This document shows, in pieces, positions 1 through 48,401 of a DNA stretch of 48,401 nucleotides; within the stretch, counting starts at the first letter, position 1, and the number at the start of each line of letters is the position of its first letter. The stretch comes from Rhodothermales bacterium (GTDB lineage: Bacteria > Bacteroidota > Rhodothermia > Rhodothermales > JABDKH01), in NCBI GenBank assembly GCA_028284545.1, contig JANQRN010000104.1:1-48401 (forward strand), read 5' to 3'. The notes beneath the pieces are model-generated. The model did no database searches and was not told the origin of the DNA. It worked only from the letters and a program-made list of their open reading frames with translations. The position numbers and the translations under genes were made by a program.

Positions 1-25
1 TATCCTGTGTACGGGGCTTATCGCC

Positions 26-322
26 GTGTATGCGCTGCTAGGGTCCGCCTGGGCCGACGGTATTCGTTGGTTCATCCTCATCTATACGCCGCTGATGCTC
101 CTCCTCAAGCTTGCAGCGCTGGCGGTTGGGCCGGGGACGCTGCGCGGTCGTAGTACTTCGAAGAAACTCGGTAACCAGGCACCACAGGCATTCTTCCACG
201 TCATTTACGCACTTAACGTCGTGCTGCTGCTGTACGCGCGTTGGTGGATCATGGCTGCAGCCTGGGCGATGATCTGGATCTTTTCCTACGTCTTTGAACG
301 CCGGAATCGGCCGTCATCCTGA
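26..322 (+). CDS. Small hydrophobic membrane protein. It is possibly truncated at the 5' end, because the reading frame stays open to the window start.
   Basis: The ORF has a GTG start. The protein has hydrophobic stretches consistent with two or three transmembrane helices. There is no in-frame stop between position 2 and position 26, so the gene may begin upstream of the window. No recognisable family. Confidence 0.35.
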   Translation: MYALLGSAWADGIRWFILIYTPLMLLLKLAALAVGPGTLRGRSTSKKLGNQAPQAFFHVIYALNVVLLLYARWWIMAAAWAMIWIFSYVFERRNRPSS

Positions 323-328
323 GCGTGC

Positions 329-2050
329 ATGCTGTCCACGTATTACTTGTTACGTGGCCTTGCGCACGAGTGGAGTAGTCTTCTATCCGGGAGTCGCATT
401 GGAGATCTCTACTCGCAGCGCCCCGACGAGTTGTCTATTCTGTTCGAGGCTGAAGAGCCGCTCACGCTACGCGCCAGCTTTGGAGGGAGACTTCGTTTTG
501 TGTACCTCGAGCCCACCGCTGCGCGAGCCCGGCGCAATGTGGCCGACGTGCTTGCGCCGGCGCGGGGACACGAAGTCCTAGGCGTTCGGGTCGCTGACCG
601 AGATCGCGTGCTTCATTTCGATCTCGCCGGCGGCATGCGAATCGACATCACGCTCTTTGGTGCGCGCGCCAACGCATTCCTGACAACGCCCGGAGAGGAG
701 CTCGCCGAGACCTTTCGTGGAACCGGGCAAACCGCGCCACCGGCACCCCGATCGGTCAGGAACACCGATGAGATTGCAGCGGCATTCCCGGAAACATGGT
801 CGGAGTTTCGGGCAGCCGATCACGACGGGCGCCGCCGCACGTGCGCGCAATTCGTGAGACGGGCGCATCCACTGATGAACTCGCTGCTCGCCGAGGAATG
901 TGTTGCGCGGAGCGGTCTGCCGAAGTACGTGGATGAGGTTGCGTCAGACGCTCTTGAGACCGCGCAATCGAACCTGATCGCCGCAATCCGCGAAGTGGAG
1001 AGCGAAGCGCTAGATCACAGGCATGCAAAGATCTACACGTGTGACGACCGACCCATGTCGATCTCTATCGTGCGTCTCAGCCACCCCACCGGGTGGGAAG
1101 CGAAGGAATACGATAGCATTTCAGAAGCGGTTCGTCGATTTGTTAAGCGTTCGCTGTCGTGGGCTCATTTCGATCGGGAGTACGTCCCGGTGCGCTCGGC
1201 CGTCCAGAAGGAGCTGGACAGAAACACGAAGCGGTTGGCCCGCCTCTCATCCGAGCTACAATCTCAATCCCGGGCTGATCGTTACGAGCATTGGGGGCAC
1301 GTGCTGATGGCTACGAATCCCGGTGTCGTGGACGTCCCCCCGGGCGGGCGTCCAGGAGACACGATTGTGGCCCTGATCGCTGACCCCTTCGATGCTGACG
1401 CGTCGTCCATCGAGATCCCAATTCAGCCACGGCTGTCGCTGGTGGAGAATGCCCAGCGGTACTACGAAAAGAGTAAGGCGACAAGAGCAGCGCGCGCTTC
1501 GGCAATGGGTCGCCTTGAAGAGATGACGAATCGCGTCATGCGGTTGGAGCGTCTGATCGAACGTCTGGACCAGGTTGCTTACCCGCAAGCCTGGCGAGAC
1601 GCCAAGAAGAAACTGTCCAGGGAACTTGCCCCGTACGCCAAACGAACGGGTGAGCGCGCCGAATCGGTGCCGTACAGGAGATTTGTGCTTGACAGTGGAT
1701 TCGAGGTCTGGGTCGGCCGCAACGCCAAGCAGAATGACGAGTTGACGACCAGGGCGGCACGGAAATTCGACCTTTGGATGCATGCTCGCGGAGCCGCCGG
1801 TTCCCATGCCGTCCTTCGATTGCCGTCCCGCGACGCGCAGGTCCCGGAAGACGTGGTCCTAACCGCGGCGGGTATTGCCGCGTACTACAGCAAGGCGAGG
1901 GGAGCCGATATGGCTCCGGTGATTGTTGCCGAGCGGAAGTTTGTGCGAAAGCCGCGTCGTGCGCCGGCGGGAACGGTTCTTGTTGATCGGCATCGGGTTG
2001 TTCTGGTCACGCCAGGACTGCCTTCGAGAACCAAAGACATCAGTAACTGA
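329..2050 (+). CDS. NFACT-family protein (FbpA/RqcH-like ribosome quality control factor)
   Basis: The N-terminal region looks like an NFACT-N domain (LLRGLAHEW...RIGDLYSQRPDELSILF). The C-terminal region looks like NFACT-R/DUF814 (FVLDSGFEVWVGRNAKQNDELTTRAARKFDLWMHARGAAGSHAVL). A coiled-coil middle region separates them. The 573-aa length is typical of the family. Confidence 0.75.
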   Translation: MLSTYYLLRGLAHEWSSLLSGSRIGDLYSQRPDELSILFEAEEPLTLRASFGGRLRFVYLEPTAARARRNVADVLAPARGHEVLGVRVADRDRVLHFDLAGGMRIDITLFGARANAFLTTPGEELAETFRGTGQTAPPAPRSVRNTDEIAAAFPETWSEFRAADHDGRRRTCAQFVRRAHPLMNSLLAEECVARSGLPKYVDEVASDALETAQSNLIAAIREVESEALDHRHAKIYTCDDRPMSISIVRLSHPTGWEAKEYDSISEAVRRFVKRSLSWAHFDREYVPVRSAVQKELDRNTKRLARLSSELQSQSRADRYEHWGHVLMATNPGVVDVPPGGRPGDTIVALIADPFDADASSIEIPIQPRLSLVENAQRYYEKSKATRAARASAMGRLEEMTNRVMRLERLIERLDQVAYPQAWRDAKKKLSRELAPYAKRTGERAESVPYRRFVLDSGFEVWVGRNAKQNDELTTRAARKFDLWMHARGAAGSHAVLRLPSRDAQVPEDVVLTAAGIAAYYSKARGADMAPVIVAERKFVRKPRRAPAGTVLVDRHRVVLVTPGLPSRTKDISN

Positions 2051-2069
2051 CAAGCGAAACTCGCGAACA

Positions 2070-2885
2070 ATGGAGCTCTGGGAAGCGGCACTACTGGGAC
2101 TGATCCAGGGACTGACGGAGTTCCTTCCGATTTCGTCGTCGGGGCACCTTGTCCTCGCACAGTTTCTACTCGGCGTAGAGGGTGGCGAAAACGTCACATT
2201 CGAGGTGTTTGTGCACTTCGGAACCGCGCTGAGCATCATCACTGTTTACCGAAAACGTCTCGCGCTGATCATCCGCGAGGTCATTGCGGCGCTGGGAAGT
2301 CCGACCACGCTGGCGGCTCGGTACAACGACACGGAACCGTTGCGTACGGCGGTCAACATTCTGATCACGTTGGTGCCGACGGGGCTCGTGTATTTGACGC
2401 TGAAGGACTTTCTCGAGGCGCGATTTGGTGATCCGCTCTTTGTGTGCGCGATGCTCATCGTGACAGGCATCTTGCTGCTGTTGACGATGTTGCGCAAGTC
2501 ACCCAGTGGAGATATTCGACTGCCGAAGGCGTTTCTGATTGGCTGCGCGCAGGCCGCGGCGATGCTTCCCGGCATCTCCCGCTCGGGCGCTACAATCTGC
2601 ACGGCCATCTACGCGAATACCGACCCGGAGAAAGCCGCGAACTTCTCGTTCCTGATGCTGCTTCCTGTCGTTTTGCTAGCTACAGTCATCAAGTCGCTCG
2701 ACATGGTTTCGGCGGGTGCGGCCGGCGGCTCCTGGATAGTCCTCGCGGTTGGGACGCTCGTTGCCTACATCTCGGGCATCGCGGCAATCAAGGCGCTTAT
2801 CGGCGTCGTCAGGCGCGGGCGTCTGGCCTGGTTTGCGCTCTATTGCTTCGCCGTCGGCGGGTTCGGCATCTGGTTGCTGGCGTAG
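2070..2885 (+). CDS. uppP: Undecaprenyl-diphosphatase (BacA/UppP)
   Basis: The N-terminal signature MELWEAALLGLIQGLTEFLPISSSGHLVLAQ matches UppP, and a second conserved region reads PGISRSGATI. The protein is a multi-pass membrane protein. The listed ORF (1923) has an upstream extension that overlaps the previous gene, so the start was refined to the internal ATG at 2070. Confidence 0.85.
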   Translation: MELWEAALLGLIQGLTEFLPISSSGHLVLAQFLLGVEGGENVTFEVFVHFGTALSIITVYRKRLALIIREVIAALGSPTTLAARYNDTEPLRTAVNILITLVPTGLVYLTLKDFLEARFGDPLFVCAMLIVTGILLLLTMLRKSPSGDIRLPKAFLIGCAQAAAMLPGISRSGATICTAIYANTDPEKAANFSFLMLLPVVLLATVIKSLDMVSAGAAGGSWIVLAVGTLVAYISGIAAIKALIGVVRRGRLAWFALYCFAVGGFGIWLLA

Positions 2886-2966
2886 CTGCCTCAGCTTAAA
2901 GAAATCGAGAGTCTGGCCGAAACAGCATAAGATTCTCGTTTTGATACGCGCACCTCGCTACCCCGC

Positions 2967-4445
2967 ATGAAATTCAAGATTTTCGTCGTCGACGACGACC
3001 GGCATTACGGTCGGATGCTGACCTACCGGCTCGAGAAAAATCTCGACCATGACGTACGTCACTTCACGAGCGGCGAGGAAGCGCTCGAACACATCGACAG
3101 CTCACCAGATCTCATTCTGCTGGACATCATGATGCCCGGCATCGGTGGCATGGAGACGCTGCGTCGCATTCGATCGACCCACACCGACGTTCCCGTTGTG
3201 ATGGTCTCAGCGCAGGGTGTGATTGACGTTGCCGTCGAGGCAATGCAGCTTGGCGCGTATGACTACATCACTAAGGGCCAGGACGACCTGCTGAAGCTGG
3301 ATACCGTTGTCAAGAACGCGCGAGAGAAAGCGAAGGTTGATCGGGAGTTGGAGACGCTGCGCAGCGTCGTCAAGCAACGATTTTCGCTGGGTGGCCTTGT
3401 GGGCGATAGCGCCGCGATGCGAAAGGTCTACAGCACGATTGAGAAAACACTTCGTGGCGATCTCACCGTCGCGATTCAGGGTGAAAGCGGAACGGGGAAA
3501 GAACTGGTCGCGAAAGCCATTCACTTCAATTCGCGCCGGAAGGACGGACCGTTCGTCGTTGTCAACTGTGCAGCAATCCCGCGTGAACTCATGGAGAGTG
3601 AGTTCTTTGGCCACGAAAAGGGTTCCTTCACCGGCGCGCATGCGCGAAAGATTGGGAAGTTCGAGCAGGCAGACGGTGGGACGATCTTCCTCGACGAGAT
3701 CGGTGAGCTCGATCTGGACCTGCAGGCGAAGCTGCTTCGGGCGCTGCAGTCTTTCGAGATAACGCGCGTTGGTGGTTCGGGGACGATCAAGTTTGATGCG
3801 CGCGTCATCTCGGCGACCAATCGCAATATTCAGCAGATGATCGGCGCTGGCAAGTTTCGCGAGGACCTTTACTACCGACTATTTCAGTTTCCGCTACTAC
3901 TGCCGCCGCTCCGCGAGCGGGGCGACGACCTGCTGTTGTTGGCGAACCACTTCCTGAAGGAGTACATAGCTGAGCATACAGAGTTTGCGGCGAAACGGTT
4001 AACGTCCGAAGCCAGGCGAGCAATTCTTGCGAACGCGTGGCCGGGCAACGTCAGGGAGCTGAAGTCGGCCGTCGAGCGTGCCGTGCTGGTGTCAGACTCT
4101 GACGACATTACCGCGGAGGACCTGATGCTTGATGCCGGGGCCGGCATTCCCTCCTGGAGCGCGGCCGGATCCGGCAATCATGGTGGTGCAGTGCAACCTG
4201 GGTCAGCCGGGCACAGTACAAACGGCGACTTCGGTGGCTCAACCGCCATGGGTGCGCCTGCCGACGACGATGTTGTCCTCGGTCTCGGGGAGAACGATAT
4301 TGTACCATTGGACGATCTCAAGCGGCGCGCGATCAAGCGTGCGTACAGAGTCTGCGACGGCAACGTTGATCGAGCCGCCGTTGAGCTGGGGATTGGCAGG
4401 GCGACCATGTACCGACTTCTCAAGAAGTACGACGTGATGCGCTGA
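2967..4445 (+). CDS. Sigma-54-dependent Fis-family response regulator (NtrC-like). It has a receiver domain, an AAA+ sigma-54 activator domain and a C-terminal HTH.
   Basis: The receiver domain is visible (VVDDD...D at LLDIMMPG). The Walker A reads GESGTGKELVAKAIH. The GAFTGA-type motif is present as GSFTGA, and ELDLDLQAKLLRALQ follows. The C-terminal Fis-type HTH reads ELGIGRATMYRLLKKY. A Gly/Ser-rich linker of about 60 aa precedes the HTH. Confidence 0.85.
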   Translation: MKFKIFVVDDDRHYGRMLTYRLEKNLDHDVRHFTSGEEALEHIDSSPDLILLDIMMPGIGGMETLRRIRSTHTDVPVVMVSAQGVIDVAVEAMQLGAYDYITKGQDDLLKLDTVVKNAREKAKVDRELETLRSVVKQRFSLGGLVGDSAAMRKVYSTIEKTLRGDLTVAIQGESGTGKELVAKAIHFNSRRKDGPFVVVNCAAIPRELMESEFFGHEKGSFTGAHARKIGKFEQADGGTIFLDEIGELDLDLQAKLLRALQSFEITRVGGSGTIKFDARVISATNRNIQQMIGAGKFREDLYYRLFQFPLLLPPLRERGDDLLLLANHFLKEYIAEHTEFAAKRLTSEARRAILANAWPGNVRELKSAVERAVLVSDSDDITAEDLMLDAGAGIPSWSAAGSGNHGGAVQPGSAGHSTNGDFGGSTAMGAPADDDVVLGLGENDIVPLDDLKRRAIKRAYRVCDGNVDRAAVELGIGRATMYRLLKKYDVMR

Positions 4446-4479
4446 GCCTACGTAGCATCGTTCGACCAAGCCCGGCCTG

Positions 4480-5334
4480 ATGATTCAGGCCCAATTGCCT
4501 GTCGGCGGTGTTACAGCGATGCGATTGACGAAGTACGAGAAACAGGTTCAGCGCGAGATCGAGGGATGGCAGTCGGGGACGGGGTCGTTCCTTTTCAAGG
4601 CCATCAACTGGGCCATGCAGCCCATGGACTGGGTCGTGAGCCGCGTCGTATCGCCCGATCTCGAGGAGCAGGCCGACGAAGCGGTAAACCAGCTGCTCTC
4701 GATCCTGAACGACGCGTCGAAGTGGACTAGCGACTTTGACGGCATCATCGAGGCCGCGGCGCGGCGCGGCGTTGAGGTGGAGTCTATTCGGGAGCTGCGC
4801 GACGAAGACCTCGAAGTCCTCGACGAACTCGCCCGGGAGCAGTTTTCGAGCAACGCCATCCTCGCAGCCATAGAAGGGGGGGGCACGGGTCTGGGAGGCG
4901 TATTCCTTATCGCGGCCGACATTCCGCTGCTGTTCGCCATAAACCTTCGCATGATCCAGCACATCGCGGCCTGCTACGGCTTCATGCTGGACGACGAATC
5001 GTATCGCCCGCTGATACTCTCTGTCTTTAACGTGGCTTCTTCCGGGTCGTCAGAGGCCAAGGTTGACTCCATTCGTGAGATCAGTGTGGCCGCAGCCGCT
5101 TTCGCCAACGACCTCGACTATCGTGGTCGCGTCCGCGGCTCATTTCGCGACCAGAACCGCCACCTGCCGCGGGAGATCGTCAAGAACGTCCTCGGTCGAA
5201 AACTGGCGCAGACGATCCCCATCGCCGGTGCCGCCGTCGGCGCAGGCATCAACTACTGGTTCACGACTGAGTGCGCAAATACCGCGCACATGCTCTTCCG
5301 TGCGCTCTACCTAGAACGGAAAGACCGCCTGTAG
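4480..5334 (+). CDS. Hypothetical protein, tentatively EcsC-family
   Basis: The protein is 284 aa. An acidic coiled-coil N-terminal half is followed by a Gly-rich motif, IEGGGTGLGGVFLIAADIPLLF, which is reminiscent of EcsC-family proteins. The assignment rests on motif resemblance only. The start could instead be the internal Met at about 4519. Confidence 0.35.
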   Translation: MIQAQLPVGGVTAMRLTKYEKQVQREIEGWQSGTGSFLFKAINWAMQPMDWVVSRVVSPDLEEQADEAVNQLLSILNDASKWTSDFDGIIEAAARRGVEVESIRELRDEDLEVLDELAREQFSSNAILAAIEGGGTGLGGVFLIAADIPLLFAINLRMIQHIAACYGFMLDDESYRPLILSVFNVASSGSSEAKVDSIREISVAAAAFANDLDYRGRVRGSFRDQNRHLPREIVKNVLGRKLAQTIPIAGAAVGAGINYWFTTECANTAHMLFRALYLERKDRL

Positions 5335-5342
5335 GCGCGAAC

Positions 5343-6653
5343 ATGCCGCTAGTTGCCATTGTCGGCCGACCAAACGTCGGCAAATCCACTCTGTTCAATC
5401 GTCTCACCGAGCAGCGTGTAGCGATCGTACACGATGAACCGGGCGTCACTAGAGACCGCGTCTATGGCGAGGCGGAGTGGAACGGGCTGGCGTTCCAGGT
5501 GATCGATACAGGAGGATTTGTGCCGGCGTCGAAGGATGTGTACGAAAGCGCAATCCGTAACCAGGTTGCCGTCGCGCTCGACCAGGCTGATGCGATTTTG
5601 TTTGTCGTCGACGTTACCGTCGGCTCGGCAGACCTCGACGAGGGCGTTGCCGAGATGTTGCGGGTTGCCAACAAACCCGTATTTGTCGTTGCGAACAAAG
5701 CCGACAACCAGAAACTTCGGTGGGGAGCGGCTGAATTCTATTCGTTTGGCCTGGGCGAGGTCTATCCCGTGAGTTCCATCAACGGCTCGGGTACAGGCGA
5801 ACTTCTCGATGCGCTTGTTGAGGCGCTGCCAGATGACGACGAAGCGATCTCAAACGACGCCGATGAGTCGATCCGGCTGGCGATTATCGGCCGGCCAAAC
5901 GTTGGGAAGTCTTCTCTCGCGAATGACCTCCTCGGTGAGGAGCGCTCTATTGTGGCCGACGAAAGTGGAACCACGCGAGACTCTATTGATAGCCGTCTGC
6001 AGTTCCATGGGCGCGAGATCGTCCTGGTTGATACAGCCGGCCTGCGCAGACGCAGTAGGGTTAGAGAGAACGTTGAGTTCTATTCGCTCCTGCGCACTGA
6101 GCGCGCAATCAAGGAGTGCGACGTTGCGATCATGATGATCGACGCAACGCAGGGCCTCGAGTCCCAGGACATCAAAGTCTTGAGGCAGGCAGCCGACCTG
6201 AACAAAGGGCTTGTGATTGCGGTCAACAAATGGGACCTGGTCGAAAAAGAAACCAACACCGCTCGAGATGTTGAACGTGAGATCAAGGAGCGGCTCGCAA
6301 CACTCCGGTACGTTCCCGTCGTGTTTGTCTCAGCCCTGACCAAGCAACGCGTTCACAAGCTTCTGGAGGTGGCGATTGCCGTTGCTGATCGTCGTAAGCA
6401 ACGAATCGTGACAAGCGAGTTGAATGAGGTGATGCTTGCGGCAATCGAGCGCCGCCATCCGCCGACGTACCGGAATCGGTACGTGAAAATTAAACACGTG
6501 CTGCAGGTGAAGACAGATCCGCCTGTTATTGCTTTCTTCTGCAACTACCCACGTGGCGTGAAGGAAAACTACCAGCGATACCTCGAGGGGCAACTTCGGC
6601 GCGCGTACGACTTTGTAGGCGTTCCGTTGAGCCTCGTTTTCCGGCAGAAATGA
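5343..6653 (+). CDS. der: Ribosome-associated GTPase Der (EngA), with two G domains and a KH-like C-terminus
   Basis: There are two P-loops, GRPNVGKSTLFNRL and GRPNVGKSSLANDL, plus DTGG and DTAG motifs and two NKXD boxes. The N-terminus reads MPLVAIVGRPNVGKS, so the start was refined from 5271 to the ATG at 5343. Confidence 0.9.
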   Translation: MPLVAIVGRPNVGKSTLFNRLTEQRVAIVHDEPGVTRDRVYGEAEWNGLAFQVIDTGGFVPASKDVYESAIRNQVAVALDQADAILFVVDVTVGSADLDEGVAEMLRVANKPVFVVANKADNQKLRWGAAEFYSFGLGEVYPVSSINGSGTGELLDALVEALPDDDEAISNDADESIRLAIIGRPNVGKSSLANDLLGEERSIVADESGTTRDSIDSRLQFHGREIVLVDTAGLRRRSRVRENVEFYSLLRTERAIKECDVAIMMIDATQGLESQDIKVLRQAADLNKGLVIAVNKWDLVEKETNTARDVEREIKERLATLRYVPVVFVSALTKQRVHKLLEVAIAVADRRKQRIVTSELNEVMLAAIERRHPPTYRNRYVKIKHVLQVKTDPPVIAFFCNYPRGVKENYQRYLEGQLRRAYDFVGVPLSLVFRQK

Positions 6654-7453
6654 TGTTGAGAGTTCACACTGTCGATAGTTTCAGCGCGTCTCCGTTCTCA
6701 GGTAACCCTGCGGCAGTTTGTGTGCTCGCCGCGTTTCCGTCGGAAGAATGGATGCAGCAGCTTGCCACGGAAATGAACCTCTCTGAAACTGCGTTCGTCG
6801 TTCCGGCTGGCGACGAATTTGGATTGCGGTGGTTCACCCCGGCAGCCGAGGTCGACCTGTGCGGACACGCGACGCTGGCCGCTGCCCACGTGCTGTGGCA
6901 GGAGGGCGTAGTCGCTTCTGGGCGCGAGATCAAGTTCGAAACCCGCAGCGGTCAACTTGGCGCGAGAACCGATGGGTCCTGGATTACGCTCGATTTCCCG
7001 ACAGAACGGGTTGCGCGAATTGAGCTGCCGGACGGGCTCGCGGGTGCGCTCGGGGTCGCACCGTCCGGTGTCTTCCGAAACCGCATGGATCTGCTGGTGC
7101 AGTTCGAGTCGGAACGCGTCGTGCGCGCGCTGACACCGAACCTCGAACTCCTCTCGGCTCACGAAGTGCGCGGTGTGATTGTCACCGCGTCGTCGTCTGA
7201 GAAACCCTATGACTACGTATCCCGGTTCTTTGCACCGCGGTTCGGCGTACCCGAAGACCCGGTGACCGGTTCGGCCCACTGCGCCCTGGGGCCGTTCTGG
7301 TCTGATCGACTCGGTAGCGAATCGCTTGTCGGCTACCAGGCGTCACCGCGCGGTGGAACGGTACGGACGACGGTAAAAGACGACAGGGTGCTTCTGTCCG
7401 GACAGGCCGTCAGCGTGTACAGTGCAGACCTTTCTGCAGCTGCGCAACCGTAG
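6650..7453 (+). CDS. PhzF-family phenazine-biosynthesis-like isomerase
   Basis: The protein carries GNPAAVCVL, WFTPAAEVDLCGHATLAAAHVL and a C-terminal DPVTGSAHCALGPFW, all characteristic of the PhzF/YHI9 fold. Its start overlaps the der stop by 4 bp. Confidence 0.8.
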   Translation: MMLRVHTVDSFSASPFSGNPAAVCVLAAFPSEEWMQQLATEMNLSETAFVVPAGDEFGLRWFTPAAEVDLCGHATLAAAHVLWQEGVVASGREIKFETRSGQLGARTDGSWITLDFPTERVARIELPDGLAGALGVAPSGVFRNRMDLLVQFESERVVRALTPNLELLSAHEVRGVIVTASSSEKPYDYVSRFFAPRFGVPEDPVTGSAHCALGPFWSDRLGSESLVGYQASPRGGTVRTTVKDDRVLLSGQAVSVYSADLSAAAQP

Positions 7454-7463
7454 GGCTGCGTAA

Positions 7464-10400
7464 CTACCAGCCCGGTACGAGCTGAAGGCCGAAGTGGGCC
7501 CCCTTGTCCGGTCGCTGGAACGGGTACGCGTAGAAGATCTCCATCACCATGTAGCCGAACAGGTTGAAGCGGCTTGAGGCGCCAACGCTTACCATCGGTG
7601 ACCGAGCGGTCGGCTCTCGCTTGAACTCGAGCACAGGGGCCTCGTCCTTGGTCCATGCAAGGCCCGCGTCCGCGAACAGCGACAGCTCCGTTGGGAGGTA
7701 CGGGAAGTTGATCAACCCGAGTTGCTCAGAGCCGAACAACGGAAACCGGATTTCAGCGCTGGCTAAAGCGATCCGCGTCCCAAACAGGTTGTTCAGCGAG
7801 CACGCGCCACTGTTCGGCAGTCGCAGCGTACACTCCGCGGGTTCCAATGAAGCGTAGCTGTAGCCGCGGATAAAGGACAGACTATTCCCATACCCCAGGT
7901 ACTCCTGCGTGAAGACTCCAGTATCGTCGCTGTTGTCTTCCTGGGCGAAGTAGTTGCCAACATGCAGGCCACGGATGGCGAACGTGAACGGCTTCGCGAA
8001 GTGGTACTTCCGATAGTCGCCAACTACGCGCAGGAACGACTCAGAGCCGATGAATGGTGAGACCTCGACGCGATACCGACCACCCTGGATCGGCGACGTA
8101 AACCCAAAGAACGAGTAGTCGCCGATGTAGGATAGCGATGAGTTCGCGAAGTAGATCGGGTCTGGAGCGGGTACCTGTTCAACATCACGGGTAAAGGTCA
8201 GGAAGTCCTGCGTGTACCGCTCGATTTCGTAGTCGAACCCATATCGCACAAATCCGCCCGACAACTCAAACCGTCGCGTCGTCGAAAGCGGATACGACGC
8301 AAGGCCGCTAAGCTGATCGATGAAGATGCGACGGCGGAATTGCTCGATCTGATACGAATTGCCGTCAGGCGACAACGAATAGCTCGAGGACAGGATCAAA
8401 TAGGGGATGTGCGCGATTTGGCCACCCCAGTTCAGTCGGTTCTTCTGATTCAGGTATGATACCTGGCCTCCAATGTCTTTGAACGTTCCGTTTGCCTGCG
8501 CCACCACCGTCAGATTATGGTTGCCAAGCATATCGGAGAAGAAGAGCCCGATTCCACCTGAGACGCCGGTGCCAAATGGCCCGCCGGCCGAGACACCAAC
8601 TGACGGCGGCGCAACGTAGTCGAGCTTCAACCGCGCACCATAGTCCTTGATGTCATAATCCTCAGGATCTGGCAACCCGGATAGCGGGTCGTCCAGGTAG
8701 CTCGCTACCAATCCGGCATTGCTAGCATACGCGGGCGGAAGGGCTCGCGCCGAGGCCGCAAACTCGCGATCCTGAACTTCGACGAGCGTACCGACGGTCT
8801 CTGATGCTTCGCGGGAGAAGATTGTGTACTTGTTGTTCGAGAAGACAGAGTACATCATACGTCCGCTCTGTCCGGCGACCGTCAGCGCAGGTGAGGTAGC
8901 CGTAATGCCACTGATGCCAGTCTGCACGTCGGTCACACGATAGACGAGATCCTCGTCGAGAGCGTATCGGTACACATCTTTGAATCCGTCCTGATCGGAA
9001 ACGAAGAAGACGGATTGTCCGTCAGGCGAGTACTGCGGGTTGATGTGCAACGCATCGTCGAACGGAACGATCGTATCGAGCTCTCCTGTCTCCACGTTGA
9101 TGAAGGACAGCCTGAGCTTGGCGTAGTCCAGTGTCTCGAAGTCCGTTCCGTACGGTCCTCGATCAGAAGCAAACGCGATCGTCTTGCTGTCGGGAGACCA
9201 CGAAGGATGGAGGTCGCCAAACTTGTCGTCGGTGAGCTGTTTTACATCGCCAGACTCCACGTCGAAGACGTAGATGTCGCTGATGCCGCCATCAATTCCG
9301 GAGAAGGCGATGCTCTTTCCGTCAGGCGACCAGGCCGGGTTGGACATCGCAGTGACACCCTCCACGGCAATGCGACGCTCGACGCGGCCCGAATTCCAAT
9401 CCAGGATCGCCAACTCGTTGTCTCCTTGGACAAAGGTGACAAACACAAACTGGCGACCATCCGGAGACCACGAACCTGCCGAACTGATAAACCGGATCGC
9501 ATCGAAGTGTGGATTTGATCGCGTGCCTTTCAGGCTCTTGACGACCTTCCCGGTCTCAGCATCGGCGATGAAGAGGTTGACCTGGAACAAGTTCTTCTCA
9601 GACAGGAATGCCACCCACTTGCCGTCGGGGCTTACCGACGGCGAGATGTTCATGCTTCCGGATGTCTCTTCCGAGACGAGCATGCGTCCGGCGGAGTCCG
9701 CTGGCGTACGACCTTCCGTTAGCGGCAGGTATGCTTCCTTCACCGACGAGATCCACTCCTGCGAGAGCGAGTCGGGCTTGATTCCGAGCGTGTAGACGAA
9801 GGCCGAATCCAACCCGACTCGGCCGCCGAGCTTGAAGATGTTGGCCACGGCAGCGTCGCCGTACTTGCCGCCGACGTACGCCATGTAGGCCTGCCCGTAT
9901 CGATACGGGAAGTACTTGTAGCCGTTGGACAGGTCGTCGATCGTCGGGAGATCGTCGCGAAGTGCCGCATCGCGAAGCCACATTGCGGTGTGCGCGTCGT
10001 TGCGACCAACGGAGAGATACTCGGCAGTGCCCTCGATGAGCCAGAGTGGGAGCAACTGGAAAGCAAACTGTACGGAGTCCTCCTTGGAGAGTCCGATGTC
10101 GTACTGGTACGAGTGTACGAGTTCATGACCCAGTACGTGGTCGGTCTCACTGTAGAGACCCGTGAGCGGCATGATGACGCGCTCCTTAAGTGACTCCGTT
10201 ACGCCACCGGTGCCTTGCCCCAGGCTACCGGATATGGCATTGGTCTGCTGGAAGTCTGCATCGTTCGCGTAAAGGATGATCGGCTTCCGCTTCCTAAACT
10301 CTCGGAGGTACGTCTGGGAGTGCCGTTCGTACCAGCGCTCGGCCATGCGCGCGGCGTCTTCTACAGCAACCTGCGCTTCACCATAGAAGTAGATTTCGAA

Positions 10401-10544
10401 GTGCTCAGTCTTGAAGACCGAAAAGTCGAAGTCGTCGTACTGAACCTTGTTGCGGCCGAAGTACTGGGCGTCCACGGGGACCGCCACGGCCAGGATGAGC
10501 AGGCCGGTAAGCCATCCGGCGAAGCGAACCGATTTTTTCGACAT
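7464..10544 (-). CDS. Large secreted protein (paralog 1). It has a Peptidase_MA_2-like zinc-peptidase domain, a TolB-like PD40 beta-propeller and a C-terminal beta-barrel, and is probably an outer-membrane protein.
   Basis: The signal peptide reads MSKKSVRFAGWLTGLLILAVAVPVDAQ, so the start was refined to 10544. The HExxH motif is HELVHSYQYD, with a downstream EGTAEY. There are at least five PD40 repeats (SPDGKWVAF, SWSPDGRQFVF, WSPDGKSIAF, WSPDSKTIAF, YSPDGQSVFF). The C-terminal roughly 450 aa shows an amphipathic beta-strand pattern and ends in an aromatic residue (...QLVPGW). It is paralogous to the gene at 33372..36341. Confidence 0.7.
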   Translation of the reverse strand: MSKKSVRFAGWLTGLLILAVAVPVDAQYFGRNKVQYDDFDFSVFKTEHFEIYFYGEAQVAVEDAARMAERWYERHSQTYLREFRKRKPIILYANDADFQQTNAISGSLGQGTGGVTESLKERVIMPLTGLYSETDHVLGHELVHSYQYDIGLSKEDSVQFAFQLLPLWLIEGTAEYLSVGRNDAHTAMWLRDAALRDDLPTIDDLSNGYKYFPYRYGQAYMAYVGGKYGDAAVANIFKLGGRVGLDSAFVYTLGIKPDSLSQEWISSVKEAYLPLTEGRTPADSAGRMLVSEETSGSMNISPSVSPDGKWVAFLSEKNLFQVNLFIADAETGKVVKSLKGTRSNPHFDAIRFISSAGSWSPDGRQFVFVTFVQGDNELAILDWNSGRVERRIAVEGVTAMSNPAWSPDGKSIAFSGIDGGISDIYVFDVESGDVKQLTDDKFGDLHPSWSPDSKTIAFASDRGPYGTDFETLDYAKLRLSFINVETGELDTIVPFDDALHINPQYSPDGQSVFFVSDQDGFKDVYRYALDEDLVYRVTDVQTGISGITATSPALTVAGQSGRMMYSVFSNNKYTIFSREASETVGTLVEVQDREFAASARALPPAYASNAGLVASYLDDPLSGLPDPEDYDIKDYGARLKLDYVAPPSVGVSAGGPFGTGVSGGIGLFFSDMLGNHNLTVVAQANGTFKDIGGQVSYLNQKNRLNWGGQIAHIPYLILSSSYSLSPDGNSYQIEQFRRRIFIDQLSGLASYPLSTTRRFELSGGFVRYGFDYEIERYTQDFLTFTRDVEQVPAPDPIYFANSSLSYIGDYSFFGFTSPIQGGRYRVEVSPFIGSESFLRVVGDYRKYHFAKPFTFAIRGLHVGNYFAQEDNSDDTGVFTQEYLGYGNSLSFIRGYSYASLEPAECTLRLPNSGACSLNNLFGTRIALASAEIRFPLFGSEQLGLINFPYLPTELSLFADAGLAWTKDEAPVLEFKREPTARSPMVSVGASSRFNLFGYMVMEIFYAYPFQRPDKGAHFGLQLVPGW

Positions 10545-10957
10545 GCCTCGGGCGTTTAAGTGACAGAGCTTGATTAGCAACTTGTTGAGCGCATTCACCT
10601 CGATCCCGGGCCGATATCGACAGATCGATGCTGGCGAACGTATTGATAATGGATGCCCGCGCAAGAAGCAAACCAACGTAAGTACCGGTTTAAACCGCCT
10701 TTGTGCCCCGAAAATGTCGATAGTCGCTGAACGGTTTGATTAGCGATGTGAACGGTCACGAGAGACCTCTTGACGGCAATTCAGGGGCGCTCGATTTGCC
10801 CCGAACCGTAGCATGGATGGGCGCACAAACGACGGCGGTTCGACCACCAAGTGTCTAGCGAAGGTCTGCTGCTGTATCGAATACCGGATCGTCTGAGGGA
10901 CGGGCCGCCCGCGAACCAACGCACCCAACCTGCATATACTAACGTCACTATTCGGAA

Positions 10958-12796
10958 TTGTGGCCGCCCCACCGAGCCGTGTTCGAGCACAAATTTCGCT
11001 TTCGCGTCTTCGCCGCGCTGATCGGGACGGTCATCAGCGTCCTCGCCCTGCGCCTCGTCTGGCTCCAGATCGTCGATTCCCGGGCGTATTCGGGCGAGTC
11101 GCGGAGCAACGCACTCCGTGAAGTCCGCGCCCTGCCGGCACGAGGGGTGATCTACGACCGCAACGGCGTCCTGATGGTCGACAATCAGCTCCGGTACTCG
11201 GTGAACATCACCGCCCGGTATTTTGATCGGGAGCGCATCCCGCTCCTGGCCTCTCTGATCGGCGTTCCAGACTCCACCGTAGTCGAGAGGCTTGACCGTG
11301 CCCGTAACTGGAACTCCTTCCGCCCAAGCATTGCTTTCACGGATCTATCGCTGGAGACGGTCAGTCGACTCGAAGAGAACCGATATCAGCTCCCGGGGGT
11401 CGGCTACGAGATTTCGCAGCGACGACGATATCTGACGGAGGCCAACGCCTGGCATGCCCTCGGATACGTCCGCGAGATTACGGGTCGTGAACTTGATACC
11501 ATGCGGCAGAAGGGTTACCGCCAGGGAGATCTGATCGGCAAGGCGGGGCTTGAGCGGACCTATGAGGAGAACCTGCGCGGCGAATTGGGTGCCGAGTTCA
11601 AGCTCGTCAACAAGCTGGGCCGCGAGTTCAAGTCATTCCGGGATGGAGGAGCAGATGTCGACCCGGTCAGCGGCTACGACTTGCACCTGACGCTTGATCA
11701 TCGCGTCCAGGCGCTCGCGGAGTCGTTGTTTGTCAACAAACGCGGCGCGGCCATCGCTCTGGACCCGGCTGACGGGGGCATTATTGCTTTAGTCAGTGAA
11801 CCCTCCGTCGACCCGCGTCTGTTCTCTGGCAGCGTTCCGGGTTCGACGTGGGTGGCGATACAGACTGCGGTCGAAAAGCCCCTGTTTAATCGCGCCACCA
11901 TGTCGGGGATGCCACCCGGCTCAACGTGGAAACCGTTTATGTCTCTCGTTGGGTTGCAGAAGGGCATCATAACGGCGAACTCCCGGCATCAGTGTCGCGG
12001 GCGCTACGTCTTGGGCAACCGCGCCTTTCGCGACTTCAACGACACGGTGCACGGCAGCATCGATGTCGCCGACGCAATCATGCATTCCTGCAACTCATTC
12101 TTCTTCGATCTGATGATGAAGATGGATGTCGATGACTTCAAGTACTGGGCGACCGAATTTGGCTTTGGTCAGAAACTTCCGGTCGACATCGGTGAGCAGC
12201 AGCCGGGACTCATCCCTGACTCGTCCTACTACAATCGCACGTATCCAGGCGGCTGGACCGCCGGATATACCATCAACCTTGGCATCGGTCAGGGGAACAT
12301 GACCGTGACGCCGATTCAGCTTGCGCGGTATGCCGCGGCGATAGCAAACGACGGATGGCTACATCCGCCCCACATGGTTGATCGGATTGTGCATCCCGAA
12401 ACCGGAGAGGAGGCCGAGATTCAACGCGATCCCTCCAAACGCGTGCCGATCGATCCGAGACACTTTCAGACGGTACGGGAGGGAATGCGCCGCGTGGTTG
12501 ATTTCACTTCCGGTCGCGGTGCAAAACTCGGAGGCGTGACCTCGGGCGGAAAGACGGGTACCGCGCAGGCGCCCGGCGATGCCCAGGACCATTCGCTCTT
12601 CATCATGTTTGCGCCGGTGGATGATCCGAAGATCGCCATTGCGGTCCTTGTGGAGAACGGTGGCTTTGGCGGAACGCAGGCTGCGCCCATCGCAGGGCTG
12701 ATTGCCGAGCAGTACCTGAACGGTGAACTGTCTGACTGGAGCAAGCAGCGCGTCAACTACGTCATGACGCTCGAGAGCGAGACCCAGGAGGACTGA
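10958..12796 (+). CDS. mrdA: Penicillin-binding protein 2 (elongasome transpeptidase)
   Basis: An N-terminal transmembrane anchor is followed by the transpeptidase motifs SxxK (PGSTWKPF), SxN (HSCNSFF) and KTG (GGKTGTAQ). The gene lies immediately upstream of a SEDS-family gene. The annotated start is a non-ATG codon. Confidence 0.9.
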   Translation: MWPPHRAVFEHKFRFRVFAALIGTVISVLALRLVWLQIVDSRAYSGESRSNALREVRALPARGVIYDRNGVLMVDNQLRYSVNITARYFDRERIPLLASLIGVPDSTVVERLDRARNWNSFRPSIAFTDLSLETVSRLEENRYQLPGVGYEISQRRRYLTEANAWHALGYVREITGRELDTMRQKGYRQGDLIGKAGLERTYEENLRGELGAEFKLVNKLGREFKSFRDGGADVDPVSGYDLHLTLDHRVQALAESLFVNKRGAAIALDPADGGIIALVSEPSVDPRLFSGSVPGSTWVAIQTAVEKPLFNRATMSGMPPGSTWKPFMSLVGLQKGIITANSRHQCRGRYVLGNRAFRDFNDTVHGSIDVADAIMHSCNSFFFDLMMKMDVDDFKYWATEFGFGQKLPVDIGEQQPGLIPDSSYYNRTYPGGWTAGYTINLGIGQGNMTVTPIQLARYAAAIANDGWLHPPHMVDRIVHPETGEEAEIQRDPSKRVPIDPRHFQTVREGMRRVVDFTSGRGAKLGGVTSGGKTGTAQAPGDAQDHSLFIMFAPVDDPKIAIAVLVENGGFGGTQAAPIAGLIAEQYLNGELSDWSKQRVNYVMTLESETQED

Positions 12797-12798
12797 TC

Positions 12799-14058
12799 GT
12801 GCGGGTGTGGTACCGAAATCTCGACGTGACCATTATCGCCGCCTGGCTCGCGCTGGTTGTTGTTGGTCTCATCGCGATATACTCGACGACGCACGGACCC
12901 AAGGCGGAATTCCTGCTGGATTCGGTCCGGCAGAACTACGATCGACAACTGCTTTGGGTGGGTATCTCCGCTGTCGCCGCGACGATTGTCCTGCTGCTTC
13001 CCGTAAGGTTCTATCAGAATGTTGCGTTTCCGGCATATGTCCTGTGCTTGCTGCTGCTGATAGCGGCGCTCCTGTTTGGCGCAGAAATAAACGGAGCCAA
13101 ATCGTGGCTGCGATTTGGTGGGATCGGCATCCAGGTTTCCGAGCTGGCCAAGGTCGGCACCGTGCTCGCCGTGGCGCAGCTACTCGCCTCGCGACGGGCT
13201 CAGAAGTCTCCGATCAGATACGGCTTTCTTACCGTAGTCCTGATCATGATTCCTGCATCTATCATCATCGCGCAGAACGATACGGGGACCGCGTTGGTAT
13301 TCATCGCGTTGATCCCCATCATGCTTTTCTGGAGCGGGTTTCCGTTTTCTACCGTCGTGCTCATCGTTTCGCCGGCGGTCGCCGGCTATCTGGCACTGGT
13401 CTATCAACCCGCCGCGTACGTGTTCGCCATTATCGTTGCGGGCGGTCTACTGTTTCAGACCCGCGAGCGATATGTGGCCGTGCTTGCACTCCTGGTAACG
13501 GCCGGTACTGCCGCGATCACATCACTTGTCCTGCCGCGCGTCCTGAGCTCGTATCAGATCGACCGGATCACGTCGTTTACAAATCCCGAAGCAGAAGAAT
13601 TTCGGTATACGGTTGGGTTCCACCTCGTCCAGTCAAAAGCGGCGATCGGCTCGGGCGGGCTTACCGGCAAGGGTTTCATGCAGGGCACGCAAACCCAGGG
13701 CGACTACATTCCAGAGCAGTCGACGGACTTCGTGTTCTCGGTCATCGGTGAAGAATTCGGATTCATTGGGGCCATGGTTGTTCTCGCCATCTTCGCCTAC
13801 CTGCTGATCAGACTCGCTGCCGCCGGCGTCCAGATGAAGCACCCATTTGGCGTGATGGCGGCGACTGGAGTGGCGGGCATCATCCTCGTGCATCTGTTCG
13901 TTAACGTCGGGATGGCCACGGGAATACTGCCGGTGATCGGTATCCCACTTCCGTTCCTCTCATACGGTGGTTCGGCACTTCTCGCAAATACCATCATGAT
14001 CGCCATCGTGCTCAACCTCTACATGCGCCGCGACGATCTGTCGATTTACGGATACTGA
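12799..14058 (+). CDS. rodA: SEDS-family peptidoglycan glycosyltransferase RodA
   Basis: The protein is a polytopic membrane protein with FtsW/RodA conserved blocks (SELAKV, GVAGIILVHLFVNVGMATGILPVIGIPLPFLSYGGSAL). It sits 3 bp downstream of mrdA and has a GTG start. Confidence 0.85.
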   Translation: MRVWYRNLDVTIIAAWLALVVVGLIAIYSTTHGPKAEFLLDSVRQNYDRQLLWVGISAVAATIVLLLPVRFYQNVAFPAYVLCLLLLIAALLFGAEINGAKSWLRFGGIGIQVSELAKVGTVLAVAQLLASRRAQKSPIRYGFLTVVLIMIPASIIIAQNDTGTALVFIALIPIMLFWSGFPFSTVVLIVSPAVAGYLALVYQPAAYVFAIIVAGGLLFQTRERYVAVLALLVTAGTAAITSLVLPRVLSSYQIDRITSFTNPEAEEFRYTVGFHLVQSKAAIGSGGLTGKGFMQGTQTQGDYIPEQSTDFVFSVIGEEFGFIGAMVVLAIFAYLLIRLAAAGVQMKHPFGVMAATGVAGIILVHLFVNVGMATGILPVIGIPLPFLSYGGSALLANTIMIAIVLNLYMRRDDLSIYGY

Positions 14059-14111
14059 GGTATCTTCGAGCGCTGAAGTCTTCCCGAACCTCTGCCGCTC
14101 TCGCAAAGTCA

Positions 14112-15824
14112 GTGGCACACGAAATGAAAGAGTACCTTCGCGACCTGATAGGCCGCGCCCTCGAGTCCGTTGCCAACGCTGAAACGGAGATACCGGCGGA
14201 CTTTGAGATCGAGTTTGAACAGCCGAACAACCCGGAGCACGGTGACCTGTCAACGAACGTCGCCATGAAACTTGCCCGGGTCTTCAAGAGAGCCCCACGC
14301 GAAATTGCTTCAGATATCGTGACCACGATGCGGGAGCAGCTTTCCGACGGAAGTGGTGTGGCAGACATCGAGATCGCTGGTGCCGGTTTTATCAACTTCA
14401 GGTTCTCCGACAACGTCCAGCACCAAGCCCTGGCGACAATCCTTGCGGCCGCTGAATCCTTCGGGCGTACCGCCCAGGGAGAGGGGCAGCGGGCGCTGGT
14501 GGAGTTTGTCAGTGCGAACCCGACTGGTCCGCTCACTGTCGGGCATGGGCGCAACGCTGTGTTGGGAGATACCATTGCCAATCTGTTCAACTGGTGCGGC
14601 TACGAAGTGACGCGCGAATACTACTTCAACGACGCCGGCAGGCAGATGCGCGTTCTGGGCGAGTCGGTCCGCGCCCGCTATCTAGCGCTTGCTGACCCCG
14701 CGGTCGGCACCAAGAGTATCGAGGGCGGAACGGGTCGCGTTACCGTTCCGGAACCGTTTCCCGAGGATGGGTACCTCGGCGACTATATAGAGGACATCGC
14801 CCGTGACCTCTTCGATCGGGAGGGTAACGCACTCGTCGAGGAAGACTACGAGCCCTTCAAGGAGGCGGCGAAGACGACGATCTTCGCTGACATCGAGGCG
14901 ACGCTCGGCCGCCTGAGCGTAGAAATGGATGAGCACTTCAACGAGCGGTCGCTTTACGACTCAGGGCTCGTCTGGGAGACGGTGGACGCCCTCCGCGACC
15001 TCGGAATGGTTTACGACAAAGACGGAGCCGTCTGGTTCAAGACTTCTGAACTGGGAAAAGACGCTGACACCGTTCTAGTTAAGAGTACCGGTGAGCCAAC
15101 CTACCGGTTACCAGACATCGCCTATCATGTCGACAAGCTCAAGCGTGGCTTCGACCTTGCAGTTGACGTCTTCGGGGCCGACCATATCGCGACTTACCCA
15201 GACGTGCTCGCAGGAGTCAAGCTACTTGGGTACGACCCCGACAAGATCGACGTGGTCATCTATCAGTTCGTTACGCTCATAAGGGGTGGCGAGCCCGTGA
15301 AGATGAGCACGCGCAAGGCAACCTATGTTACGCTCGACGAACTCATGGACGAGGTAGGGGAGGACGTGACAAGATTCTTCTTCCTGATGCGCTCGCCGAA
15401 CACGCATCTGGAGTTCGACCTCGATCTTGCCCGAGAGGCGAGCGAAAAGAACCCGGTGTTTTACCTCCAGTACGCGCACGCCCGCATTTGCTCCATTCTT
15501 CGGAAGGCCGCTGAGGTAGGTTTTCAGTTCAGCGATACAACGGATCTCTCACTTCTGCAGCACGAAACCGAACTCGCCCTGGCGAAAGAGCTTTCGCGAC
15601 TACCCGATGTCGTTCAGGCCGCGGCCGATCAGCGTGAGCCGCATCGTGTCGCAACGTACCTGCGGGAGGTCGCGGTAGCCTTTAATCAGTTCTATCAGCA
15701 CTGCCGGATAATCGGCGAAGAGGCTTCGATCGCAACGGCCCGCATGGCGGCGGCAACCGCGACGCGGACAGTCCTGGCGAACGGACTACGCGTGCTTGGG
15801 ATCACTGCCCCCGAGCGGATGTAG
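14112..15824 (+). CDS. argS: Arginine--tRNA ligase
   Basis: The class I HIGH region reads ANPTGPLTVGHGRNAVLGD. The motif FNDAGRQM is present, and there is a C-terminal DALR anticodon-binding region. The 570-aa length fits. Confidence 0.9.
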   Translation: MAHEMKEYLRDLIGRALESVANAETEIPADFEIEFEQPNNPEHGDLSTNVAMKLARVFKRAPREIASDIVTTMREQLSDGSGVADIEIAGAGFINFRFSDNVQHQALATILAAAESFGRTAQGEGQRALVEFVSANPTGPLTVGHGRNAVLGDTIANLFNWCGYEVTREYYFNDAGRQMRVLGESVRARYLALADPAVGTKSIEGGTGRVTVPEPFPEDGYLGDYIEDIARDLFDREGNALVEEDYEPFKEAAKTTIFADIEATLGRLSVEMDEHFNERSLYDSGLVWETVDALRDLGMVYDKDGAVWFKTSELGKDADTVLVKSTGEPTYRLPDIAYHVDKLKRGFDLAVDVFGADHIATYPDVLAGVKLLGYDPDKIDVVIYQFVTLIRGGEPVKMSTRKATYVTLDELMDEVGEDVTRFFFLMRSPNTHLEFDLDLAREASEKNPVFYLQYAHARICSILRKAAEVGFQFSDTTDLSLLQHETELALAKELSRLPDVVQAAADQREPHRVATYLREVAVAFNQFYQHCRIIGEEASIATARMAAATATRTVLANGLRVLGITAPERM

Positions 15825-15832
15825 TTGGACCA

Positions 15833-16705
15833 ATGAAAATTGCCGCATTCCAGGGAGAGACAGGTGCCTTTTCAGAGGAGGCGGTCGGCGCGCTGCTGCC
15901 GAGCTTCAGGCCAACCGCATATCCGTCATTTGAGTTAGTGTTTAGCGCGCTCATGGAGGGCGACGTCGACGCGGCAGTCATTCCAATCGAGAACTCCCTC
16001 TTCGGCAGCGTCCACGTGAACTACGACCTGCTGCTCGAACACGAGGTGGAAATCGTGGCGGAAGTCTACCTGCGCATTCGACACAACCTCCTTGTCAATC
16101 CGGGTGGCGAGATGTCGGACATACGAACGGTAGTCTCGCACCCGCAGGCGCTCGGACAGTGCAAGACGTTTCTCCGTGATCAGCTGCCGCATGCCGAGCA
16201 GGTTGCGGTCTACGATACCGCGGGAGCCGCCAAACAGCTGGCGCGGGACCGTTCGCGGGACGTGGCCGCCATCGCAAGCCTGAAGTCTGCAGACGTGTAC
16301 AACCTGGATGTCTTGGCTGAGTGCATCGAGAGCAACCACCAGAACTATACACGCTTCCTGGCGCTGTCGCGCGGCGAGGGGCGGGTGGGACAGCGAGGGC
16401 GCGCTGCAAAGACGTCAATTGTCTATGCGCTCGGCCACACAGTGGCAGGTTCGCTGTTCAAAGCGCTGGCGTTGTTCGCTGACAGGGATGTTGATTTGTT
16501 GAAGATCGAGAGCCGACCATTAATTGGTCATCCCGGTAGTTACCTGTTTTATCTGGACCTGGATGGTCACGACACCGACGAAGGGGTTGCCGCCGCGCTA
16601 TTGGATCTGGCAGAAATGGCCGATTTTGTTCGGGTACTTGGTTCGTATCCACGTGGATTCTGGGTCGATGGCTCTCGTATAGACGACGCACCGACAGTGG
16701 CGTAG
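15833..16705 (+). CDS. pheA: Prephenate dehydratase with a C-terminal ACT domain
   Basis: The PDT domain carries the ESRPL signature (KIESRPLIGHPGSYLFYLD), and a regulatory ACT region follows. Confidence 0.85.
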   Translation: MKIAAFQGETGAFSEEAVGALLPSFRPTAYPSFELVFSALMEGDVDAAVIPIENSLFGSVHVNYDLLLEHEVEIVAEVYLRIRHNLLVNPGGEMSDIRTVVSHPQALGQCKTFLRDQLPHAEQVAVYDTAGAAKQLARDRSRDVAAIASLKSADVYNLDVLAECIESNHQNYTRFLALSRGEGRVGQRGRAAKTSIVYALGHTVAGSLFKALALFADRDVDLLKIESRPLIGHPGSYLFYLDLDGHDTDEGVAAALLDLAEMADFVRVLGSYPRGFWVDGSRIDDAPTVA

Positions 16706-16769
16706 CACGGCACGAGCCTTGCTCGACCAGGTCATCCCACCGCACGTTGCCCACACACCGCGATCATAA

Positions 16770-17657
16770 ATGTCACTAGCCTACAGCATTAAGGAAGGCT
16801 TCCTCGGATTCCGGCGCGCAAAGTTTGCATCCGTTGCATCAACGAGCGCCATGGCCGTAGCGCTGATCCTGATTGGCCTTTTCATGATGGTGAGCACCAA
16901 GGCGCAGGAGGTCTCAGACGCGTTGCAGGCACGCGTCGGAGAAATGGAGATCTTTCTTTCTGACAATGCAGACGACGAGCTTGGAAACGCGCTACATCAG
17001 CGCGCGCTGCTAACTGACGGTGTAGAATCGGCCGAATACGTTTCCCGAGAAGAGGCCATGCGTGTCTTCGAGCGGGATTTTGGTGACGGCAGCCGAGATT
17101 TCTTTGACGAACCGTTCCTACCGCCCTCGATTCGGGTTCGCGTAGCGTCAGCCTACTCCAACACCGACAGCCTCGAGAGCCTGAAGGGCACCTTCATAAA
17201 CTGGGCGCAGGTTGACGATGCGGTCTACAACAAGTCGCTGCTAGCGCAGGTCCAGCGGAACCTGCGGGCCATAACATCCATGGGTCTGCTGCTGGGATCC
17301 CTCGTCGTGCTGGCGTCCATATTCCTGGTTGCGAATACCGTTCGGCTGACGATCTACGCGCGGCGCCTGTTGATACGCACGATGAAGCTGGTCGGAGCGA
17401 CTGACTCGTTCGTCCAGCGTCCGTTCGTTGTTGAGGGCATCCTTCAGGGCTTGATCGCTGCGTTGGTTGCGCTGGGTGTTGTGGCGCTGGTCCAGCGAAT
17501 GATCTCACGCTGGCTGGAAGGCTTCGGCGTCGTGTCGTACTCGGGAAGTGAGCTGTTCACGTTGATCGTCGCCATGCTCATCCTCGGGGCGGCACTCGGA
17601 TGGCTGGGTTCGTTCCTGGCTGCGAGGCGCTTCATAAAGAAGGTGGCGCTGCACTAG
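16770..17657 (+). CDS. ftsX: Cell-division ABC-transporter-like permease FtsX
   Basis: The FtsX N-terminus reads SIKEGFLGFRRAKFASVAS, with one transmembrane helix. A periplasmic domain follows, then three C-terminal transmembrane helices. No ftsE gene lies upstream; pheA is upstream instead. Confidence 0.8.
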   Translation: MSLAYSIKEGFLGFRRAKFASVASTSAMAVALILIGLFMMVSTKAQEVSDALQARVGEMEIFLSDNADDELGNALHQRALLTDGVESAEYVSREEAMRVFERDFGDGSRDFFDEPFLPPSIRVRVASAYSNTDSLESLKGTFINWAQVDDAVYNKSLLAQVQRNLRAITSMGLLLGSLVVLASIFLVANTVRLTIYARRLLIRTMKLVGATDSFVQRPFVVEGILQGLIAALVALGVVALVQRMISRWLEGFGVVSYSGSELFTLIVAMLILGAALGWLGSFLAARRFIKKVALH

Positions 17658-17728
17658 GTTGATATTTCGGCGGTTCGGGGGTACTTTCAGGATCCTCTTA
17701 GCTAAAAAGGGGAACCCACCACACGCCG

Positions 17729-19120
17729 ATGGCGCACGTATTCTCCGGTACCCTGGCCGGGATGGCTTTTGTTCTGGCGTTTGTCCTGAACAGCGGATTC
17801 CTTTTTCTGACTGCGGCCTTGCTCGCAGTCATGGCTGGCGTGACTCAACTCTTTTTCTGGCGAAAGCGGAGCGAATCGGTCCGCCCCACGTACTCGGCTA
17901 TCGAGCCGCGAGATGAGCTGTCTGATCTCGGAATCCTCGAAATTCGCCCCAAACAGAAGGTCAACCCGGTGCCTGGATCGGGTTCTGGCGTACTGACCGA
18001 AGCCCGGCCTAAGTCGAAGCCGGCGAGCAAAGCCGCTGACGAATCGGCGACGAAGACCAGCTCCGAGACAACGCGCGAAGCCCCGGCCGCACCAATGGAA
18101 GTTGCGCCCGCGACCAGCGAACCGACAACGCACGAGGCCCCCGGTTCTTCCGGCGACGGCGCGCTGGTCGCCGGTCCAGACGAAATACCCTTGACCATCA
18201 GAGCGGTCGACGATCAGGAGTATTCGGTTCGCTTTGCCAACCCGGTGTTGGATTCGCGAGTAATTCTTCCATGCCTCGAGGCGCTTGCCGCAGCGACTGG
18301 TTCGCAGACCGCGTGCATCATCGAGCGAATCGACAATTCGCTTCGGCATCGCGTCCTTGCCGTCGCCAGTCGGAGCGACTACGCCCGATCCGGCGGGAAG
18401 TACACCGCGATGGTTCCATACGTTGGCCGGAGCGCAAGACCGGGAAGCGTGAACGTGCGCAACTACGAAGTCGATCTAGACTCCAGCCTCCTGCGCTACT
18501 ACAGCGAGCATACATCGATCAAGAGCCTCGCCGCCGTGCCGCTTGCACGGAACGCTGTCAATGCCCATCTCTTGATTTGTGACTCGCGAAGGGTGGACGC
18601 GTTCTCGTCGAAGGACATAAAGGCGATAATAACGCAGTTCGCACGTACCATAGATCACGTATTGGCGCCTCCGGCAGGCGACGAAAACGAAGTCATGGCT
18701 GCCGGCGTGCAGGCGATCGCCGAGGAGATGGAGCGCGCCCGCACGGACAATGCTCCGCTGGCGCTGGCGCTCGTGCACTTGAACCAGAGTGGCGTCGATG
18801 GTCACGTGGCCTCCGGATACATGTCGGTTGAGAATCGTCTGCTTGAGCAGCTGCGCGACTCCGACGCAGCCATCCGGATCGAGCGTCTCAGCACTTACAC
18901 CTACGGGGTCTTCTACCCGGGTACGATCAACGAGGTCGAGGACTGGGCCGTCACGTTCGAGTCGCAGGTCGAGAGCGATCCTGTGATCGGTCACGCCGGC
19001 GTCTCGATTGGCGTGTGCATGCTTGCAGATAGACATGAAACGGCTGACGAGTTTCGCATTGACGCCATGGCTGCGCTCGAGGAGGCGTTTGAATGCGGAG
19101 CCTGCACCATTCTTGAGTAG
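17729..19120 (+). CDS. Membrane-anchored protein with a disordered linker, a GAF-like region and a degenerate GGDEF-like C-terminal domain
   Basis: Two N-terminal transmembrane helices are followed by a Ser/Thr/Pro/Ala/Glu-rich region of about 120 aa. The C-terminus has the layout of a GGDEF domain (LALALVHLNQSGVDGHVASGYMSVEN...DAAIRIERLSTYTYGVFYP...IGHAGVSIGVCM), but the catalytic GG[DE]EF motif is replaced by TYTYGVFY. This suggests a non-catalytic domain. Confidence 0.5.
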   Translation: MAHVFSGTLAGMAFVLAFVLNSGFLFLTAALLAVMAGVTQLFFWRKRSESVRPTYSAIEPRDELSDLGILEIRPKQKVNPVPGSGSGVLTEARPKSKPASKAADESATKTSSETTREAPAAPMEVAPATSEPTTHEAPGSSGDGALVAGPDEIPLTIRAVDDQEYSVRFANPVLDSRVILPCLEALAAATGSQTACIIERIDNSLRHRVLAVASRSDYARSGGKYTAMVPYVGRSARPGSVNVRNYEVDLDSSLLRYYSEHTSIKSLAAVPLARNAVNAHLLICDSRRVDAFSSKDIKAIITQFARTIDHVLAPPAGDENEVMAAGVQAIAEEMERARTDNAPLALALVHLNQSGVDGHVASGYMSVENRLLEQLRDSDAAIRIERLSTYTYGVFYPGTINEVEDWAVTFESQVESDPVIGHAGVSIGVCMLADRHETADEFRIDAMAALEEAFECGACTILE

Positions 19121-19126
19121 GCCTCG

Positions 19127-20305
19127 TTGGCACTCTTCGTGACGATTGTGCTGGACGGTGTTGGCGTCGGGTGGCAGCCCGACGCGCACATGTATGGCGA
19201 CGAAGGTGCAAACACGCTACAGCACGTCTGCGACACCGCCTCGCCCAAGCTCCCTGAACTGGCCGCACTCGGGCTGGGGTGTATTCTGCCGCTTGACGGT
19301 GTTCCGCCCGCTGCCACACCGCTGGCCTCCTTTGGTCGCATGACCGAAGTGTCGGCCGGAAAAGACTCGACAACCGGTCACTGGGAGCTTGCGGGATTGC
19401 GACTCGACGCTCCATTTCCCACGTACCCGGACGGGTTCCCTGACGAACTGATTTCACGTTTCGTCAACCGCACGGGAGTGCCCGCCGTGCTTGGCGGGCA
19501 TCCTGTTTCGGGGACTGCCGTCATCGAGCAGTTCGGCGAGGAGCACATCGCCACTGGCAAGCCAATCGTTTACACTTCCGCCGACTCAGTCCTCCAGGTG
19601 GCAACGCACGCCGACGTCTGCTCGCTAGCAGAGCTCTACCGCATTTGCGAGGTGGCTCGCAGTCAGGTATGCACGGGGCAGCACGCCGTTGGTCGCGTTA
19701 TCGCGCGCCCGTTTGCCGGCGAGCCAGGTGGTTTCGTGCGTCTCTCCGACAAGCGCCGCGATTTTGCGTTGCAGCCACCAGCCCCCGTACTTCAGCAGCG
19801 GTTGCAGAGTGCCGGTGTGCACACGATATCAATCGGTAAGATCGCGGACCTGTTTGCAGGTGCGGGTTTCGACGCAACGATCAAAACCAGTGGCAACTCG
19901 GAAGGGGTGATCGCGATCGTAGACGCAATCCGCGAATACAAGACGCGCGACCCGAAACGGGATACGTTTGTATGGGTCAACCTTGTCGACTTTGATCAGG
20001 ATTACGGCCACCGTAACGATCCTGACGGGTTTGCCCGCGCCCTGGAGCAGTTCGATGCGGCACTTCCTTCAATCCGAGCTGAACTTCCATCGGATTCGGC
20101 GCTGGTGATCACGGCTGACCACGGCAACGACCCGACGTTTCCGGGCACCGATCATACCCGTGAATACGTGCCGCTTCTTGTGTACGGGGTTGGGGCGTGT
20201 CGGGACGTTGGCACACGTCATTCCTTTGCCGATCATGCGAGGTCGGTGCTCGCCTACTTCAATGTAGACTCAGCTGAAATCGACGGAACGTCGTCGTTCT
20301 TGTAG
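19127..20305 (+). CDS. deoB: Phosphopentomutase
   Basis: The fold is the metalloenzyme (alkaline-phosphatase-like) type. Supporting sequences are VLDGVGVG, TTGHWELAGL and ADHGNDPTFPGTDHTREYVPLLVYG. Confidence 0.85.
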   Translation: MALFVTIVLDGVGVGWQPDAHMYGDEGANTLQHVCDTASPKLPELAALGLGCILPLDGVPPAATPLASFGRMTEVSAGKDSTTGHWELAGLRLDAPFPTYPDGFPDELISRFVNRTGVPAVLGGHPVSGTAVIEQFGEEHIATGKPIVYTSADSVLQVATHADVCSLAELYRICEVARSQVCTGQHAVGRVIARPFAGEPGGFVRLSDKRRDFALQPPAPVLQQRLQSAGVHTISIGKIADLFAGAGFDATIKTSGNSEGVIAIVDAIREYKTRDPKRDTFVWVNLVDFDQDYGHRNDPDGFARALEQFDAALPSIRAELPSDSALVITADHGNDPTFPGTDHTREYVPLLVYGVGACRDVGTRHSFADHARSVLAYFNVDSAEIDGTSSFL

Positions 20306-20309
20306 CGCG

Positions 20310-21440
20310 CTAGCGCAGTCTCGTGACCGTGCTCGTAATCGAACCGGTCTTGCCAGACAGCCGCACGAAGTATACTCCCACGGGAAGGTCGGCGGCCGGC
20401 AGTTCAAAGCGATACTGTTCTCCCGCGACGACGCTCCGTTCGCGGACCGCACCAACGGAGCGGCCCAACGCGTCGTAGAGCGCAACGGAGATGAAGTCGT
20501 TTTCCGGCGCAACGTAGTCGACGCTGACGGCGTCCACGAATGGATTTGGAAACGCGCGTAGATGGTCGTTAGCCTCGGCGACGGGGTCGTCCAGGCCAAC
20601 GGTCGACGGTCCTCCATCCTGGATTGTCAGCATTGCGCTCACGTCTTCCTGGACAACCTCGTATTCTTCGTGTGGGAGAAGTTCAAGTGAGACGGTTTCA
20701 ACCCCTTCGTAGCCGTTGTCGGGAACTGGCTCAACAACAACGAACGTTGCGGTATTGCCCGGTTCTATGGTCGCAAAGGAATCGATGTGGGCATAGTCGA
20801 CGCCATTCTCGGCGGAGCCTGTAACGGCAAAGAAGACAGTGAGCGCTTTCTCGAGTGAGCCCTCTCTGGTGATCCGGAACGCCCCGGTATTGTTGTCTCC
20901 ACGCTCGCTGGCATCCGCTTTCCCTCGCGAGGTCGCGACCTTGTTGCGCCCCGTCGGTGACGTTGCCTCGACGGTTGTACCGGAGAGGTTGTACAGCCCG
21001 TCATGTTGGTACGTACCGCCTCGGATGAACGGCGGGTTCTCGGCGTAGTTCAGGCCAATGGTTCCGTTGGATCCGCCAAACTCAATGTCCGTCGCTTGCT
21101 GCCAGAATCGCACTTCGATCTTCTCTCCCGCGTACAGACCATCCTTTTCGGGTGTGACCGGGTTGTCGCCCCAAAGTGTCAGCGCCACGTTCGCGCCGGT
21201 CCACGTCCGCGTTCCGACGCAGGTGCCGTCTTCTGAGAAGAAGGCGATCTCGTCACCGGCCTCGAACGGTGCGCCCATGAGTGTGTGCGTCCCGTTGTTG
21301 ACATCCACGATAATGGTAGCGGTACTACCAGTGTTGGAAACGCATCCGGCGAAATGGGGCTGGGCGTTTGAGGCAGGTGGCAGCCAGAGGGCGCAAGTCA
21401 GGAGCGCAGCTGCCGCGGAGCTTCGAGTGATCACGTGCAC
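20310..21440 (-). CDS. Secreted protein with Calx-beta-like repeats and a C-terminal type IX secretion system sorting domain
   Basis: An N-terminal signal peptide is present. The C-terminal 80 aa (PNPFVDAVSVDYVAPENDFISVALYDALGRSVGAVRERSVVAGEQYRFELPAADLPVGVYFVRLSGKTGSITSTVTRL) match the Por/T9SS C-terminal domain pattern. The gene converges on deoB. Confidence 0.75.
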   Translation of the reverse strand: MHVITRSSAAAALLTCALWLPPASNAQPHFAGCVSNTGSTATIIVDVNNGTHTLMGAPFEAGDEIAFFSEDGTCVGTRTWTGANVALTLWGDNPVTPEKDGLYAGEKIEVRFWQQATDIEFGGSNGTIGLNYAENPPFIRGGTYQHDGLYNLSGTTVEATSPTGRNKVATSRGKADASERGDNNTGAFRITREGSLEKALTVFFAVTGSAENGVDYAHIDSFATIEPGNTATFVVVEPVPDNGYEGVETVSLELLPHEEYEVVQEDVSAMLTIQDGGPSTVGLDDPVAEANDHLRAFPNPFVDAVSVDYVAPENDFISVALYDALGRSVGAVRERSVVAGEQYRFELPAADLPVGVYFVRLSGKTGSITSTVTRLR

Positions 21441-21594
21441 CGGGGTGGGAGGTCATGCAAGACGGGTCTTATTGGGTATCGACGTGGTGCCCGCGCGCTT
21501 TAGCTCATTTTGGCGCACTTGAATATCTCGGAACGTCGTAATATCTACACGGCAGAAGGCGGAACGAACTGGAGAACGGCGGGAGGCTCAGCGC

Positions 21595-21864
21595 ATGCTA
21601 CTTGGAAAGGTCGTCGGTACCGTGTGGGCAACCCGCAAGGATGAGAGCATGGTTGGAATGAAGCTCCAGATTGTCCGCGAGGTTGATGTCCACCACGCCG
21701 AGAAGGACCGGTTTGTCATCGCGGTCGACAGCGTCGGGGCGGGCGTCGGCGAGATTGTCCTTGTGGCGCAGGGTTCGAGCGCTCGTCAGACCCAGCTTAC
21801 CCGCGACAAGCCGGTCGACGCGGTGATATCGGCGATCGTGGACAAACTCGACGTGTCGGGATGA
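21595..21864 (+). CDS. EutN/CcmL/PduN-family protein (bacterial microcompartment vertex pentamer, BMC-P), copy 1
   Basis: The 89-aa protein (MLLGKVVGTVWATRKDESMVGMKLQIVREVD...AVDSVGAGVGEIVLVAQGSSARQ...PVDAVISAIVDKLD) matches the EutN/PduN consensus along its full length. It shares the typical N-terminal G.V.ST.K, the VDxxGAG block and the SGSSAR block. A GGAGG RBS lies upstream. Confidence 0.75.
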   Translation: MLLGKVVGTVWATRKDESMVGMKLQIVREVDVHHAEKDRFVIAVDSVGAGVGEIVLVAQGSSARQTQLTRDKPVDAVISAIVDKLDVSG

Positions 21865-22124
21865 ATCTCGCACGTGCGATCGGACGGGTTTGGGCCACGG
21901 TCAAGGACGAGCGTCTTGCGGGCCGCCGGATTCTGTTGATTCAACCAATGCGTTCTTCGGGCGAGCACGTCGGTTCACCAATCGCTGCTCTCGACGCAAG
22001 TGACGCCGGTCCGGGGGACATCGTGTTCTACGTCACGGCATCTGAGGCCGCGATCCCGTACAAACCTGGAATGACGCCCACAGACGCGACTGTAGTTGGC
22101 ATCGTGGAGCAGATCGACAAATAG
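21861..22124 (+). CDS. EutN/CcmL/PduN-family protein (BMC-P), copy 2
   Basis: The 87-aa protein (MNLARAIGRVWATVKDERLAGRRILLIQ...ALDASDAGPGDIVFYVTASEAA...TDATVVGIVEQIDK) has the same fold signature as copy 1. Its start overlaps the stop of copy 1 by 4 bp (ATGA), which suggests a two-gene operon. Confidence 0.75.
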   Translation: MNLARAIGRVWATVKDERLAGRRILLIQPMRSSGEHVGSPIAALDASDAGPGDIVFYVTASEAAIPYKPGMTPTDATVVGIVEQIDK

Positions 22125-22134
22125 CTGCCGGCGG

Positions 22135-22815
22135 CTATCGGTCTGCGATCAGCGGCACGAACCGAAACTCATCCAGTGCCTCGGTCTTGTAGTCGTCCGG
22201 CCCGACTCGCTCGATCCGGTTCATGACCTGGCCGGAGGCCCCGCCTACCGGAATGACAAGTACGCCGCCGCGAACGGGTGCCCGGTCGTCTTCGGTCTTC
22301 CGCGGCTGTACGAGTTGCGCTCGCAGAGCGTCGGGCACTCCTATAGCTCCCGCCGTGACGACAATGGCGTCGTAAGGCGCAAACGCGGGCCAGCCTTCCG
22401 TACCGTCCCCGCATCGCGTTCGCAGCCGGTAGCCCAGTTTCCGAAGGAGGGCGTTAGTCCGGCGGTACAGCGGTTCCAGGCGTTCGACGGAGTACAATTC
22501 GACGCCGAGCTCGCACAGCACCGCAGCCTGATACCCGCTGCCCGTCCCTACCTCTAGCACCTTGGCGCCGGGGTTAAGACCCTCCATCGCCGTCTGCGTC
22601 TGGTAGGCGACAGTGAAGGGCTGAGATATGGTCTGGTCGAGGCCGATGGGTAGCGCTTCGTCCCGGTATGCGCGCCCGACGAGCGCCTCGTCCACAAACA
22701 GGTGACGCTGAACCCGACCGATGGCGACAAGAACCCGTTCGTCTTGGATGCCCTTTTCACGAAGCAGCGCAACCAGCCGCTCCCGTCGACGCGCGTACTT
22801 CCAGTCGTTTTGCAT
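22135..22815 (-). CDS. pcm: Protein-L-isoaspartate O-methyltransferase
   Basis: The SAM-binding motif reads VLEVGTGSGYQAAVL. The family block LDQTISQPFTVAYQT is present. The 226-aa length fits. Confidence 0.85.
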   Translation of the reverse strand: MQNDWKYARRRERLVALLREKGIQDERVLVAIGRVQRHLFVDEALVGRAYRDEALPIGLDQTISQPFTVAYQTQTAMEGLNPGAKVLEVGTGSGYQAAVLCELGVELYSVERLEPLYRRTNALLRKLGYRLRTRCGDGTEGWPAFAPYDAIVVTAGAIGVPDALRAQLVQPRKTEDDRAPVRGGVLVIPVGGASGQVMNRIERVGPDDYKTEALDEFRFVPLIADR

Positions 22816-22817
22816 GC

Positions 22818-23615
22818 TCAGTTGGCTGCTGCAAGCTCGCGCGTGCGCGCGGTATCGTGGGCGATGGCCTCGGTGAGGTATTCACGAAGGCGGTCGGGTG
22901 CGATGTCGACAATCATCTCACCGTTGAGCGCCACCGACACCTTTCCCGTCTCTTCGGAAACGACGACCACGAGCGCGTCTGTTGTCTCGGATAGGCCAAT
23001 TGCACTACGGTGGCGGAGGCCAAGGTGCGGACTGAGTTTCATGCTGGTCGACACCGGCAAGATACACCGCGCCGCGTCAATTCTGTTGTTCCGAACGATC
23101 ACCGCGCCGTCATGCAGCGGACTCTTTTCGTAGAAGATCGTTTCCAGCAATTCCGTAGTGAGCCTCGCCTCAATCGGCGATCCGGTTTCAACATAGCTTC
23201 TCAGGCCGGTGGTCCGCTCAATGGCAATCAGCGCGCCCGTTCGGGACTGTCGCATTGACGAAATCGCATTCATGACCTCGTCGACAAGGGGCTCGGCAGC
23301 CTTGGAGGTGAAGAAGCGCCGTATGAGGGGATTCTGACCGATAACGAGCAGCAGGCGTCGAATTTCCGGTTGGAATAGGATTATGACGGCGAGTACGAAG
23401 ACATCGCTGATGACCCGGAAAAGCGATCCCAGGAGCGTCATGTCGAGGATCGTGACGACAAACTGCAGACCGAGTAGAACGAAGATCCCGGCGAAGATCT
23501 GGATGGCGATCGTGCCGCGCATCAACTGGTACAGCTTGTACAGGATCAGCGCAAAGATTCCGATCTCAAAAAGATCGATCAGGCGTATCGGTATGACCCA
23601 GTTGAATAGCGTCAC
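22818..23615 (-). CDS. cdaA: Diadenylate cyclase CdaA (DacA), membrane-anchored
   Basis: Three N-terminal transmembrane helices are followed by a DAC domain carrying DGAVIV and GLRHRSAIGLSE(T)TDA motifs. The gene overlaps pcm and folP by 4 bp each. Confidence 0.85.
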   Translation of the reverse strand: MTLFNWVIPIRLIDLFEIGIFALILYKLYQLMRGTIAIQIFAGIFVLLGLQFVVTILDMTLLGSLFRVISDVFVLAVIILFQPEIRRLLLVIGQNPLIRRFFTSKAAEPLVDEVMNAISSMRQSRTGALIAIERTTGLRSYVETGSPIEARLTTELLETIFYEKSPLHDGAVIVRNNRIDAARCILPVSTSMKLSPHLGLRHRSAIGLSETTDALVVVVSEETGKVSVALNGEMIVDIAPDRLREYLTEAIAHDTARTRELAAAN

Positions 23616-24478
23616 TGTTGCTCTTCGGCGTATTCAGGTCGCATCGTGATGGCCATCGTGCGCAACATCTCAGCAGTCGGGGCAACGTCGTGCGTGCGCA
23701 CGATAGCAGCGCCGCGAATTGCCGCAACAGCCGTGGCTCCGAGTGAGCCAAAGAGTCGCTGGAAGCTCGGAGCCGGAAACTGTTCGCTGCCCAGGGAGAC
23801 TCCGATAGCACTTTTTCGCGAGACGCCAATCATGATGGGGTTCGTACCCACGCGGTGACCCTCAAGTTCATTTATCAGTCGGAAGTTGTCAGCCGTTGTC
23901 TTCCCGAAACCAAATCCGGGATCCGTCACCACGCAACCGACGCCGGCCGCCTCGGCAACCTCAACTGCTTTCTCGAGGTCCGCTCGGACCGACTCAAGTA
24001 CGTCGGCGTATTCCGCCACGTGTGGCATCTGCCCCGGGCTACCGGTTGAGTGCATTAGAATAAGGGCTGCCTCGTAACGTGCCACAACGTCGGCTGTCTC
24101 GCGGTGCAGCCGAAGCGCAGTGATGTCATTAATGATGTGTGCACCCGCGTCCAGGCACGCGGCGGCCACAGACGGATGATACGTATCAATGGATAGGGTA
24201 GCCTCTGGAAGTTCAGCGGTCAGCGCCTTCACGACCGGCAGTACGCGCGCGAGCTCCAGCTCCGGGGGCACGACATCAGCACCCGACCCATAGGCCACAC
24301 CCCTGGGCCTCGACGAGGCGCCGCCTATGTCGATGATCGCCGCCCCGGCGTCGATCATCAGCCCCGCCTTCATCACGGCCCGGTCCAGGGTGGTGTACTG
24401 GCCACCGTCGAAGAATGAATCCGGGGTTACGTTCAGAATACCGGCGATGATGGGCGCGCCCTCGTTCACCACGAGCAC
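23612..24478 (-). CDS. folP: Dihydropteroate synthase
   Basis: The pterin-binding signature is GILNVTPDSFFDGG, with a downstream DIGGASSRPG. The listed ORF extends to 24634, which would overlap the divergent GH3 gene start. The start was therefore refined to an in-frame GTG at 24478 (VLVVNEGAPIIAGILN...). Confidence 0.8.
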   Translation of the reverse strand: MLVVNEGAPIIAGILNVTPDSFFDGGQYTTLDRAVMKAGLMIDAGAAIIDIGGASSRPRGVAYGSGADVVPPELELARVLPVVKALTAELPEATLSIDTYHPSVAAACLDAGAHIINDITALRLHRETADVVARYEAALILMHSTGSPGQMPHVAEYADVLESVRADLEKAVEVAEAAGVGCVVTDPGFGFGKTTADNFRLINELEGHRVGTNPIMIGVSRKSAIGVSLGSEQFPAPSFQRLFGSLGATAVAAIRGAAIVRTHDVAPTAEMLRTMAITMRPEYAEEQQ

Positions 24479-24610
24479 CCGCCCGCGGCACCGGATTTCC
24501 CACTGGCGACTTGGATTCACTGAGCAGTACGCGCGAGAGCAGTTGACATGACAGGGAGCGTGACCGAAACTTGACCCCGATTTACACCGGTTCGACGGTT
24601 CGCATCCTGC

Positions 24611-26143
24611 ATGATTGACAAGCTTCTGCGCCACGCCCCCGGCAGTCCGGTTGCCCGAATTTATCGCTTTCTCCGGAACCCTGTCGAAACGCAGGAACGC
24701 GTGCTTCGACAGCTGCTGGTCAAGGCGTCCGGTACAGAGTGGGGGAGGCGTCTTTCCTTCCAGGCGCTGTCGGAAGAACCTGACGTGTTTGATGCGTATC
24801 GAAACGCCGTTCCGCTACACTCCTACGAGGACCTGCGGCCGGACATCGACCGGGTCCGTCAGCGCGAGCCAGACGTGATGTGGCCCGGCACCGTCTCAGA
24901 CTTTGCGGTGTCGAGTGGCACTGCCTCGTCAGGCAAGATCATTCCGGTGAGTCGAGACACGCTGATGGCGAACAAGCGATTCAGCATGGGCATCATGTAC
25001 AACTACGTCGCCCGAACCGGCAACCTCAAGTTTCTCGGCGGCAAGTTCCTTTCTCTGCCGGGCCGGATCGACGAGGACCCGGCGCATCCGGGCACCTACA
25101 TCGGCGAAGTCAGCGGGCTGCAAGCGCGGTACGCTCCGGCATTCGTACAGAAGTATGCGCAGGCCGTGACGAACGAGACGTTGTTCATACCGAACTGGGA
25201 AGAGAAGCTCGACGCTATTGTTCGGCAGACCGTCTCCATGGACGTGCGCACCGCCGCCATGGTGCCAACGTGGGCCCTTGTTTTGTTTGAGCAGTTGCTG
25301 GATCGGTATTCGCATTCGACCGGGCGTCGCGCAGAAACGGTTCGCGACATCTGGCCAAACTTTCGCGTGTTCTTTTCTGGAGGGGTTGCGCTTGCCTCGT
25401 ACCGGGAATTGTTGGAGGAGCAACTTGGCCGGGGAGAGGTGGACTTCCTGGAAGCCTACGGTGCGTCAGAGGGGTTCTTTGCCTTCCAGCTTGATCGCAC
25501 ACATACCGATATGGTGCTGCACCTGGACAACAGTATCTACTATGAGTTCTTGCCCGTTGACGCCGGGACCACCGATTCGCGGAAGACGCTTGCGGAAGTA
25601 GAGGTCGGAGTCCGATACCAGATGTTTGTGAGTACGGCTTCTGGGTTGTGGGCCTACGGGGTCGGTGACGTTGTCAGGTTCACATCGGTCCGCCCGTATC
25701 GTATCGAAGTTGCGGGGCGGACTGGTGAGATGATTGACAAGTATGGGGAAGCGGTGTTTGGCGACGAGGCGCGTGCTGCGCTCAAAGAGGCCTGCGAGAT
25801 CGCGGGTAGGACCATAATCGACTATCACATCGCCCCGCTTCCTCCTGCCCGGGACCGGTTGCCGAGTCACGAATGGTTCGTCGAATTTGAGACACCCCCC
25901 GAAAATTTGGATTCATTCGCTGAGCTCCTGGACAATTATCTGCAGCGAGTAAACAGGCACTACAAGATTCGCCGGGAGGCACGCGCTTTTGACGTGCCAC
26001 GGGTCGTGAGTGTGCCTAGGGGCACATTTTACAGGTGGATGGCACAGAGTCGGGCCTCGGTGAGTGCCCAGTCAAAGGTGCCCCGAATGAGCGAGGAGCG
26101 AAAAATGGCAAACAAGTTGCGGGAGCTAATTGGTACCGGATAG
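24611..26143 (+). CDS. GH3-family adenylate-forming (acyl-amido synthetase-like) protein
   Basis: The GH3 motif 1 reads SSGTASSGKIIPVS. Further blocks include YGASEGFFAFQ and the layout has a C-terminal sub-domain. The 510-aa length matches bacterial GH3 homologs. Confidence 0.75.
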   Translation: MIDKLLRHAPGSPVARIYRFLRNPVETQERVLRQLLVKASGTEWGRRLSFQALSEEPDVFDAYRNAVPLHSYEDLRPDIDRVRQREPDVMWPGTVSDFAVSSGTASSGKIIPVSRDTLMANKRFSMGIMYNYVARTGNLKFLGGKFLSLPGRIDEDPAHPGTYIGEVSGLQARYAPAFVQKYAQAVTNETLFIPNWEEKLDAIVRQTVSMDVRTAAMVPTWALVLFEQLLDRYSHSTGRRAETVRDIWPNFRVFFSGGVALASYRELLEEQLGRGEVDFLEAYGASEGFFAFQLDRTHTDMVLHLDNSIYYEFLPVDAGTTDSRKTLAEVEVGVRYQMFVSTASGLWAYGVGDVVRFTSVRPYRIEVAGRTGEMIDKYGEAVFGDEARAALKEACEIAGRTIIDYHIAPLPPARDRLPSHEWFVEFETPPENLDSFAELLDNYLQRVNRHYKIRREARAFDVPRVVSVPRGTFYRWMAQSRASVSAQSKVPRMSEERKMANKLRELIGTG

Positions 26144-26320
26144 ACACGAGTCAAGGGGAAAAACCGGGAACCTGCACCTCTGAGGCGGCGTGAACAGAGG
26201 CCGCGCGCGGGGCACCCCCGTCGGGATCGCGACGAGAATCTCGACAAACCTTAACGCCCCGCCTTCATAGAAAGCGATTCGCGTACGTACTACTAGCTAC
26301 AAACCTTCTTACGAATCGAC

Positions 26321-27160
26321 ATGTACGTCCCACGCCAGCAGCGAATGCTGGATCAGTATCTGCAAGAGATCGGCCAGATCCCGCTCCTTACTCCCGCAGA
26401 GGAAGTCGACCTTGCGCAGCGCATCAAGCAGAACGATATGGAGGCGCTGCACCGCCTGACCCGAGCGAACCTTCGCTTCGTCGTATCTGTAGCCAAGAAA
26501 TACCAGGGCCAGGGCCTGACTCTCGCTGACCTGATCAATGAGGGTAACTACGGCCTGATCAAAGCGGCCCAGCGTTTCGACGAAACGCGGGGTTTCAAAT
26601 TCATCTCCTACGCGGTGTGGTGGATTCGGCAGGCCATCCTTCAAGCGTTGGCCGAGCAGAGTCGCGTCGTGCGCCTGCCGCTGAACCGAATCGGCACCAT
26701 CTCGAAGATCCGAAAGACGAGTGCGAAACTCGCGCAGGTTCACGAGCGGCAGCCGAACATCGAAGAGCTCGCAAAAGAGCTTGAGGTTGACGTAGAGAAG
26801 GTTCGTGAGGCGCTTCAGCACACGGGTCGACATCTCTCCATGGATGCGCCGTTCAACGAGGACGACGACAACAGCCTCCTCGATGTGCTTCCAAATGATG
26901 AGGACCTGTCTCCCGACGACACGTTGATGGACGAGTCGCTCAAGATTGACATAGAGCGCGCCCTCAGCCTTTTGCATCCGCGCGAGGCAGAGATTACGCG
27001 ACTCTACTTTGGGATCGGTCGCGAGCACCCGCTGACGCTCGAAGAAATCGGGCAGCGGTTTGGGCTGACGCGAGAACGCGTGCGCCAGATAAAGGAAAAG
27101 GCGCTGCGGAAGTTGCGTCAGAAGCACCGACGGGAAGAGCTGCAGATGCACATAGGCTGA
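26321..27160 (+). CDS. rpoD: Primary RNA polymerase sigma factor of the short Bacteroidota-type SigA (sigma-70 family)
   Basis: Region 1.2 reads [19 protein letters not shown]. Region 2 reads [37 protein letters not shown]...[13 protein letters not shown]. Region 4 reads [29 protein letters not shown]. The 279-aa length is typical of the Bacteroidota/Rhodothermota SigA. Confidence 0.9.
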
Positions 27161-27186
27161 ATCCGCTTCTCGGCTATCAGTTTGGA

Positions 27187-27221
27187 AAGGGCGCCCTTGC
27201 AAGGGCGCCCTTTTGCTTTTT
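27187..27221 (+). terminator. Rho-independent terminator downstream of rpoD
   Basis: The 12-nt palindrome AAGGGCGCCCTT occurs twice (27187-27198 and 27201-27212). This allows a strong GC-rich hairpin, which is followed by TTTTGCTTTTT. Confidence 0.7.
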
Positions 27222-27319
27222 GTAGCCCTTGCCGCCTGCAACCTGCTTGGTGAAGTTCCTTAAACTAGGGGAACACTCCGGCACCGGAGAATCACCCAGG
27301 TCATAGCAGAGAGGTCGCC

Positions 27320-27940
27320 ATGGAACCCAACCTCGCAATTGGTCACGTGCTCAGTCGTGCGTGGGAAGCGTTCAAAACGAGGCCCGGCCTTATTCTCGCA
27401 GCCGCGCTCATCGCGGCAATCCTCGGTTCGCCGAGCGTCATCGTTGACGATGATTCAGGTCTGAGCTGGGCGGCCGAGTTGCTCCAGTTCTTCCTCGGGC
27501 CGCCGCTGGCAGCCGGCATGTGCATGCTGCTGCTGAATGTCGTGCGCGGAAATGAACCAGACATCGGCAACATCTTCGACGGGTTCAGACGCTACGGAAA
27601 ATCGATGGGCGTCTACTACATGTACGCCATCATCGTGGTCCTGGGCTTCGTCGCTCTCATCATCCCGGGGATCATTGCCCTTGTTGGCCTCCTCCCGGCC
27701 GTCTACATGGTGCTCGACAAGGACTACGACGCTGTTGATACGATCAAGAAGGCGTGGGAAATGACCAACGGTCACAAGGGAGATCTCTTCGTTCTTGGCA
27801 TCATCCTCGTGCTGATAACGCTCGCCGGCCTATTCGCCTTCATTATCGGAGTGTTCTTCACCTACACGTTTACGCTCGTGGCGCAGGCCGTGGTCTACGA
27901 TGAGTTGTTGAAGGCAGAAGAACCTGACGTATTCGTCTAG
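27320..27940 (+). CDS. Integral membrane protein of unknown function
   Basis: The 206-aa protein has four to five predicted transmembrane segments. Its organisation is loosely reminiscent of the DUF975 / GDPD-membrane-domain families. The assignment is by hydropathy only. Confidence 0.45.
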   Translation: MEPNLAIGHVLSRAWEAFKTRPGLILAAALIAAILGSPSVIVDDDSGLSWAAELLQFFLGPPLAAGMCMLLLNVVRGNEPDIGNIFDGFRRYGKSMGVYYMYAIIVVLGFVALIIPGIIALVGLLPAVYMVLDKDYDAVDTIKKAWEMTNGHKGDLFVLGIILVLITLAGLFAFIIGVFFTYTFTLVAQAVVYDELLKAEEPDVFV

Positions 27941-30900
27941 TAGACGATGTGACGTTGCTCAAGGGCGCGACGGACAGCAAAGAGTAGAAGTGGGTGGATC
28001 CGATAGCGCGTGTCTGTGTCAATTCGGGCGAACTCACTCTGGCGGACTTGGTCTGTTTCGTCGCGCACCGGTGCGATCATGCGTCGATTCAACAGCGCTT
28101 CGAGTAAGAGGACGTTCTCGTCAGCATTCAGTCTGGCTATCCGGGCATGCTCGTCTGCCGTGAGCGTCTTATGAAACAGGAAGTGCTCAAGCGAGAAAGC
28201 CCATGCCAGCGGTTGTCGCGAAATCGCGTCGAATGACAGTGGGTTGACGGGCGAGACGACAACGGTGCTCGATTCGTCCTCGAACTGGCAAGCACTGACC
28301 CAGTAGTACAGCGCCAGCATGATGTTCTGTCCACTAACTCTCGCCAGTCGCTCGAAGAACACGTCCTGATAGTGGGCCTGCTGCTCTTCTGCTGACCGGC
28401 GGCGGCGCACCCACTGGCGCATCGCGTCCGTTTGCGTTTGCGGCGGTAGGAACCGCAGCTGCATGCCACTACGCCGATGTCGCGCAAGTACTACCTGCTT
28501 CAGCGAGGCGCCCGAAAACCGCTTGAGCGAGCGGTGATTGAGAAAACCCGACGCCGTTCCAGAGACACTTGATTGGATATAGCGCCAGGTCAGGTCGTTG
28601 GTCGCGGCCACCCAGAACATGGCCGTGTCAGTTCGTGAGAAGAAGAGCAGGACGCGCTCTATGAGCGTCGTCCCTTCCGCACAGCGAATGACCAGGTGCT
28701 CCAGGTTGTCGATCAGACAAACGCGCCCCCTCAACTCGGGTGTTTCCACGATCGCTGACTCCAGCGCCGAGAGCGAGTCGTACTCGTCAACGCTCAGGTT
28801 CAGTGCGGCAGCCAGATGTCGAGCGAAGGCGGGCTCGGACTCCAGCCTTTCGTCGAGGTCCAGTTTGAAAAAATGCGATGGGCCAAGCTCAGGAAACGCC
28901 TCCTGCGCGGCGATCGTCAGGAAGCTGGTCCGGCCGCTGCCCTGTGGCGCTGATACGATGACAGCTCCAGCGCGACCGGTTGTGATCCAGTGACGGTACT
29001 GTGCCGACATCCAGTCCAAGTCGTCGCGCCGCCCTTCGTGCAACGTAGGCTCGGAGAGGGGTTCAAACGAGAACAGGTGTCGGTAGATAAGTGGGAGGCT
29101 CTTCCGCACCTGCGCAACGTCAGACAAGGCGTCTATCGCGGCGGTCAGATCCTGTTCGGTCCCGTGCGGACCGCCAACCGCCGATTGTCCCAGACGAACC
29201 AGCTTGCGTGCTTTGAGAAGAGTCCTTCTGCCGAAGTTCCGGAGTCGCGTCACACCTGACTGTACACTGGCAGCCACGGAGCGGCGGTAAGACTCAGCCT
29301 GGCGCTGAAGACCCGCGATTCGATCTTCCCACTGCTCCTGGCCATCGTCGTCGGTTCGCAATCGGCGAAGCACCGCGATCCACTGTGACTGAACCTCCTC
29401 GACTGTGGCCGAGGCGAACTGCCCCCAAGGCGGTCCGAGCGTACTTCGGATGTCGCTGAGCAACTCCACGGCTCGCGTCAGGCCGACGTCAGAGAGCTCT
29501 CTGGCGCGACTCGCGGCACGAACACTGTCTTCGACCCCGCCCGCGGCGGACGCGTCGTCTGCGCCCTCGCTCTCATCGCCGTCCCGGATCACGCCCACCT
29601 CGTTGACCGCGGCGTCCAGGTTGAACAACACGACGTTCTGAACCTCCTCTATCCGCGTCCACGAGGTGCGAAGCTGGGAGCGAAGCGGGGCCGCACCAGG
29701 CTCCAGTCGACGACCCAGCGGGCCAAGCGATCGTTTGACAACATCTCGAAAAGCAACGCTTTTCGTGCGCGCAAGAGGATCCACTGTGCTCGCAGTCGGG
29801 TCAGGGAGCGCATGGATCGTCAACGTTTCAGGAAGCGTATCGAGGCTGCGTAGGAACGCGGTCCAGATCCCGCTTCCAGGCTGGACAAGAGCCTCGTCTG
29901 CGGCCACAAGTCCGGGCATCTCTCGAAGCATCCGGGTGAAGTGGCGACCCGCTCGGAGCCGAGTCATTCGCAGGTCCCGGTAGAGCGTGTCAATGTCTCC
30001 GCCACCCTCGGCGGCCTCGCAAGCGTTGTTGGTCTCGGACGCAAAGCGTGCAAGTTCAGCTTCGATTTCGTCCGTAGTCGTCAGTATCGGGTCAACAGAC
30101 TTGCGCGCCACCGTGCCGAGTATGGACTCCTCGGTCTCCAGCAGTCGCCGACGCATTGCGAGCATCTGGTTGCCAAGCTCGAGGCGATCTGTGACCTGCG
30201 CGAACCACTTCTCCCACATCTCCCGAGTTCGACGTGCTCGGTCAGCGGGCGCATAACCCTCGACGCTGCTTCCGGATTTTCCTCTAATGCGTCCTCCTCG
30301 GGACTGCGCATCAGCCAGGTCGGTGCGTAGCCTACGATCGGCAAGCTCCACGAGAGATGCTTCCACCTCAGGGATCGAAATGTCGGCGGCTGTCAGCTGA
30401 TCGAGCGAGGCGTGCAACTTTTCCGCGGTGTCTCGAGCTCCGGCAATGGCCTTTTCGGCCGACGTCTGTTCACCGTCGTCCTCGGGCGAATCGGGGTCGC
30501 CATCATCGTTCGCGCGTGCCAAGTTTCTTACTTCGGTGTAGTCGCGCACCGCCACGGTGTCGATCCCTCGTTCAGCTACGAGCATGGACCGGACCCAGCT
30601 GCTGATCGATCTTTCGATTTCGACACCGACTTGCGCGTAGTGCGACTGAAGCGACTCGTAGACCGGCGTGTACAGGAGCGGTAGTCGGGCACCGATGTGG
30701 TATCCGATCAGACTTCGTAAGGGGATGCCCCCGACTTTTTCGTTGGTTTCGTCTTGTCCGCGCAGTCGGGTGAAGAGGCTGCGCGCCCAACCCCCGAAAC
30801 CGCCACGCTTATTGCCCGGATAAGAGTCAGGATTGTCGGGCAACGGAATCCACTCCGGCAGTGCTTCCTGGATCAGAACTCCGTCTTGCAGAAACCGGGC

Positions 30901-31236
30901 GTGCGCCTCTCCGAGCAACGACGGCGGCGGTTGCTGACGGAAGTGCTCCAGCAGTGGTTTTAACACGTTGTCGTGGACAGCGCGGCGGTAATCGACGATC
31001 GCTTGCCAAACAGACTCCTCGTCCGCTTCGGCGGCCCGTAAGTCCGAGAGGGCGCTGACGTGTGCACCGGTTGCCTCTTCCAGCAGGTTGTGTAGCGGAG
31101 TCTGAACGTCGTCATTGATCGACTCCTTCCATTCGGCAACAGCGGCATCCAGTAGATCGCTCGCCTGCTTCAGGTACCTGTCGAGATCTGAAGGCGCTGG
31201 AGCCGTCTCTGAAAGAGTGGCTGACGGCTCATTCAT
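27937..31236 (-). CDS. Large (1099-aa) acidic coiled-coil protein with a C-terminal P-loop NTPase-like domain that bears a deviant Walker A
   Basis: The first roughly 700 aa are alpha-helical and acidic with no obvious catalytic motif. The C-terminal region carries a Walker A-like AVIVSAPQGSGRTSF in which Arg sits at the canonical Lys position. A Walker B-like hhhhD motif (RVCLIDNLEHLV) follows. There is no transmembrane segment. The start codon overlaps the stop of the upstream MscS-family gene by 8 nt (ATGAATGA). Confidence 0.6.
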   Translation of the reverse strand: MNEPSATLSETAPAPSDLDRYLKQASDLLDAAVAEWKESINDDVQTPLHNLLEEATGAHVSALSDLRAAEADEESVWQAIVDYRRAVHDNVLKPLLEHFRQQPPPSLLGEAHARFLQDGVLIQEALPEWIPLPDNPDSYPGNKRGGFGGWARSLFTRLRGQDETNEKVGGIPLRSLIGYHIGARLPLLYTPVYESLQSHYAQVGVEIERSISSWVRSMLVAERGIDTVAVRDYTEVRNLARANDDGDPDSPEDDGEQTSAEKAIAGARDTAEKLHASLDQLTAADISIPEVEASLVELADRRLRTDLADAQSRGGRIRGKSGSSVEGYAPADRARRTREMWEKWFAQVTDRLELGNQMLAMRRRLLETEESILGTVARKSVDPILTTTDEIEAELARFASETNNACEAAEGGGDIDTLYRDLRMTRLRAGRHFTRMLREMPGLVAADEALVQPGSGIWTAFLRSLDTLPETLTIHALPDPTASTVDPLARTKSVAFRDVVKRSLGPLGRRLEPGAAPLRSQLRTSWTRIEEVQNVVLFNLDAAVNEVGVIRDGDESEGADDASAAGGVEDSVRAASRARELSDVGLTRAVELLSDIRSTLGPPWGQFASATVEEVQSQWIAVLRRLRTDDDGQEQWEDRIAGLQRQAESYRRSVAASVQSGVTRLRNFGRRTLLKARKLVRLGQSAVGGPHGTEQDLTAAIDALSDVAQVRKSLPLIYRHLFSFEPLSEPTLHEGRRDDLDWMSAQYRHWITTGRAGAVIVSAPQGSGRTSFLTIAAQEAFPELGPSHFFKLDLDERLESEPAFARHLAAALNLSVDEYDSLSALESAIVETPELRGRVCLIDNLEHLVIRCAEGTTLIERVLLFFSRTDTAMFWVAATNDLTWRYIQSSVSGTASGFLNHRSLKRFSGASLKQVVLARHRRSGMQLRFLPPQTQTDAMRQWVRRRRSAEEQQAHYQDVFFERLARVSGQNIMLALYYWVSACQFEDESSTVVVSPVNPLSFDAISRQPLAWAFSLEHFLFHKTLTADEHARIARLNADENVLLLEALLNRRMIAPVRDETDQVRQSEFARIDTDTRYRIHPLLLFAVRRALEQRHIVY

Positions 31237-32332
31237 CGTCAGTCACCGATATGTTGCCATGGCGGGGTGGGGGATCCCGCTTCTCAAGCATCCCTTCGCG
31301 CAGGTATTCGCTCTTCGCACGCTCGGTGATGTCACTTGAGAAGACCTGCTCATAGCGAGTGTCCAGAACGTATGCCTTCACGATGATCTTCGTAAGGAAT
31401 CCGTAGTCGTAGTGGTCCTCCACAAGGACAACGATGGGCTTCTTCAGGTACACGTACTTCGATGTGGCCGCCGCGTCGTAGGCAATGCGTTTGGCCCGCT
31501 CGACGTCTATCGATCCCGGCAAGAAAATCTCCGTCACGACCTGGCAATCCAGGGCACCCGCGTTTGCATTTGCGACCTGCCCGTTGACCACTTGTGTGTT
31601 TGGAACGGAGACAAGGTTGTCGTCTGGTGTCACGATTCGCGTTGACCGCAAACCGATGGACACAACCTCGCCGTACGTGCCCTCGATGCGCACCTTGTCG
31701 CCCACCTGAAACGGTTGGTCCAGTATTATCATTATGCCGCCGAACACGTTCTTGAGGGCATCCTGCGCCGCAAATCCTACGGCCACGCCGATTGCTCCGC
31801 CAGCAACGATCAGCGATTCCTCGTCAAAGAGAAAGACAAACCGGAAGATGTAGTAGGTGGCGATGCTCCAGACGATTATCCGCACTATGGGGATCGCCTT
31901 CATGTACCCCATTCTGCGGGTCGCGCTGCGCTCAGCTCTAATCGCGAGAATCCAGACCGAGAACCTGATCGCGTAGTACGCGATTAGCAGAATCACAAGC
32001 GAGCGCAACAACTTCCATCCGAGGTCCGCGAAGAACTCCTCAAATCCTCCGCGTCGGCCGGTGTCGCGACGCAGCTCGGTGATCCTGGCCGACAGAGTGT
32101 CCAGATGCGTGACGATCGCGTCGAGTTCTGCACGAGCAATGCTGTCGGCCCGTGCTTGCTCGGCCTCTGCTAGTTCGGCCTCTAACGTGCCAGACTCAAT
32201 CCTAGCCTTTTCAGCGTCCGAACTCGTTCGGTCCAGCCACCCGCACCCAGAGGAGGAGGCGGTGACTAGAAGCAGGGCTACGACCAGGAGGTGCCGCCTG
32301 CGCCAATTTGGGCCGTTGCGAAAGAAATCCAA
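31229..32332 (-). CDS. MscS-family mechanosensitive channel with an N-terminal lipoprotein-type signal and a periplasmic coiled-coil
   Basis: A lipobox-like LVTASSSGC lies near the N-terminus, followed by a coiled-coil of about 60 aa (TLEAELAEAEQARAD...). Transmembrane helices follow, then a conserved MscS beta-domain (ILDQPFQVGDKVRIEGTYGEVVSIGLRSTRIVTPDDNLVSVPN). The gene is translationally coupled to the 1099-aa gene downstream. Confidence 0.8.
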   Translation of the reverse strand: MDFFRNGPNWRRRHLLVVALLLVTASSSGCGWLDRTSSDAEKARIESGTLEAELAEAEQARADSIARAELDAIVTHLDTLSARITELRRDTGRRGGFEEFFADLGWKLLRSLVILLIAYYAIRFSVWILAIRAERSATRRMGYMKAIPIVRIIVWSIATYYIFRFVFLFDEESLIVAGGAIGVAVGFAAQDALKNVFGGIMIILDQPFQVGDKVRIEGTYGEVVSIGLRSTRIVTPDDNLVSVPNTQVVNGQVANANAGALDCQVVTEIFLPGSIDVERAKRIAYDAAATSKYVYLKKPIVVLVEDHYDYGFLTKIIVKAYVLDTRYEQVFSSDITERAKSEYLREGMLEKRDPPPRHGNISVTDDE

Positions 32333-32434
32333 GGATTGCGCAGCCCGCTAGTGAACAGAAGCGGCACAAGATAAACGACAGCCGCCAATGGTCTTACATT
32401 TCAGTCCCACCGACACCGACGAGAGGAATCCGAA

Positions 32435-33370
32435 ATGGCACAAGACGCCATTACAAGCGTCCCGCAGGACGCTGCCGTAGACAGCCTGGCCGCAACAACT
32501 CCGGCGGGCGACGCGCCCTTTTCGACGTTCTCCGACATATTCTCGCTCGCTTTTGCCAGCTCTCTCGGGGTTGTCCTCTTGCGCATATTGTTTATCGTAC
32601 TCGGGGCTTTCCTGGTCGGCAAGCTAATCGACCGTGTTCTCAGACGCTGGGTCCGGCGATATGATGATGTGCCGGCGCTTGATCCGCGTCGACAAAGGGC
32701 GCTCACTCTCGCGAATCTCCTCGGCTCAACATCGCGCTACGTGATCTGGCCGCTGGCCGTCATCATGATTCTGAGCGAGATGCGCATCGACGTAGCCGCG
32801 CTCATCGCGACGGCTGGGATTGCGGGTCTTGCGGTGGGCTTTGGTGCGCAGACGCTTGTCAAGGACGTGATATCCGGAGTGTTTCTGCTGTTCGATAACA
32901 CCATCGCCATCGGCGACCGCGTTCGTATCGGGACGGATTACGGGACGGTTGAACACATTGGCGTGCGCCTCATCAAGGTTCGCAAGTTCGACGGCGAGCT
33001 CATGATGGTGCCGGCAGGTGAGCTTCGCGTGTTCGGCAACACGAGTATCGACTTCTCGCGCGCGATCGTCGAAATCGGCGTAGCATACAAGGAGGACATC
33101 GCCCAGGTCTCCGAAATCTTGGAGCAGGTGGCCAGGGGTTGGATGGCCGACAATGCCGACGTCCTGAAAGAGGAGGACCCCAACGTGCTAGCCATCATGG
33201 GGTTTGCTGACTCTGCGATTCTCGCAAGGGTCGCCGTGACAGTTGTGCCGGGCGAGCAGTTTCGTGCGGAGCGGGAAATGCGCGTCGCACTCAAGAAGGC
33301 CTTCGATGATGCCGGAATCGAAATACCGTTTCCGCAGCGCACGGTTCACGTAACCAACGTGGCCGATTGA
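32435..33370 (+). CDS. MscS-family small-conductance mechanosensitive channel
   Basis: The protein has transmembrane helices and the MscS signature (FDNTIAIGDRVRIGTDYGTVEHIGVRLIKVRKFDGELMMVPAGEL). It is divergently transcribed from the other MscS gene. Confidence 0.8.
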   Translation: MAQDAITSVPQDAAVDSLAATTPAGDAPFSTFSDIFSLAFASSLGVVLLRILFIVLGAFLVGKLIDRVLRRWVRRYDDVPALDPRRQRALTLANLLGSTSRYVIWPLAVIMILSEMRIDVAALIATAGIAGLAVGFGAQTLVKDVISGVFLLFDNTIAIGDRVRIGTDYGTVEHIGVRLIKVRKFDGELMMVPAGELRVFGNTSIDFSRAIVEIGVAYKEDIAQVSEILEQVARGWMADNADVLKEEDPNVLAIMGFADSAILARVAVTVVPGEQFRAEREMRVALKKAFDDAGIEIPFPQRTVHVTNVAD

Positions 33371-33371
33371 G

Positions 33372-36341
33372 CTAGAACGGCACGGTCGCGCGGATCCGAT
33401 AGTACAGTTCGTGCTTGTCGGTGCCGACGTCACCTGCACGCTGCGCCAGGCCGGCGGCATGCATAATTGTGATGTAGTCCCGGATCGAGACCGCGTTCTT
33501 CAATTCAACGCCGACACCCAGCCTTCGATCTCCATTGCGTAGAGCGTGCTCCGGGTAGACCAGCGCACCGTCCGCAAAGACGGAGACCGAAGTCGCGCCA
33601 AAGGAAACCAGACCCAGCAGCTGTGTGCGCAGGGAACGCGCAACGGGGACGCGGTACTCGATACTTGAAAACCAGACGCTCTTGCCCACAACGACTTCTC
33701 GATATCCACGCACTCGCTCGACATCCGAGAACGAGATCTCCAGGATATCAGGTGCGAGAAGCTGAAACTCGTCGTAGCGAGACAACCCGATGAAGTTCTG
33801 CGCAAGCGTCTCGCCGCGCTGGTATTGGACGCGTCCGTATGCGAAGAGTCGAGAGTTCCCGATGGCAGGCATGATTCCGTACGCAGCGGCGCCAAGACGC
33901 ACAAAGCCCGTCCGGCCACTGAAGGAGCGAAGTCCGGCCATCGCACGCAAACGAAGCCCCACGCCGTCGAGCGGGTGGACAACGTTGTGTCGGTAGGGTC
34001 GTTGTCGCGTGACGCGAAACGATAGTCGGGCGTCAGCCTGGTGGCCCGCCTCGGGTTGCGGAAGCCGTCCGTCAGAGAAGATGTCTTCGTTCAGCGGCTC
34101 GACATCCACGTATCTGGTCCGCAAGCTAATCGAGCTGCGCACGTACGGCGCGCTCGTCAGGGTGAGCGGCCATCGCGTCGTCAGTGACACCTTTGTCGCG
34201 CGCTCGCGCAGCAACTCATTGCCGTACGGGCGAACGATGTCCGGTAGATACTGGACAACGGTTTGAATCAGCGGGGCATACTGGTTGTTGATATATGCGA
34301 CCTGGACGCTGGACTTCCGCAGTGGGTCTGTAGCGGATACGGCCAGCACGACGCCGAGGCTGTGTTTTCCGAGAGGTTCTGTCCACGCGGTTATTCCGGT
34401 GAGTCCGTAGTTGTCGGTTGACGTGTAGTACGGAACCGCTATCGAGAAAACGTGGGTCAGGTTCGACAGCGCGTTGTAGCGAGTCCTCTTCGTTACGACT
34501 TCCGGTCGTACGGCTACGCGTGACGGGACTACTGCCGGCGGACGATGGCGGGCCCAGTCTCCAAATCCCGGCGGCAGGTCTGGTTCAGGTTCAGGTACGA
34601 TGCGTGCGCCGGGTATCATATACAATTGGTCTCGCACCTTCGAGTACGCGATACGCACAGCAAGCGAGCCGGCCGGTGTCCAGTCAAACGCATCGGCGCC
34701 TGTTGCAAGGGCGGTTACGCGCCTGGTCGCGGTGTCGGTGCCGGGTTCCAGCGCAAAGACGTTCGGCACACCGTCGCGCAATGAGGTGAACGCAAGTTCT
34801 TCACCCGAGGGTGACCACAAAGGCCTGCGGTCGTCATGCTGACCATCCGTAACGGATTTGACCTCGCCCGTCGAGACGTTGGCCGTTTCGATCACGCGCC
34901 GTCCTTCAGCATCAAACCTGCCGTATGCAATGATGTCGCGACTTGGGTGCCAGTCTATCCGACCAATCTGCGAGTCTCCTTTGAAGTCCGTGAGACGAGC
35001 TTCCTGGCCCGAGTTCAGGTCGAGCACGTAGAGGTTTCCGGTGCCGCGATACGATCCCACGAACGCCAGTCGCTTTGCGTCTGGTGAGAAACTGGGGAAG
35101 GCGGCTCGCCGCGAATGCGTAAGTCGCGTGCGACGGCCGGAGGTCAGGTCCACAAGGAACAGGTCGTTCAGCAAGGAGCCATTTTCGCCACGAACCTGGC
35201 GTGTGTAGGCGACCTTGCTGCCGTCGGGAGCGACGGATATCTGGTCCTTCACCGCTCCGTCGACAACGACACGCCAATCTTTGGAACGCCCGCTTCGCAC
35301 GAGCAGCTGCGTCAACGGGCGGTCCAGTGATCGCAGCGAGACAACCGCCTGGGTAGCGCCGTTCGTGGATGCGCCGAAGTCGCGGATATACTGCCCGGGG
35401 ATCGCCGCTGGCTTCACGCCGAGCGAGTCGGCGTTTTCCATCTGGCCGGCGAGCGTGTTGTACTGCACGTTGATGTGCCGACGCCATTTGTCGTAGAAGT
35501 CGCGATACGATTCGCCTGTTACGCTCCTGAAGGCGTAGCCAAAATCATGAATGCGCACGCCTGGGAAGACACGGCGACGGTGAGACAGCAAACGCGCAAG
35601 CGTTGAATCGCCGTACTGGGTAGCGAAGTAGCGTACCTGCGCGTTACCCACCGAATACAATAGACGTCCGTTCCAGACCGATCGGCCGTCGTTGTAGGAC
35701 AGTCGATCGTCCAGGACGGCTGTCCGCAGCCAGCGTTCTCCGCGATATGCGTCCCACTTCTCGGTCTGGTACTGCGCCAGACCTTCGGTCCAGAATCTTG
35801 GTAGTGCCAGTCCGAGATCAAAGGGGCGGAATCGCGAGCGCACTGCCCGATAGTGGAAGATGTGCGCGAGCTCATGTGAGACCACCTTCCGGATCCACTT
35901 GTCCGGTCCCGTCCAGACTTCGGCGGCGTCGTTGAGGTGGACCCAGATGTTTGTGTGGCCGGTGCCAACGGGCACGGCAAACCCGTTTACGATCTCGTCT
36001 TCGTCAGAGAGATAGATTCGAATCTTCTTGTCGAATGAGACGCCGAGATTTGACGAGAGCGCGGCGTATGTCTCCTCTGCAACCGCGGCGGCCTCGACCT
36101 CAACACCAGCGATGCGGTTCGGGTACACGATGACGAAGTGTTCGGTCTCCGCCTGTCGCCAGTTGATTTCCGGGTGATTTCGGCCATTCATCGACAGGTA
36201 TCCCTGCGCCACCGCTGTCATCGGGGCGAAAACGCCCAGGCAGAGCGCGAGGACGGAAATGCCGGCCGCTATTGACCTGCAGGTGTGCAAAAAGGAAGTC
36301 GGGATGGTGATTCGGGCCAGAAGAGTGCGAGCAGCAAACAC
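33372..36341 (-). CDS. Large secreted protein (paralog 2) with a Peptidase_MA_2-like domain, a PD40 beta-propeller and a C-terminal beta-barrel
   Basis: The signal peptide reads ...ISVLALCLGVFAPMTAVAQG. The HExxH motif is HELAHIFHY, with a downstream TEGLAQY. PD40 repeats are present (APDGSKVAY, FSPDAKRLAF, WSPSGEELAF). The C-terminus is beta-strand-rich and ends in an aromatic residue (...RATVPF). Conserved blocks match the 7464..10544 gene (TEHF.I.Y, HEL.H, WL....L.DD). Confidence 0.7.
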   Translation of the reverse strand: MFAARTLLARITIPTSFLHTCRSIAAGISVLALCLGVFAPMTAVAQGYLSMNGRNHPEINWRQAETEHFVIVYPNRIAGVEVEAAAVAEETYAALSSNLGVSFDKKIRIYLSDEDEIVNGFAVPVGTGHTNIWVHLNDAAEVWTGPDKWIRKVVSHELAHIFHYRAVRSRFRPFDLGLALPRFWTEGLAQYQTEKWDAYRGERWLRTAVLDDRLSYNDGRSVWNGRLLYSVGNAQVRYFATQYGDSTLARLLSHRRRVFPGVRIHDFGYAFRSVTGESYRDFYDKWRRHINVQYNTLAGQMENADSLGVKPAAIPGQYIRDFGASTNGATQAVVSLRSLDRPLTQLLVRSGRSKDWRVVVDGAVKDQISVAPDGSKVAYTRQVRGENGSLLNDLFLVDLTSGRRTRLTHSRRAAFPSFSPDAKRLAFVGSYRGTGNLYVLDLNSGQEARLTDFKGDSQIGRIDWHPSRDIIAYGRFDAEGRRVIETANVSTGEVKSVTDGQHDDRRPLWSPSGEELAFTSLRDGVPNVFALEPGTDTATRRVTALATGADAFDWTPAGSLAVRIAYSKVRDQLYMIPGARIVPEPEPDLPPGFGDWARHRPPAVVPSRVAVRPEVVTKRTRYNALSNLTHVFSIAVPYYTSTDNYGLTGITAWTEPLGKHSLGVVLAVSATDPLRKSSVQVAYINNQYAPLIQTVVQYLPDIVRPYGNELLRERATKVSLTTRWPLTLTSAPYVRSSISLRTRYVDVEPLNEDIFSDGRLPQPEAGHQADARLSFRVTRQRPYRHNVVHPLDGVGLRLRAMAGLRSFSGRTGFVRLGAAAYGIMPAIGNSRLFAYGRVQYQRGETLAQNFIGLSRYDEFQLLAPDILEISFSDVERVRGYREVVVGKSVWFSSIEYRVPVARSLRTQLLGLVSFGATSVSVFADGALVYPEHALRNGDRRLGVGVELKNAVSIRDYITIMHAAGLAQRAGDVGTDKHELYYRIRATVPF

Positions 36342-36359
36342 GGCACCAATTTAGGCTCT

Positions 36360-38558
36360 TCAGGAGCCGAAACGCGATCGCAGATCGGTTGGGGTAGCTG
36401 AGGCCGTGCCGGTGGCGTCGACTACAACTAGCTGATCGCGGAAGAGAAACGCAACTTCATTGCCCAGCTTCAGGAACGCCCGTGCGTCAGGATACATCTG
36501 GAAAAACGCGAAGTAGGCCTGGGACCCAAATTTCAGGTTCCACTCCGGCGCGTTTTCGGTGTTCGACTGCGTCAACCAGTTACCCGAGCCCGTTTGCACA
36601 AGGTTCTGCCCGAGGATGTTGATCAGGGGCGTCTCGTCGTCCTGTCGGATTACGCGCGCTTGCTTCAGGTCCCAGATGGCCTTGCTCATCTCGACAGCGT
36701 CTTTGCCCGAGGACTCCGACATCGCCTCTGGGGCGAATCGCTCACTCCGGCGCACAACGGCTCCGACCGGCGTCAGCGCGTCCAGTTCGCGGACCGCCGC
36801 AAAGCGTGCCTCATCCTCGGTTACGAGATAGGACGTGTATGGTGTGACAATGCCGAACTCCTTGGCCAGCGCGACTATCTCGTCGATCAGCGCCTCATTC
36901 TCTCCCTCGAGGCGAATGGATTCCAGCAGCACGCCGATTCGTCGCGTAGCCCAGACGCGCGCGACAAAGGCGTCGTCACGCATCACATCCGGCAAATCCA
37001 GCGAAACCTGTTGCGTGGTCTCCACGCCGTTGAGAGTTCCTTTGACCGTGATCACGGTCTTGCCCGCCCGGGCGTATCGGCCAGTAAGCGTTAGCGCATC
37101 TCCGAGGAACAGATCTGATGGTCTTCTGGGTGCAAGCTCAGAGAGTCGGACTCCGGTAGATGCAATGGTGATGTCCGTCATGACCGGATACCGCACCCTG
37201 TCGTAGAAGCTGGATACGCGTTCTTCGATATTCTCGTCGGGCCCGATATACTCGGCGAACGCACGCGAGTCCGTTGCAAGTCCGTCCAGCAGATCTGTGT
37301 TCACGTCGTAGCCTACGCCGAAGGCGAAGATGCGGGAATCGGTTGTGTTGTTGGCGCGGGCGTTCTGCAAAATCTCTTTTGGCATCACGACACCCGTTGA
37401 CGGGAGGCCGTCTGTGAGGAAGACAATTGTGCCGGGGCGCTCGTCGTCGAGCATGGCAAGTGCTTTGGCAAGCGCCTCGTTGATGTTGGTCCCACCCCGA
37501 GCCTCAAGTTGATCAACGAAGAAATGGGCGTCGTCGACTTCAGCCGTGCTGACGAGTTCGTCGGTAAACGCATTAGCGTCTGAGCTGAACGCCACCAGGC
37601 CAAACCTGTCGTCTTCTCCAAGACGGTCCAGTGCGTAGGAAACTGCCTCTCGTGCCTGAGCGATCTTCTCGCCAGCCATGCTTCCCGACGTATCCAGGAC
37701 GAACACGATGTCTCGTGGTGCCACCCGACGCGAGTCACGTACGACGGGCGGGTCGAGCATAAGCATGAAGTACCCCGACCTTCGTTTGTAGGGCCGGTGG
37801 GTAAGCAAGGTCGCGGCCAGGTGGTCACGACTCAGCGAGTAATAAAGGACGAAGCTCCTGGCGCGTTCATCAAGTTTGCCACCGGCCTCGACGAGTGTCG
37901 AGGCACCTGATCGCTTGACCGTGAGCTTGTTGGTGGGCGAATAGAGATTGCGGACGTCGGCGTCCGACGTAATCTCGACCGTCACCCGCGGCGCCGCACC
38001 AAGCGTCTGACCGTCCCGATGCGGACCGGCGTGACCGGCAGACAGGGCGCCGGTGAGCGGATGGACGAACCGGACGGTTTCTGCGGTGCGATCAAGGACG
38101 AGATCGTAGGTCAGGGTGATCTCTCGCGAAGCGCCCGGGTCGATGGGAAAGACCCGTGCCCGAAAAAGATTTCCGTCAGCCCACTCCAGCAGCGCTGGGT
38201 CAAGCACATTGCGTACGATTTCCTCGTAGGTGCGTCGCGCCTCTTTCGCGGGCAGCAGTTCGCCACCGACCACTTCGCCGTCAATCTTCAAGGTGAAGGC
38301 TGAAACGGCCGCACCGGCGGGCAGCGGAAAGAGAAAAGTGCCCTCGAGTCTCAGGCGCGATGGATTCCGGATTGCTGCGCTCACGGTGACGGTCGCAACC
38401 TGATGGTTGATCAGCGCAGAGACCTGGTGGTTTTCGAGCTGGAGTTCATTCGGTCGCGCGCTGCGGTCCAGAATCCATCCTTGCGCGAGCGCCGAAGACC
38501 CCGACGCGGTCGCGCCAGCAACCACGATTGCGAGCAATAAGAGCGGTTTGGTCCACAT
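36360..38558 (-). CDS. Secreted VIT-domain and von Willebrand factor type A (vWA) domain protein
   Basis: The signal peptide is MWTKPLLLLAIVVAGATASG; the start was refined from 38729 to the ATG at 38558. An N-terminal VIT-like region is present. The vWA MIDAS motif is VFVLDTSGSMAGEKI. The gene ends 18 bp upstream of the peptidase/PD40 paralog on the same strand. Confidence 0.75.
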   Translation of the reverse strand: MWTKPLLLLAIVVAGATASGSSALAQGWILDRSARPNELQLENHQVSALINHQVATVTVSAAIRNPSRLRLEGTFLFPLPAGAAVSAFTLKIDGEVVGGELLPAKEARRTYEEIVRNVLDPALLEWADGNLFRARVFPIDPGASREITLTYDLVLDRTAETVRFVHPLTGALSAGHAGPHRDGQTLGAAPRVTVEITSDADVRNLYSPTNKLTVKRSGASTLVEAGGKLDERARSFVLYYSLSRDHLAATLLTHRPYKRRSGYFMLMLDPPVVRDSRRVAPRDIVFVLDTSGSMAGEKIAQAREAVSYALDRLGEDDRFGLVAFSSDANAFTDELVSTAEVDDAHFFVDQLEARGGTNINEALAKALAMLDDERPGTIVFLTDGLPSTGVVMPKEILQNARANNTTDSRIFAFGVGYDVNTDLLDGLATDSRAFAEYIGPDENIEERVSSFYDRVRYPVMTDITIASTGVRLSELAPRRPSDLFLGDALTLTGRYARAGKTVITVKGTLNGVETTQQVSLDLPDVMRDDAFVARVWATRRIGVLLESIRLEGENEALIDEIVALAKEFGIVTPYTSYLVTEDEARFAAVRELDALTPVGAVVRRSERFAPEAMSESSGKDAVEMSKAIWDLKQARVIRQDDETPLINILGQNLVQTGSGNWLTQSNTENAPEWNLKFGSQAYFAFFQMYPDARAFLKLGNEVAFLFRDQLVVVDATGTASATPTDLRSRFGS

Positions 38559-38743
38559 GAGGTAGAAACGGCCCCTTGACGTTGAATATTGCCCCCGAGG
38601 TGCTGCGGATAGACACGTAAAGGGGTCCTGGAAACGTTTGGTCAGCCTATGACACATAGCTGTCACCCTCTTGGTGTACCCTTTTAGCGGGTCTTCCGTA
38701 GAAAGAGTGAAGGCCGACGTGCAGCGCAACCTAGAGGTCGGAA

Positions 38744-39277
38744 ATGTTGAAAGCCGAAACGATACCCACCACAGCCGAGCAGCCCATCCAAGAACGGATC
38801 GCGGGGCAGGAACGTCCGCACATTGAGGAGTTTGTGACCGAGGCGGGCCGCTATCTGAGTGAGGACACGATCGTTCTCACGTCCGTCCGGGATGCCGATT
38901 ACGGTATTGTGGATGTCGTTTTCGTTGGCCCTGAGGCGACCATCGGTTTCGCGTTCGGCGGGTCTTCCCGTGCGCGGGTGCCCTACTTCCTGGACGCGCT
39001 CTACGAAGTTGCGGCCCTTGACGTGGCTCACGGGCTCGGTGACATTCTGTACGTTGCGGCCCGCCATCACGGCGCGCTTTTCCAGGACGACGCGCGTCTC
39101 CGGCTGGTGCCGTTCTGCTCATCGAGAATCCTGGCCAATGGCCGGCGGCGCGGCTCGACGACCGTGGGTCGCGGTGACGACGGCGAGCCGATTGTTGTGC
39201 GGCGACGCACTGCGGTCGTCGCGGAGCCGTCTTTCGCGCCCTTCAGACGACCTTCTGGAGTGGGTACCGCAGCCTAA
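38744..39277 (+). CDS. Hypothetical cytoplasmic protein
   Basis: The 177-aa protein has no signal peptide. Its composition is protein-like and it contains a Gly-rich motif FAFGGSSRA. The C-terminal third is Arg-rich and may be a read-through artifact. No family was recognised. Confidence 0.35.
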   Translation: MLKAETIPTTAEQPIQERIAGQERPHIEEFVTEAGRYLSEDTIVLTSVRDADYGIVDVVFVGPEATIGFAFGGSSRARVPYFLDALYEVAALDVAHGLGDILYVAARHHGALFQDDARLRLVPFCSSRILANGRRRGSTTVGRGDDGEPIVVRRRTAVVAEPSFAPFRRPSGVGTAA

Positions 39278-39289
39278 AGTCCGGTGCGT

Positions 39290-39316
39290 GTTCGACTTAA
39301 GTTCATTTAAGCGAAC
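39290..39316 (+). promoter_or_regulatory. Composite inverted/direct repeat (GTTCG-ac-TTAAG-ttcat-TTAAG-CGAAC) in an AT-rich patch upstream of the pilin-like gene. It is a candidate operator.
   Basis: GTTCG (39290-39294) and CGAAC (39312-39316) form an inverted repeat that encloses two TTAAG copies (39297-39301 and 39307-39311). The element lies about 100 bp upstream of the ATG at 39414, in a locally AT-rich region of a 65% GC genome. Confidence 0.3.
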
Positions 39317-39413
39317 CGCGGTTCTTCCGATTACCGGAGAGATCCCATCAGCTATGGTCAGTCGGCCGTGGCTGTACCGTACATGGTATAGAAGGTATTC
39401 CAGGAGGAATAGA

Positions 39414-39890
39414 ATGAAACTCACGAAAGTGATTGCGGCATTGGTATTTCTGGGCGTGACGGCCACGGCCAGCAATGCGCAGACAACTGATGCGCACGAC
39501 GTAACGATCGTTGTGCCCACAGTCAACATGATCGCGGTCAGCGGCGACCTGACCCTCACGCTTGGACAGCCGGCAGCGCCGGGTGGTGATCCGGCCCCTG
39601 CGACCAGCACGGGCGCTCAGTATCTGGTCACGACGAACGAGACTGGCAAGAAGATCACCGCGGCTCTGAGCAGCAACTACTCCACGGGCATCACGCTCGC
39701 GGTAGAGCTCATCGCTGTTGGGTCAGCCACCTCTGCAGGTCAGGTCACGCTCTCAGCAACGGCAGTAGACGTCGTTACTGGAATCGGCCTCGTCTCGGGA
39801 AGCGCGGCGATCAACTACACGGCTTCTGCGACTTCAGCAGTTGCGCCGGGTTCGGAGACGCGTACGGTAACGTACACGCTGACGAGCTAG
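39414..39890 (+). CDS. Small secreted Thr/Ser/Ala/Val-rich beta-strand protein, DUF4402/SCPU-like. It is a putative major subunit of an archaic chaperone-usher-type fimbria.
   Basis: A perfect AGGAGG RBS sits 6 nt upstream. The signal peptide is MKLTKVIAALVFLGVTATASNA|QTT. The mature protein is about 135 aa, with alternating-polarity beta-strand composition and a C-terminal alternating motif TVTYTLTS that resembles the final strand of SCPU/Csu-type pilins. A hairpin terminator follows. The long ORF listed from 38859 is an upstream in-frame extension. Confidence 0.55.
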   Translation: MKLTKVIAALVFLGVTATASNAQTTDAHDVTIVVPTVNMIAVSGDLTLTLGQPAAPGGDPAPATSTGAQYLVTTNETGKKITAALSSNYSTGITLAVELIAVGSATSAGQVTLSATAVDVVTGIGLVSGSAAINYTASATSAVAPGSETRTVTYTLTS

Positions 39891-39953
39891 ATCGTTGGTC
39901 GCACTACTCGTCTTGATATCCCGTCAAGGACGATAAGCTAGTTGACAGCCATA

Positions 39954-39980
39954 CCCGCCGGCACGCGCCGGCGGGTTTTG
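39954..39980 (+). terminator. Intra-operon hairpin (attenuating terminator) after the pilin-like gene
   Basis: The stem is CCCGCCGGC-acgc-GCCGGCGGG, followed by TTTTGG. It lies between the highly expressed-looking subunit gene and the downstream genes, as is typical of fimbrial operons. Confidence 0.55.
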
Positions 39981-40048
39981 GTGTTGTCTCGCTGGATAGT
40001 CAATCTCCCGTTCCGCGAAACCACCGCGAACGATCCTGCGGAGGTCGT

Positions 40049-40561
40049 GTGTTTTCCCGCCTCGCCAAGACTGCAAACGAATTGTCTCCTGCGCTGATGT
40101 GCAGGCTGGCGGCGTTTGCTCTTTTTGTTTTTGCGAGTTCTGTTTCCGCGCTCGAGGCCACGGCGCAGCTCCTCTTCGTTTCGGGTCCGCCCACCGAGCT
40201 TACAATTGCGCCGCCGTCGTTCGCCGGACTTGATCCGCTTCCCGACGAAGACTCCGCTACGCGAATCGTCTGGCTCTTTTCGCCGCGCCGCCCGTCAAAA
40301 ATTGTCGTCAACACCGTGGCTCCGGGCCAGTCATTTCGGTTGTTCACTGAGGCACGGAACGTTTTCCGGGCGACAGGAATGCCGGAGGTACAGCTGTTTG
40401 ACGGCGGTCCCGGGTTGGATTTCATCCGCGACATTCCCCGCCGGTCTTTTATCGGCGCGGCATCCATCTACTTCCGAGCAGAGGCCCCGGCCCAACTCGG
40501 TAATTCACAACTGTACGGTGACGACAATCACACCGTCTACTTTACCTGGACTGCACAATGA
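40049..40561 (+). CDS. Secreted protein, a putative minor fimbrial subunit (alternative start at 40097)
   Basis: The internal Met at 40097 gives a canonical signal peptide (MCRLAAFALFVFASSVSALEA). The C-terminus HTVYFTWTAQ has the same alternating aromatic/Thr pattern as the upstream subunit. The stop overlaps the next gene's start by 4 bp. Confidence 0.5.
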   Translation: MFSRLAKTANELSPALMCRLAAFALFVFASSVSALEATAQLLFVSGPPTELTIAPPSFAGLDPLPDEDSATRIVWLFSPRRPSKIVVNTVAPGQSFRLFTEARNVFRATGMPEVQLFDGGPGLDFIRDIPRRSFIGAASIYFRAEAPAQLGNSQLYGDDNHTVYFTWTAQ

Positions 40562-41409
40562 GTTTCTCGAGCCTCCGGCACCTTCCGGGCGTTTGGGCCC
40601 AGTTTCTGGCGATCTGCCTAACGTGTTCGATCGCTGTTCCAAGCGCCGGCCAGATCTCTGTCGTCGGCGAGCTCGCTCGCGATCACGATGTCGCTCCTGG
40701 TAGCGTCGTCTTTGGGGAGATTGACGTGCACAATCCCACGAAGGCTCCTCGGCAGGCGAAGATCTACCAGACCGACTACAGCTTCTTTCTGGACGGTACT
40801 AATTTCTTCGACGAGCCGAGCACTCTCGAGCGCTCGAACGCAAAGTGGGTGCAGTTCTCGCCGTCGTTTGTAACCGTGCCGCCTGGACAGTCAGTATCGG
40901 TGCAGTACGAGGTGCGCGTCCCGACCGACTCGGTCGCACTCGCGGGCAGCTACTGGTCGGTTATCATGATCGAGGACATTCCCGACGATTCGCCGGAGTC
41001 GACGCTGGGTGATTCAGCCGATCCGGGTGAGGAGACTGAACTGGGAGTACGGCAGATCTACAGGTATGCGATTCAGATCGCGACGCACGTCCGAGTCACC
41101 GAGGAGTACGAAATCTCGTTTGCCGGCGTAGATCTCGAGCCGGGCATCACCGGCGGCCAGTTACTGCGAGTCGGGGTTGAGAACGATGGCAACATCCTTG
41201 TGCGTCCGCGTGTCTGGATCGAGCTGTTCAACGGCGAGGGCAAGAACCTCGGCAAGAGAGACTCCGAGGCAGCTCGGATCTACCCCGAGACGTCGGTGAG
41301 TTATCGATTTGATCTCAGCGATCTCGACTCCGGCGACTATGAGGTGCTGGTAGTGGTCGACGCCGGCGACGACAACCTGTTCGGCGGTCAATACTCCGTT
41401 TCGCTCTGA
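40558..41409 (+). CDS. Secreted 283-aa beta-rich protein. Its position and size fit a periplasmic chaperone-like component, but this is unverified.
   Basis: The signal peptide is MSFSSLRHLPGVWAQFLAICLTCSIAVPSAG. The mature protein is about 250 aa with two predicted Ig-like beta regions. The canonical PapD signature was not found. It is translationally coupled to the genes on both sides. Confidence 0.45.
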   Translation: MSFSSLRHLPGVWAQFLAICLTCSIAVPSAGQISVVGELARDHDVAPGSVVFGEIDVHNPTKAPRQAKIYQTDYSFFLDGTNFFDEPSTLERSNAKWVQFSPSFVTVPPGQSVSVQYEVRVPTDSVALAGSYWSVIMIEDIPDDSPESTLGDSADPGEETELGVRQIYRYAIQIATHVRVTEEYEISFAGVDLEPGITGGQLLRVGVENDGNILVRPRVWIELFNGEGKNLGKRDSEAARIYPETSVSYRFDLSDLDSGDYEVLVVVDAGDDNLFGGQYSVSL

Positions 41410-41415
41410 CCCAAC

Positions 41416-44400
41416 ATGCCGGCGCCCAGCCATAGAACACCTGCCATCTTTCCGGTGACGCGAGTCCTTGGGACTTTGCTTGCGCTACTGTCGTTGGCTC
41501 CCGCTGAGATCGGGAGAGCTGAAGGGCGGGCCATTGGCGATGTCGTCGAAGTTTCTCCAACGACGACCGAGCCTCTCGCGGCGGCGCCGGGAGAGGTGGT
41601 CACTGCCATCTTCACGGTGACGAACACCGGGACTGAGACACGCTCGTTCAAGGCTTCGGCGGACTTGCCAGCCGGCTGGCGTCGGATAGGGTCGTCGAAT
41701 TCGTTTGACGTCAGCGGCGGCGACACTGTGCGCCGCCTAATCTCTTTTCGTGTTTCAGCAGACGCGCCGGTAGGATCGTTCGACATTCGTTACCGCGTGA
41801 CTGATGTTGGGGCGCCGCTAGTATTTGATTCAGGCGTTGTCACCGTGGCCGTGGGCGAAAGTGACCGATTTGACATTACGCTGCTACGCGCACCTTCGTG
41901 GGTTGTCTCTGGTGACGATTATCAGATCGCACTCGTGCTGTCCAATCGCGGCAACGCGACGCGCCACATAAGGCTCCTGGCCAAGATCACCCCAGAAACG
42001 ACGTTTGACATGTCGCTCGACGAGTTGACGGTATTCGAGCCGGGTGAGCGTCAAACGTTGCGAGTCGACATCAGAGCGACGCAGGCGACGCAGCGCAAGC
42101 AACGTCAGTGGTTGCGGCTCCACGTCACTAGCGACGGCGTCGTGCTCAACGAGATTGCCGTTCCGGTCGACGTTCTTCCGACTGGAGGTTATGCTGATCG
42201 TGCCGGCCGAATGCCTGCAAGCGTTACGCTACACTCGTTCACGGGCCACCGGGGCAGCGGCGCGCAAGTAGAGTTCGATGCGCATGGACCCCTGAGAAAC
42301 GGCGGCACGGATATCATAGAGGTCGGCATTCGAACCCCCGATCGATCAACGGCATCGCTGTTCGCAAGGCGCGATGAATACCGGGTCGCCTATGTGAGTA
42401 AGTCGTGGGCCGTCATGCTTGGAGACCATGCGTTCTCGTTGTCTCCCCTCACCGAATACGGTAGGAGGGGACGCGGCGTGGGCGCAAGTGCCACCGCCGG
42501 CGCGCTGACGGCAACGGCTTTCTTTAGTCGTGGCCGATACGCGCTTCCCCGTGAAGACGTAGTTGGAGTTGGCCTGAAATACTCGTTGAGCGACGCGCTT
42601 CGATTCGGTGCAAATTTCCTCGACAAGTCGGGATTCTTGCCAGGCGAGAGCATCACGATTCGGTCCGAGTTTGAGCCAATCAGGGATGTCAAGCTTGACC
42701 TCGAGTTAGGCGACGGCGGCGACTCGGGTGTTCGAAGCTCTGCGTTTGCAGCGGGTGTGTCGGGTTCGCGGAAGTTTGGCAGTATCGACGCGCGCTACAT
42801 GAAAACGGGAAGAGCCTTTCCCGGGTTGTATCCAGACCGCACAGTCGCAAGCATGAGCTTTAGCGCACGACCAACACGCAACGTGCGGTTCGACGCAAGC
42901 GCTTCGACCGACGAGCGCAGACTCCAGTTCGCGTCCGCGGCCGGGTCAATTGTGCAATCGAAGTACGTGCGGGGCGGGCCGACTTACAAGTTTGAGTTTC
43001 TACGCAGTAAGGTGAATCTCTCAGCGGCCTACAAGTACCGCGCGCAGAATGCGGATTTTGGAAGTGCTGGTGAGAATCGCAACCATCTGTCGACCGAGCT
43101 GACCGCTGATATTGAGATCGGTCGCTATTCGCTCGGCGCATCAGTTGAGCACGGGTCAGTCTACGCCAGCTTCGTCGGCGAACGGCGCGCGGCTTCACGC
43201 TACGAACTTGCGACGCGTGCCCGCTATCGATCATTCTCCTGGAATGTCGCGGCATCGTTTGATCGAGGTGCGGCGATGTACCGGCTTGAAGGGCAGGAGA
43301 CGGCTTTGATATCCGTTGGAGCGAATGGCAACATAGGTAGCAGTTTTGCGTGGGGCGTCGACGCCTTTGCCATGTTTGATCGCTCGTTCATCGCAAGGCA
43401 GTATCGCTCGGTCGCCACGCGGGCAACGTACCAGCTACCATTCGGACATCATGTCGGCGTTCGCGCGCAGGTCACGGCAATCGGCGTCGGCGGTGGACTC
43501 TACGGCCACGATGTAGGTGTCACCTACCGCGTTCCCTTCAGCATACCGACGCTTCGCAAATCCGAGATGCGGATCCGGGGTCGCGTGGTGGATGCTGAAA
43601 CCGGTGAGGGCGTCACGGACGCACTCGTACGGGTGGGCAAAAGGACTGGCCAAACCCGTGAGGACGGTCGCTTCACAGTTCCGATCGCGGGCACTGAGAC
43701 GGAGTATCTCCTACTTGATGGCGCAAGTGTCGGACTTGATCGCGTTCCACTGATCGAGATGCCGATGGCCGTTAGTGACGACGTGATCGCATCGGAAATT
43801 GAGATTCCGGTGGCAGTAGCCGGGAGCATCAGCGGGATCGTCAATCGATTCGTGTTCGAGAACGGCGCGCTACAGACCGGGTCGCTAACGGCCTCAGCTC
43901 CTGAACCCGGGGTCGTTATTGAGTTCTCTGATGGTATAGGCCGCATTCGGACGACGTCCAGTGTTGACGGCACTTTTCGCGCGCCTCGCATCAGACCCGG
44001 TACCTGGACGGTGCGCATCGTGTACGCGAGCCTGCCCGAGACCTACGGCGTTGGTGAGCCGGTTACCGTGCATGTCGCTCCAGGACAGCGCGTCGATATC
44101 GAACTAAAGACAGTTCCTCGCCGGAGACAAATCCGATTTGTCGCATCCGGACGACTCAGTGCAGACTCGGTAGAGGCAAAGCCTGCATCGCCTGTCGAGC
44201 CAGTTGAGGAGACAGGGCTCCCCGGGAATGATCTTGCGTCCGGCGAAATTGGCGGCCAGACCCAGCTTGCTCATGCACCCATAACGCTGGACGGTTGTCC
44301 AATAACTGCTGAGCTACCGCTGCAGCACGAAGTTCTGCCAGGAGAAACGCTGACCGGCCTTGCGGCGACCTACTATTGCTCGGCGAGCAGCTGGCCCATC

Positions 44401-44727
44401 GTATGGTTTGGTAATGACGATGCTCTCCCGAATCCACATCGGCTGGAGCCGGGAGACAACCTTGTTGTTCCAGCTGTTGGCGCGGCACTCGGCTTTGAGC
44501 CCGATGCCGCAACGGGGCCGGCTCGACGCCACGTCGTTGCCGCTGGCGAGACGCTCAAGAGCATCGCCAGTGACTACTATGGACATGAGCGGTACTGGCC
44601 AAGGATCTGGATGGCGAATACACTCGTGGTCGGTGACGGGGTGGACGTACCCGCTGGCGCGGTCCTCGTAGTGCCAGGCTCAGAATGGCATCGGTTTGAG
44701 CGATTGATCCTCCGGCGCAAGCCATGA
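41416..44727 (+). CDS. Giant (1103-aa) secreted outer-membrane protein with DUF11/CARDB-like Ig repeats, a large beta-barrel region, two CarboxypepD_reg-like domains and two C-terminal LysM domains. It occupies the usher position of the cluster.
   Basis: An N-terminal signal peptide is present. The TVTNTG motif typical of DUF11/CARDB Ig-like repeats appears. The middle roughly 500 aa have an amphipathic beta-strand pattern rich in Tyr, Phe, Arg and Gly. IRGRVVDAETGEGVTDALVRV...DGRFTV matches CarboxypepD_reg. Two LysM motifs are present (HEVLPGETLTGLAATYY...EPGDNLVVP and RHVVAAGETLKSIASDYYG...VLVVP). Confidence 0.7.
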   Translation: MPAPSHRTPAIFPVTRVLGTLLALLSLAPAEIGRAEGRAIGDVVEVSPTTTEPLAAAPGEVVTAIFTVTNTGTETRSFKASADLPAGWRRIGSSNSFDVSGGDTVRRLISFRVSADAPVGSFDIRYRVTDVGAPLVFDSGVVTVAVGESDRFDITLLRAPSWVVSGDDYQIALVLSNRGNATRHIRLLAKITPETTFDMSLDELTVFEPGERQTLRVDIRATQATQRKQRQWLRLHVTSDGVVLNEIAVPVDVLPTGGYADRAGRMPASVTLHSFTGHRGSGAQVEFDAHGPLRNGGTDIIEVGIRTPDRSTASLFARRDEYRVAYVSKSWAVMLGDHAFSLSPLTEYGRRGRGVGASATAGALTATAFFSRGRYALPREDVVGVGLKYSLSDALRFGANFLDKSGFLPGESITIRSEFEPIRDVKLDLELGDGGDSGVRSSAFAAGVSGSRKFGSIDARYMKTGRAFPGLYPDRTVASMSFSARPTRNVRFDASASTDERRLQFASAAGSIVQSKYVRGGPTYKFEFLRSKVNLSAAYKYRAQNADFGSAGENRNHLSTELTADIEIGRYSLGASVEHGSVYASFVGERRAASRYELATRARYRSFSWNVAASFDRGAAMYRLEGQETALISVGANGNIGSSFAWGVDAFAMFDRSFIARQYRSVATRATYQLPFGHHVGVRAQVTAIGVGGGLYGHDVGVTYRVPFSIPTLRKSEMRIRGRVVDAETGEGVTDALVRVGKRTGQTREDGRFTVPIAGTETEYLLLDGASVGLDRVPLIEMPMAVSDDVIASEIEIPVAVAGSISGIVNRFVFENGALQTGSLTASAPEPGVVIEFSDGIGRIRTTSSVDGTFRAPRIRPGTWTVRIVYASLPETYGVGEPVTVHVAPGQRVDIELKTVPRRRQIRFVASGRLSADSVEAKPASPVEPVEETGLPGNDLASGEIGGQTQLAHAPITLDGCPITAELPLQHEVLPGETLTGLAATYYCSASSWPIVWFGNDDALPNPHRLEPGDNLVVPAVGAALGFEPDAATGPARRHVVAAGETLKSIASDYYGHERYWPRIWMANTLVVGDGVDVPAGAVLVVPGSEWHRFERLILRRKP

Positions 44728-44762
44728 TGTAACACCCTCCGGCGCCAGCCATGATTTAACAC
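44709..44762 (+). repeat. Tandem duplication of 27 bp (2 copies, 2 mismatches) spanning the stop codon of the 1103-aa gene
   Basis: CCTCCGGCGCAAGCCATGATGTAACAC is followed directly by CCTCCGGCGCCAGCCATGATTTAACAC. The first copy encodes the last residues (...LRRKP*). The second copy is a post-stop echo of the gene tail. Confidence 0.8.
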
Positions 44763-44891
44763 TGAGGGTCCCGGAGCGATAATCAGAGCGTCGCGAATAC
44801 GCAGTTCTGCAAGAGACTGATAATATTGATCTTGCGTACGTGTGTATCATTTCTATATTGAAGCGACAAATTCTGATTAGACCGAAATTTT

Positions 44892-45344
44892 TTGAGCGTC
44901 CTCAGCATTCGAGCGCGTGCTCGTGCCTGTAGGTTCGCGCGAATAGCTCTCCAGTTTGCGCTTCCGGGATTGATAACTGCCGGGAGCGTCTGTGGGCAGT
45001 CGCGCGATGCCGTGCGGCATGTGGCCGATGCGCGGCACAGCATCACGATTGATGTACCCCAATATGCCCGCTTCGGGAGTGCACGCATCCAGGTCGGATC
45101 AGCGCGCAACCTGAACGGACGTGTTTGGCTCCATACAAACGCAACGTCCTTGCTGGCAACGCAGTCACGCTTTCGGTACGGGCCCTCATCGCAGCTCTTG
45201 CGTGCGCAGCCTATACATGCTGCCCTCGAGTTCGACCCGTCGGAGAGCGCCCCCGACAGTTCGCTGCAGCGCTTCGACGTCGAGCATGTTGACGAAGACG
45301 GCGTGCTTGTATCGTGGGTTTATGTAACCGTTACCGACAGATAG
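44892..45344 (+). CDS. Hypothetical protein with an uncertain start, possibly another fimbrial-subunit-like protein
   Basis: The ORF has a TTG start and is preceded by a roughly 100-bp AT-rich region. The C-terminus VSWVYVTVTDR again shows an alternating beta pattern. There are no strong family features, and the gene converges on the flotillin gene. Confidence 0.3.
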   Translation: MSVLSIRARARACRFARIALQFALPGLITAGSVCGQSRDAVRHVADARHSITIDVPQYARFGSARIQVGSARNLNGRVWLHTNATSLLATQSRFRYGPSSQLLRAQPIHAALEFDPSESAPDSSLQRFDVEHVDEDGVLVSWVYVTVTDR

Positions 45345-45345
45345 T

Positions 45346-46593
45346 CTATTCGGAGTTGGATTCGCCGCCGCCAGCGCTTGATCCGGCGCGCGAGAGCATG
45401 CCGGCGACATCTATCCCGGTTGACGCCTTGAGACTTTCGAGCAGCGCCGGAGTGGAGCCCGCGATCTGATTAAAGACTGCCGGAACGCCCGCGCCGCCCT
45501 GACCACTGTCCACCACCGTGATCTTGTCAATCTTCAGGTTGTCTACGGTTTGTACAACCTGCGCAAGAATGTCTGGTAACATCTGTATCAGGAACAGCCG
45601 CTCGGCATCGTTGCCCGCCTGACGCCAAAGTTCGAGTTTTCGCCGCAGGACCTCGACCTCAGCCTGTCCGTCTTCGAGAATCCGCGCCGCGTTGCCTTTG
45701 GCGATCTCTTCTTTTGCCTGGCGTTCGGCTTCAGCCTTGACAATCGTCATGGCCCGCTGCTCCTTCTCTTGCAGCGTTATTCGTTCCTCCAGGAGTTGCT
45801 GTTTGGCCTGGGCTTCCGCAGTCTGCGCAGCGATAGAGACCTTTGCCTCCTCGGCCTCCGCGTCGGCCGCCAACTGGGCCCGGATGACACGTACCTCATT
45901 TTCAGCCTCGGCAATCGCGAGGTCGGCCTTTGCCTCCGCGAGCTTTGCCTGTTCGCGCTTTTCAGCTTCGACGACCTCGGCAGCGGCAATGACATTGGCA
46001 GAACTCTGTCGACCAATTGCGTCCAGGTAACCGCGGTCATCCTCGACACTCTGGATCTTGAGTGTGTCAAGCTGCAATCCGAGTGCGCTCAGGTCGCTGT
46101 CGGCTTCGGCAACGAGCTCTTTCGCGAACTTCAGTCGATCTTCGTTGACCTCTTCCGGGGTGAGCGATGCCACAACACCTCTGAGATTGCCTTCCAGGGT
46201 CTCCTTGGCGATGACCATGATCTCGTCAAGCGACTTGCCGAGCAGGCGTTCAACGGCGTTGTCCAACTCCGCCTCAGTGGAACTGATCTTCACGTTGGCG
46301 ATGGCCCGAACGGTGAGCGGGATTCCACCCTTGCAGTAGGCGTTCGTTACTGTCAGATCGATGGGGATCGTGTTGAGTACCAGACGATCGACCTTTTCAA
46401 TGATCGGGATACGAAAGCCACGACCGCCCTGGATGACGCGATACCCAACTTGGGAGCCGTCACTAAGCTGTCGCTGACGTCCACTAAAGATGAGAACCTC
46501 GTTCGGCTGGCAAATCTTGAGATTGGATCTCACAATTCCCAGTACCGCCATGACGGCAACGATGATTACAAACGGTACGACGAAGATTTCCAT
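45346..46593 (-). CDS. Flotillin-like SPFH/band-7 domain protein
   Basis: An N-terminal transmembrane anchor is followed by the SPFH domain (PNEVLIFSGRQ...RGFRIPIIEKVDRLVLNTIPIDL). A long Glu/Ala-rich coiled-coil follows (EAKLAEAKADLAIAEAENE...). This is the YqiK/FloT-type architecture. Confidence 0.85.
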   Translation of the reverse strand: MEIFVVPFVIIVAVMAVLGIVRSNLKICQPNEVLIFSGRQRQLSDGSQVGYRVIQGGRGFRIPIIEKVDRLVLNTIPIDLTVTNAYCKGGIPLTVRAIANVKISSTEAELDNAVERLLGKSLDEIMVIAKETLEGNLRGVVASLTPEEVNEDRLKFAKELVAEADSDLSALGLQLDTLKIQSVEDDRGYLDAIGRQSSANVIAAAEVVEAEKREQAKLAEAKADLAIAEAENEVRVIRAQLAADAEAEEAKVSIAAQTAEAQAKQQLLEERITLQEKEQRAMTIVKAEAERQAKEEIAKGNAARILEDGQAEVEVLRRKLELWRQAGNDAERLFLIQMLPDILAQVVQTVDNLKIDKITVVDSGQGGAGVPAVFNQIAGSTPALLESLKASTGIDVAGMLSRAGSSAGGGESNSE

Positions 46594-46634
46594 TGGCCGT
46601 GCTCAGATAGAGTGATGAATCAGAGTATACGAGG

Positions 46635-47249
46635 TTATGTGGGCTTTACTACTTCGGCAATCGTTCCGTCGATTCGGACGATCACGACTTCCTCTCCCTG
46701 ACTGAATGCTTCGGTAGATTCGTCGTCCAGCGGACGAGCGATGAGTTGCAACTTACGCCCTTTAGATACGACGGTGATCTTCCCCCGGTCCTTGGCACCG
46801 AAGGGAAGGAGTACATGTGCGGTTCGTCCGCGCAACTCCTTCGAGGTAACGTTACTCGAGACACTCGCGTAAGCGAAGCGCTTGATAAGGAAGTTTCCTC
46901 CGAGCCCGCAGAGCAATCCCGTTCCAATCGATAAGATGGCGGCGAGCGGTTCTCCCGTTCCGACGAGGTTCAGAAGGACGCCCGTCAGGCCGAAGAAGGC
47001 GGCGAATAGGAACAGCGCCCTGACGGAGAGGAGGTCGATGAAACCGACGCCGGCTCCGAGATCGTGATCCGCTCCGACATCCAGGCCCCCGTCCATATCG
47101 GCGTCGACGTCGACATCCATGTCAGCATCGAAGTCGATGTCCATGTCGACGTCGGCATCCACGTCTGTATCGGTCTCGCCGCCACCGAAAATCGACAGCA
47201 GGACGAAGAAACCGCCAACGATGAGACTGATCAGGTAAACGCTGTTCAT
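46635..47249 (-). CDS. NfeD-family (YqiJ-like) membrane protein partner of flotillin
   Basis: The start was refined to MNSVYLISLIVGGFFVLL (47249). The protein has transmembrane helices, an unusual alternating-Asp loop (DTDVDADVDMDIDFDADMDVDVDADMD) and a C-terminal NfeD OB-fold (GKITVVSKGRKLQLIARPLDD...EEVVIVRIDGTIAEV). It lies immediately upstream of the flotillin gene on the same strand. Confidence 0.75.
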   Translation of the reverse strand: MNSVYLISLIVGGFFVLLSIFGGGETDTDVDADVDMDIDFDADMDVDVDADMDGGLDVGADHDLGAGVGFIDLLSVRALFLFAAFFGLTGVLLNLVGTGEPLAAILSIGTGLLCGLGGNFLIKRFAYASVSSNVTSKELRGRTAHVLLPFGAKDRGKITVVSKGRKLQLIARPLDDESTEAFSQGEEVVIVRIDGTIAEVVKPT

Positions 47250-47408
47250 TTGGCTCAAATGGCGAAAGATTGCAATTATCCTTGTACGGCGCGACGGGCA
47301 GGATGTGCCAGCGATTAGGCAAAATCGCATGACGTTCGAAGTATGACAATCAGTTGTCACAGGTCGCTGGTAGACTGGTGACAGATCCGAAACAAACCCC
47401 AAAGCGTC

Positions 47409-48029
47409 GTGAAACAAACAGCCGAAACGCACACCGTTGCGCCCCCGCTATTCGACCTGGCCGCCCTGCGGGCGCACTTTCCTGAGGCAGACGTCTCGTG
47501 GCGCCCGCTAGTGTACACCCGAGACCGTAAACGCGCCCTGGTCGTCGCCTATGTATCGAACCGCGCAATCATGGATCGGCTCGACGCGGTCTGCGGCCCC
47601 GAGAACTGGAAGAACACTTTTCGAAAAGGTCCCGACGGCGGCGTCATCTGTGGGATCTCGATCCGCATACACGGCGAGTGGGTTACGAAGTGGGACGGCG
47701 CAGAAAACACGGATGTAGAGTCTGTCAAGGGCGGACTCTCGGCGAGCATGCGACGAGCCGCCGTGCAGTGGGGAATTGGACGATATCTCTACCGGCTGCC
47801 CCGCGTGTGGGTACCTGTTGATGAGAAGGGTCGGCCGGCGCGCACGCCGACGATGCCACCCGACTACCGGGTGGCGTCGTCGGGTGATGGGCAGGACACT
47901 CCGCATCTGCAGCCCTACGTGTTGGTCAACGGCGAACAGCCACCACGAAAGAATGGCAAGCTGCACCGCCAGAATCAGAAACCGAGGCCGAAGCGGGCGA
48001 CCCCCGGGCCGCGTGCAAAGGCGAGCTGA
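47409..48029 (+). CDS. Putative Rad52/Rad22-family (DdrA/Sak-like) single-strand annealing protein
   Basis: The N-terminal 150 aa follow the Rad52 N-domain pattern: L..L...F....+SWRP, then a hairpin block VICGISIRIHGEWVTKWDGAEN, then K..LSASMRRAAVQWGIGRYLY (compare eukaryotic ...[33 protein letters not shown]). A Pro/basic-rich C-terminal tail follows. The assignment is by motif resemblance only. Confidence 0.4.
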   Translation: MKQTAETHTVAPPLFDLAALRAHFPEADVSWRPLVYTRDRKRALVVAYVSNRAIMDRLDAVCGPENWKNTFRKGPDGGVICGISIRIHGEWVTKWDGAENTDVESVKGGLSASMRRAAVQWGIGRYLYRLPRVWVPVDEKGRPARTPTMPPDYRVASSGDGQDTPHLQPYVLVNGEQPPRKNGKLHRQNQKPRPKRATPGPRAKAS

Positions 48030-48038
48030 GGTGTGGCG

Positions 48039-48401
48039 CTACTCCCGGCGTATCGCCTCTACCGGTGACAAACGGGAGGCGCGCCAGGCCGGATACGTTC
48101 CAAACGTGAGACCGAGTACAATTGCCGCAGAGAGGACGACCGCAACTGTACCCGCGCTCAGGATAGCGTCGAAGGGCATCTCAGCCACACGGCGGATGAT
48201 CGGCGTCGATCCATACACGACGGCAGCGCCCAGCGCCAGACCCGCGATACAGCCGAGCGAGGTGATAGCAATCGACTCGAGCAGAAACTGTGCAACGATG
48301 TCACTGCGTCGAGCACCTGCCGCTTTCCGAATGCCGATCTCGCGAGTGCGTTCTGTGACGGACATGAGTAGCACGTTCATGACCCCGATGCCACCGACAA
48401 G
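48039..48401 (-). CDS. ABC-transporter permease of the FtsX/MacB/LolE family. Only the C-terminal part lies in the window, and the gene continues past the window end.
   Basis: The C-terminal FtsX domain is visible (ERTREIGIRKAAGARRSDIVAQFLLESIAITSLG...YPAWRASRLSPVEAIRRE). The reading frame remains open at 48401. Confidence 0.7.
   Translation of the reverse strand, partial: LVGGIGVMNVLLMSVTERTREIGIRKAAGARRSDIVAQFLLESIAITSLGCIAGLALGAAVVYGSTPIIRRVAEMPFDAILSAGTVAVVLSAAIVLGLTFGTYPAWRASRLSPVEAIRRE

Follow-up and report, generated by a model that had tools for sequence, protein, structure and literature searches.

Tandem microcompartment vertex protein genes in a Rhodothermales bacterium probably belong to a dispersed-shell system of the FRAG1 type

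The window analysed here, a stretch of 48,401 nucleotides from a Rhodothermales bacterium, was found to carry two overlapping plus-strand genes for small proteins of the microcompartment (BMC) vertex family. ORF A (21595-21864, + strand) encodes a protein of 89 aa and ORF B (21861-22124, + strand) one of 87 aa, and the stop codon of A overlaps the start codon of B in the sequence ATGA. In a Pfam profile search, A matched the EutN_CcmL family (PF03319) with 102 bits (E 2.2e-29, model positions 1-83 of 83) and B with 78 bits (E 1e-21, model positions 1-82 of 83), the gathering score of this 83-position model being 25 bits. The two BMC-P paralogues were 30% identical to each other. A corresponded to a 'standard' (green-clade-like) vertex pentamer subunit, and B to a divergent 'special' one. 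Chance open reading frames or a mis-call were ruled out by the Pfam E-values together with 83 orthologues. Horizontal transfer of the pair was rejected as well, since its GC content (0.606) was like that of the window (0.594) and its synteny was vertical.

The assignment to a known vertex protein was examined by using the NCBIfam equivalog models for CcmL, EutN and CsoS4A/B (NF053795, NF011992, TIGR02703 and TIGR02704), and the cut-offs of these models were reached by neither A nor B. The best score was obtained with CcmL, 82 for A and 45.6 for B against a cut-off of 125, and the remaining models scored lower. Judged by these profiles, A and B are neither carboxysome nor Eut vertex proteins.

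Comparison with the PDB showed that the nearest solved structure for A was 5V74, a Haliangium shell pentamer, which aligned without gaps over residues 1-89 (E 1e-22); further matches were 6OWF and CcmL 2QW7. For B, 5V74 was again the best match (E 4e-9), followed by EutN 2HD3 and 4I7A. The fold is settled by this gap-free alignment with a solved shell pentamer, and both proteins would be expected to assemble as pentamers. In A, the motifs Thr13, G48-A-G-V-G-E53 and I81-V-D83 were present, with a conservation of at least 80-95% in the 83 orthologues. The corresponding positions in B were T13, D48-A-G-P-G-D53 and I81-V-E83, the acidic residues being retained. The residue numbering and the S13 and IVD contacts of pentamer-hexamer docking follow those reportedly described in Sutter 2017. 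By motif comparison, the putative hexamer-docking motifs are retained in both A and B. The acidic residue of the GAGxGE-type motif forms a salt bridge with the arginine of the hexamer (A/P)RPH motif (PMC13370225). It was also observed that Trp11 was invariant in A and B and was absent from the solved BMC-P structures compared.

No shell hexamer or signature enzyme accompanied the pair. When the 36 large ORFs of the window were screened against Pfam, no match to PF00936, PF00171, PF06130, PF01791 or PF02502 was obtained, and tblastn probes together with an HMM search found no BMC-H in the 48 kb. A protein search was also performed with a Haliangium-type BMC-H as the query. No Rhodothermales BMC-H was among the 120 matches listed, and the matches listed were all Haliangium-like, with 82-97% identity. 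An abundant match (P0138) was located in an HO-like locus of 66% GC and was unrelated to the A-B pair.

Upstream of the pair, a plus-strand gene at 17729-19120 encodes a membrane-anchored protein, for which no Pfam or NCBIfam match was obtained. It is the positional counterpart of a GAF-GAF-GGDEF gene elsewhere, and its identity to the positionally equivalent genes of 10 further Rhodothermales-type loci was 27-34%, with E values as low as 6e-47. It is followed by deoB (phosphopentomutase; 19127-20305, + strand), which matched NF003766 with 467 bits against a cut-off of 256 and also TIGR01696. Compared with the model, DeoB was not extended at either terminus, and an encapsulation peptide was not evident. 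Between deoB and the pair lies a minus-strand gene (20310-21440) for a T9SS-sorted protein with Por_Secre_tail and Calx-beta domains (Pfam). Downstream of B, the minus-strand genes pcm, cdaA and folP (22135-24634; Pfam PCMT, CdaA_N with DAC, and Pterin_bind) are followed by a plus-strand RpoD-family sigma-70 gene (26321-27160) with Sigma70 regions 1.2, 2, 3 and 4. The best NCBIfam matches of the latter were RpoD models, with scores below their cut-offs, and its product is probably a primary sigma factor.

The preliminary description of this DNA had reported two coupled BMC-P proteins of 87-89 aa and had proposed a PF03319 search as a check. The search was run and both proteins were significant, end to end, and the coordinates given there were exact. 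The neighbours named there were likewise borne out by Pfam, as the T9SS/Calx-beta cargo gene and the minus-strand pcm, cdaA and folP. The reported absence of BMC-H, BMC-T and aldehyde dehydrogenase from the 48 kb agreed with the Pfam sweep, tblastn and HMM results, and PduL, DeoC and RpiB were also absent. Three conserved neighbours had been overlooked: deoB, the GGDEF-like gene and the RpoD-like sigma-70 gene.

Because the gene directly upstream lies on the opposite strand, A and B are not co-transcribed with deoB in the source genome. The divergent intergenic region at 21441-21594 is the putative promoter region, and the pair may form a bicistronic unit with a promoter of its own there. A sigma-70 consensus scan upstream of A gave no match, this consensus being one that does not cover Bacteroidota-type promoters. 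The upstream DNA showed no conservation with the upstream regions of other Rhodothermales, and an Rfam search for a regulatory RNA or leader gave no match in the 48 kb.

Further, the pair was compared with its orthologues in other genomes. A scan of genome contigs for relatives of A showed the A-then-B tandem in at least 274 species-level genomes. The detailed comparison was restricted to 83 non-redundant loci with about 10 kb around each pair, amounting to 1.4 Mb of flanking sequence. In each of the 83 loci A preceded B, and the number of BMC-P genes was two. B always came directly after A, and the gap between them was at most 20 nt, or the genes overlapped, in 69 loci. By tblastn and HMM, neither BMC-H nor a third BMC-P was found within about 10 kb of the pair in any of the 83 loci (0/83), a count that applies to recognizable domains, since the BMC-H HMM overlooked a divergent BMC-Tdp in a positive-control locus and strongly diverged BMC domains in the vicinity of the pair could escape it. 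The carriers belonged to Rhodothermales, Ignavibacteria, Kryptonia, Chloroherpetonaceae, Calditrichota, LCP-89 and other Bacteroidota, and included the complete Rhodothermales genome of Rhodocaloribacter litoris (GCA_011682235.2, CP076718.1) and the complete Melioribacteraceae genome OY760517.1. The pair is no oddity of the source genome.

Identity to orthologues from other lineages was 64-88% for A and 39-62% for B. Between Rhodothermales and Ignavibacteria, A had a median identity of 70%, compared with 63% in the sigma factor and 49% in DeoB. Intact reading frames, together with the conserved identity, order and tight spacing, point to purifying selection on A and B.

The neighbourhood of the pair was also conserved. 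In 57 of the 83 loci, a same-strand deoB gene was located upstream of A at a distance of at most 2.5 kb, among them 31 of 34 in Ignavibacteria, 9 of 17 in Rhodothermales and 2 of 2 in Calditrichota and LCP-89. In Ignavibacteria, Kryptonia and Chlorobi, the gene ahead of deoB or of the pair encodes a GAF-GAF-GGDEF protein, and the sigma gene follows immediately after B. The sigma gene was downstream of the pair in 69 of the 83 loci, in 54 of them directly after B and on the same strand. Within Rhodothermales it was found 3.6-8.4 kb downstream, with an identity of 77-99% (median 95%). In Rhodothermales-type loci, it is divided from the pair by pcm-cdaA-folP, a Rhodothermales-specific block. Members of the family of the T9SS gene (fam48) were confined to 4 loci, one of them that of the closest relative (L006), and were absent at that position in most loci. 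This gene represents an insertion specific to a lineage, which separates deoB from the pair.

The conserved block of a GAF-GGDEF-like gene, deoB, A, B and an RpoD-like sigma gene appears to be a new clue. Co-orientation of these five genes amid housekeeping genes would be the ancestral state. The surroundings of the pair across loci consisted of housekeeping genes, among them the ribosomal protein operon, engB, deoB and the rpoD-like gene. Such a setting suggests that expression of the pair may be steady rather than substrate-induced. DeoC, RpiB and aldehyde dehydrogenase genes adjoining the pair were absent in every locus, and an E. coli DeoC probe was negative throughout. SPU-like enzymes beside the pairs of Calditrichota and LCP-89, which are FRAG3 lineages, were considered and rejected, as the flanks there consisted of rdgB, an iscS-like gene, mnmA, panB and panC. 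The link to deoB could also be inherited synteny without functional meaning.

The published catalogue of microcompartments describes systems of this kind. FRAG1 is listed there as a 'shell protein only' type (Sutter et al. 2021, Nat Commun 12:3809; PMC8217296). It consists of a triplet of BMC-P proteins together with two BMC-H proteins, one with a long C-terminal domain, encoded at separate sites. Its range is given as Ignavibacteria, then Kryptonia, Bacteroidetes, Chlorobi and Rhodothermaeota, and Calditrichota and LCP-89 are typed as FRAG3. In the FRAG types every set of shell genes is a satellite and a complete main locus does not exist (PMC8217296). In the BMC-P tree of the catalogue, a 99-aa BMC-P of Rubricoccus SG-29 (Rhodothermaeota) is labelled 'FRAG1 (sat)' in the clade viridian3, which also groups FRAG1 satellites of Ignavibacteria and Bacteroidetes. 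In the BMC-T tree of the same source, the assemblies of two of our loci (L060 and L062) and Melioribacter roseus, the species of a third (L075), are placed in FRAG1 (PMC8217296).

Based on these data, A and B were assigned to paralogous BMC-P proteins of a dispersed-shell microcompartment of the FRAG1 type, with a probability of roughly three in four. The shell genes were dispersed and remote from BMC enzymes, both in the window and in the flanks of the 83 loci, and the orthologous loci spanned the FRAG1 range, with Calditrichota and LCP-89 in addition. The taxa of the pair thus largely overlap the published FRAG1/FRAG3 range. A may belong to viridian3, a tentative link drawn from taxon, length and shared assemblies and not from alignment to catalogue sequences. 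In the catalogue, gray and orange BMC-P proteins always co-occur in a triplet, the third being green, blue or purple (PMC8217296). A standard A and a divergent B fit this rule, with one more BMC-P elsewhere. Given the orthology to a tandem of FRAG lineages with scattered shell genes, a solitary pair is expected and not anomalous.

The assignment bears on the interpretation offered by the preliminary description. Its premise that BMC-P proteins are normally found only inside BMC loci proved too strong, as satellite and fully fragmented loci are known from the literature. Of its two readings, that of a satellite gained support, although indirectly, from the orthologous tandem in FRAG lineages, and a non-BMC use of the pentamer fold received no positive support, the docking residues being retained. 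A main locus lacking its own BMC-P had been proposed there as the mark of an ordinary satellite. This mark is unsuited to FRAG types, which have no complete main locus.

We proposed the following arrangement for the dispersed shell. A would act as the 'standard' vertex cap, each of the twelve vertices of a BMC-H shell being closed by a truncated pyramid of five copies. Docking would involve the acidic and glycine residues of the GAGxGE loop and the IVD motif of A, placed onto the Lys (KAA) and Arg ((A/P)RPH) motifs of the hexamer. B would be one of the two 'special' pentamers, of the gray or orange clade, that accompany the standard one in triplets. BMC-H would then be encoded elsewhere in the source genome. 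The predicted set comprises a third BMC-P and two BMC-H proteins, of which one has a C-terminal domain that is long; a PduS/PduT pair may also belong to it. It is only tentatively suggested, and by analogy with SPU-type BMCs, that the cargo pathway might handle (deoxy)ribose phosphates made by DeoB.

The assignment was also in line with complete genomes of relatives, in which BMC-H is encoded at other sites. Chloroherpeton thalassium ATCC 35110 has 2 BMC-H and 3 BMC-P in three satellite-like loci, and Melioribacter roseus has 5 BMC-H, 1 BMC-T and 7 BMC-P in five loci (Axen 2014, PMC4207490, Table S2). Ignavibacterium album has 2 BMC-H and 0 BMC-P (Axen 2014, PMC4207490), which indicates that FRAG1 parts can occur apart and makes a pair without hexamers conceivable. 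The pair could be a true orphan if the source genome, and perhaps many Rhodothermales, lack BMC-H; it would then be retained for a shell-independent role such as that of a small OB-fold-like oligomer binding a partner. The uncoupled parts in I. album, the lack of BMC-H in the 48 kb window and within about 10 kb of the 83 pairs, and the placement amid housekeeping genes are in line with this. So are the very strong conservation of A (70%, where the sigma factor has 63% and DeoB 49%) and the invariant Trp11 that is missing from the compared solved BMC-P structures. However, the hexamer-contact motifs are conserved in both paralogues, and the relatives with whole-genome counts, C. thalassium and M. 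roseus, all have BMC-H. Moreover, L060, L062 and Rubricoccus are typed, by label, as FRAG1 in the Sutter trees, and a shell-independent function of BMC-P is undocumented. We therefore considered an orphan pair unlikely. A related reading, to which we also gave little credence, is that the pair is a core, steadily expressed component of the FCB (Fibrobacterota-Chlorobiota-Bacteroidota) lineages, fixed before their divergence between deoB and the primary sigma gene and serving either an organelle for (deoxy)ribose phosphates or a hexamer-free function. Under it, the pair would lie just downstream of the ribosomal protein operon, the (deoxy)ribose phosphates would come from nucleoside salvage, and the hexamer-free state would apply to some Rhodothermales.

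The pair might otherwise be the ordinary satellite of an enzyme-bearing main locus of the HO, SPU or PVM kind located elsewhere. M. roseus has FRAG1 parts together with a conventional locus (PVM-like in Axen 2014, MIC4 in Sutter 2021), the HO type I BMC likewise has two BMC-P in a satellite locus, and the closest solved relative of A is the HO pentamer. This explanation was nevertheless judged improbable: the only Rhodothermaeota entry found in the catalogue is FRAG1, C. thalassium has satellite-like loci only (2 BMC-H and 3 BMC-P), and the tandem and its context were kept in 83 loci independently of any main locus. That the pair is a decaying, non-functional remnant of a lost BMC is hardly credible. 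The partner genes are not nearby and the insertion of a T9SS gene has parted deoB from the pair, but both reading frames are intact and full length, with identities of 64-88% for A and 39-62% for B across at least 83 species-level genomes.

The dispersed-shell reading was preferred, and the pair is most likely a further case of the known, functionally unexplained FRAG kind. FRAG-type microcompartments have been catalogued, yet without identified enzymes, encapsulation peptides or an inducing substrate. With the FRAG placement, vertex proteins that seem to lack a shell cease to be anomalous. The neighbours conserved in most of the 83 genomes suggest that expression is steady, and a tie to pentose-phosphate or nucleoside metabolism is possible. 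If the reading of a core FCB component were true, the system would depart from textbook microcompartments, which are substrate-induced, operon-encoded catabolic modules. Cultured carriers are available in Rhodocaloribacter litoris, Stygiobacter electus, Melioribacter roseus and Chloroherpeton thalassium. For annotation, an isolated EutN/CcmL pair in Bacteroidota-related genomes is better read as part of a dispersed shell set than as an ethanolamine or carboxysome gene.

Among the known systems, FRAG1 shares with the pair the dispersed shell genes, the remoteness from enzymes and the taxon range, whereas its catalogue description is without mention of the deoB-A-B-rpoD-like block or of a site downstream of the ribosomal protein operon. 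C. thalassium belongs to another class (Chlorobia) than the source, and its shell genes are confined to three small loci. Its family carries the A-B tandem, as in a Chloroherpetonaceae MAG (L038), where the pair is flanked immediately by the GAF-GGDEF gene on one side and the sigma gene on the other, without deoB and without pcm-cdaA-folP.

The HO pentamer of Haliangium ochraceum (5V74, 6MZX and 6MZY) aligns with A over 89 residues without gaps, and its GAGVGE and IVD motifs are identical in A, but it has Val where A and B have Trp11. The BMC-P triplet of HO is also divided, into a main locus and a two-gene satellite. The standard pentamer, however, is encoded in the HO main locus beside BMC-H, whereas here the standard pentamer A is in the satellite. 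The HO satellite pair adjoins an aldolase gene, and the A-B pair has no aldolase nearby.

The CsoS4A and CsoS4B proteins of the alpha-carboxysome are likewise adjacent BMC-P paralogues that always occur together, and the GCxPGD variant of the docking motif in CsoS4A resembles the DAGPGD loop of B. Unlike A and B, they are encoded within the cso operon, alongside the hexamers, Rubisco and carbonic anhydrase, and the CsoS4 equivalog scores were 35.5 bits for A and 21.8 bits for B against a cut-off of 120.

A difference from SPU (sugar-phosphate utilisation) BMCs, and from FRAG3/FRAG5 with their DeoC/LacD aldolase, is that PF01791, PF02502 and aldehyde dehydrogenase were missing from the window and from the sites beside the pair in all loci. 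On the other hand, the catalogue clade model for A-type pentamers is named 'P_viridian3_mixed-spu', and the product of DeoB, (deoxy)ribose 5-phosphate, is what the SPU signature enzymes DeoC and RpiB act on. DeoB is also the most constant non-regulatory neighbour of the A-B pair.

Two open reading frames, A (21595-21864, + strand, 89 aa) and B (21861-22124, + strand, 87 aa), were found in the window at exactly the positions given in the preliminary description, with the stop codon of A overlapped by the start codon of B in an ATGA junction. Both had been assigned to the BMC-P family of vertex pentamers, and this was supported by the Pfam search, in which PF03319 covered each protein end to end (E 2e-29 for A and 1e-21 for B). 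Neither protein scored high enough to pass the NCBIfam equivalog thresholds of CcmL, EutN or CsoS4A/B. Judged by their sequences, A and B are BMC-P proteins but neither carboxysome nor Eut vertex proteins. They shared only 30% identity, and the GC content of the pair (0.606) was close to that of the window (0.594).

Pfam was searched with the window's 36 large ORFs, and the BMC-H hexamer was also sought by tblastn and two HMMs. No PF00936 protein, aldehyde dehydrogenase, PduL, DeoC-type aldolase or RpiB was detected by Pfam anywhere in the 48 kb, and the tblastn and HMM probes for BMC-H were likewise empty; the earlier statement that this stretch holds no shell hexamer or enzyme core was therefore correct. 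The Pfam annotation also agreed with the neighbours named there, a T9SS-sorted Calx-beta protein gene 5' of A and pcm, cdaA and folP 3' of B, all on the strand opposite to the pair. No Pfam match was obtained for the large ORFs at 27937-31236 (-), 38859-39890 (+), 40049-41409 (+), 44892-45344 (+) and 46635-47432 (-), one of which encodes 1099 aa, and no Rfam family reached its gathering score in positions 1-48401.

The best 120 database relatives of A were 74-86% identical to it, and the named ones came mostly from Rhodothermales MAGs. When GTDB species were scanned with a single genome each, relatives turned up in at least 274 genomes. The best 80 of these at least 274 genomes, taken with 10 kb flanks, and five loci from exact-protein look-ups gave 83 non-redundant loci, the window among them, from Rhodothermales, Ignavibacteria/Melioribacteraceae, Kryptonia, Chloroherpetonaceae, Calditrichota, LCP-89 and unclassified Bacteroidota. 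An A-type gene was directly followed by a B-type gene in all 83, the two overlapping or lying at most 20 nt apart in 69. A third BMC-P was absent from the 10 kb flanks of every locus, and no BMC-H was found by HMM in the 1.4 Mb of flanking DNA; the same HMM detected BMC-H and BMC-T in control loci. The orthologues were 64-88% (A) and 39-62% (B) identical to the window proteins. Between Rhodothermales and Ignavibacteria, median identity fell from A (70%) through the neighbouring sigma factor (63%) and DeoB (49%) to B (47%). The shared arrangement, tight spacing and conservation in 83 loci show that the stand-alone tandem is an ancient, selected arrangement and no accident of this genome. A search seeded with Haliangium-type BMC-H gave only close Haliangium-like sequences among the matches listed, none tied to pair-carrying genomes.

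All ORFs of the loci were clustered and representatives annotated. The order in Ignavibacteria was secY, map, infA, rpsM, rpsK, rpsD, rpoA, rplQ, engB, a GAF-GAF-GGDEF gene, deoB, sometimes a PIN-domain gene, A, B, an RpoD-family sigma-70 gene (~290 aa), an NlpC/P60 gene and a fumarase/aspartase-type lyase gene. There the pair lies just 3' of the ribosomal protein/rpoA/rplQ operon and engB (L053:189-13526; also L020, L030 and L075) and directly 5' of the sigma gene, an unusual housekeeping address for BMC shell genes. The PIN-domain ORF (~130 aa) separates deoB from A at L053:9607-9996 and in 22 other Ignavibacteria loci. On the same strand and within 2.5 kb upstream of A, deoB was present in 57 of the 83 loci (31/34 Ignavibacteria, 9/17 Rhodothermales, both Calditrichota and LCP-89). 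In 54 loci B had the sigma gene as its immediate downstream neighbour, and in 69 the sigma gene was syntenic with the pair. DeoC, RpiB and aldehyde dehydrogenase adjoined the pair in none of the 83. In the locus of Rhodocaloribacter litoris (L003) the pair is relocated, with a GGDEF-like gene on one side and PEP carboxylase on the other, and does not adjoin deoB. A "putative cyclase" gene lies ~4 kb upstream of the pair (L003:5091-5879); its family, PF04199, is tabulated as BMC-associated in the catalogue (Sutter et al. 2021, PMC8217296).

In Rhodothermales, the window included, B is separated from the sigma gene by an insertion of pcm-cdaA-folP and a GH3-family gene. The window and its nearest relative, L006, also have the T9SS cargo gene inserted between deoB (phosphopentomutase, 19127-20305) and A. 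The slot held by the GAF-GAF-GGDEF protein in other lineages is filled by a gene at 17729-19120 (+), whose 463-aa product has an N-terminal hydrophobic segment and a low-complexity linker. It matched nothing in Pfam or NCBIfam, shared 27-34% identity with the proteins encoded at the equivalent position in other Rhodothermales-type loci, and is possibly a degenerate protein of cyclic-di-GMP signalling. The RpoD-family gene (26321-27160, +) encodes a short protein of 279 aa with 77-99% identity (median 95%) among Rhodothermales; it is probably this lineage's primary sigma factor. The GH3-family gene (24611-26143, +), kept between folP and the sigma gene across Rhodothermales, was best matched by the lyso-ornithine lipid synthetase model OlsH at 308 bits, under its cut-off of 620. 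The single element that may be both new and useful is this conserved block, which runs from the GGDEF-like gene through deoB, A and B to the rpoD-like gene and was not seen in the preliminary description.

Fragmented (FRAG) microcompartment types, with shell genes spread over as many as six sites in the genome and for the most part remote from enzyme genes, have been catalogued (PMC8217296). FRAG1, comprising 57 "shell protein only" loci, is most prominent in Ignavibacteria and occurs also in Kryptonia, Bacteroidetes, Chlorobi and Rhodothermaeota; the counterpart in Calditrichaeota and LCP-89 is FRAG3. The FRAG1 shell is built of a triplet of BMC-P (green, gray and orange clades) together with two BMC-H, of which one carries a large C-terminal domain, and a PduS/PduT pair occurs in 24/57. 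Gray and orange BMC-P always occur together in a triplet, with green, blue or purple as the third. In the BMC-P tree, a 99-aa protein of Rubricoccus SG-29 (Rhodothermaeota) is labelled "FRAG1 (sat)" in the green sub-clade viridian3, beside Ignavibacteria and Bacteroidetes FRAG1 satellites. The BMC-T tree types as FRAG1 the assemblies of Ignavibacteria CG1_02_37_35 (L060) and Ignavibacteriales CG_4_9_14_3_um_filter_34_10 (L062), and likewise Melioribacter roseus, the species of L075 (PMC8217296). Shell-gene counts over the whole genomes of cultured relatives gave two BMC-H and three BMC-P in three "satellite-like" loci for Chloroherpeton thalassium, and five BMC-H, one BMC-T and seven BMC-P in five loci for M. 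roseus (Axen et al. 2014, PMC4207490); genomes of pair-carrying lineages therefore encode hexamers at other sites.

We proposed, with a probability of about 0.74, that the pair is a satellite of a FRAG1-type microcompartment. A and B would be two of its three pentamer paralogues, A the standard vertex cap and B one of two "special" pentamers, and the third BMC-P and two BMC-H are predicted elsewhere in this genome. The pair had been called an orphan; its stand-alone state is real, but the apparent anomaly is explained by this published class of dispersed shell loci, which the pair joins and whose function is still unknown. A true orphan pair with a shell-independent role is unlikely, albeit favoured by Ignavibacterium album JCM 16511, for which two BMC-H and zero BMC-P are listed (Axen 2014 Table S2, PMC4207490) and which shows that components of FRAG1 need not occur together. 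Such components are evidently separately losable; related Ignavibacteria, unlike I. album, do carry the pair. Against the somewhat less probable idea of a satellite of a conventional, enzyme-bearing BMC locus speak both the Rhodothermaeota typing in the catalogue and the C. thalassium inventory, while conservation of both ORFs contradicts a decaying remnant, which is very improbable.

Since the gene upstream of A in the window points the other way, the pair must be served here by a promoter of its own. No recognisable promoter (in a scan that excludes Bacteroidota-type promoters), leader RNA or conserved DNA was found upstream of A. The housekeeping gene context suggests steady expression, an idea also raised for Poribacteria and BRC1 single-cell satellite-like loci (Axen et al., PMC4207490). 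A tentative conjecture, rather doubtful at present, is that (deoxy)ribose phosphates, together with the acetaldehyde formed from them, are processed by the organelle. It draws on the constant deoB neighbour, on the name "mixed-spu" (SPU, sugar-phosphate utilisation) of the A-type clade model, and on the DeoC/LacD aldolases adjoining other shell genes in FRAG3 and FRAG5 (PMC8217296). In a Calditrichota locus (L047:10514-15906) deoB is directly upstream of the pair, which is followed by rdgB (Ham1 family), an IscS-like aminotransferase gene, mnmA, panB and panC; since these flanks are housekeeping genes, the aldolase reported next to a FRAG3 BMC-P must sit beside a different BMC-P gene.

An acidic loop residue of the pentamer (GAGxGE; GCxPGD in CsoS4A) makes a salt bridge to the (A/P)RPH arginine of the hexamer, and the hexamer KAA lysine is hydrogen-bonded by a loop glycine (PMC13370225, review). 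The nearest solved relative of A was the Haliangium ochraceum shell pentamer PDB 5V74 (E 1e-22, 89/89 residues, ungapped), also the best structural match of B (E 4e-9); in this alignment A has Thr13, G48-A-G-V-G-E53 and I81-V-D83, and B has Thr13, D48-A-G-P-G-D53 and I81-V-E83. Pentamer Ser13 and the IVD motif reportedly also touch the hexamer, as found by Sutter and colleagues in 2017. The motifs of A were 80-95% conserved in the 83 orthologues. Conservation of the hexamer-docking residues in both paralogues argues that A and B still function on a hexamer lattice. Beside the putative contact residue 13, Trp11 (V-W-A-T-x-K-D; codons 21625-21627 in A and 21891-21893 in B) was invariant in A and B in all 83 orthologue pairs. 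The solved pentamers HO BMC-P, CcmL and EutN have Val or Ile at position 11, whereas A and B have Trp, which may be a signature of the vertex-facet contact in this clade.

Follow-up and report, generated by a model that had tools for sequence, protein, structure and literature searches.

The two genes and the question they raise

When a mechanosensitive channel gene shares its last bases with the first bases of a gene for a 1,099-residue protein, do the two proteins work together, and if they do, what may the larger one contribute? This question is raised by a gene pair on the reverse strand of a 48,401-nucleotide stretch of Rhodothermales DNA (the window). The pair is of interest since MscS channels are generally taken to function without partners. 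To our knowledge, the textbook MscS is gated by tension only, and no accessory protein is involved. A September 2026 review describes the MscS-like channels as needing no accessory proteins and mentions no MscS partner protein (PMC13591265), which agrees with the preliminary description of this locus, where such a partner was taken to be new. The pair recurs in several bacterial phyla and seems to be undescribed.

The channel belongs to a distinct MscS subfamily

We consider the channel gene (31229..32332, reverse strand), which is read from a TTG start and encodes 367 residues. The Pfam model of the beta domain, MS_channel_2nd, matches it with 72.2 bits (3.7e-20, cutoff 20.2) and that of the pore helices TM2 and TM3, MS_channel_1st, with 26.9 bits (4.7e-6, cutoff 23.1), while the C-terminal domain model, MS_channel_3rd, is not detected in this protein. 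In a sequence search of the PDB, 37 sequences match the channel, and its residues 107-341 align with residues 25-253 of a solved MscS (7dlu) at an E value of 8e-16. Pfam and the similarity to solved structures thus both place it in the MscS family (PF00924 / PF21088), as had been claimed from the sequence. From the hydrophobic segments, Pfam and the PDB alignment, the MscS core spans residues 101-350 (31283..32032) and contains three TM helices, a beta domain and an alpha-beta cytoplasmic domain. The pore-lining TM3, the beta domain and the alpha-beta domain are found likewise in E. coli MscS, YnaI, MscK and MscM (PF00924), and the core of the window channel looks intact and pore-forming.

The N-terminus of the channel, LDFFRNGPNWRRRHLLVVALLLVTASSSGC, is a signal peptide that ends with a lipobox-like SSGC (Cys30; 32243..32332). 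At the sequence level the basic n-region, the hydrophobic core and the lipobox cysteine of a lipoprotein signal are all present in ...RRRHLLVVALLLVTASSSGC, and the cysteine is kept in six orthologues of the near clade (LAAC, LAAC, LSAC, WVGC, CGAC and GPAC), so the lipobox proposed earlier holds up. The partner channels of the distant clade have SPase-I-type signal peptides instead. Between the signal peptide and TM1 lies an acidic periplasmic segment (residues 31-100; 32033..32242; pI 4.7) that is probably helical, and the orthologues carry related 'DSLRxEVxxL' segments in this region. The window channel resembles MscK and MscM in carrying a signal peptide and an additional segment in the periplasm.

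About 100 bp away from the pair, and outside of it, lies a second, divergently transcribed MscS gene (32435..33370, forward strand) encoding a canonical channel of 311 residues with MS_channel_1st, 2nd and 3rd all above cutoff. The two channels in the window match each other at only 2e-15 and are distant paralogues, while the partner channel of a Bacteroidota homologue is 36% identical to the window channel (2e-62) and that of Novosphingobium matches it at 9e-54. The partner channels of different phyla are therefore far closer to each other than to the neighbouring paralogue, which indicates that the channel co-travels with its partner. Judged by these similarities, the window channel and its relatives form a distinct MscS subfamily that is tied to a large cytoplasmic partner gene; the travelling partner gene and the undetected Pfam C-terminal model set it apart from the known MscS channels.

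The pairing is conserved across genomes

Is the pairing kept beyond the window? The junction reads GACGATGAATGAG, in which the stop codon TGA of the channel gene and the ATG of the large gene share the 8 nt ATGAATGA (31229..31236, reverse strand); both open reading frames and their overlap are as described before. Overlaps of 4 nt (ATGA) are common among the relatives, being found at 8 loci (L008-L012, L014, L024 and L040), and one further locus (L019) has an overlap of 1 nt. These recurrent overlaps suggest that the translation of the two genes is coupled.

Of the 35 loci with a readable flank, which come from Rhodothermales, Bacteroidota, unassigned metagenome contigs and Novosphingobium (Alphaproteobacteria), 34 have a channel gene of the same subfamily next to the large gene and in the same orientation. 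This is an adjacency far beyond chance, and the conservation that had been named as the check on a functional link is thus found. The channel gene precedes the partner gene in the clade of the window and follows it in the other clade, and no further neighbour conserved across the loci was found. At one locus (L007) the partner is kept and the channel gene is reduced to a remnant of 77 residues, so the partner may be able to last without the channel, if only for a time. Among cultured organisms, Novosphingobium pentaromativorans US6-1 and Fulvivirga kasyanovii carry the pair. A single metagenomic gene call (P0173) of 1,641 residues joins about 10 TM segments, the helical and lid/winged-helix parts of the partner family and an MscS beta domain in one protein; its TM part, a Kef-like transporter domain, is named KefB-type by JGI. 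Taken over these loci, the gene arrangement supports the channel gene and the large gene as a real, conserved functional unit.

The partner carries a decayed ORC/Cdc6-like module

We turn to the partner itself (27937..31236, reverse strand), of which AlphaFold gives a model with a pLDDT of 88.2 and a pTM of 0.79. No 19-residue window in the 1,099 residues reaches the hydrophobicity of a TM segment, and the protein is taken to be cytoplasmic. Residues 1-713 (29098..31236) form an all-alpha domain in which about 710 residues are modeled as very long helices (e.g., 330-410, 567-628 and 633-686) with two acidic disordered loops. The helical nature claimed for this region is borne out by the model, but "highly acidic" is too strong, as residues 1-700 have a moderate pI of 5.0 and a net charge of -27 that resides mostly in the two loops. 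A basic amphipathic insert (net +5 to +9) is conserved in most partners and shortened in the window protein. This helical domain is previously unclassified. At its joint with the ATPase-like module lies the most conserved motif of the family, LPLIYRHLFSFEPL (residues 714-727; 29056..29097), whose P715, Y718 and L721 are invariant in an alignment of 72 sequences and kept in 149-150 of 150 sequences in a larger one.

The view that the large protein lies outside the characterised families stands, with no match in NCBIfam, PADLOC or the PDB sequences and a Pfam AAA_22 score of 19 bits, below the cutoff of 27, a model that only some relatives match with about 29 bits. The family of the partner is large, and at 50% identity its clusters number from hundreds to thousands; 915 such clusters are counted at E<1e-30, nearly all of 980-1,180 residues. 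Current annotations call its members no more than "hypothetical" or "ATP-binding protein".

The C-terminal part consists of an AAA+ alpha/beta base (residues 737-905; 28522..29028) followed by the AAA+ lid and a winged helix (residues 906-1099; 27940..28521), with an invariant R919 and an H920..S923-G924 motif in the lid. Base, lid and winged helix superimpose on Orc1/Cdc6 at the level of the fold, while the window protein stays below the AAA_22 threshold that defines the ORC/Cdc6 sequence family. An NTPase-type core had been proposed correctly; according to the model it is an ORC/Cdc6-like AAA+ domain with a winged helix and not a generic P-loop domain. The partner is only 11-15% identical to archaeal Orc1/Cdc6 and to eukaryotic ORC1-5 and Cdc6, and it differs from them in having no Walker A Lys, no catalytic Glu, no basic winged helix and no link to replication, and in the 710-residue helical domain that precedes the module. 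The winged-helix region (residues 1001-1099) counts 14 Asp and Glu against 14 Lys and Arg, and is thus not visibly basic, so DNA binding is not suggested. The structure matches include Sir3, a non-catalytic ORC1 paralogue, which offers an analogy for a decayed module of the ORC type.

How far has the module decayed? The Walker A of the window protein, APQGSGRTS (residues 763-771; 28924..28950), genuinely has Arg769 at the position of the Lys, giving GSGRT in place of the catalytic GxxxxGK[ST]. The Walker B strand RVCLID-NLE (residues 838-846; 28699..28725) has Asp843 followed by Asn at the place of the catalytic Glu, giving LIDN in place of hhhhDE. Among 150 family members, the Lys column holds R in 61, K in 25 and other residues in 64 (A 19, L 10, T 8, I 8, V 6, H 5 and others); the acidic Walker B column holds E in 90 and D in 59 (149 of 150), followed by N in 81 and D in 28. 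The Arg is a clade trait inside a large family and not a one-off. An orthologue in a syntenic genome has the Lys (GDPGSGKT), and the distant Novosphingobium relative has a canonical GERGLGKSS with hhhhDD, from which the ancestor was probably an active ATPase.

The pocket itself is retained, with its glycine-rich loop, the Thr, the Walker B acidic residue, an upstream "GR" motif and the invariant Arg-His of the lid. G766, G768 and T770 are conserved across the family, and R736, R919 and H920 are among the strongly conserved pocket residues. The Arg-type P-loop may still bind nucleotide. In about 17% of the members sampled, both P-loop positions lack a basic residue, which speaks for a structural role only, in these members at least. 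The earlier idea of a switch or pseudo-enzyme gains from the fact that neither the Walker A Lys nor the catalytic Glu is conserved across the family.

Genomic context

The locus lies among core genes (sigma-70, GH3, DHPS, CdaA and PCMT) in an arrangement that is syntenic in a second genome, and the neighbours of the pair in the window are a DUF975 gene, sigma-70, an MscS gene and a PD40 protein. At two other loci (L037 and L041), extra MscS genes, a Kef-like Na_H_Exchanger+TrkA_N gene and an Ion_trans channel adjoin the pair. The Novosphingobium pair is on a 757-kb megaplasmid, and plasmid matches are limited to large non-mobilisable replicons. No match was found in 50,697 phage records, and neither protein matches a family of the PADLOC-DB v2 defence models at E<=1. 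One gene at another locus (L042) matches weakly an Anti-Pycsar-like beta-lactamase fold. The context is that of the core genome, rich in ion-flux genes and not in defence genes. We favour a role in ion or osmotic balance, based on the association with the neighbours at four loci and on the fusion protein.

A proposed explanation and its rivals

We propose that the large protein regulates a specialised MscS channel as a subunit on its cytoplasmic side, one that binds nucleotide and does not hydrolyse it. To this explanation of the whole two-gene module we give an even chance. The two proteins would be made in matched amounts by coupled translation and would form one complex, in which the partner docks on the cytoplasmic cage of the channel. 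The decayed AAA+ module would serve as a switch that binds nucleotide or another ligand, or as a scaffold, rather than as a motor, and the partner would tune the opening of the channel or of its cytoplasmic portals within ion and osmotic homeostasis.

The simplest rival, that nothing but chance or shared transcription joins the genes, could appeal to the locus that has lost most of its channel gene; with the pair kept across phyla despite an inverted gene order, and with a fusion protein, it is extremely improbable, and the reading as chance neighbours is effectively refuted by the conserved pairing. An abortive-infection or defence module has more in its favour. A STAND/ORC-like protein would sense a phage cue and open, or be triggered through, the MscS-type pore, and the cell would be depolarised or killed. 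A module of two genes, one of them for a membrane protein, is reminiscent of many Abi systems; the ORC/Cdc6-STAND-like architecture is typical of immune sensors as well; the unit of nucleotide-binding domain, lid and winged helix gives, in relatives, weak Pfam matches to AAA_16, NACHT, NB-ARC and BrxC_BrxD; and one pair sits on a megaplasmid. The AAA_16, NACHT and NB-ARC matches, however, are all below their curated cutoffs, and the partner differs from STAND, Avs and NLR-like sensors in ending right after the winged helix, with no C-terminal sensor repeats. STAND immune sensors do not usually lose the Walker A Lys throughout a family. From BrxC/PglY of BREX and the transposon protein TnsC the partner differs too: its AAA+ module is C-terminal, no BREX or transposition genes lie nearby and the BrxC_BrxD domain is not detected in the window protein. 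The pair is not in a defence island: PADLOC and phage matches are absent, the plasmid matches are large non-mobilisable replicons only, the core synteny is kept in a second genome, and the neighbours are channels and transporters and not defence genes, the Anti-Pycsar-like match being only weak. The defence role suggested in the preliminary description is thus disfavoured, and we regard it as unlikely.

The signal may also flow in reverse, with the channel or its lipid-anchored periplasmic N-terminus as the sensor and the large protein relaying the state of the envelope or the membrane tension to cytoplasmic targets through the helical domain or the winged helix. The conserved signal peptide and periplasmic segment of the channel, the C-terminal winged helix and the basic amphipathic insert of most partners fit this route; the winged helix in the window that is not visibly basic, the apparently intact pore-forming core and the absence, among the loci, of a conserved third gene as a possible target speak against it, and we hold it to be improbable. 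Alternatively, the partner would be a scaffold or localisation factor, whose long helices, as a lattice or tether at the membrane, place the channel or gather it in clusters, the dead AAA+ module serving for oligomerisation only. The very long helices, the basic amphipathic segment of most relatives and the members with no basic P-loop residue are in keeping with such a role. The conservation of G766, G768, T770, the Walker B acidic residue, R736, R919 and H920 goes well beyond the needs of oligomerisation, however, and the window protein has a shortened form of the amphipathic insert, so that we find a mere scaffold improbable.

Returning to the regulatory subunit, its concept is that of the bCNG channels, MscS relatives with a small fused cNMP-binding domain. 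The idea common to both is an MscS pore with a cytoplasmic nucleotide-binding module; the sensor proposed here is a separate protein of about 1,100 residues with an AAA+-type pocket and not a fused cNMP domain. A more specific form of the proposal, which we put forward tentatively and as possible rather than probable, is a new, partner-dependent class of MscS in which a pseudo-AAA+ oligomer, possibly a matching ring, sits under the heptameric cage and extends its helical arms towards the membrane. Its pore or portals would be gated by nucleotide or another cytosolic cue, and the gating would not be purely "force-from-lipid".

Significance

What the comparison brings out is a distinct MscS subfamily whose gene nearly always lies beside that of a cytoplasmic protein of about 1,000 residues and in one case is fused with it. 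Should the two proteins form a complex, bacteria would also build partner-regulated MscS channels, and a large family now called "hypothetical" or "ATP-binding protein" would be given a role. The partner would then be a natural example in which an ORC/Cdc6-type AAA+ module has been turned into a non-catalytic switch.

Results and Discussion

The channel and its operon

We begin by considering the two minus-strand genes that form the pair, namely the MscS-family channel gene (31229..32332, a 367 aa ORF) and the large partner gene (27937..31236, a 1,099 aa ORF). The junction between them reads GACGATGAATGAG in the window DNA, which places the TGA of the channel and the ATG of the partner both inside the shared 8 nt ATGAATGA; the two reading frames and the 8-nt overlap of the preliminary description are exactly reproduced. 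In the related loci, the two genes as a rule overlap at an ATGA or are separated by just a few bases.

The channel has the sequence hallmarks of a genuine MscS-family member. It scores above the Pfam cutoffs for MS_channel_2nd (72 bits) and MS_channel_1st (27 bits), solved MscS chains align to its residues 107-341 (7dlu, 8e-16), its three hydrophobic segments are at the expected places, and its N-terminus is a signal peptide with SSGC at its end. A signal peptide is present in every partner channel examined; it is of the lipobox type in the near clade (that of the window partner) and of the SPase-I type elsewhere. The window channel matches the partner channels of a Bacteroidota genome (E 2e-62) and of Novosphingobium (E 9e-54) far better than the canonical MscS located 100 bp off in the same window (E 2e-15), and the partner-type channels form a subfamily of their own. 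This canonical MscS gene (32435..33370, plus strand) lies some 100 bp away from the operon and is read in the divergent direction; its 311-aa product has all three MscS domains of Pfam and is related to the partner-type channel only as a distant paralogue.

Conservation of the pairing

The next question is whether the two genes stay together in other genomes. The related loci were collected by several means, including a search with a 9-sequence partner alignment; a contig scan with a 2-sequence alignment gave one locus, its patterns having fallen in the poorly conserved N-terminus. The resulting set holds 43 loci including the window, and their six-frame ORFs were searched with both window proteins and compared by all-against-all BLAST. 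An MscS gene lies directly beside the partner gene on the same strand in 34 of the 43, and eight others end short of the relevant flank and are outside the adjacency assessment. In the remaining locus, L007, the channel gene is reduced to a 77-aa C-terminal remnant. The all-against-all BLAST gives no other neighbour conserved across the 43 loci. The channel gene precedes the partner gene in the clade of the window (25-45% identity) and follows it in the other, more distant one (14-18% identity). The functional link proposed earlier for the two genes is therefore upheld by their adjacency: the pair is established as conserved and co-inherited, and very probably is a functional unit.

Two of these loci deserve a closer look. 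Among the assessable loci, only L007 departs from the pairing; the remnant (7717..7950) has an OmpA-like gene upstream of it and is followed by an intact 1,121-aa partner gene, and the exception could reflect a recent channel loss or an assembly artefact. The cultured alphaproteobacterium Novosphingobium pentaromativorans US6-1 has the pair on its megaplasmid pLA3 (L039, 3610..7862), where the partner-type MscS WP_039857743.1 starts 2 nt after the 'AAA family ATPase' WP_007014233.1 (1,110 aa, canonical Walker A and B). The family match of the latter is confined to its C-terminal ~310 aa, and its N-terminal part is different.

Sequence, extent and fold of the partner family

We turn our attention to the partner, which contains no TM segment. 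Its sole sequence-library match is a sub-threshold one to AAA_22 (19 bits, where the cutoff is 27), and it has no match in NCBIfam, PADLOC or the PDB sequences. Residues 1-700 have a pI of 5.0 and a net charge of -27, which makes them moderately acidic and not as extreme as the preliminary description had it. Word-indexed homologue searches return only two and four proteins, the first giving the window partner itself and one 997-aa relative, so that an exhaustive HMM search is needed to uncover the family. Run against 1.84 billion representative proteins, this profile search yields 2,551 clusters (50% identity) at an E limit of 1e-3, 1,820 at 1e-10 and 915 at 1e-30, and nearly all of the best 150 representatives are 980-1,180 aa in length. 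Named members are called 'hypothetical protein' or 'ATP-binding protein' and come from sources including Rhodothermales and Bacteroidota MAGs, Rhodothermaceae bacterium RA, a Deltaproteobacteria MAG and Fulvivirga kasyanovii (WP_155174992.1). When nine representatives are compared with Pfam and NCBIfam, the C-terminal third gives weak matches to AAA_22, AAA_16, NACHT or BrxC_BrxD, of which the best AAA_22 score is at most about 2 bits over its cutoff and the other models are below theirs; no family model in either library spans the protein. The partner family is big and unnamed.

An AlphaFold2 model of the partner, built from a 72-sequence alignment, is confident (pLDDT 88.2, pTM 0.79). In it, residues 15-713 are almost wholly long helices (up to 80 residues each), with breaks at two disordered, acidic loops and at a pair of very small beta hairpins that are not hydrophobic; residues 737-1099 are modelled as an alpha/beta P-loop domain, a lid made of helices and a winged helix. 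Cdc6/ORC ranks first when the full model is compared with the PDB by Foldseek (E 5e-6), and by this match the C-terminal module is predicted to combine an ORC/Cdc6-like AAA+ domain and a winged helix. When the N-terminal part is modelled by itself (pLDDT 78), its best PDB match is no better than E 0.16, and no relative of the first 710 residues, as modelled, can be recognised among the solved structures. Weak N-terminal matches to ClyA/Hbl/Smh-type toxins, the ZorA tail and dynamin-like proteins, as well as one to MakA in a single relative, are dismissed as generic long-helix similarity. Most family members also contain a strongly basic amphipathic insert (net +5 to +9), for instance ARRRLRRLSNGARRLVRR, at partner residues ~126-178 (30703..30861, minus strand); in the window partner it is shorter and only weakly basic, GGFGGWARSLFTRLRG. 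The insert may serve to bind lipid or the channel.

Decay of the ATPase site

In the window partner, the Walker A motif reads APQGSGRTS (residues 763-771), and RVCLID-N is found at residues 838-844. Across an alignment of the 150 best family representatives, the position of the Walker A Lys is occupied by R in 61, K in 25, A in 19, L in 10, T in 8, I in 8, V in 6, H in 5 and other residues in 8; Arg is found in 23 of the 25 members of the near clade, and 25 of the 150 have no basic residue at either P-loop position. The Walker B acidic residue is E in 90 and D in 59, and the catalytic-Glu position is N in 81 and D in 28. Invariant or nearly so are G766, G768 and T770, the upstream G735-R736 motif, W750, W875 and W979, R919-H920, S923-G924 and the LPxVYxxLF motif. 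Lys is found in a syntenic orthologue (GDPGSGKT), and the distant Novosphingobium protein has the canonical GERGLGKSS and hhhhDD. The simplest reading of this alignment is that the ancestor was an active ATPase in which the catalytic residues came to be no longer needed, with selection continuing to act on the pocket and the fold. Such a pattern would fit a ligand-binding switch or a scaffold rather than a motor, and the suspicion of a pseudo-enzyme gains support from the decay of the site across the family.

A further arrangement of the same parts is seen in the metagenomic protein P0173 (1,641 aa, from an 18-kb contig of JGI sample 3300048101), which has about ten TM segments, KefB-type according to its JGI name. 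It contains the partner-family helical region (E 8.5e-16) and the lid and winged-helix region (E 3e-11), has lost the P-loop, and ends at the C-terminus in a TM helix and an MscS beta domain. P0173 may be a fusion of the Rosetta-stone type; because it is a single gene call, a frameshift or an assembly artefact is conceivable.

Genomic context

The window belongs to a Rhodothermales-type genome, to judge by how members of its sigma-factor cluster are named. The gene order in the window is PCMT, CdaA, DHPS, GH3, sigma-70, DUF975, partner, MscS, second MscS, PD40/Tricorn-like and VIT-vWA. In L038, a locus from a second genome, the pair is surrounded by this same arrangement, which indicates that the locus is vertically inherited within core genes. 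Upstream of the pair in the window are two large envelope-type proteins, a PD40/DPPIV_N protein (33372..36341, minus strand, 989 aa), with a Tricorn/PD40-type counterpart in L038, and a VIT and von Willebrand A protein (36360..38729, minus strand, 789 aa). The pair also has ion-flux neighbours elsewhere: two additional MscS genes together with a Kef-like Na_H_Exchanger+TrkA_N gene in L037, and in L041 an OprB porin, an Ion_trans channel and three further genes of MscS-like type.

Some neighbours can be set apart from the pair. The DUF975 membrane-protein gene (27320..27940, plus strand) is convergent with the partner gene, their 3' ends overlapping by 4 nt (27937..27940); it is missing from the syntenic L038 and so is probably an unrelated insertion. 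A 310-aa ORF (26309..27241, minus strand) antisense to the sigma-70 gene (26321..27160, plus strand) is almost certainly a shadow ORF of the GC-rich sequence, and antisense ORFs of this kind recur throughout the related loci. The CdaA-type diadenylate cyclase gene (22818..23615, minus strand) encodes a synthase of c-di-AMP, a regulator of K+ and osmolyte homeostasis, and the order CdaA-DHPS-GH3-sigma70-partner-MscS recurs in L038. A link between the pair and this synthase is set aside, the genes being three to four genes apart and in two syntenic genomes only; the proximity may be synteny only.

Proposed role of the pair

How might the partner act? An Abi-type defence module, which the preliminary description had offered as one role, is the reading least supported by the context: the neighbouring genes are channels and transporters, the locus lies among core genes, the pair has no PADLOC match, and tblastn with the window partner gives no phage and no plasmid match. 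The only plasmid matches found for the family are to large non-mobilisable replicons. Defence is thus unlikely, and the genomic context argues for ion homeostasis instead.

The most likely mechanism is a stoichiometric channel-partner complex, in which the cytoplasmic partner would dock on the cytoplasmic cage of the channel and would modulate gating or portal opening by way of a nucleotide-bound, non-hydrolysing AAA+-like switch. Signalling in the reverse direction, from channel to partner, and a partner that serves as a scaffold are further candidate readings. AAA+ modules and MscS both assemble into rings, which makes a ring-on-ring arrangement of partner and channel attractive as pure speculation. 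According to a 2026 review of MscS-like channels (PMC13591265), gating of MscM is accompanied by the opening and closing of its cage fenestrations, which makes them a plausible point of regulation for such a complex. The same review gives no accessory proteins for MscS-like channels and mentions no partner protein, and this backs the novelty of the pair; a full-text search of the literature likewise found no description of it, and with no family model either, the earlier claim of novelty stands.

The MscS channel considered here has a dedicated, widespread and undescribed pseudo-AAA+ partner. This finding challenges the view of MscS as a partner-free channel, and the cultured carriers of the pair allow it to be tested directly.

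What the first reader, a model, noticed from the sequence alone, without database searches (positions are those of the whole stretch)
38744..45344. Candidate archaic (sigma/SCPU-DUF4402-type) chaperone-usher-like surface fibre locus with an atypical giant LysM-bearing outer-membrane component
The layout fits a fimbrial operon. It opens with a small secreted Thr/Ser-rich beta protein that has a perfect SD and a pilin-like C-terminal strand (TVTYTLTS). A hairpin terminator directly follows that gene, a classic device for setting subunit-to-machinery stoichiometry in fimbrial operons. Next come a second secreted protein with the same C-terminal pattern, a secreted 283-aa beta protein at the chaperone position, and a 1103-aa beta-barrel protein at the usher position. 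A possible third subunit-like gene follows. The cluster is unusual in two ways. It sits in a T9SS-bearing, Bacteroidota-like genome, and the usher-position protein is elaborate (Ig repeats plus two LysM).
Basis: partly seen in the sequence, partly recalled or inferred. Interest (0 to 1): 0.7.

Follow-up and report, generated by a model that had tools for sequence, protein, structure and literature searches.

The report
Undescribed chaperone-usher-like fibre locus
This is a real five-gene operon that looks built to assemble a surface fibre the way E. coli builds pili, but all three kinds of component belong to protein families nobody has described, and the same operon layout recurs in all 79 related loci retrieved from Rhodothermales, Ignavibacteria and Bacteroidota genomes.

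Summary
On the + strand lie S1 (39414-39890, AGGAGG Shine-Dalgarno, followed by a 10-bp GC hairpin plus T-tract), S2 (40049-40561), C (40558-41409) and U (41416-44727). A doubtful fifth ORF, S3, lies at 44892-45344.

The chaperone-usher-like reading is supported by fold and synteny:
- All 79 related loci keep the order S(1-6)-C-U(-S).
- The subunit class just upstream of C, which includes S2, lacks the roughly 12-residue N-terminal extension of the other subunits. A tip subunit in a donor-strand-exchange polymer would look like this.

The "archaic SCPU/DUF4402" label is not supported: 0 of 56 S members hit those families. U is not an usher by sequence, with no PF00577 hit in 50 members, hhalign E 0.23, and no PDB sequence match for its central region. 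That central region of about 470 aa is only inferred to be a barrel. U is also not a TonB-dependent receptor.

Verdict: a new variant of the chaperone-usher kind, undescribed in the literature I could search.

The parts
38744..39277 (+). Conserved hypothetical ORF (177 aa, no signal peptide) upstream of S1. Whether it belongs to the system is uncertain.
   Evidence: No Pfam family. tblastn finds it upstream of S1 in L004 (57% identity over 143 aa, E 3e-40) and in L008 (E 8e-14).
39402..39407 (+). Shine-Dalgarno AGGAGG, 6 nt before the S1 start codon.
   Evidence: Read directly from the sequence.
39414..39890 (+). S1, the candidate major fibre subunit. It has a signal peptide, a roughly 15-residue N-terminal extension (TTDAHDVTIVVPTVN) that is the candidate donor strand, and a pilin-like Ig core ending TVTYTLTS.
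39953..39986 (+). Intrinsic-terminator-like hairpin (10 bp, 9 G-C, loop of 4) plus T-tract after S1. It is a candidate attenuator that would set an excess of S1 over the downstream genes.
   Evidence: An orthologous hairpin is present in L004, and similar hairpins follow upstream S genes in a minority of loci.
40049..40561 (+). S2, a diverged subunit paralogue of the 'C-proximal' class, which lacks the N-terminal extension. It is the candidate tip or first-incorporated subunit. The start is GTG 40049 (GGAGG 4 nt upstream) or ATG 40097.
   Evidence: The HMM of C-proximal subunits from 80 loci hits S2 at E 6.5e-43, and S1 hits the same HMM at 4.6e-24. The extension is absent: 12 residues versus 23-25 between the signal-peptide core and the conserved Gly.
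40558..41409 (+). C, a periplasmic protein of two Ig-like domains (PapD / WxLIP fold) with a long flexible loop (aa 142-168) before the last strand of domain 1. It is the candidate donor-strand chaperone. Its start overlaps the S2 stop.
41416..44727 (+). U, a 1103-aa secreted protein at the usher position and the candidate outer-membrane assembly platform.
   Evidence: Immediately follows C in all 79 loci. The family has 638 representatives. No usher, plug or TonB-receptor Pfam hit in 50 members.
41584..42126 (+). U N-terminal pair of Ig-like domains (NEW3-like, aa 57-129; HYDIN/ASH/FixG_C-like, aa 166-237).
   Evidence: The homologous extra Ig domain in P0151 reaches the PapD_N gathering score (24.1 bits against a cut-off of 23).
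42163..43575 (+). U central domain (aa 250-720), a new family and a putative outer-membrane beta-barrel.
   Evidence: 27 amphipathic period-2 segments against 18 +/- 3.5 in column shuffles. Sub-threshold Porin_4 hits in 4 of 50 members; in the one located (P0160, aa 459-560, E 3.6e-5) the hit lies inside this domain. No PDB sequence match at E<=10. hhalign against FimD/CfaC/EcpC gives E 0.23.
43576..44106 (+). U: two CarboxypepD_reg (transthyretin-like) beta-sandwich domains, at the position of the usher C-terminal domains.
   Evidence: 49 of 50 members. Weak CooC_C (class-5 usher C-terminal domain) hits in 6 of 50 members, best E 0.0047, at the start of the first of these domains.
44317..44679 (+). 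U: two LysM peptidoglycan-binding domains (aa ~968-1020 and 1035-1088). They are accessory, being replaced by SPOR, TPR or nothing in other family members.
   Evidence: LysM in 8 of 50 members and SPOR in 15 of 50.
44892..45344 (+). S3, an ORF at the position of the trailing subunit gene seen in about 40 of the related loci. Not confirmed as a subunit.
   Evidence: No hit to any S HMM. hhalign against the S family gives E 0.38 over the N-terminal 15 residues only. The best match is the syntenic ORF of L006, E 0.038.

Best explanation
The locus encodes a donor-strand fibre assembly system that works like a chaperone-usher pathway but is built from unrelated or very distantly related families.

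1. All products are exported by Sec. This is inferred from their signal peptides.
2. In the periplasm, C holds each subunit by inserting a strand into the subunit's incomplete Ig fold. C is a two-domain PapD/WxLIP-fold protein. The inserted strand would be the conserved, alternately hydrophobic segment (aa ~162-178) that follows C's long flexible loop. This step is inferred.
3. C-subunit complexes dock on U. U has N-terminal PapD/ASH-like Ig domains, a putative barrel of about 470 aa, and two C-terminal beta-sandwich domains placed like usher CTD1 and CTD2. A LysM pair would tether the machine to peptidoglycan. This step is inferred.
4. The fibre grows by donor-strand exchange. The N-terminal extension of an incoming S1 (TTDAHDVTIVVPTVN) displaces C from the previous subunit.
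5. S2 has the acceptor fold but no extension. It can therefore only sit at the distal end, as the first-incorporated tip subunit.
6. The hairpin after S1 would keep S1 in excess over S2, C and U.

What is shown: the folds of S1 and C, the paralogy of S1 and S2, the missing extension in the S2 class, the invariant gene order, and the domain make-up of U. What is inferred: the strand exchange itself, the barrel, and the existence of a fibre.
For: - Open groove (suggestive). In the monomer model the conserved LTLTL segment (aa 45-50) and the N-terminal extension are confident but form no beta-ladder. This is what an A2-type strand would look like if its partner is a donated strand.
- Synteny. Every one of the 79 loci retrieved from the genome collection has S(1-6)-C-U on one strand, often with a trailing S. 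555 genome stretches encode a C relative. Several genomes carry more than one locus.
- Tip-subunit signature. The subunit directly upstream of C forms its own subfamily in 80 loci. S2 belongs to it (E 6.5e-43). The class lacks the roughly 12-residue extension present in the first and trailing subunits.
- Donor-strand resemblance. hhalign places the S-family extension on the CfaB donor strand (VEKNITVTASVD). The alignment is colinear over 93 columns but is not significant (E 0.05).
- U topology. C-terminal LysM (8 of 50 members) or SPOR (15 of 50) domains put the C-terminus in the periplasm. The central domain is rich in amphipathic beta segments and gives sub-threshold Porin_4 hits. There are weak CooC_C hits at the first C-terminal sandwich domain.
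Against: - None of the three components is a sequence member of a chaperone-usher family. 0 of 56 S members hit Fimbrial, SCPU or DUF4402. Only 1 of 37 C members touches PapD_N, at E 0.007. No Usher hit is among the 25 most-matched families (of 94) in the 50 U members scanned, and hhalign of U against three ushers gives E 0.23.
- No structure of U was obtained, so its barrel and any pore are unproven.
- The subunit groove and the chaperone-subunit complex were not modelled.
- The best structural match of C, WxLIP, is a stable membrane-anchored surface protein, not a transient chaperone.
- No experimental fibre is known for these loci, and I found no paper on them.
Confidence: 0.6

Rival explanations
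1. A diderm counterpart of the Gram-positive WxL cluster. On this view C is a WxLIP homologue that forms a stable, non-polymerising complex with the small S proteins. This cell-envelope scaffold would be held to peptidoglycan by U's LysM or SPOR domains, and no fibre would be made.
Against: C has no transmembrane anchor. No S member carries the dual WxL motif (0 of 56). The S fold matches polymerising pilins best. Having 1-6 paralogous subunits plus exactly one extension-less subunit per locus is hard to explain without polymerisation. A roughly 470-aa barrel-like domain has no counterpart in WxL clusters.
Confidence: 0.2
2. The subunits do polymerise by donor-strand complementation, but U is not the translocon. 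On this view the S proteins self-assemble, as TasA, archaeal cannulae and bundling pili do, or leave by another route. U would then be an anchor or an adhesin.
For: CanX, TasA-like proteins and bundling pilins rank high among the S1 structural matches. U has no detectable homology to ushers.
Against: C and U are adjacent, 0-10 nt apart, in essentially all loci. That points to a functional pair. A periplasmic PapD-fold partner is unnecessary for self-assembling systems. The S proteins have no T9SS sorting domain.
Confidence: 0.12
3. A nutrient-uptake or glycan-binding outer-membrane complex. On this view U is a transporter, as SusC-type proteins with CarboxypepD_reg domains are, and S and C are binding proteins.
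For: CarboxypepD_reg and NEW3-like domains are common in Bacteroidota glycan-utilisation proteins.
Against: No Plug, TonB_dep_Rec or SusD hit is among the 25 most-matched families in 50 U members. The CarboxypepD_reg domains follow the barrel-like region instead of preceding it. The S and C folds are those of a pilin and a chaperone. No glycoside hydrolases are conserved in the neighbourhood.
Confidence: 0.04

Closest known systems
Alternate (alpha, class 5) chaperone-usher pili: CFA/I (CfaABCE), CS1 (CooBACD)
   Different: There is no significant sequence similarity to CfaA, CfaB or CfaC. The extension-less subunit here is a single domain of about 130 aa, not a two-domain adhesin like CfaE. 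The gene order differs (subunits first). U carries two N-terminal Ig domains and peptidoglycan-binding modules that ushers lack. The hosts belong to the FCB group, not Proteobacteria.
Archaic (sigma) chaperone-usher pili: Csu, CupE, SCPU/DUF4402 subunits
WxL clusters of Firmicutes (small and large WxL proteins plus WxLIP = DUF916-DUF3324-TM)
   Different: C has no TM helix and S has no WxL motif. The hosts are diderm. There is a large barrel-like OM component. There are multiple paralogous subunits with and without an N-terminal extension.
Usher-independent donor-strand filaments (TasA, archaeal cannulae CanA/CanX, bundling pili)
   Different: Those systems have no dedicated two-domain periplasmic partner and no OM platform gene.
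Type V pili of Bacteroidia (FimA/Mfa)
   Same: They occur in the same broad phylum and form strand-exchange polymers.
   Different: Type V pilins are lipoproteins activated by proteolysis. S1 and S2 have ordinary signal peptides ending in AQ and no Cys in the mature protein. No FimA-type family hit appears among the 25 most-matched families of the S members.

Membership tests
Chaperone-usher pathway (any clade) | Subunit with an Ig-like pilin fold completed by a donated strand, plus an N-terminal donor extension. | tested here: inconclusive
   The fold matches pilins best, and an extension is present in S1 but absent in the S2 class. The groove and the exchange itself were not modelled.
Chaperone-usher pathway (any clade) | Subunit belongs to Fimbrial (PF00419), SCPU (PF05229), DUF4402 (PF14352) or another known pilin family. 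| tested here: not met
   None of these families is among the 25 most-matched families (of 45) in 56 members scanned at E<=10. S1, S2 and S3 have no Pfam or NCBIfam hit.
Chaperone-usher pathway (any clade) | Periplasmic chaperone with two Ig-like domains of the PapD fold. | tested here: met
Chaperone-usher pathway (any clade) | Chaperone is a sequence member of PapD_N/PapD_C (PF00345/PF02753). | tested here: not met
   1 of 37 members hits PapD_N, at E 0.007. The profile search of PDB sequences finds no chaperone. hhalign against CfaA, FimC and EcpB gives E >= 0.06.
Chaperone-usher pathway (any clade) | Conserved basic pair in the chaperone cleft (Arg8/Lys112 of PapD) anchoring the subunit C-terminus. 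| not testable with these tools
   C has invariant R92 and R169, but no residue-level superposition was available.
Chaperone-usher pathway (any clade) | Usher: PF00577 24-strand barrel with plug, PapC_N and PapC_C. | tested here: not met
   No usher family is among the 25 most-matched families in 50 members. hhalign against FimD, CfaC and EcpC gives E 0.23-0.57. The central profile has no PDB sequence hit. The fold of U was not obtained.
Chaperone-usher pathway (any clade) | Operon with subunit(s), chaperone and OM platform co-transcribed. | tested here: met
   The order S(n)-C-U is kept in all 79 loci, and S2/C and C/U are overlapping or closely abutting.
WxL / WxLIP cluster | DUF916 (WxLIP_PGBD) plus DUF3324 (WxLIP_HBD) two-domain protein. 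| tested here: inconclusive
WxL / WxLIP cluster | [quoted passage not shown] | tested here: not met
   The longest hydrophobic run in the last 40 aa of C members is <=6. 0 of 56 S members have two WxL motifs.
TonB-dependent receptor | Plug (PF07715) plus TonB_dep_Rec barrel (PF00593), with an N-terminal position for any CarboxypepD_reg domain. | tested here: not met
   Neither family is among the 25 most-matched families in 50 members. The CarboxypepD_reg domains lie C-terminal to the central domain.
Type V pilus (FimA/Mfa) | Lipoprotein signal (lipobox Cys) and the FimA-type fold and family. | tested here: not met
   Mature S1 and S2 have no Cys and their signal peptides end in AQ. No such Pfam hit appears among the 25 most-matched families.

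The most novel reading that the evidence does not exclude
This may be a third lineage of donor-strand fibre machinery, specific to the FCB superphylum (Rhodothermota, Ignavibacteriota, Bacteroidota, with hits in Calditrichota and Gemmatimonadota). Its chaperone would be the missing link between proteobacterial PapD-type chaperones and the Gram-positive WxL-interacting proteins. Its outer-membrane platform would be a new, peptidoglycan-tethered barrel family that arose independently of ushers. If so, donor-strand complementation by a two-domain Ig protein would be an ancient, envelope-wide principle rather than a proteobacterial invention.
Probability: 0.4. Interest if true: 0.85.

Novelty: new variant of a known kind. 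Interest (0 to 1): 0.72.

Why it matters
Chaperone-usher pili are the textbook adhesive organelles of Proteobacteria. Outside that phylum only archaic SCPU-type systems and the unrelated type V pili of Bacteroidia are recognised.

Here three unannotated families form an invariant operon:
- S has no Pfam domain.
- C is marginally WxLIP-like.
- The central domain of U has no match in Pfam or among PDB sequences.

Relatives of C are encoded in at least 555 genome stretches of a species-level collection, and U has 638 cluster representatives. The folds point to the same assembly logic as chaperone-usher pili.

If confirmed, several things would follow. The locus would give environmental Rhodothermales, Ignavibacteria and Bacteroidota a surface fibre nobody has looked for. 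It would define a new outer-membrane translocon family. It would connect the enigmatic Gram-positive WxL clusters to pilus biology. It would also supply names for hundreds of 'hypothetical protein' operons.

Tried and rejected
1. Direct family searches. Pfam and NCBIfam on the five proteins gave only generic Ig, CarboxypepD_reg and LysM hits.
2. Sequence and profile searches of PDB. For S, C, whole U and central U there were no pilin, chaperone or usher hits.
3. Comparison with E. coli reference proteins. I fetched FimA/C/D, EcpA/B/C and CfaA/B/C. Local hmmsearch and hhalign against them gave nothing significant.
5. AlphaFold-database fold search. It was unavailable, so a structural comparison with DUF4402 models was not possible.
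6. S3 as a subunit. No HMM, phmmer or jackhmmer support.
7. Sigma-54 promoter upstream of S1. There is none in the window, although about 10 related loci have TGGCAC-N5-TTGCA upstream of an S gene.
8. Other conserved neighbour genes. A clustering search found only antisense shadow ORFs, generic response regulators and one 561-aa family present in 21 loci.
9. Literature. Searches for this system in FCB phyla found nothing.
10. Rejected readings. The TonB-dependent receptor and type V pilus interpretations were rejected (see the membership tests).
Full report
**What is in the sequence**

The + strand between 39.4 and 44.7 kb carries four tightly packed genes.

- S1 (39414-39890, 158 aa) is preceded by AGGAGG at 39402-39407, 6 nt from the ATG. 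Its signal peptide ends ASNAQ. The mature protein of 135 aa is 28.9% Thr+Ser, has no Cys, has a pI of 4.2, and ends TVTYTLTS.
- A hairpin begins 63 nt after the S1 stop. It has a 10-bp stem (9 G-C), a loop of 4, and a T-tract, at 39953-39986.
- S2 (40049-40561) ends HTVYFTWTAQ. Its stop overlaps the ATG of C (ATGA).
- C spans 40558-41409 (283 aa).
- U (41416-44727, 1103 aa) starts 6 nt after the C stop.
- A further ORF, S3 (44892-45344, TTG start), follows after 165 nt.

The finding's left boundary, 38744, is the start of a separate 177-aa ORF. That ORF has no signal peptide and no family match. It is conserved upstream of S1 in two related loci.

The wider window is ordinary chromosome. It carries genes I read, from their translations only, as PBP2/RodA, ArgRS, Der and a sigma factor. 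It also encodes a T9SS sorting-domain protein at 20310-21440. G+C is about 0.60 throughout, with no compositional break at the locus. The closest relatives of the locus are Rhodothermia MAGs, with 70% identity for C.

**Direct family tests**

Pfam and NCBIfam give nothing for S1, S2 or S3, and only weak generic Ig hits for C. For U they give:
- a NEW3-like Ig domain (aa 57-129);
- a HYDIN/ASH-like Ig domain (aa 166-237);
- two CarboxypepD_reg domains (aa ~720-900);
- two LysM domains (aa ~968-1088).

Of 56 S homologues scanned one by one at E<=10, none hits SCPU, DUF4402 or Fimbrial.

Among 37 C homologues, the recurring specific families are:
- WxLIP_PGBD (formerly DUF916): 11 members, best E 5.7e-5;
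- WxLIP_HBD (formerly DUF3324): 2 members;
- PapD_N: 1 member, at E 0.007.

For 50 U homologues, no Usher, PapC_N, PapC_C, Plug or TonB_dep_Rec appears among the 25 most-matched families.

**Folds**

The WxLIP paper predicts that a long, otherwise disordered loop of WxLIP becomes a strand that completes the sandwich of its small WxL partner (PMC10599100). That is the same principle as donor-strand complementation.

The segment of C that follows its long loop (LGVRQIYRYAIQIATHV) alternates hydrophobic and polar residues. It also contains the invariant R169 and Q173. This is where the G1 donor strand of a pilus chaperone would sit. That placement is my inference from the secondary-structure string, not a superposition.

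**Comparative genomics**

The three families are large and unnamed:
- S has 68 homologues, none with a Pfam domain, from Rhodothermales, Calditrichota, Eisenbacteria and Longimicrobium.
- C relatives are encoded in 555 stretches of the species-level genome collection. The 79 best loci are labelled mostly Ignavibacteria, Bacteroidota/Chitinophagales and Rhodothermales.
- The central domain of U has 638 representatives at 50% identity. It sits at residues ~250-700 of proteins of 900-1100 aa.

I called ORFs in the 79 loci and scored them with HMMs of the three families. Every locus has the same order on one strand: one to six S genes, then C, then U directly after it. About half have a trailing S gene. 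Some MAGs have two loci, for example L072/L078, L044/L073 and L026/L046.

The hairpin after S1 is conserved in the nearest relative, L004. Similar hairpins follow upstream S genes in a minority of loci: 13 of 67 at the position corresponding to S1, against 8 of 81 after the C-proximal S gene.

**The subunit next to C is special**

S2 is only marginally similar to the S1-family profile (hhalign E 0.023). An HMM built from the S gene immediately upstream of C in 80 loci hits S2 at E 6.5e-43 and S1 at 4.6e-24. S2 is therefore a position-specific paralogue.

The consensus sequences show the difference:
- First and trailing subunits read signal peptide, then ASATQTVTLEVNEIN, then KIAVSGNVTLTI.
- The C-proximal class goes straight from the signal peptide to ELSVTGGNVTLTI.

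I measured the distance from the end of the signal-peptide hydrophobic core to the conserved Gly. The median is 23-25 residues in the first and trailing classes and 12 in the C-proximal class. One strand-length N-terminal extension is therefore present in the multi-copy subunits and absent from the single C-proximal one.

In chaperone-usher pili the subunit without a donor extension is the one incorporated first, and it sits at the tip. That statement rests on established knowledge of FimH, PapG and CfaE, not on a test made here.

hhalign places the S-family extension on the N-terminal donor strand of CfaB (VEKNITVTASVD). The alignment is colinear over 93 columns but not significant (E 0.05).

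In the S1 monomer model, the extension and the conserved LTLTL segment (aa 45-50) are confident but unpaired. An A2-type strand whose only partner is a donated strand would behave this way. This too is an inference.

**The usher-position protein**

U is not an usher by sequence.
- hmmsearch and hhalign of the family against FimD, CfaC and EcpC give E 0.2-0.6. The reference proteins were fetched.
- A 70-sequence profile of the central domain finds nothing in PDB sequences at E<=10.

What can be said in favour of an outer-membrane platform is the following.
- The architecture parallels an usher: N-terminal beta-sandwich domains, a central domain of about 470 aa, and two C-terminal beta-sandwich domains.
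- The N-terminal domains are of the PapD/ASH kind. An extra copy in P0151 passes the PapD_N threshold.
- There are weak CooC_C hits at the first C-terminal sandwich domain.
- The family ends in peptidoglycan-binding modules (LysM 8 of 50, SPOR 15 of 50) or TPR, which puts that end in the periplasm.
- The central domain has 27 amphipathic period-2 segments in the family profile, against 18 +/- 3.5 in column shuffles (maximum 28).
- Four of 50 members give sub-threshold Porin_4 hits. In the one I located, the hit lies inside the central domain (P0160, aa 459-560, E 3.6e-5, 24.1 bits against a cut-off of 27).

I could not model U. The barrel is therefore an inference, and it is the weakest link of the argument.

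**S3**

S3 has a plausible signal peptide. Its N-terminal motif (ARHSITIDVPQY) recalls the S1 extension. No profile, phmmer or jackhmmer search supports membership. Its only weak match is the syntenic ORF of L006 (E 0.038). I leave it unconfirmed.

**Interpretation**

The best reading is a donor-strand fibre system with chaperone-usher logic, built from new families:
- S1 as the major subunit, with a donor extension;
- S2 as an extension-less tip subunit;
- C as the periplasmic strand-donating chaperone;
- U as a peptidoglycan-tethered outer-membrane platform.

I put this at about 0.6. The main rival is a non-polymerising, WxL-like envelope complex (about 0.2). It draws on C being nearest to WxLIP. 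It does not explain the pilin-like fold, the several paralogous subunits, the single extension-less subunit, or the lack of an anchor on C. A third option is that the subunits polymerise but U is not the pore (about 0.12). An uptake system is unlikely (about 0.04).

**Known or new**

I found no paper describing such a system in these phyla. None of the public labels for the proteins goes beyond 'hypothetical', apart from one automatic 'PapD' call.

The mechanism proposed is a known kind. The components fail the sequence-membership tests for chaperone-usher families, and the chaperone sits between PapD-type chaperones and WxLIP. I therefore rate it a new variant of a known kind, with interest 0.72. 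The novelty is real and widespread, but every functional step is still computational.

Noticed in passing
window 38744-39277 (+): A 177-aa ORF with no signal peptide and no family match is conserved at the protein level directly upstream of S1 in L004 (57% identity) and L008. It may be a locus-specific regulator or accessory gene.
   Followed up: partly
L012, L022, L034, L045, L048, L049, L057, L069 and others (positions); P0097 contig: About 10 related loci have a sigma-54-type TGGCAC-N5-TTGCA motif 50-110 nt upstream of an S gene. 13 of the 24 + strand matches in 1.04 Mb lie upstream of S genes. The P0097 contig has a histidine kinase, a response regulator and a sigma-54 activator directly after U. 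The window itself has no such promoter.
   Followed up: partly
window 7464-10676 (-) and 33372-36341 (-): Two large paralogous-looking secreted proteins (1070 and 989 aa). Each has a peptidase-like N-terminus, PD40/TolB-type beta-propeller repeats and a long C-terminal beta-rich region ending in an aromatic residue. Only the PD40 hits of the second were checked.
   Followed up: partly
window 36360-38729 (-): A secreted VIT-VWA protein (789 aa) lies divergently next to the locus (VIT E 1e-25, VWA E 3e-19). It is not conserved next to related loci.
   Followed up: partly
window 20310-21440 (-): A Calx-beta protein with a T9SS C-terminal sorting domain. It confirms that the host is T9SS-bearing and Bacteroidota-like.
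   Followed up: yes
window 45346-47432 (-) and 47409-48029 (+): A flotillin/SPFH gene and an NfeD-like gene form a pair. They are followed by a Rad52/Rad22-family protein (E 1.5e-13), which is unusual on a bacterial chromosome and is often of phage origin.
   Followed up: no
U homologues P0114-P0167: The C-terminal module of the U family is interchangeable: LysM (8 of 50), SPOR (15 of 50), TPR/BamD-like (P0152, P0167) or none. P0151 has an additional Ig domain that passes the PapD_N gathering score.
   Followed up: partly
L074 (1536-6425 and 7961-11506); L072/L078 on one contig: Some genomes carry two S-C-U loci close together. In L074 the two copies give identical scores, so this is either a recent tandem duplication or an assembly repeat.
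   Followed up: no
L011 13151-14422 and 20 other loci: A secreted family of about 561 aa recurs downstream of the trailing S gene in 21 loci. It is not present in the window and was not characterised.
   Followed up: no
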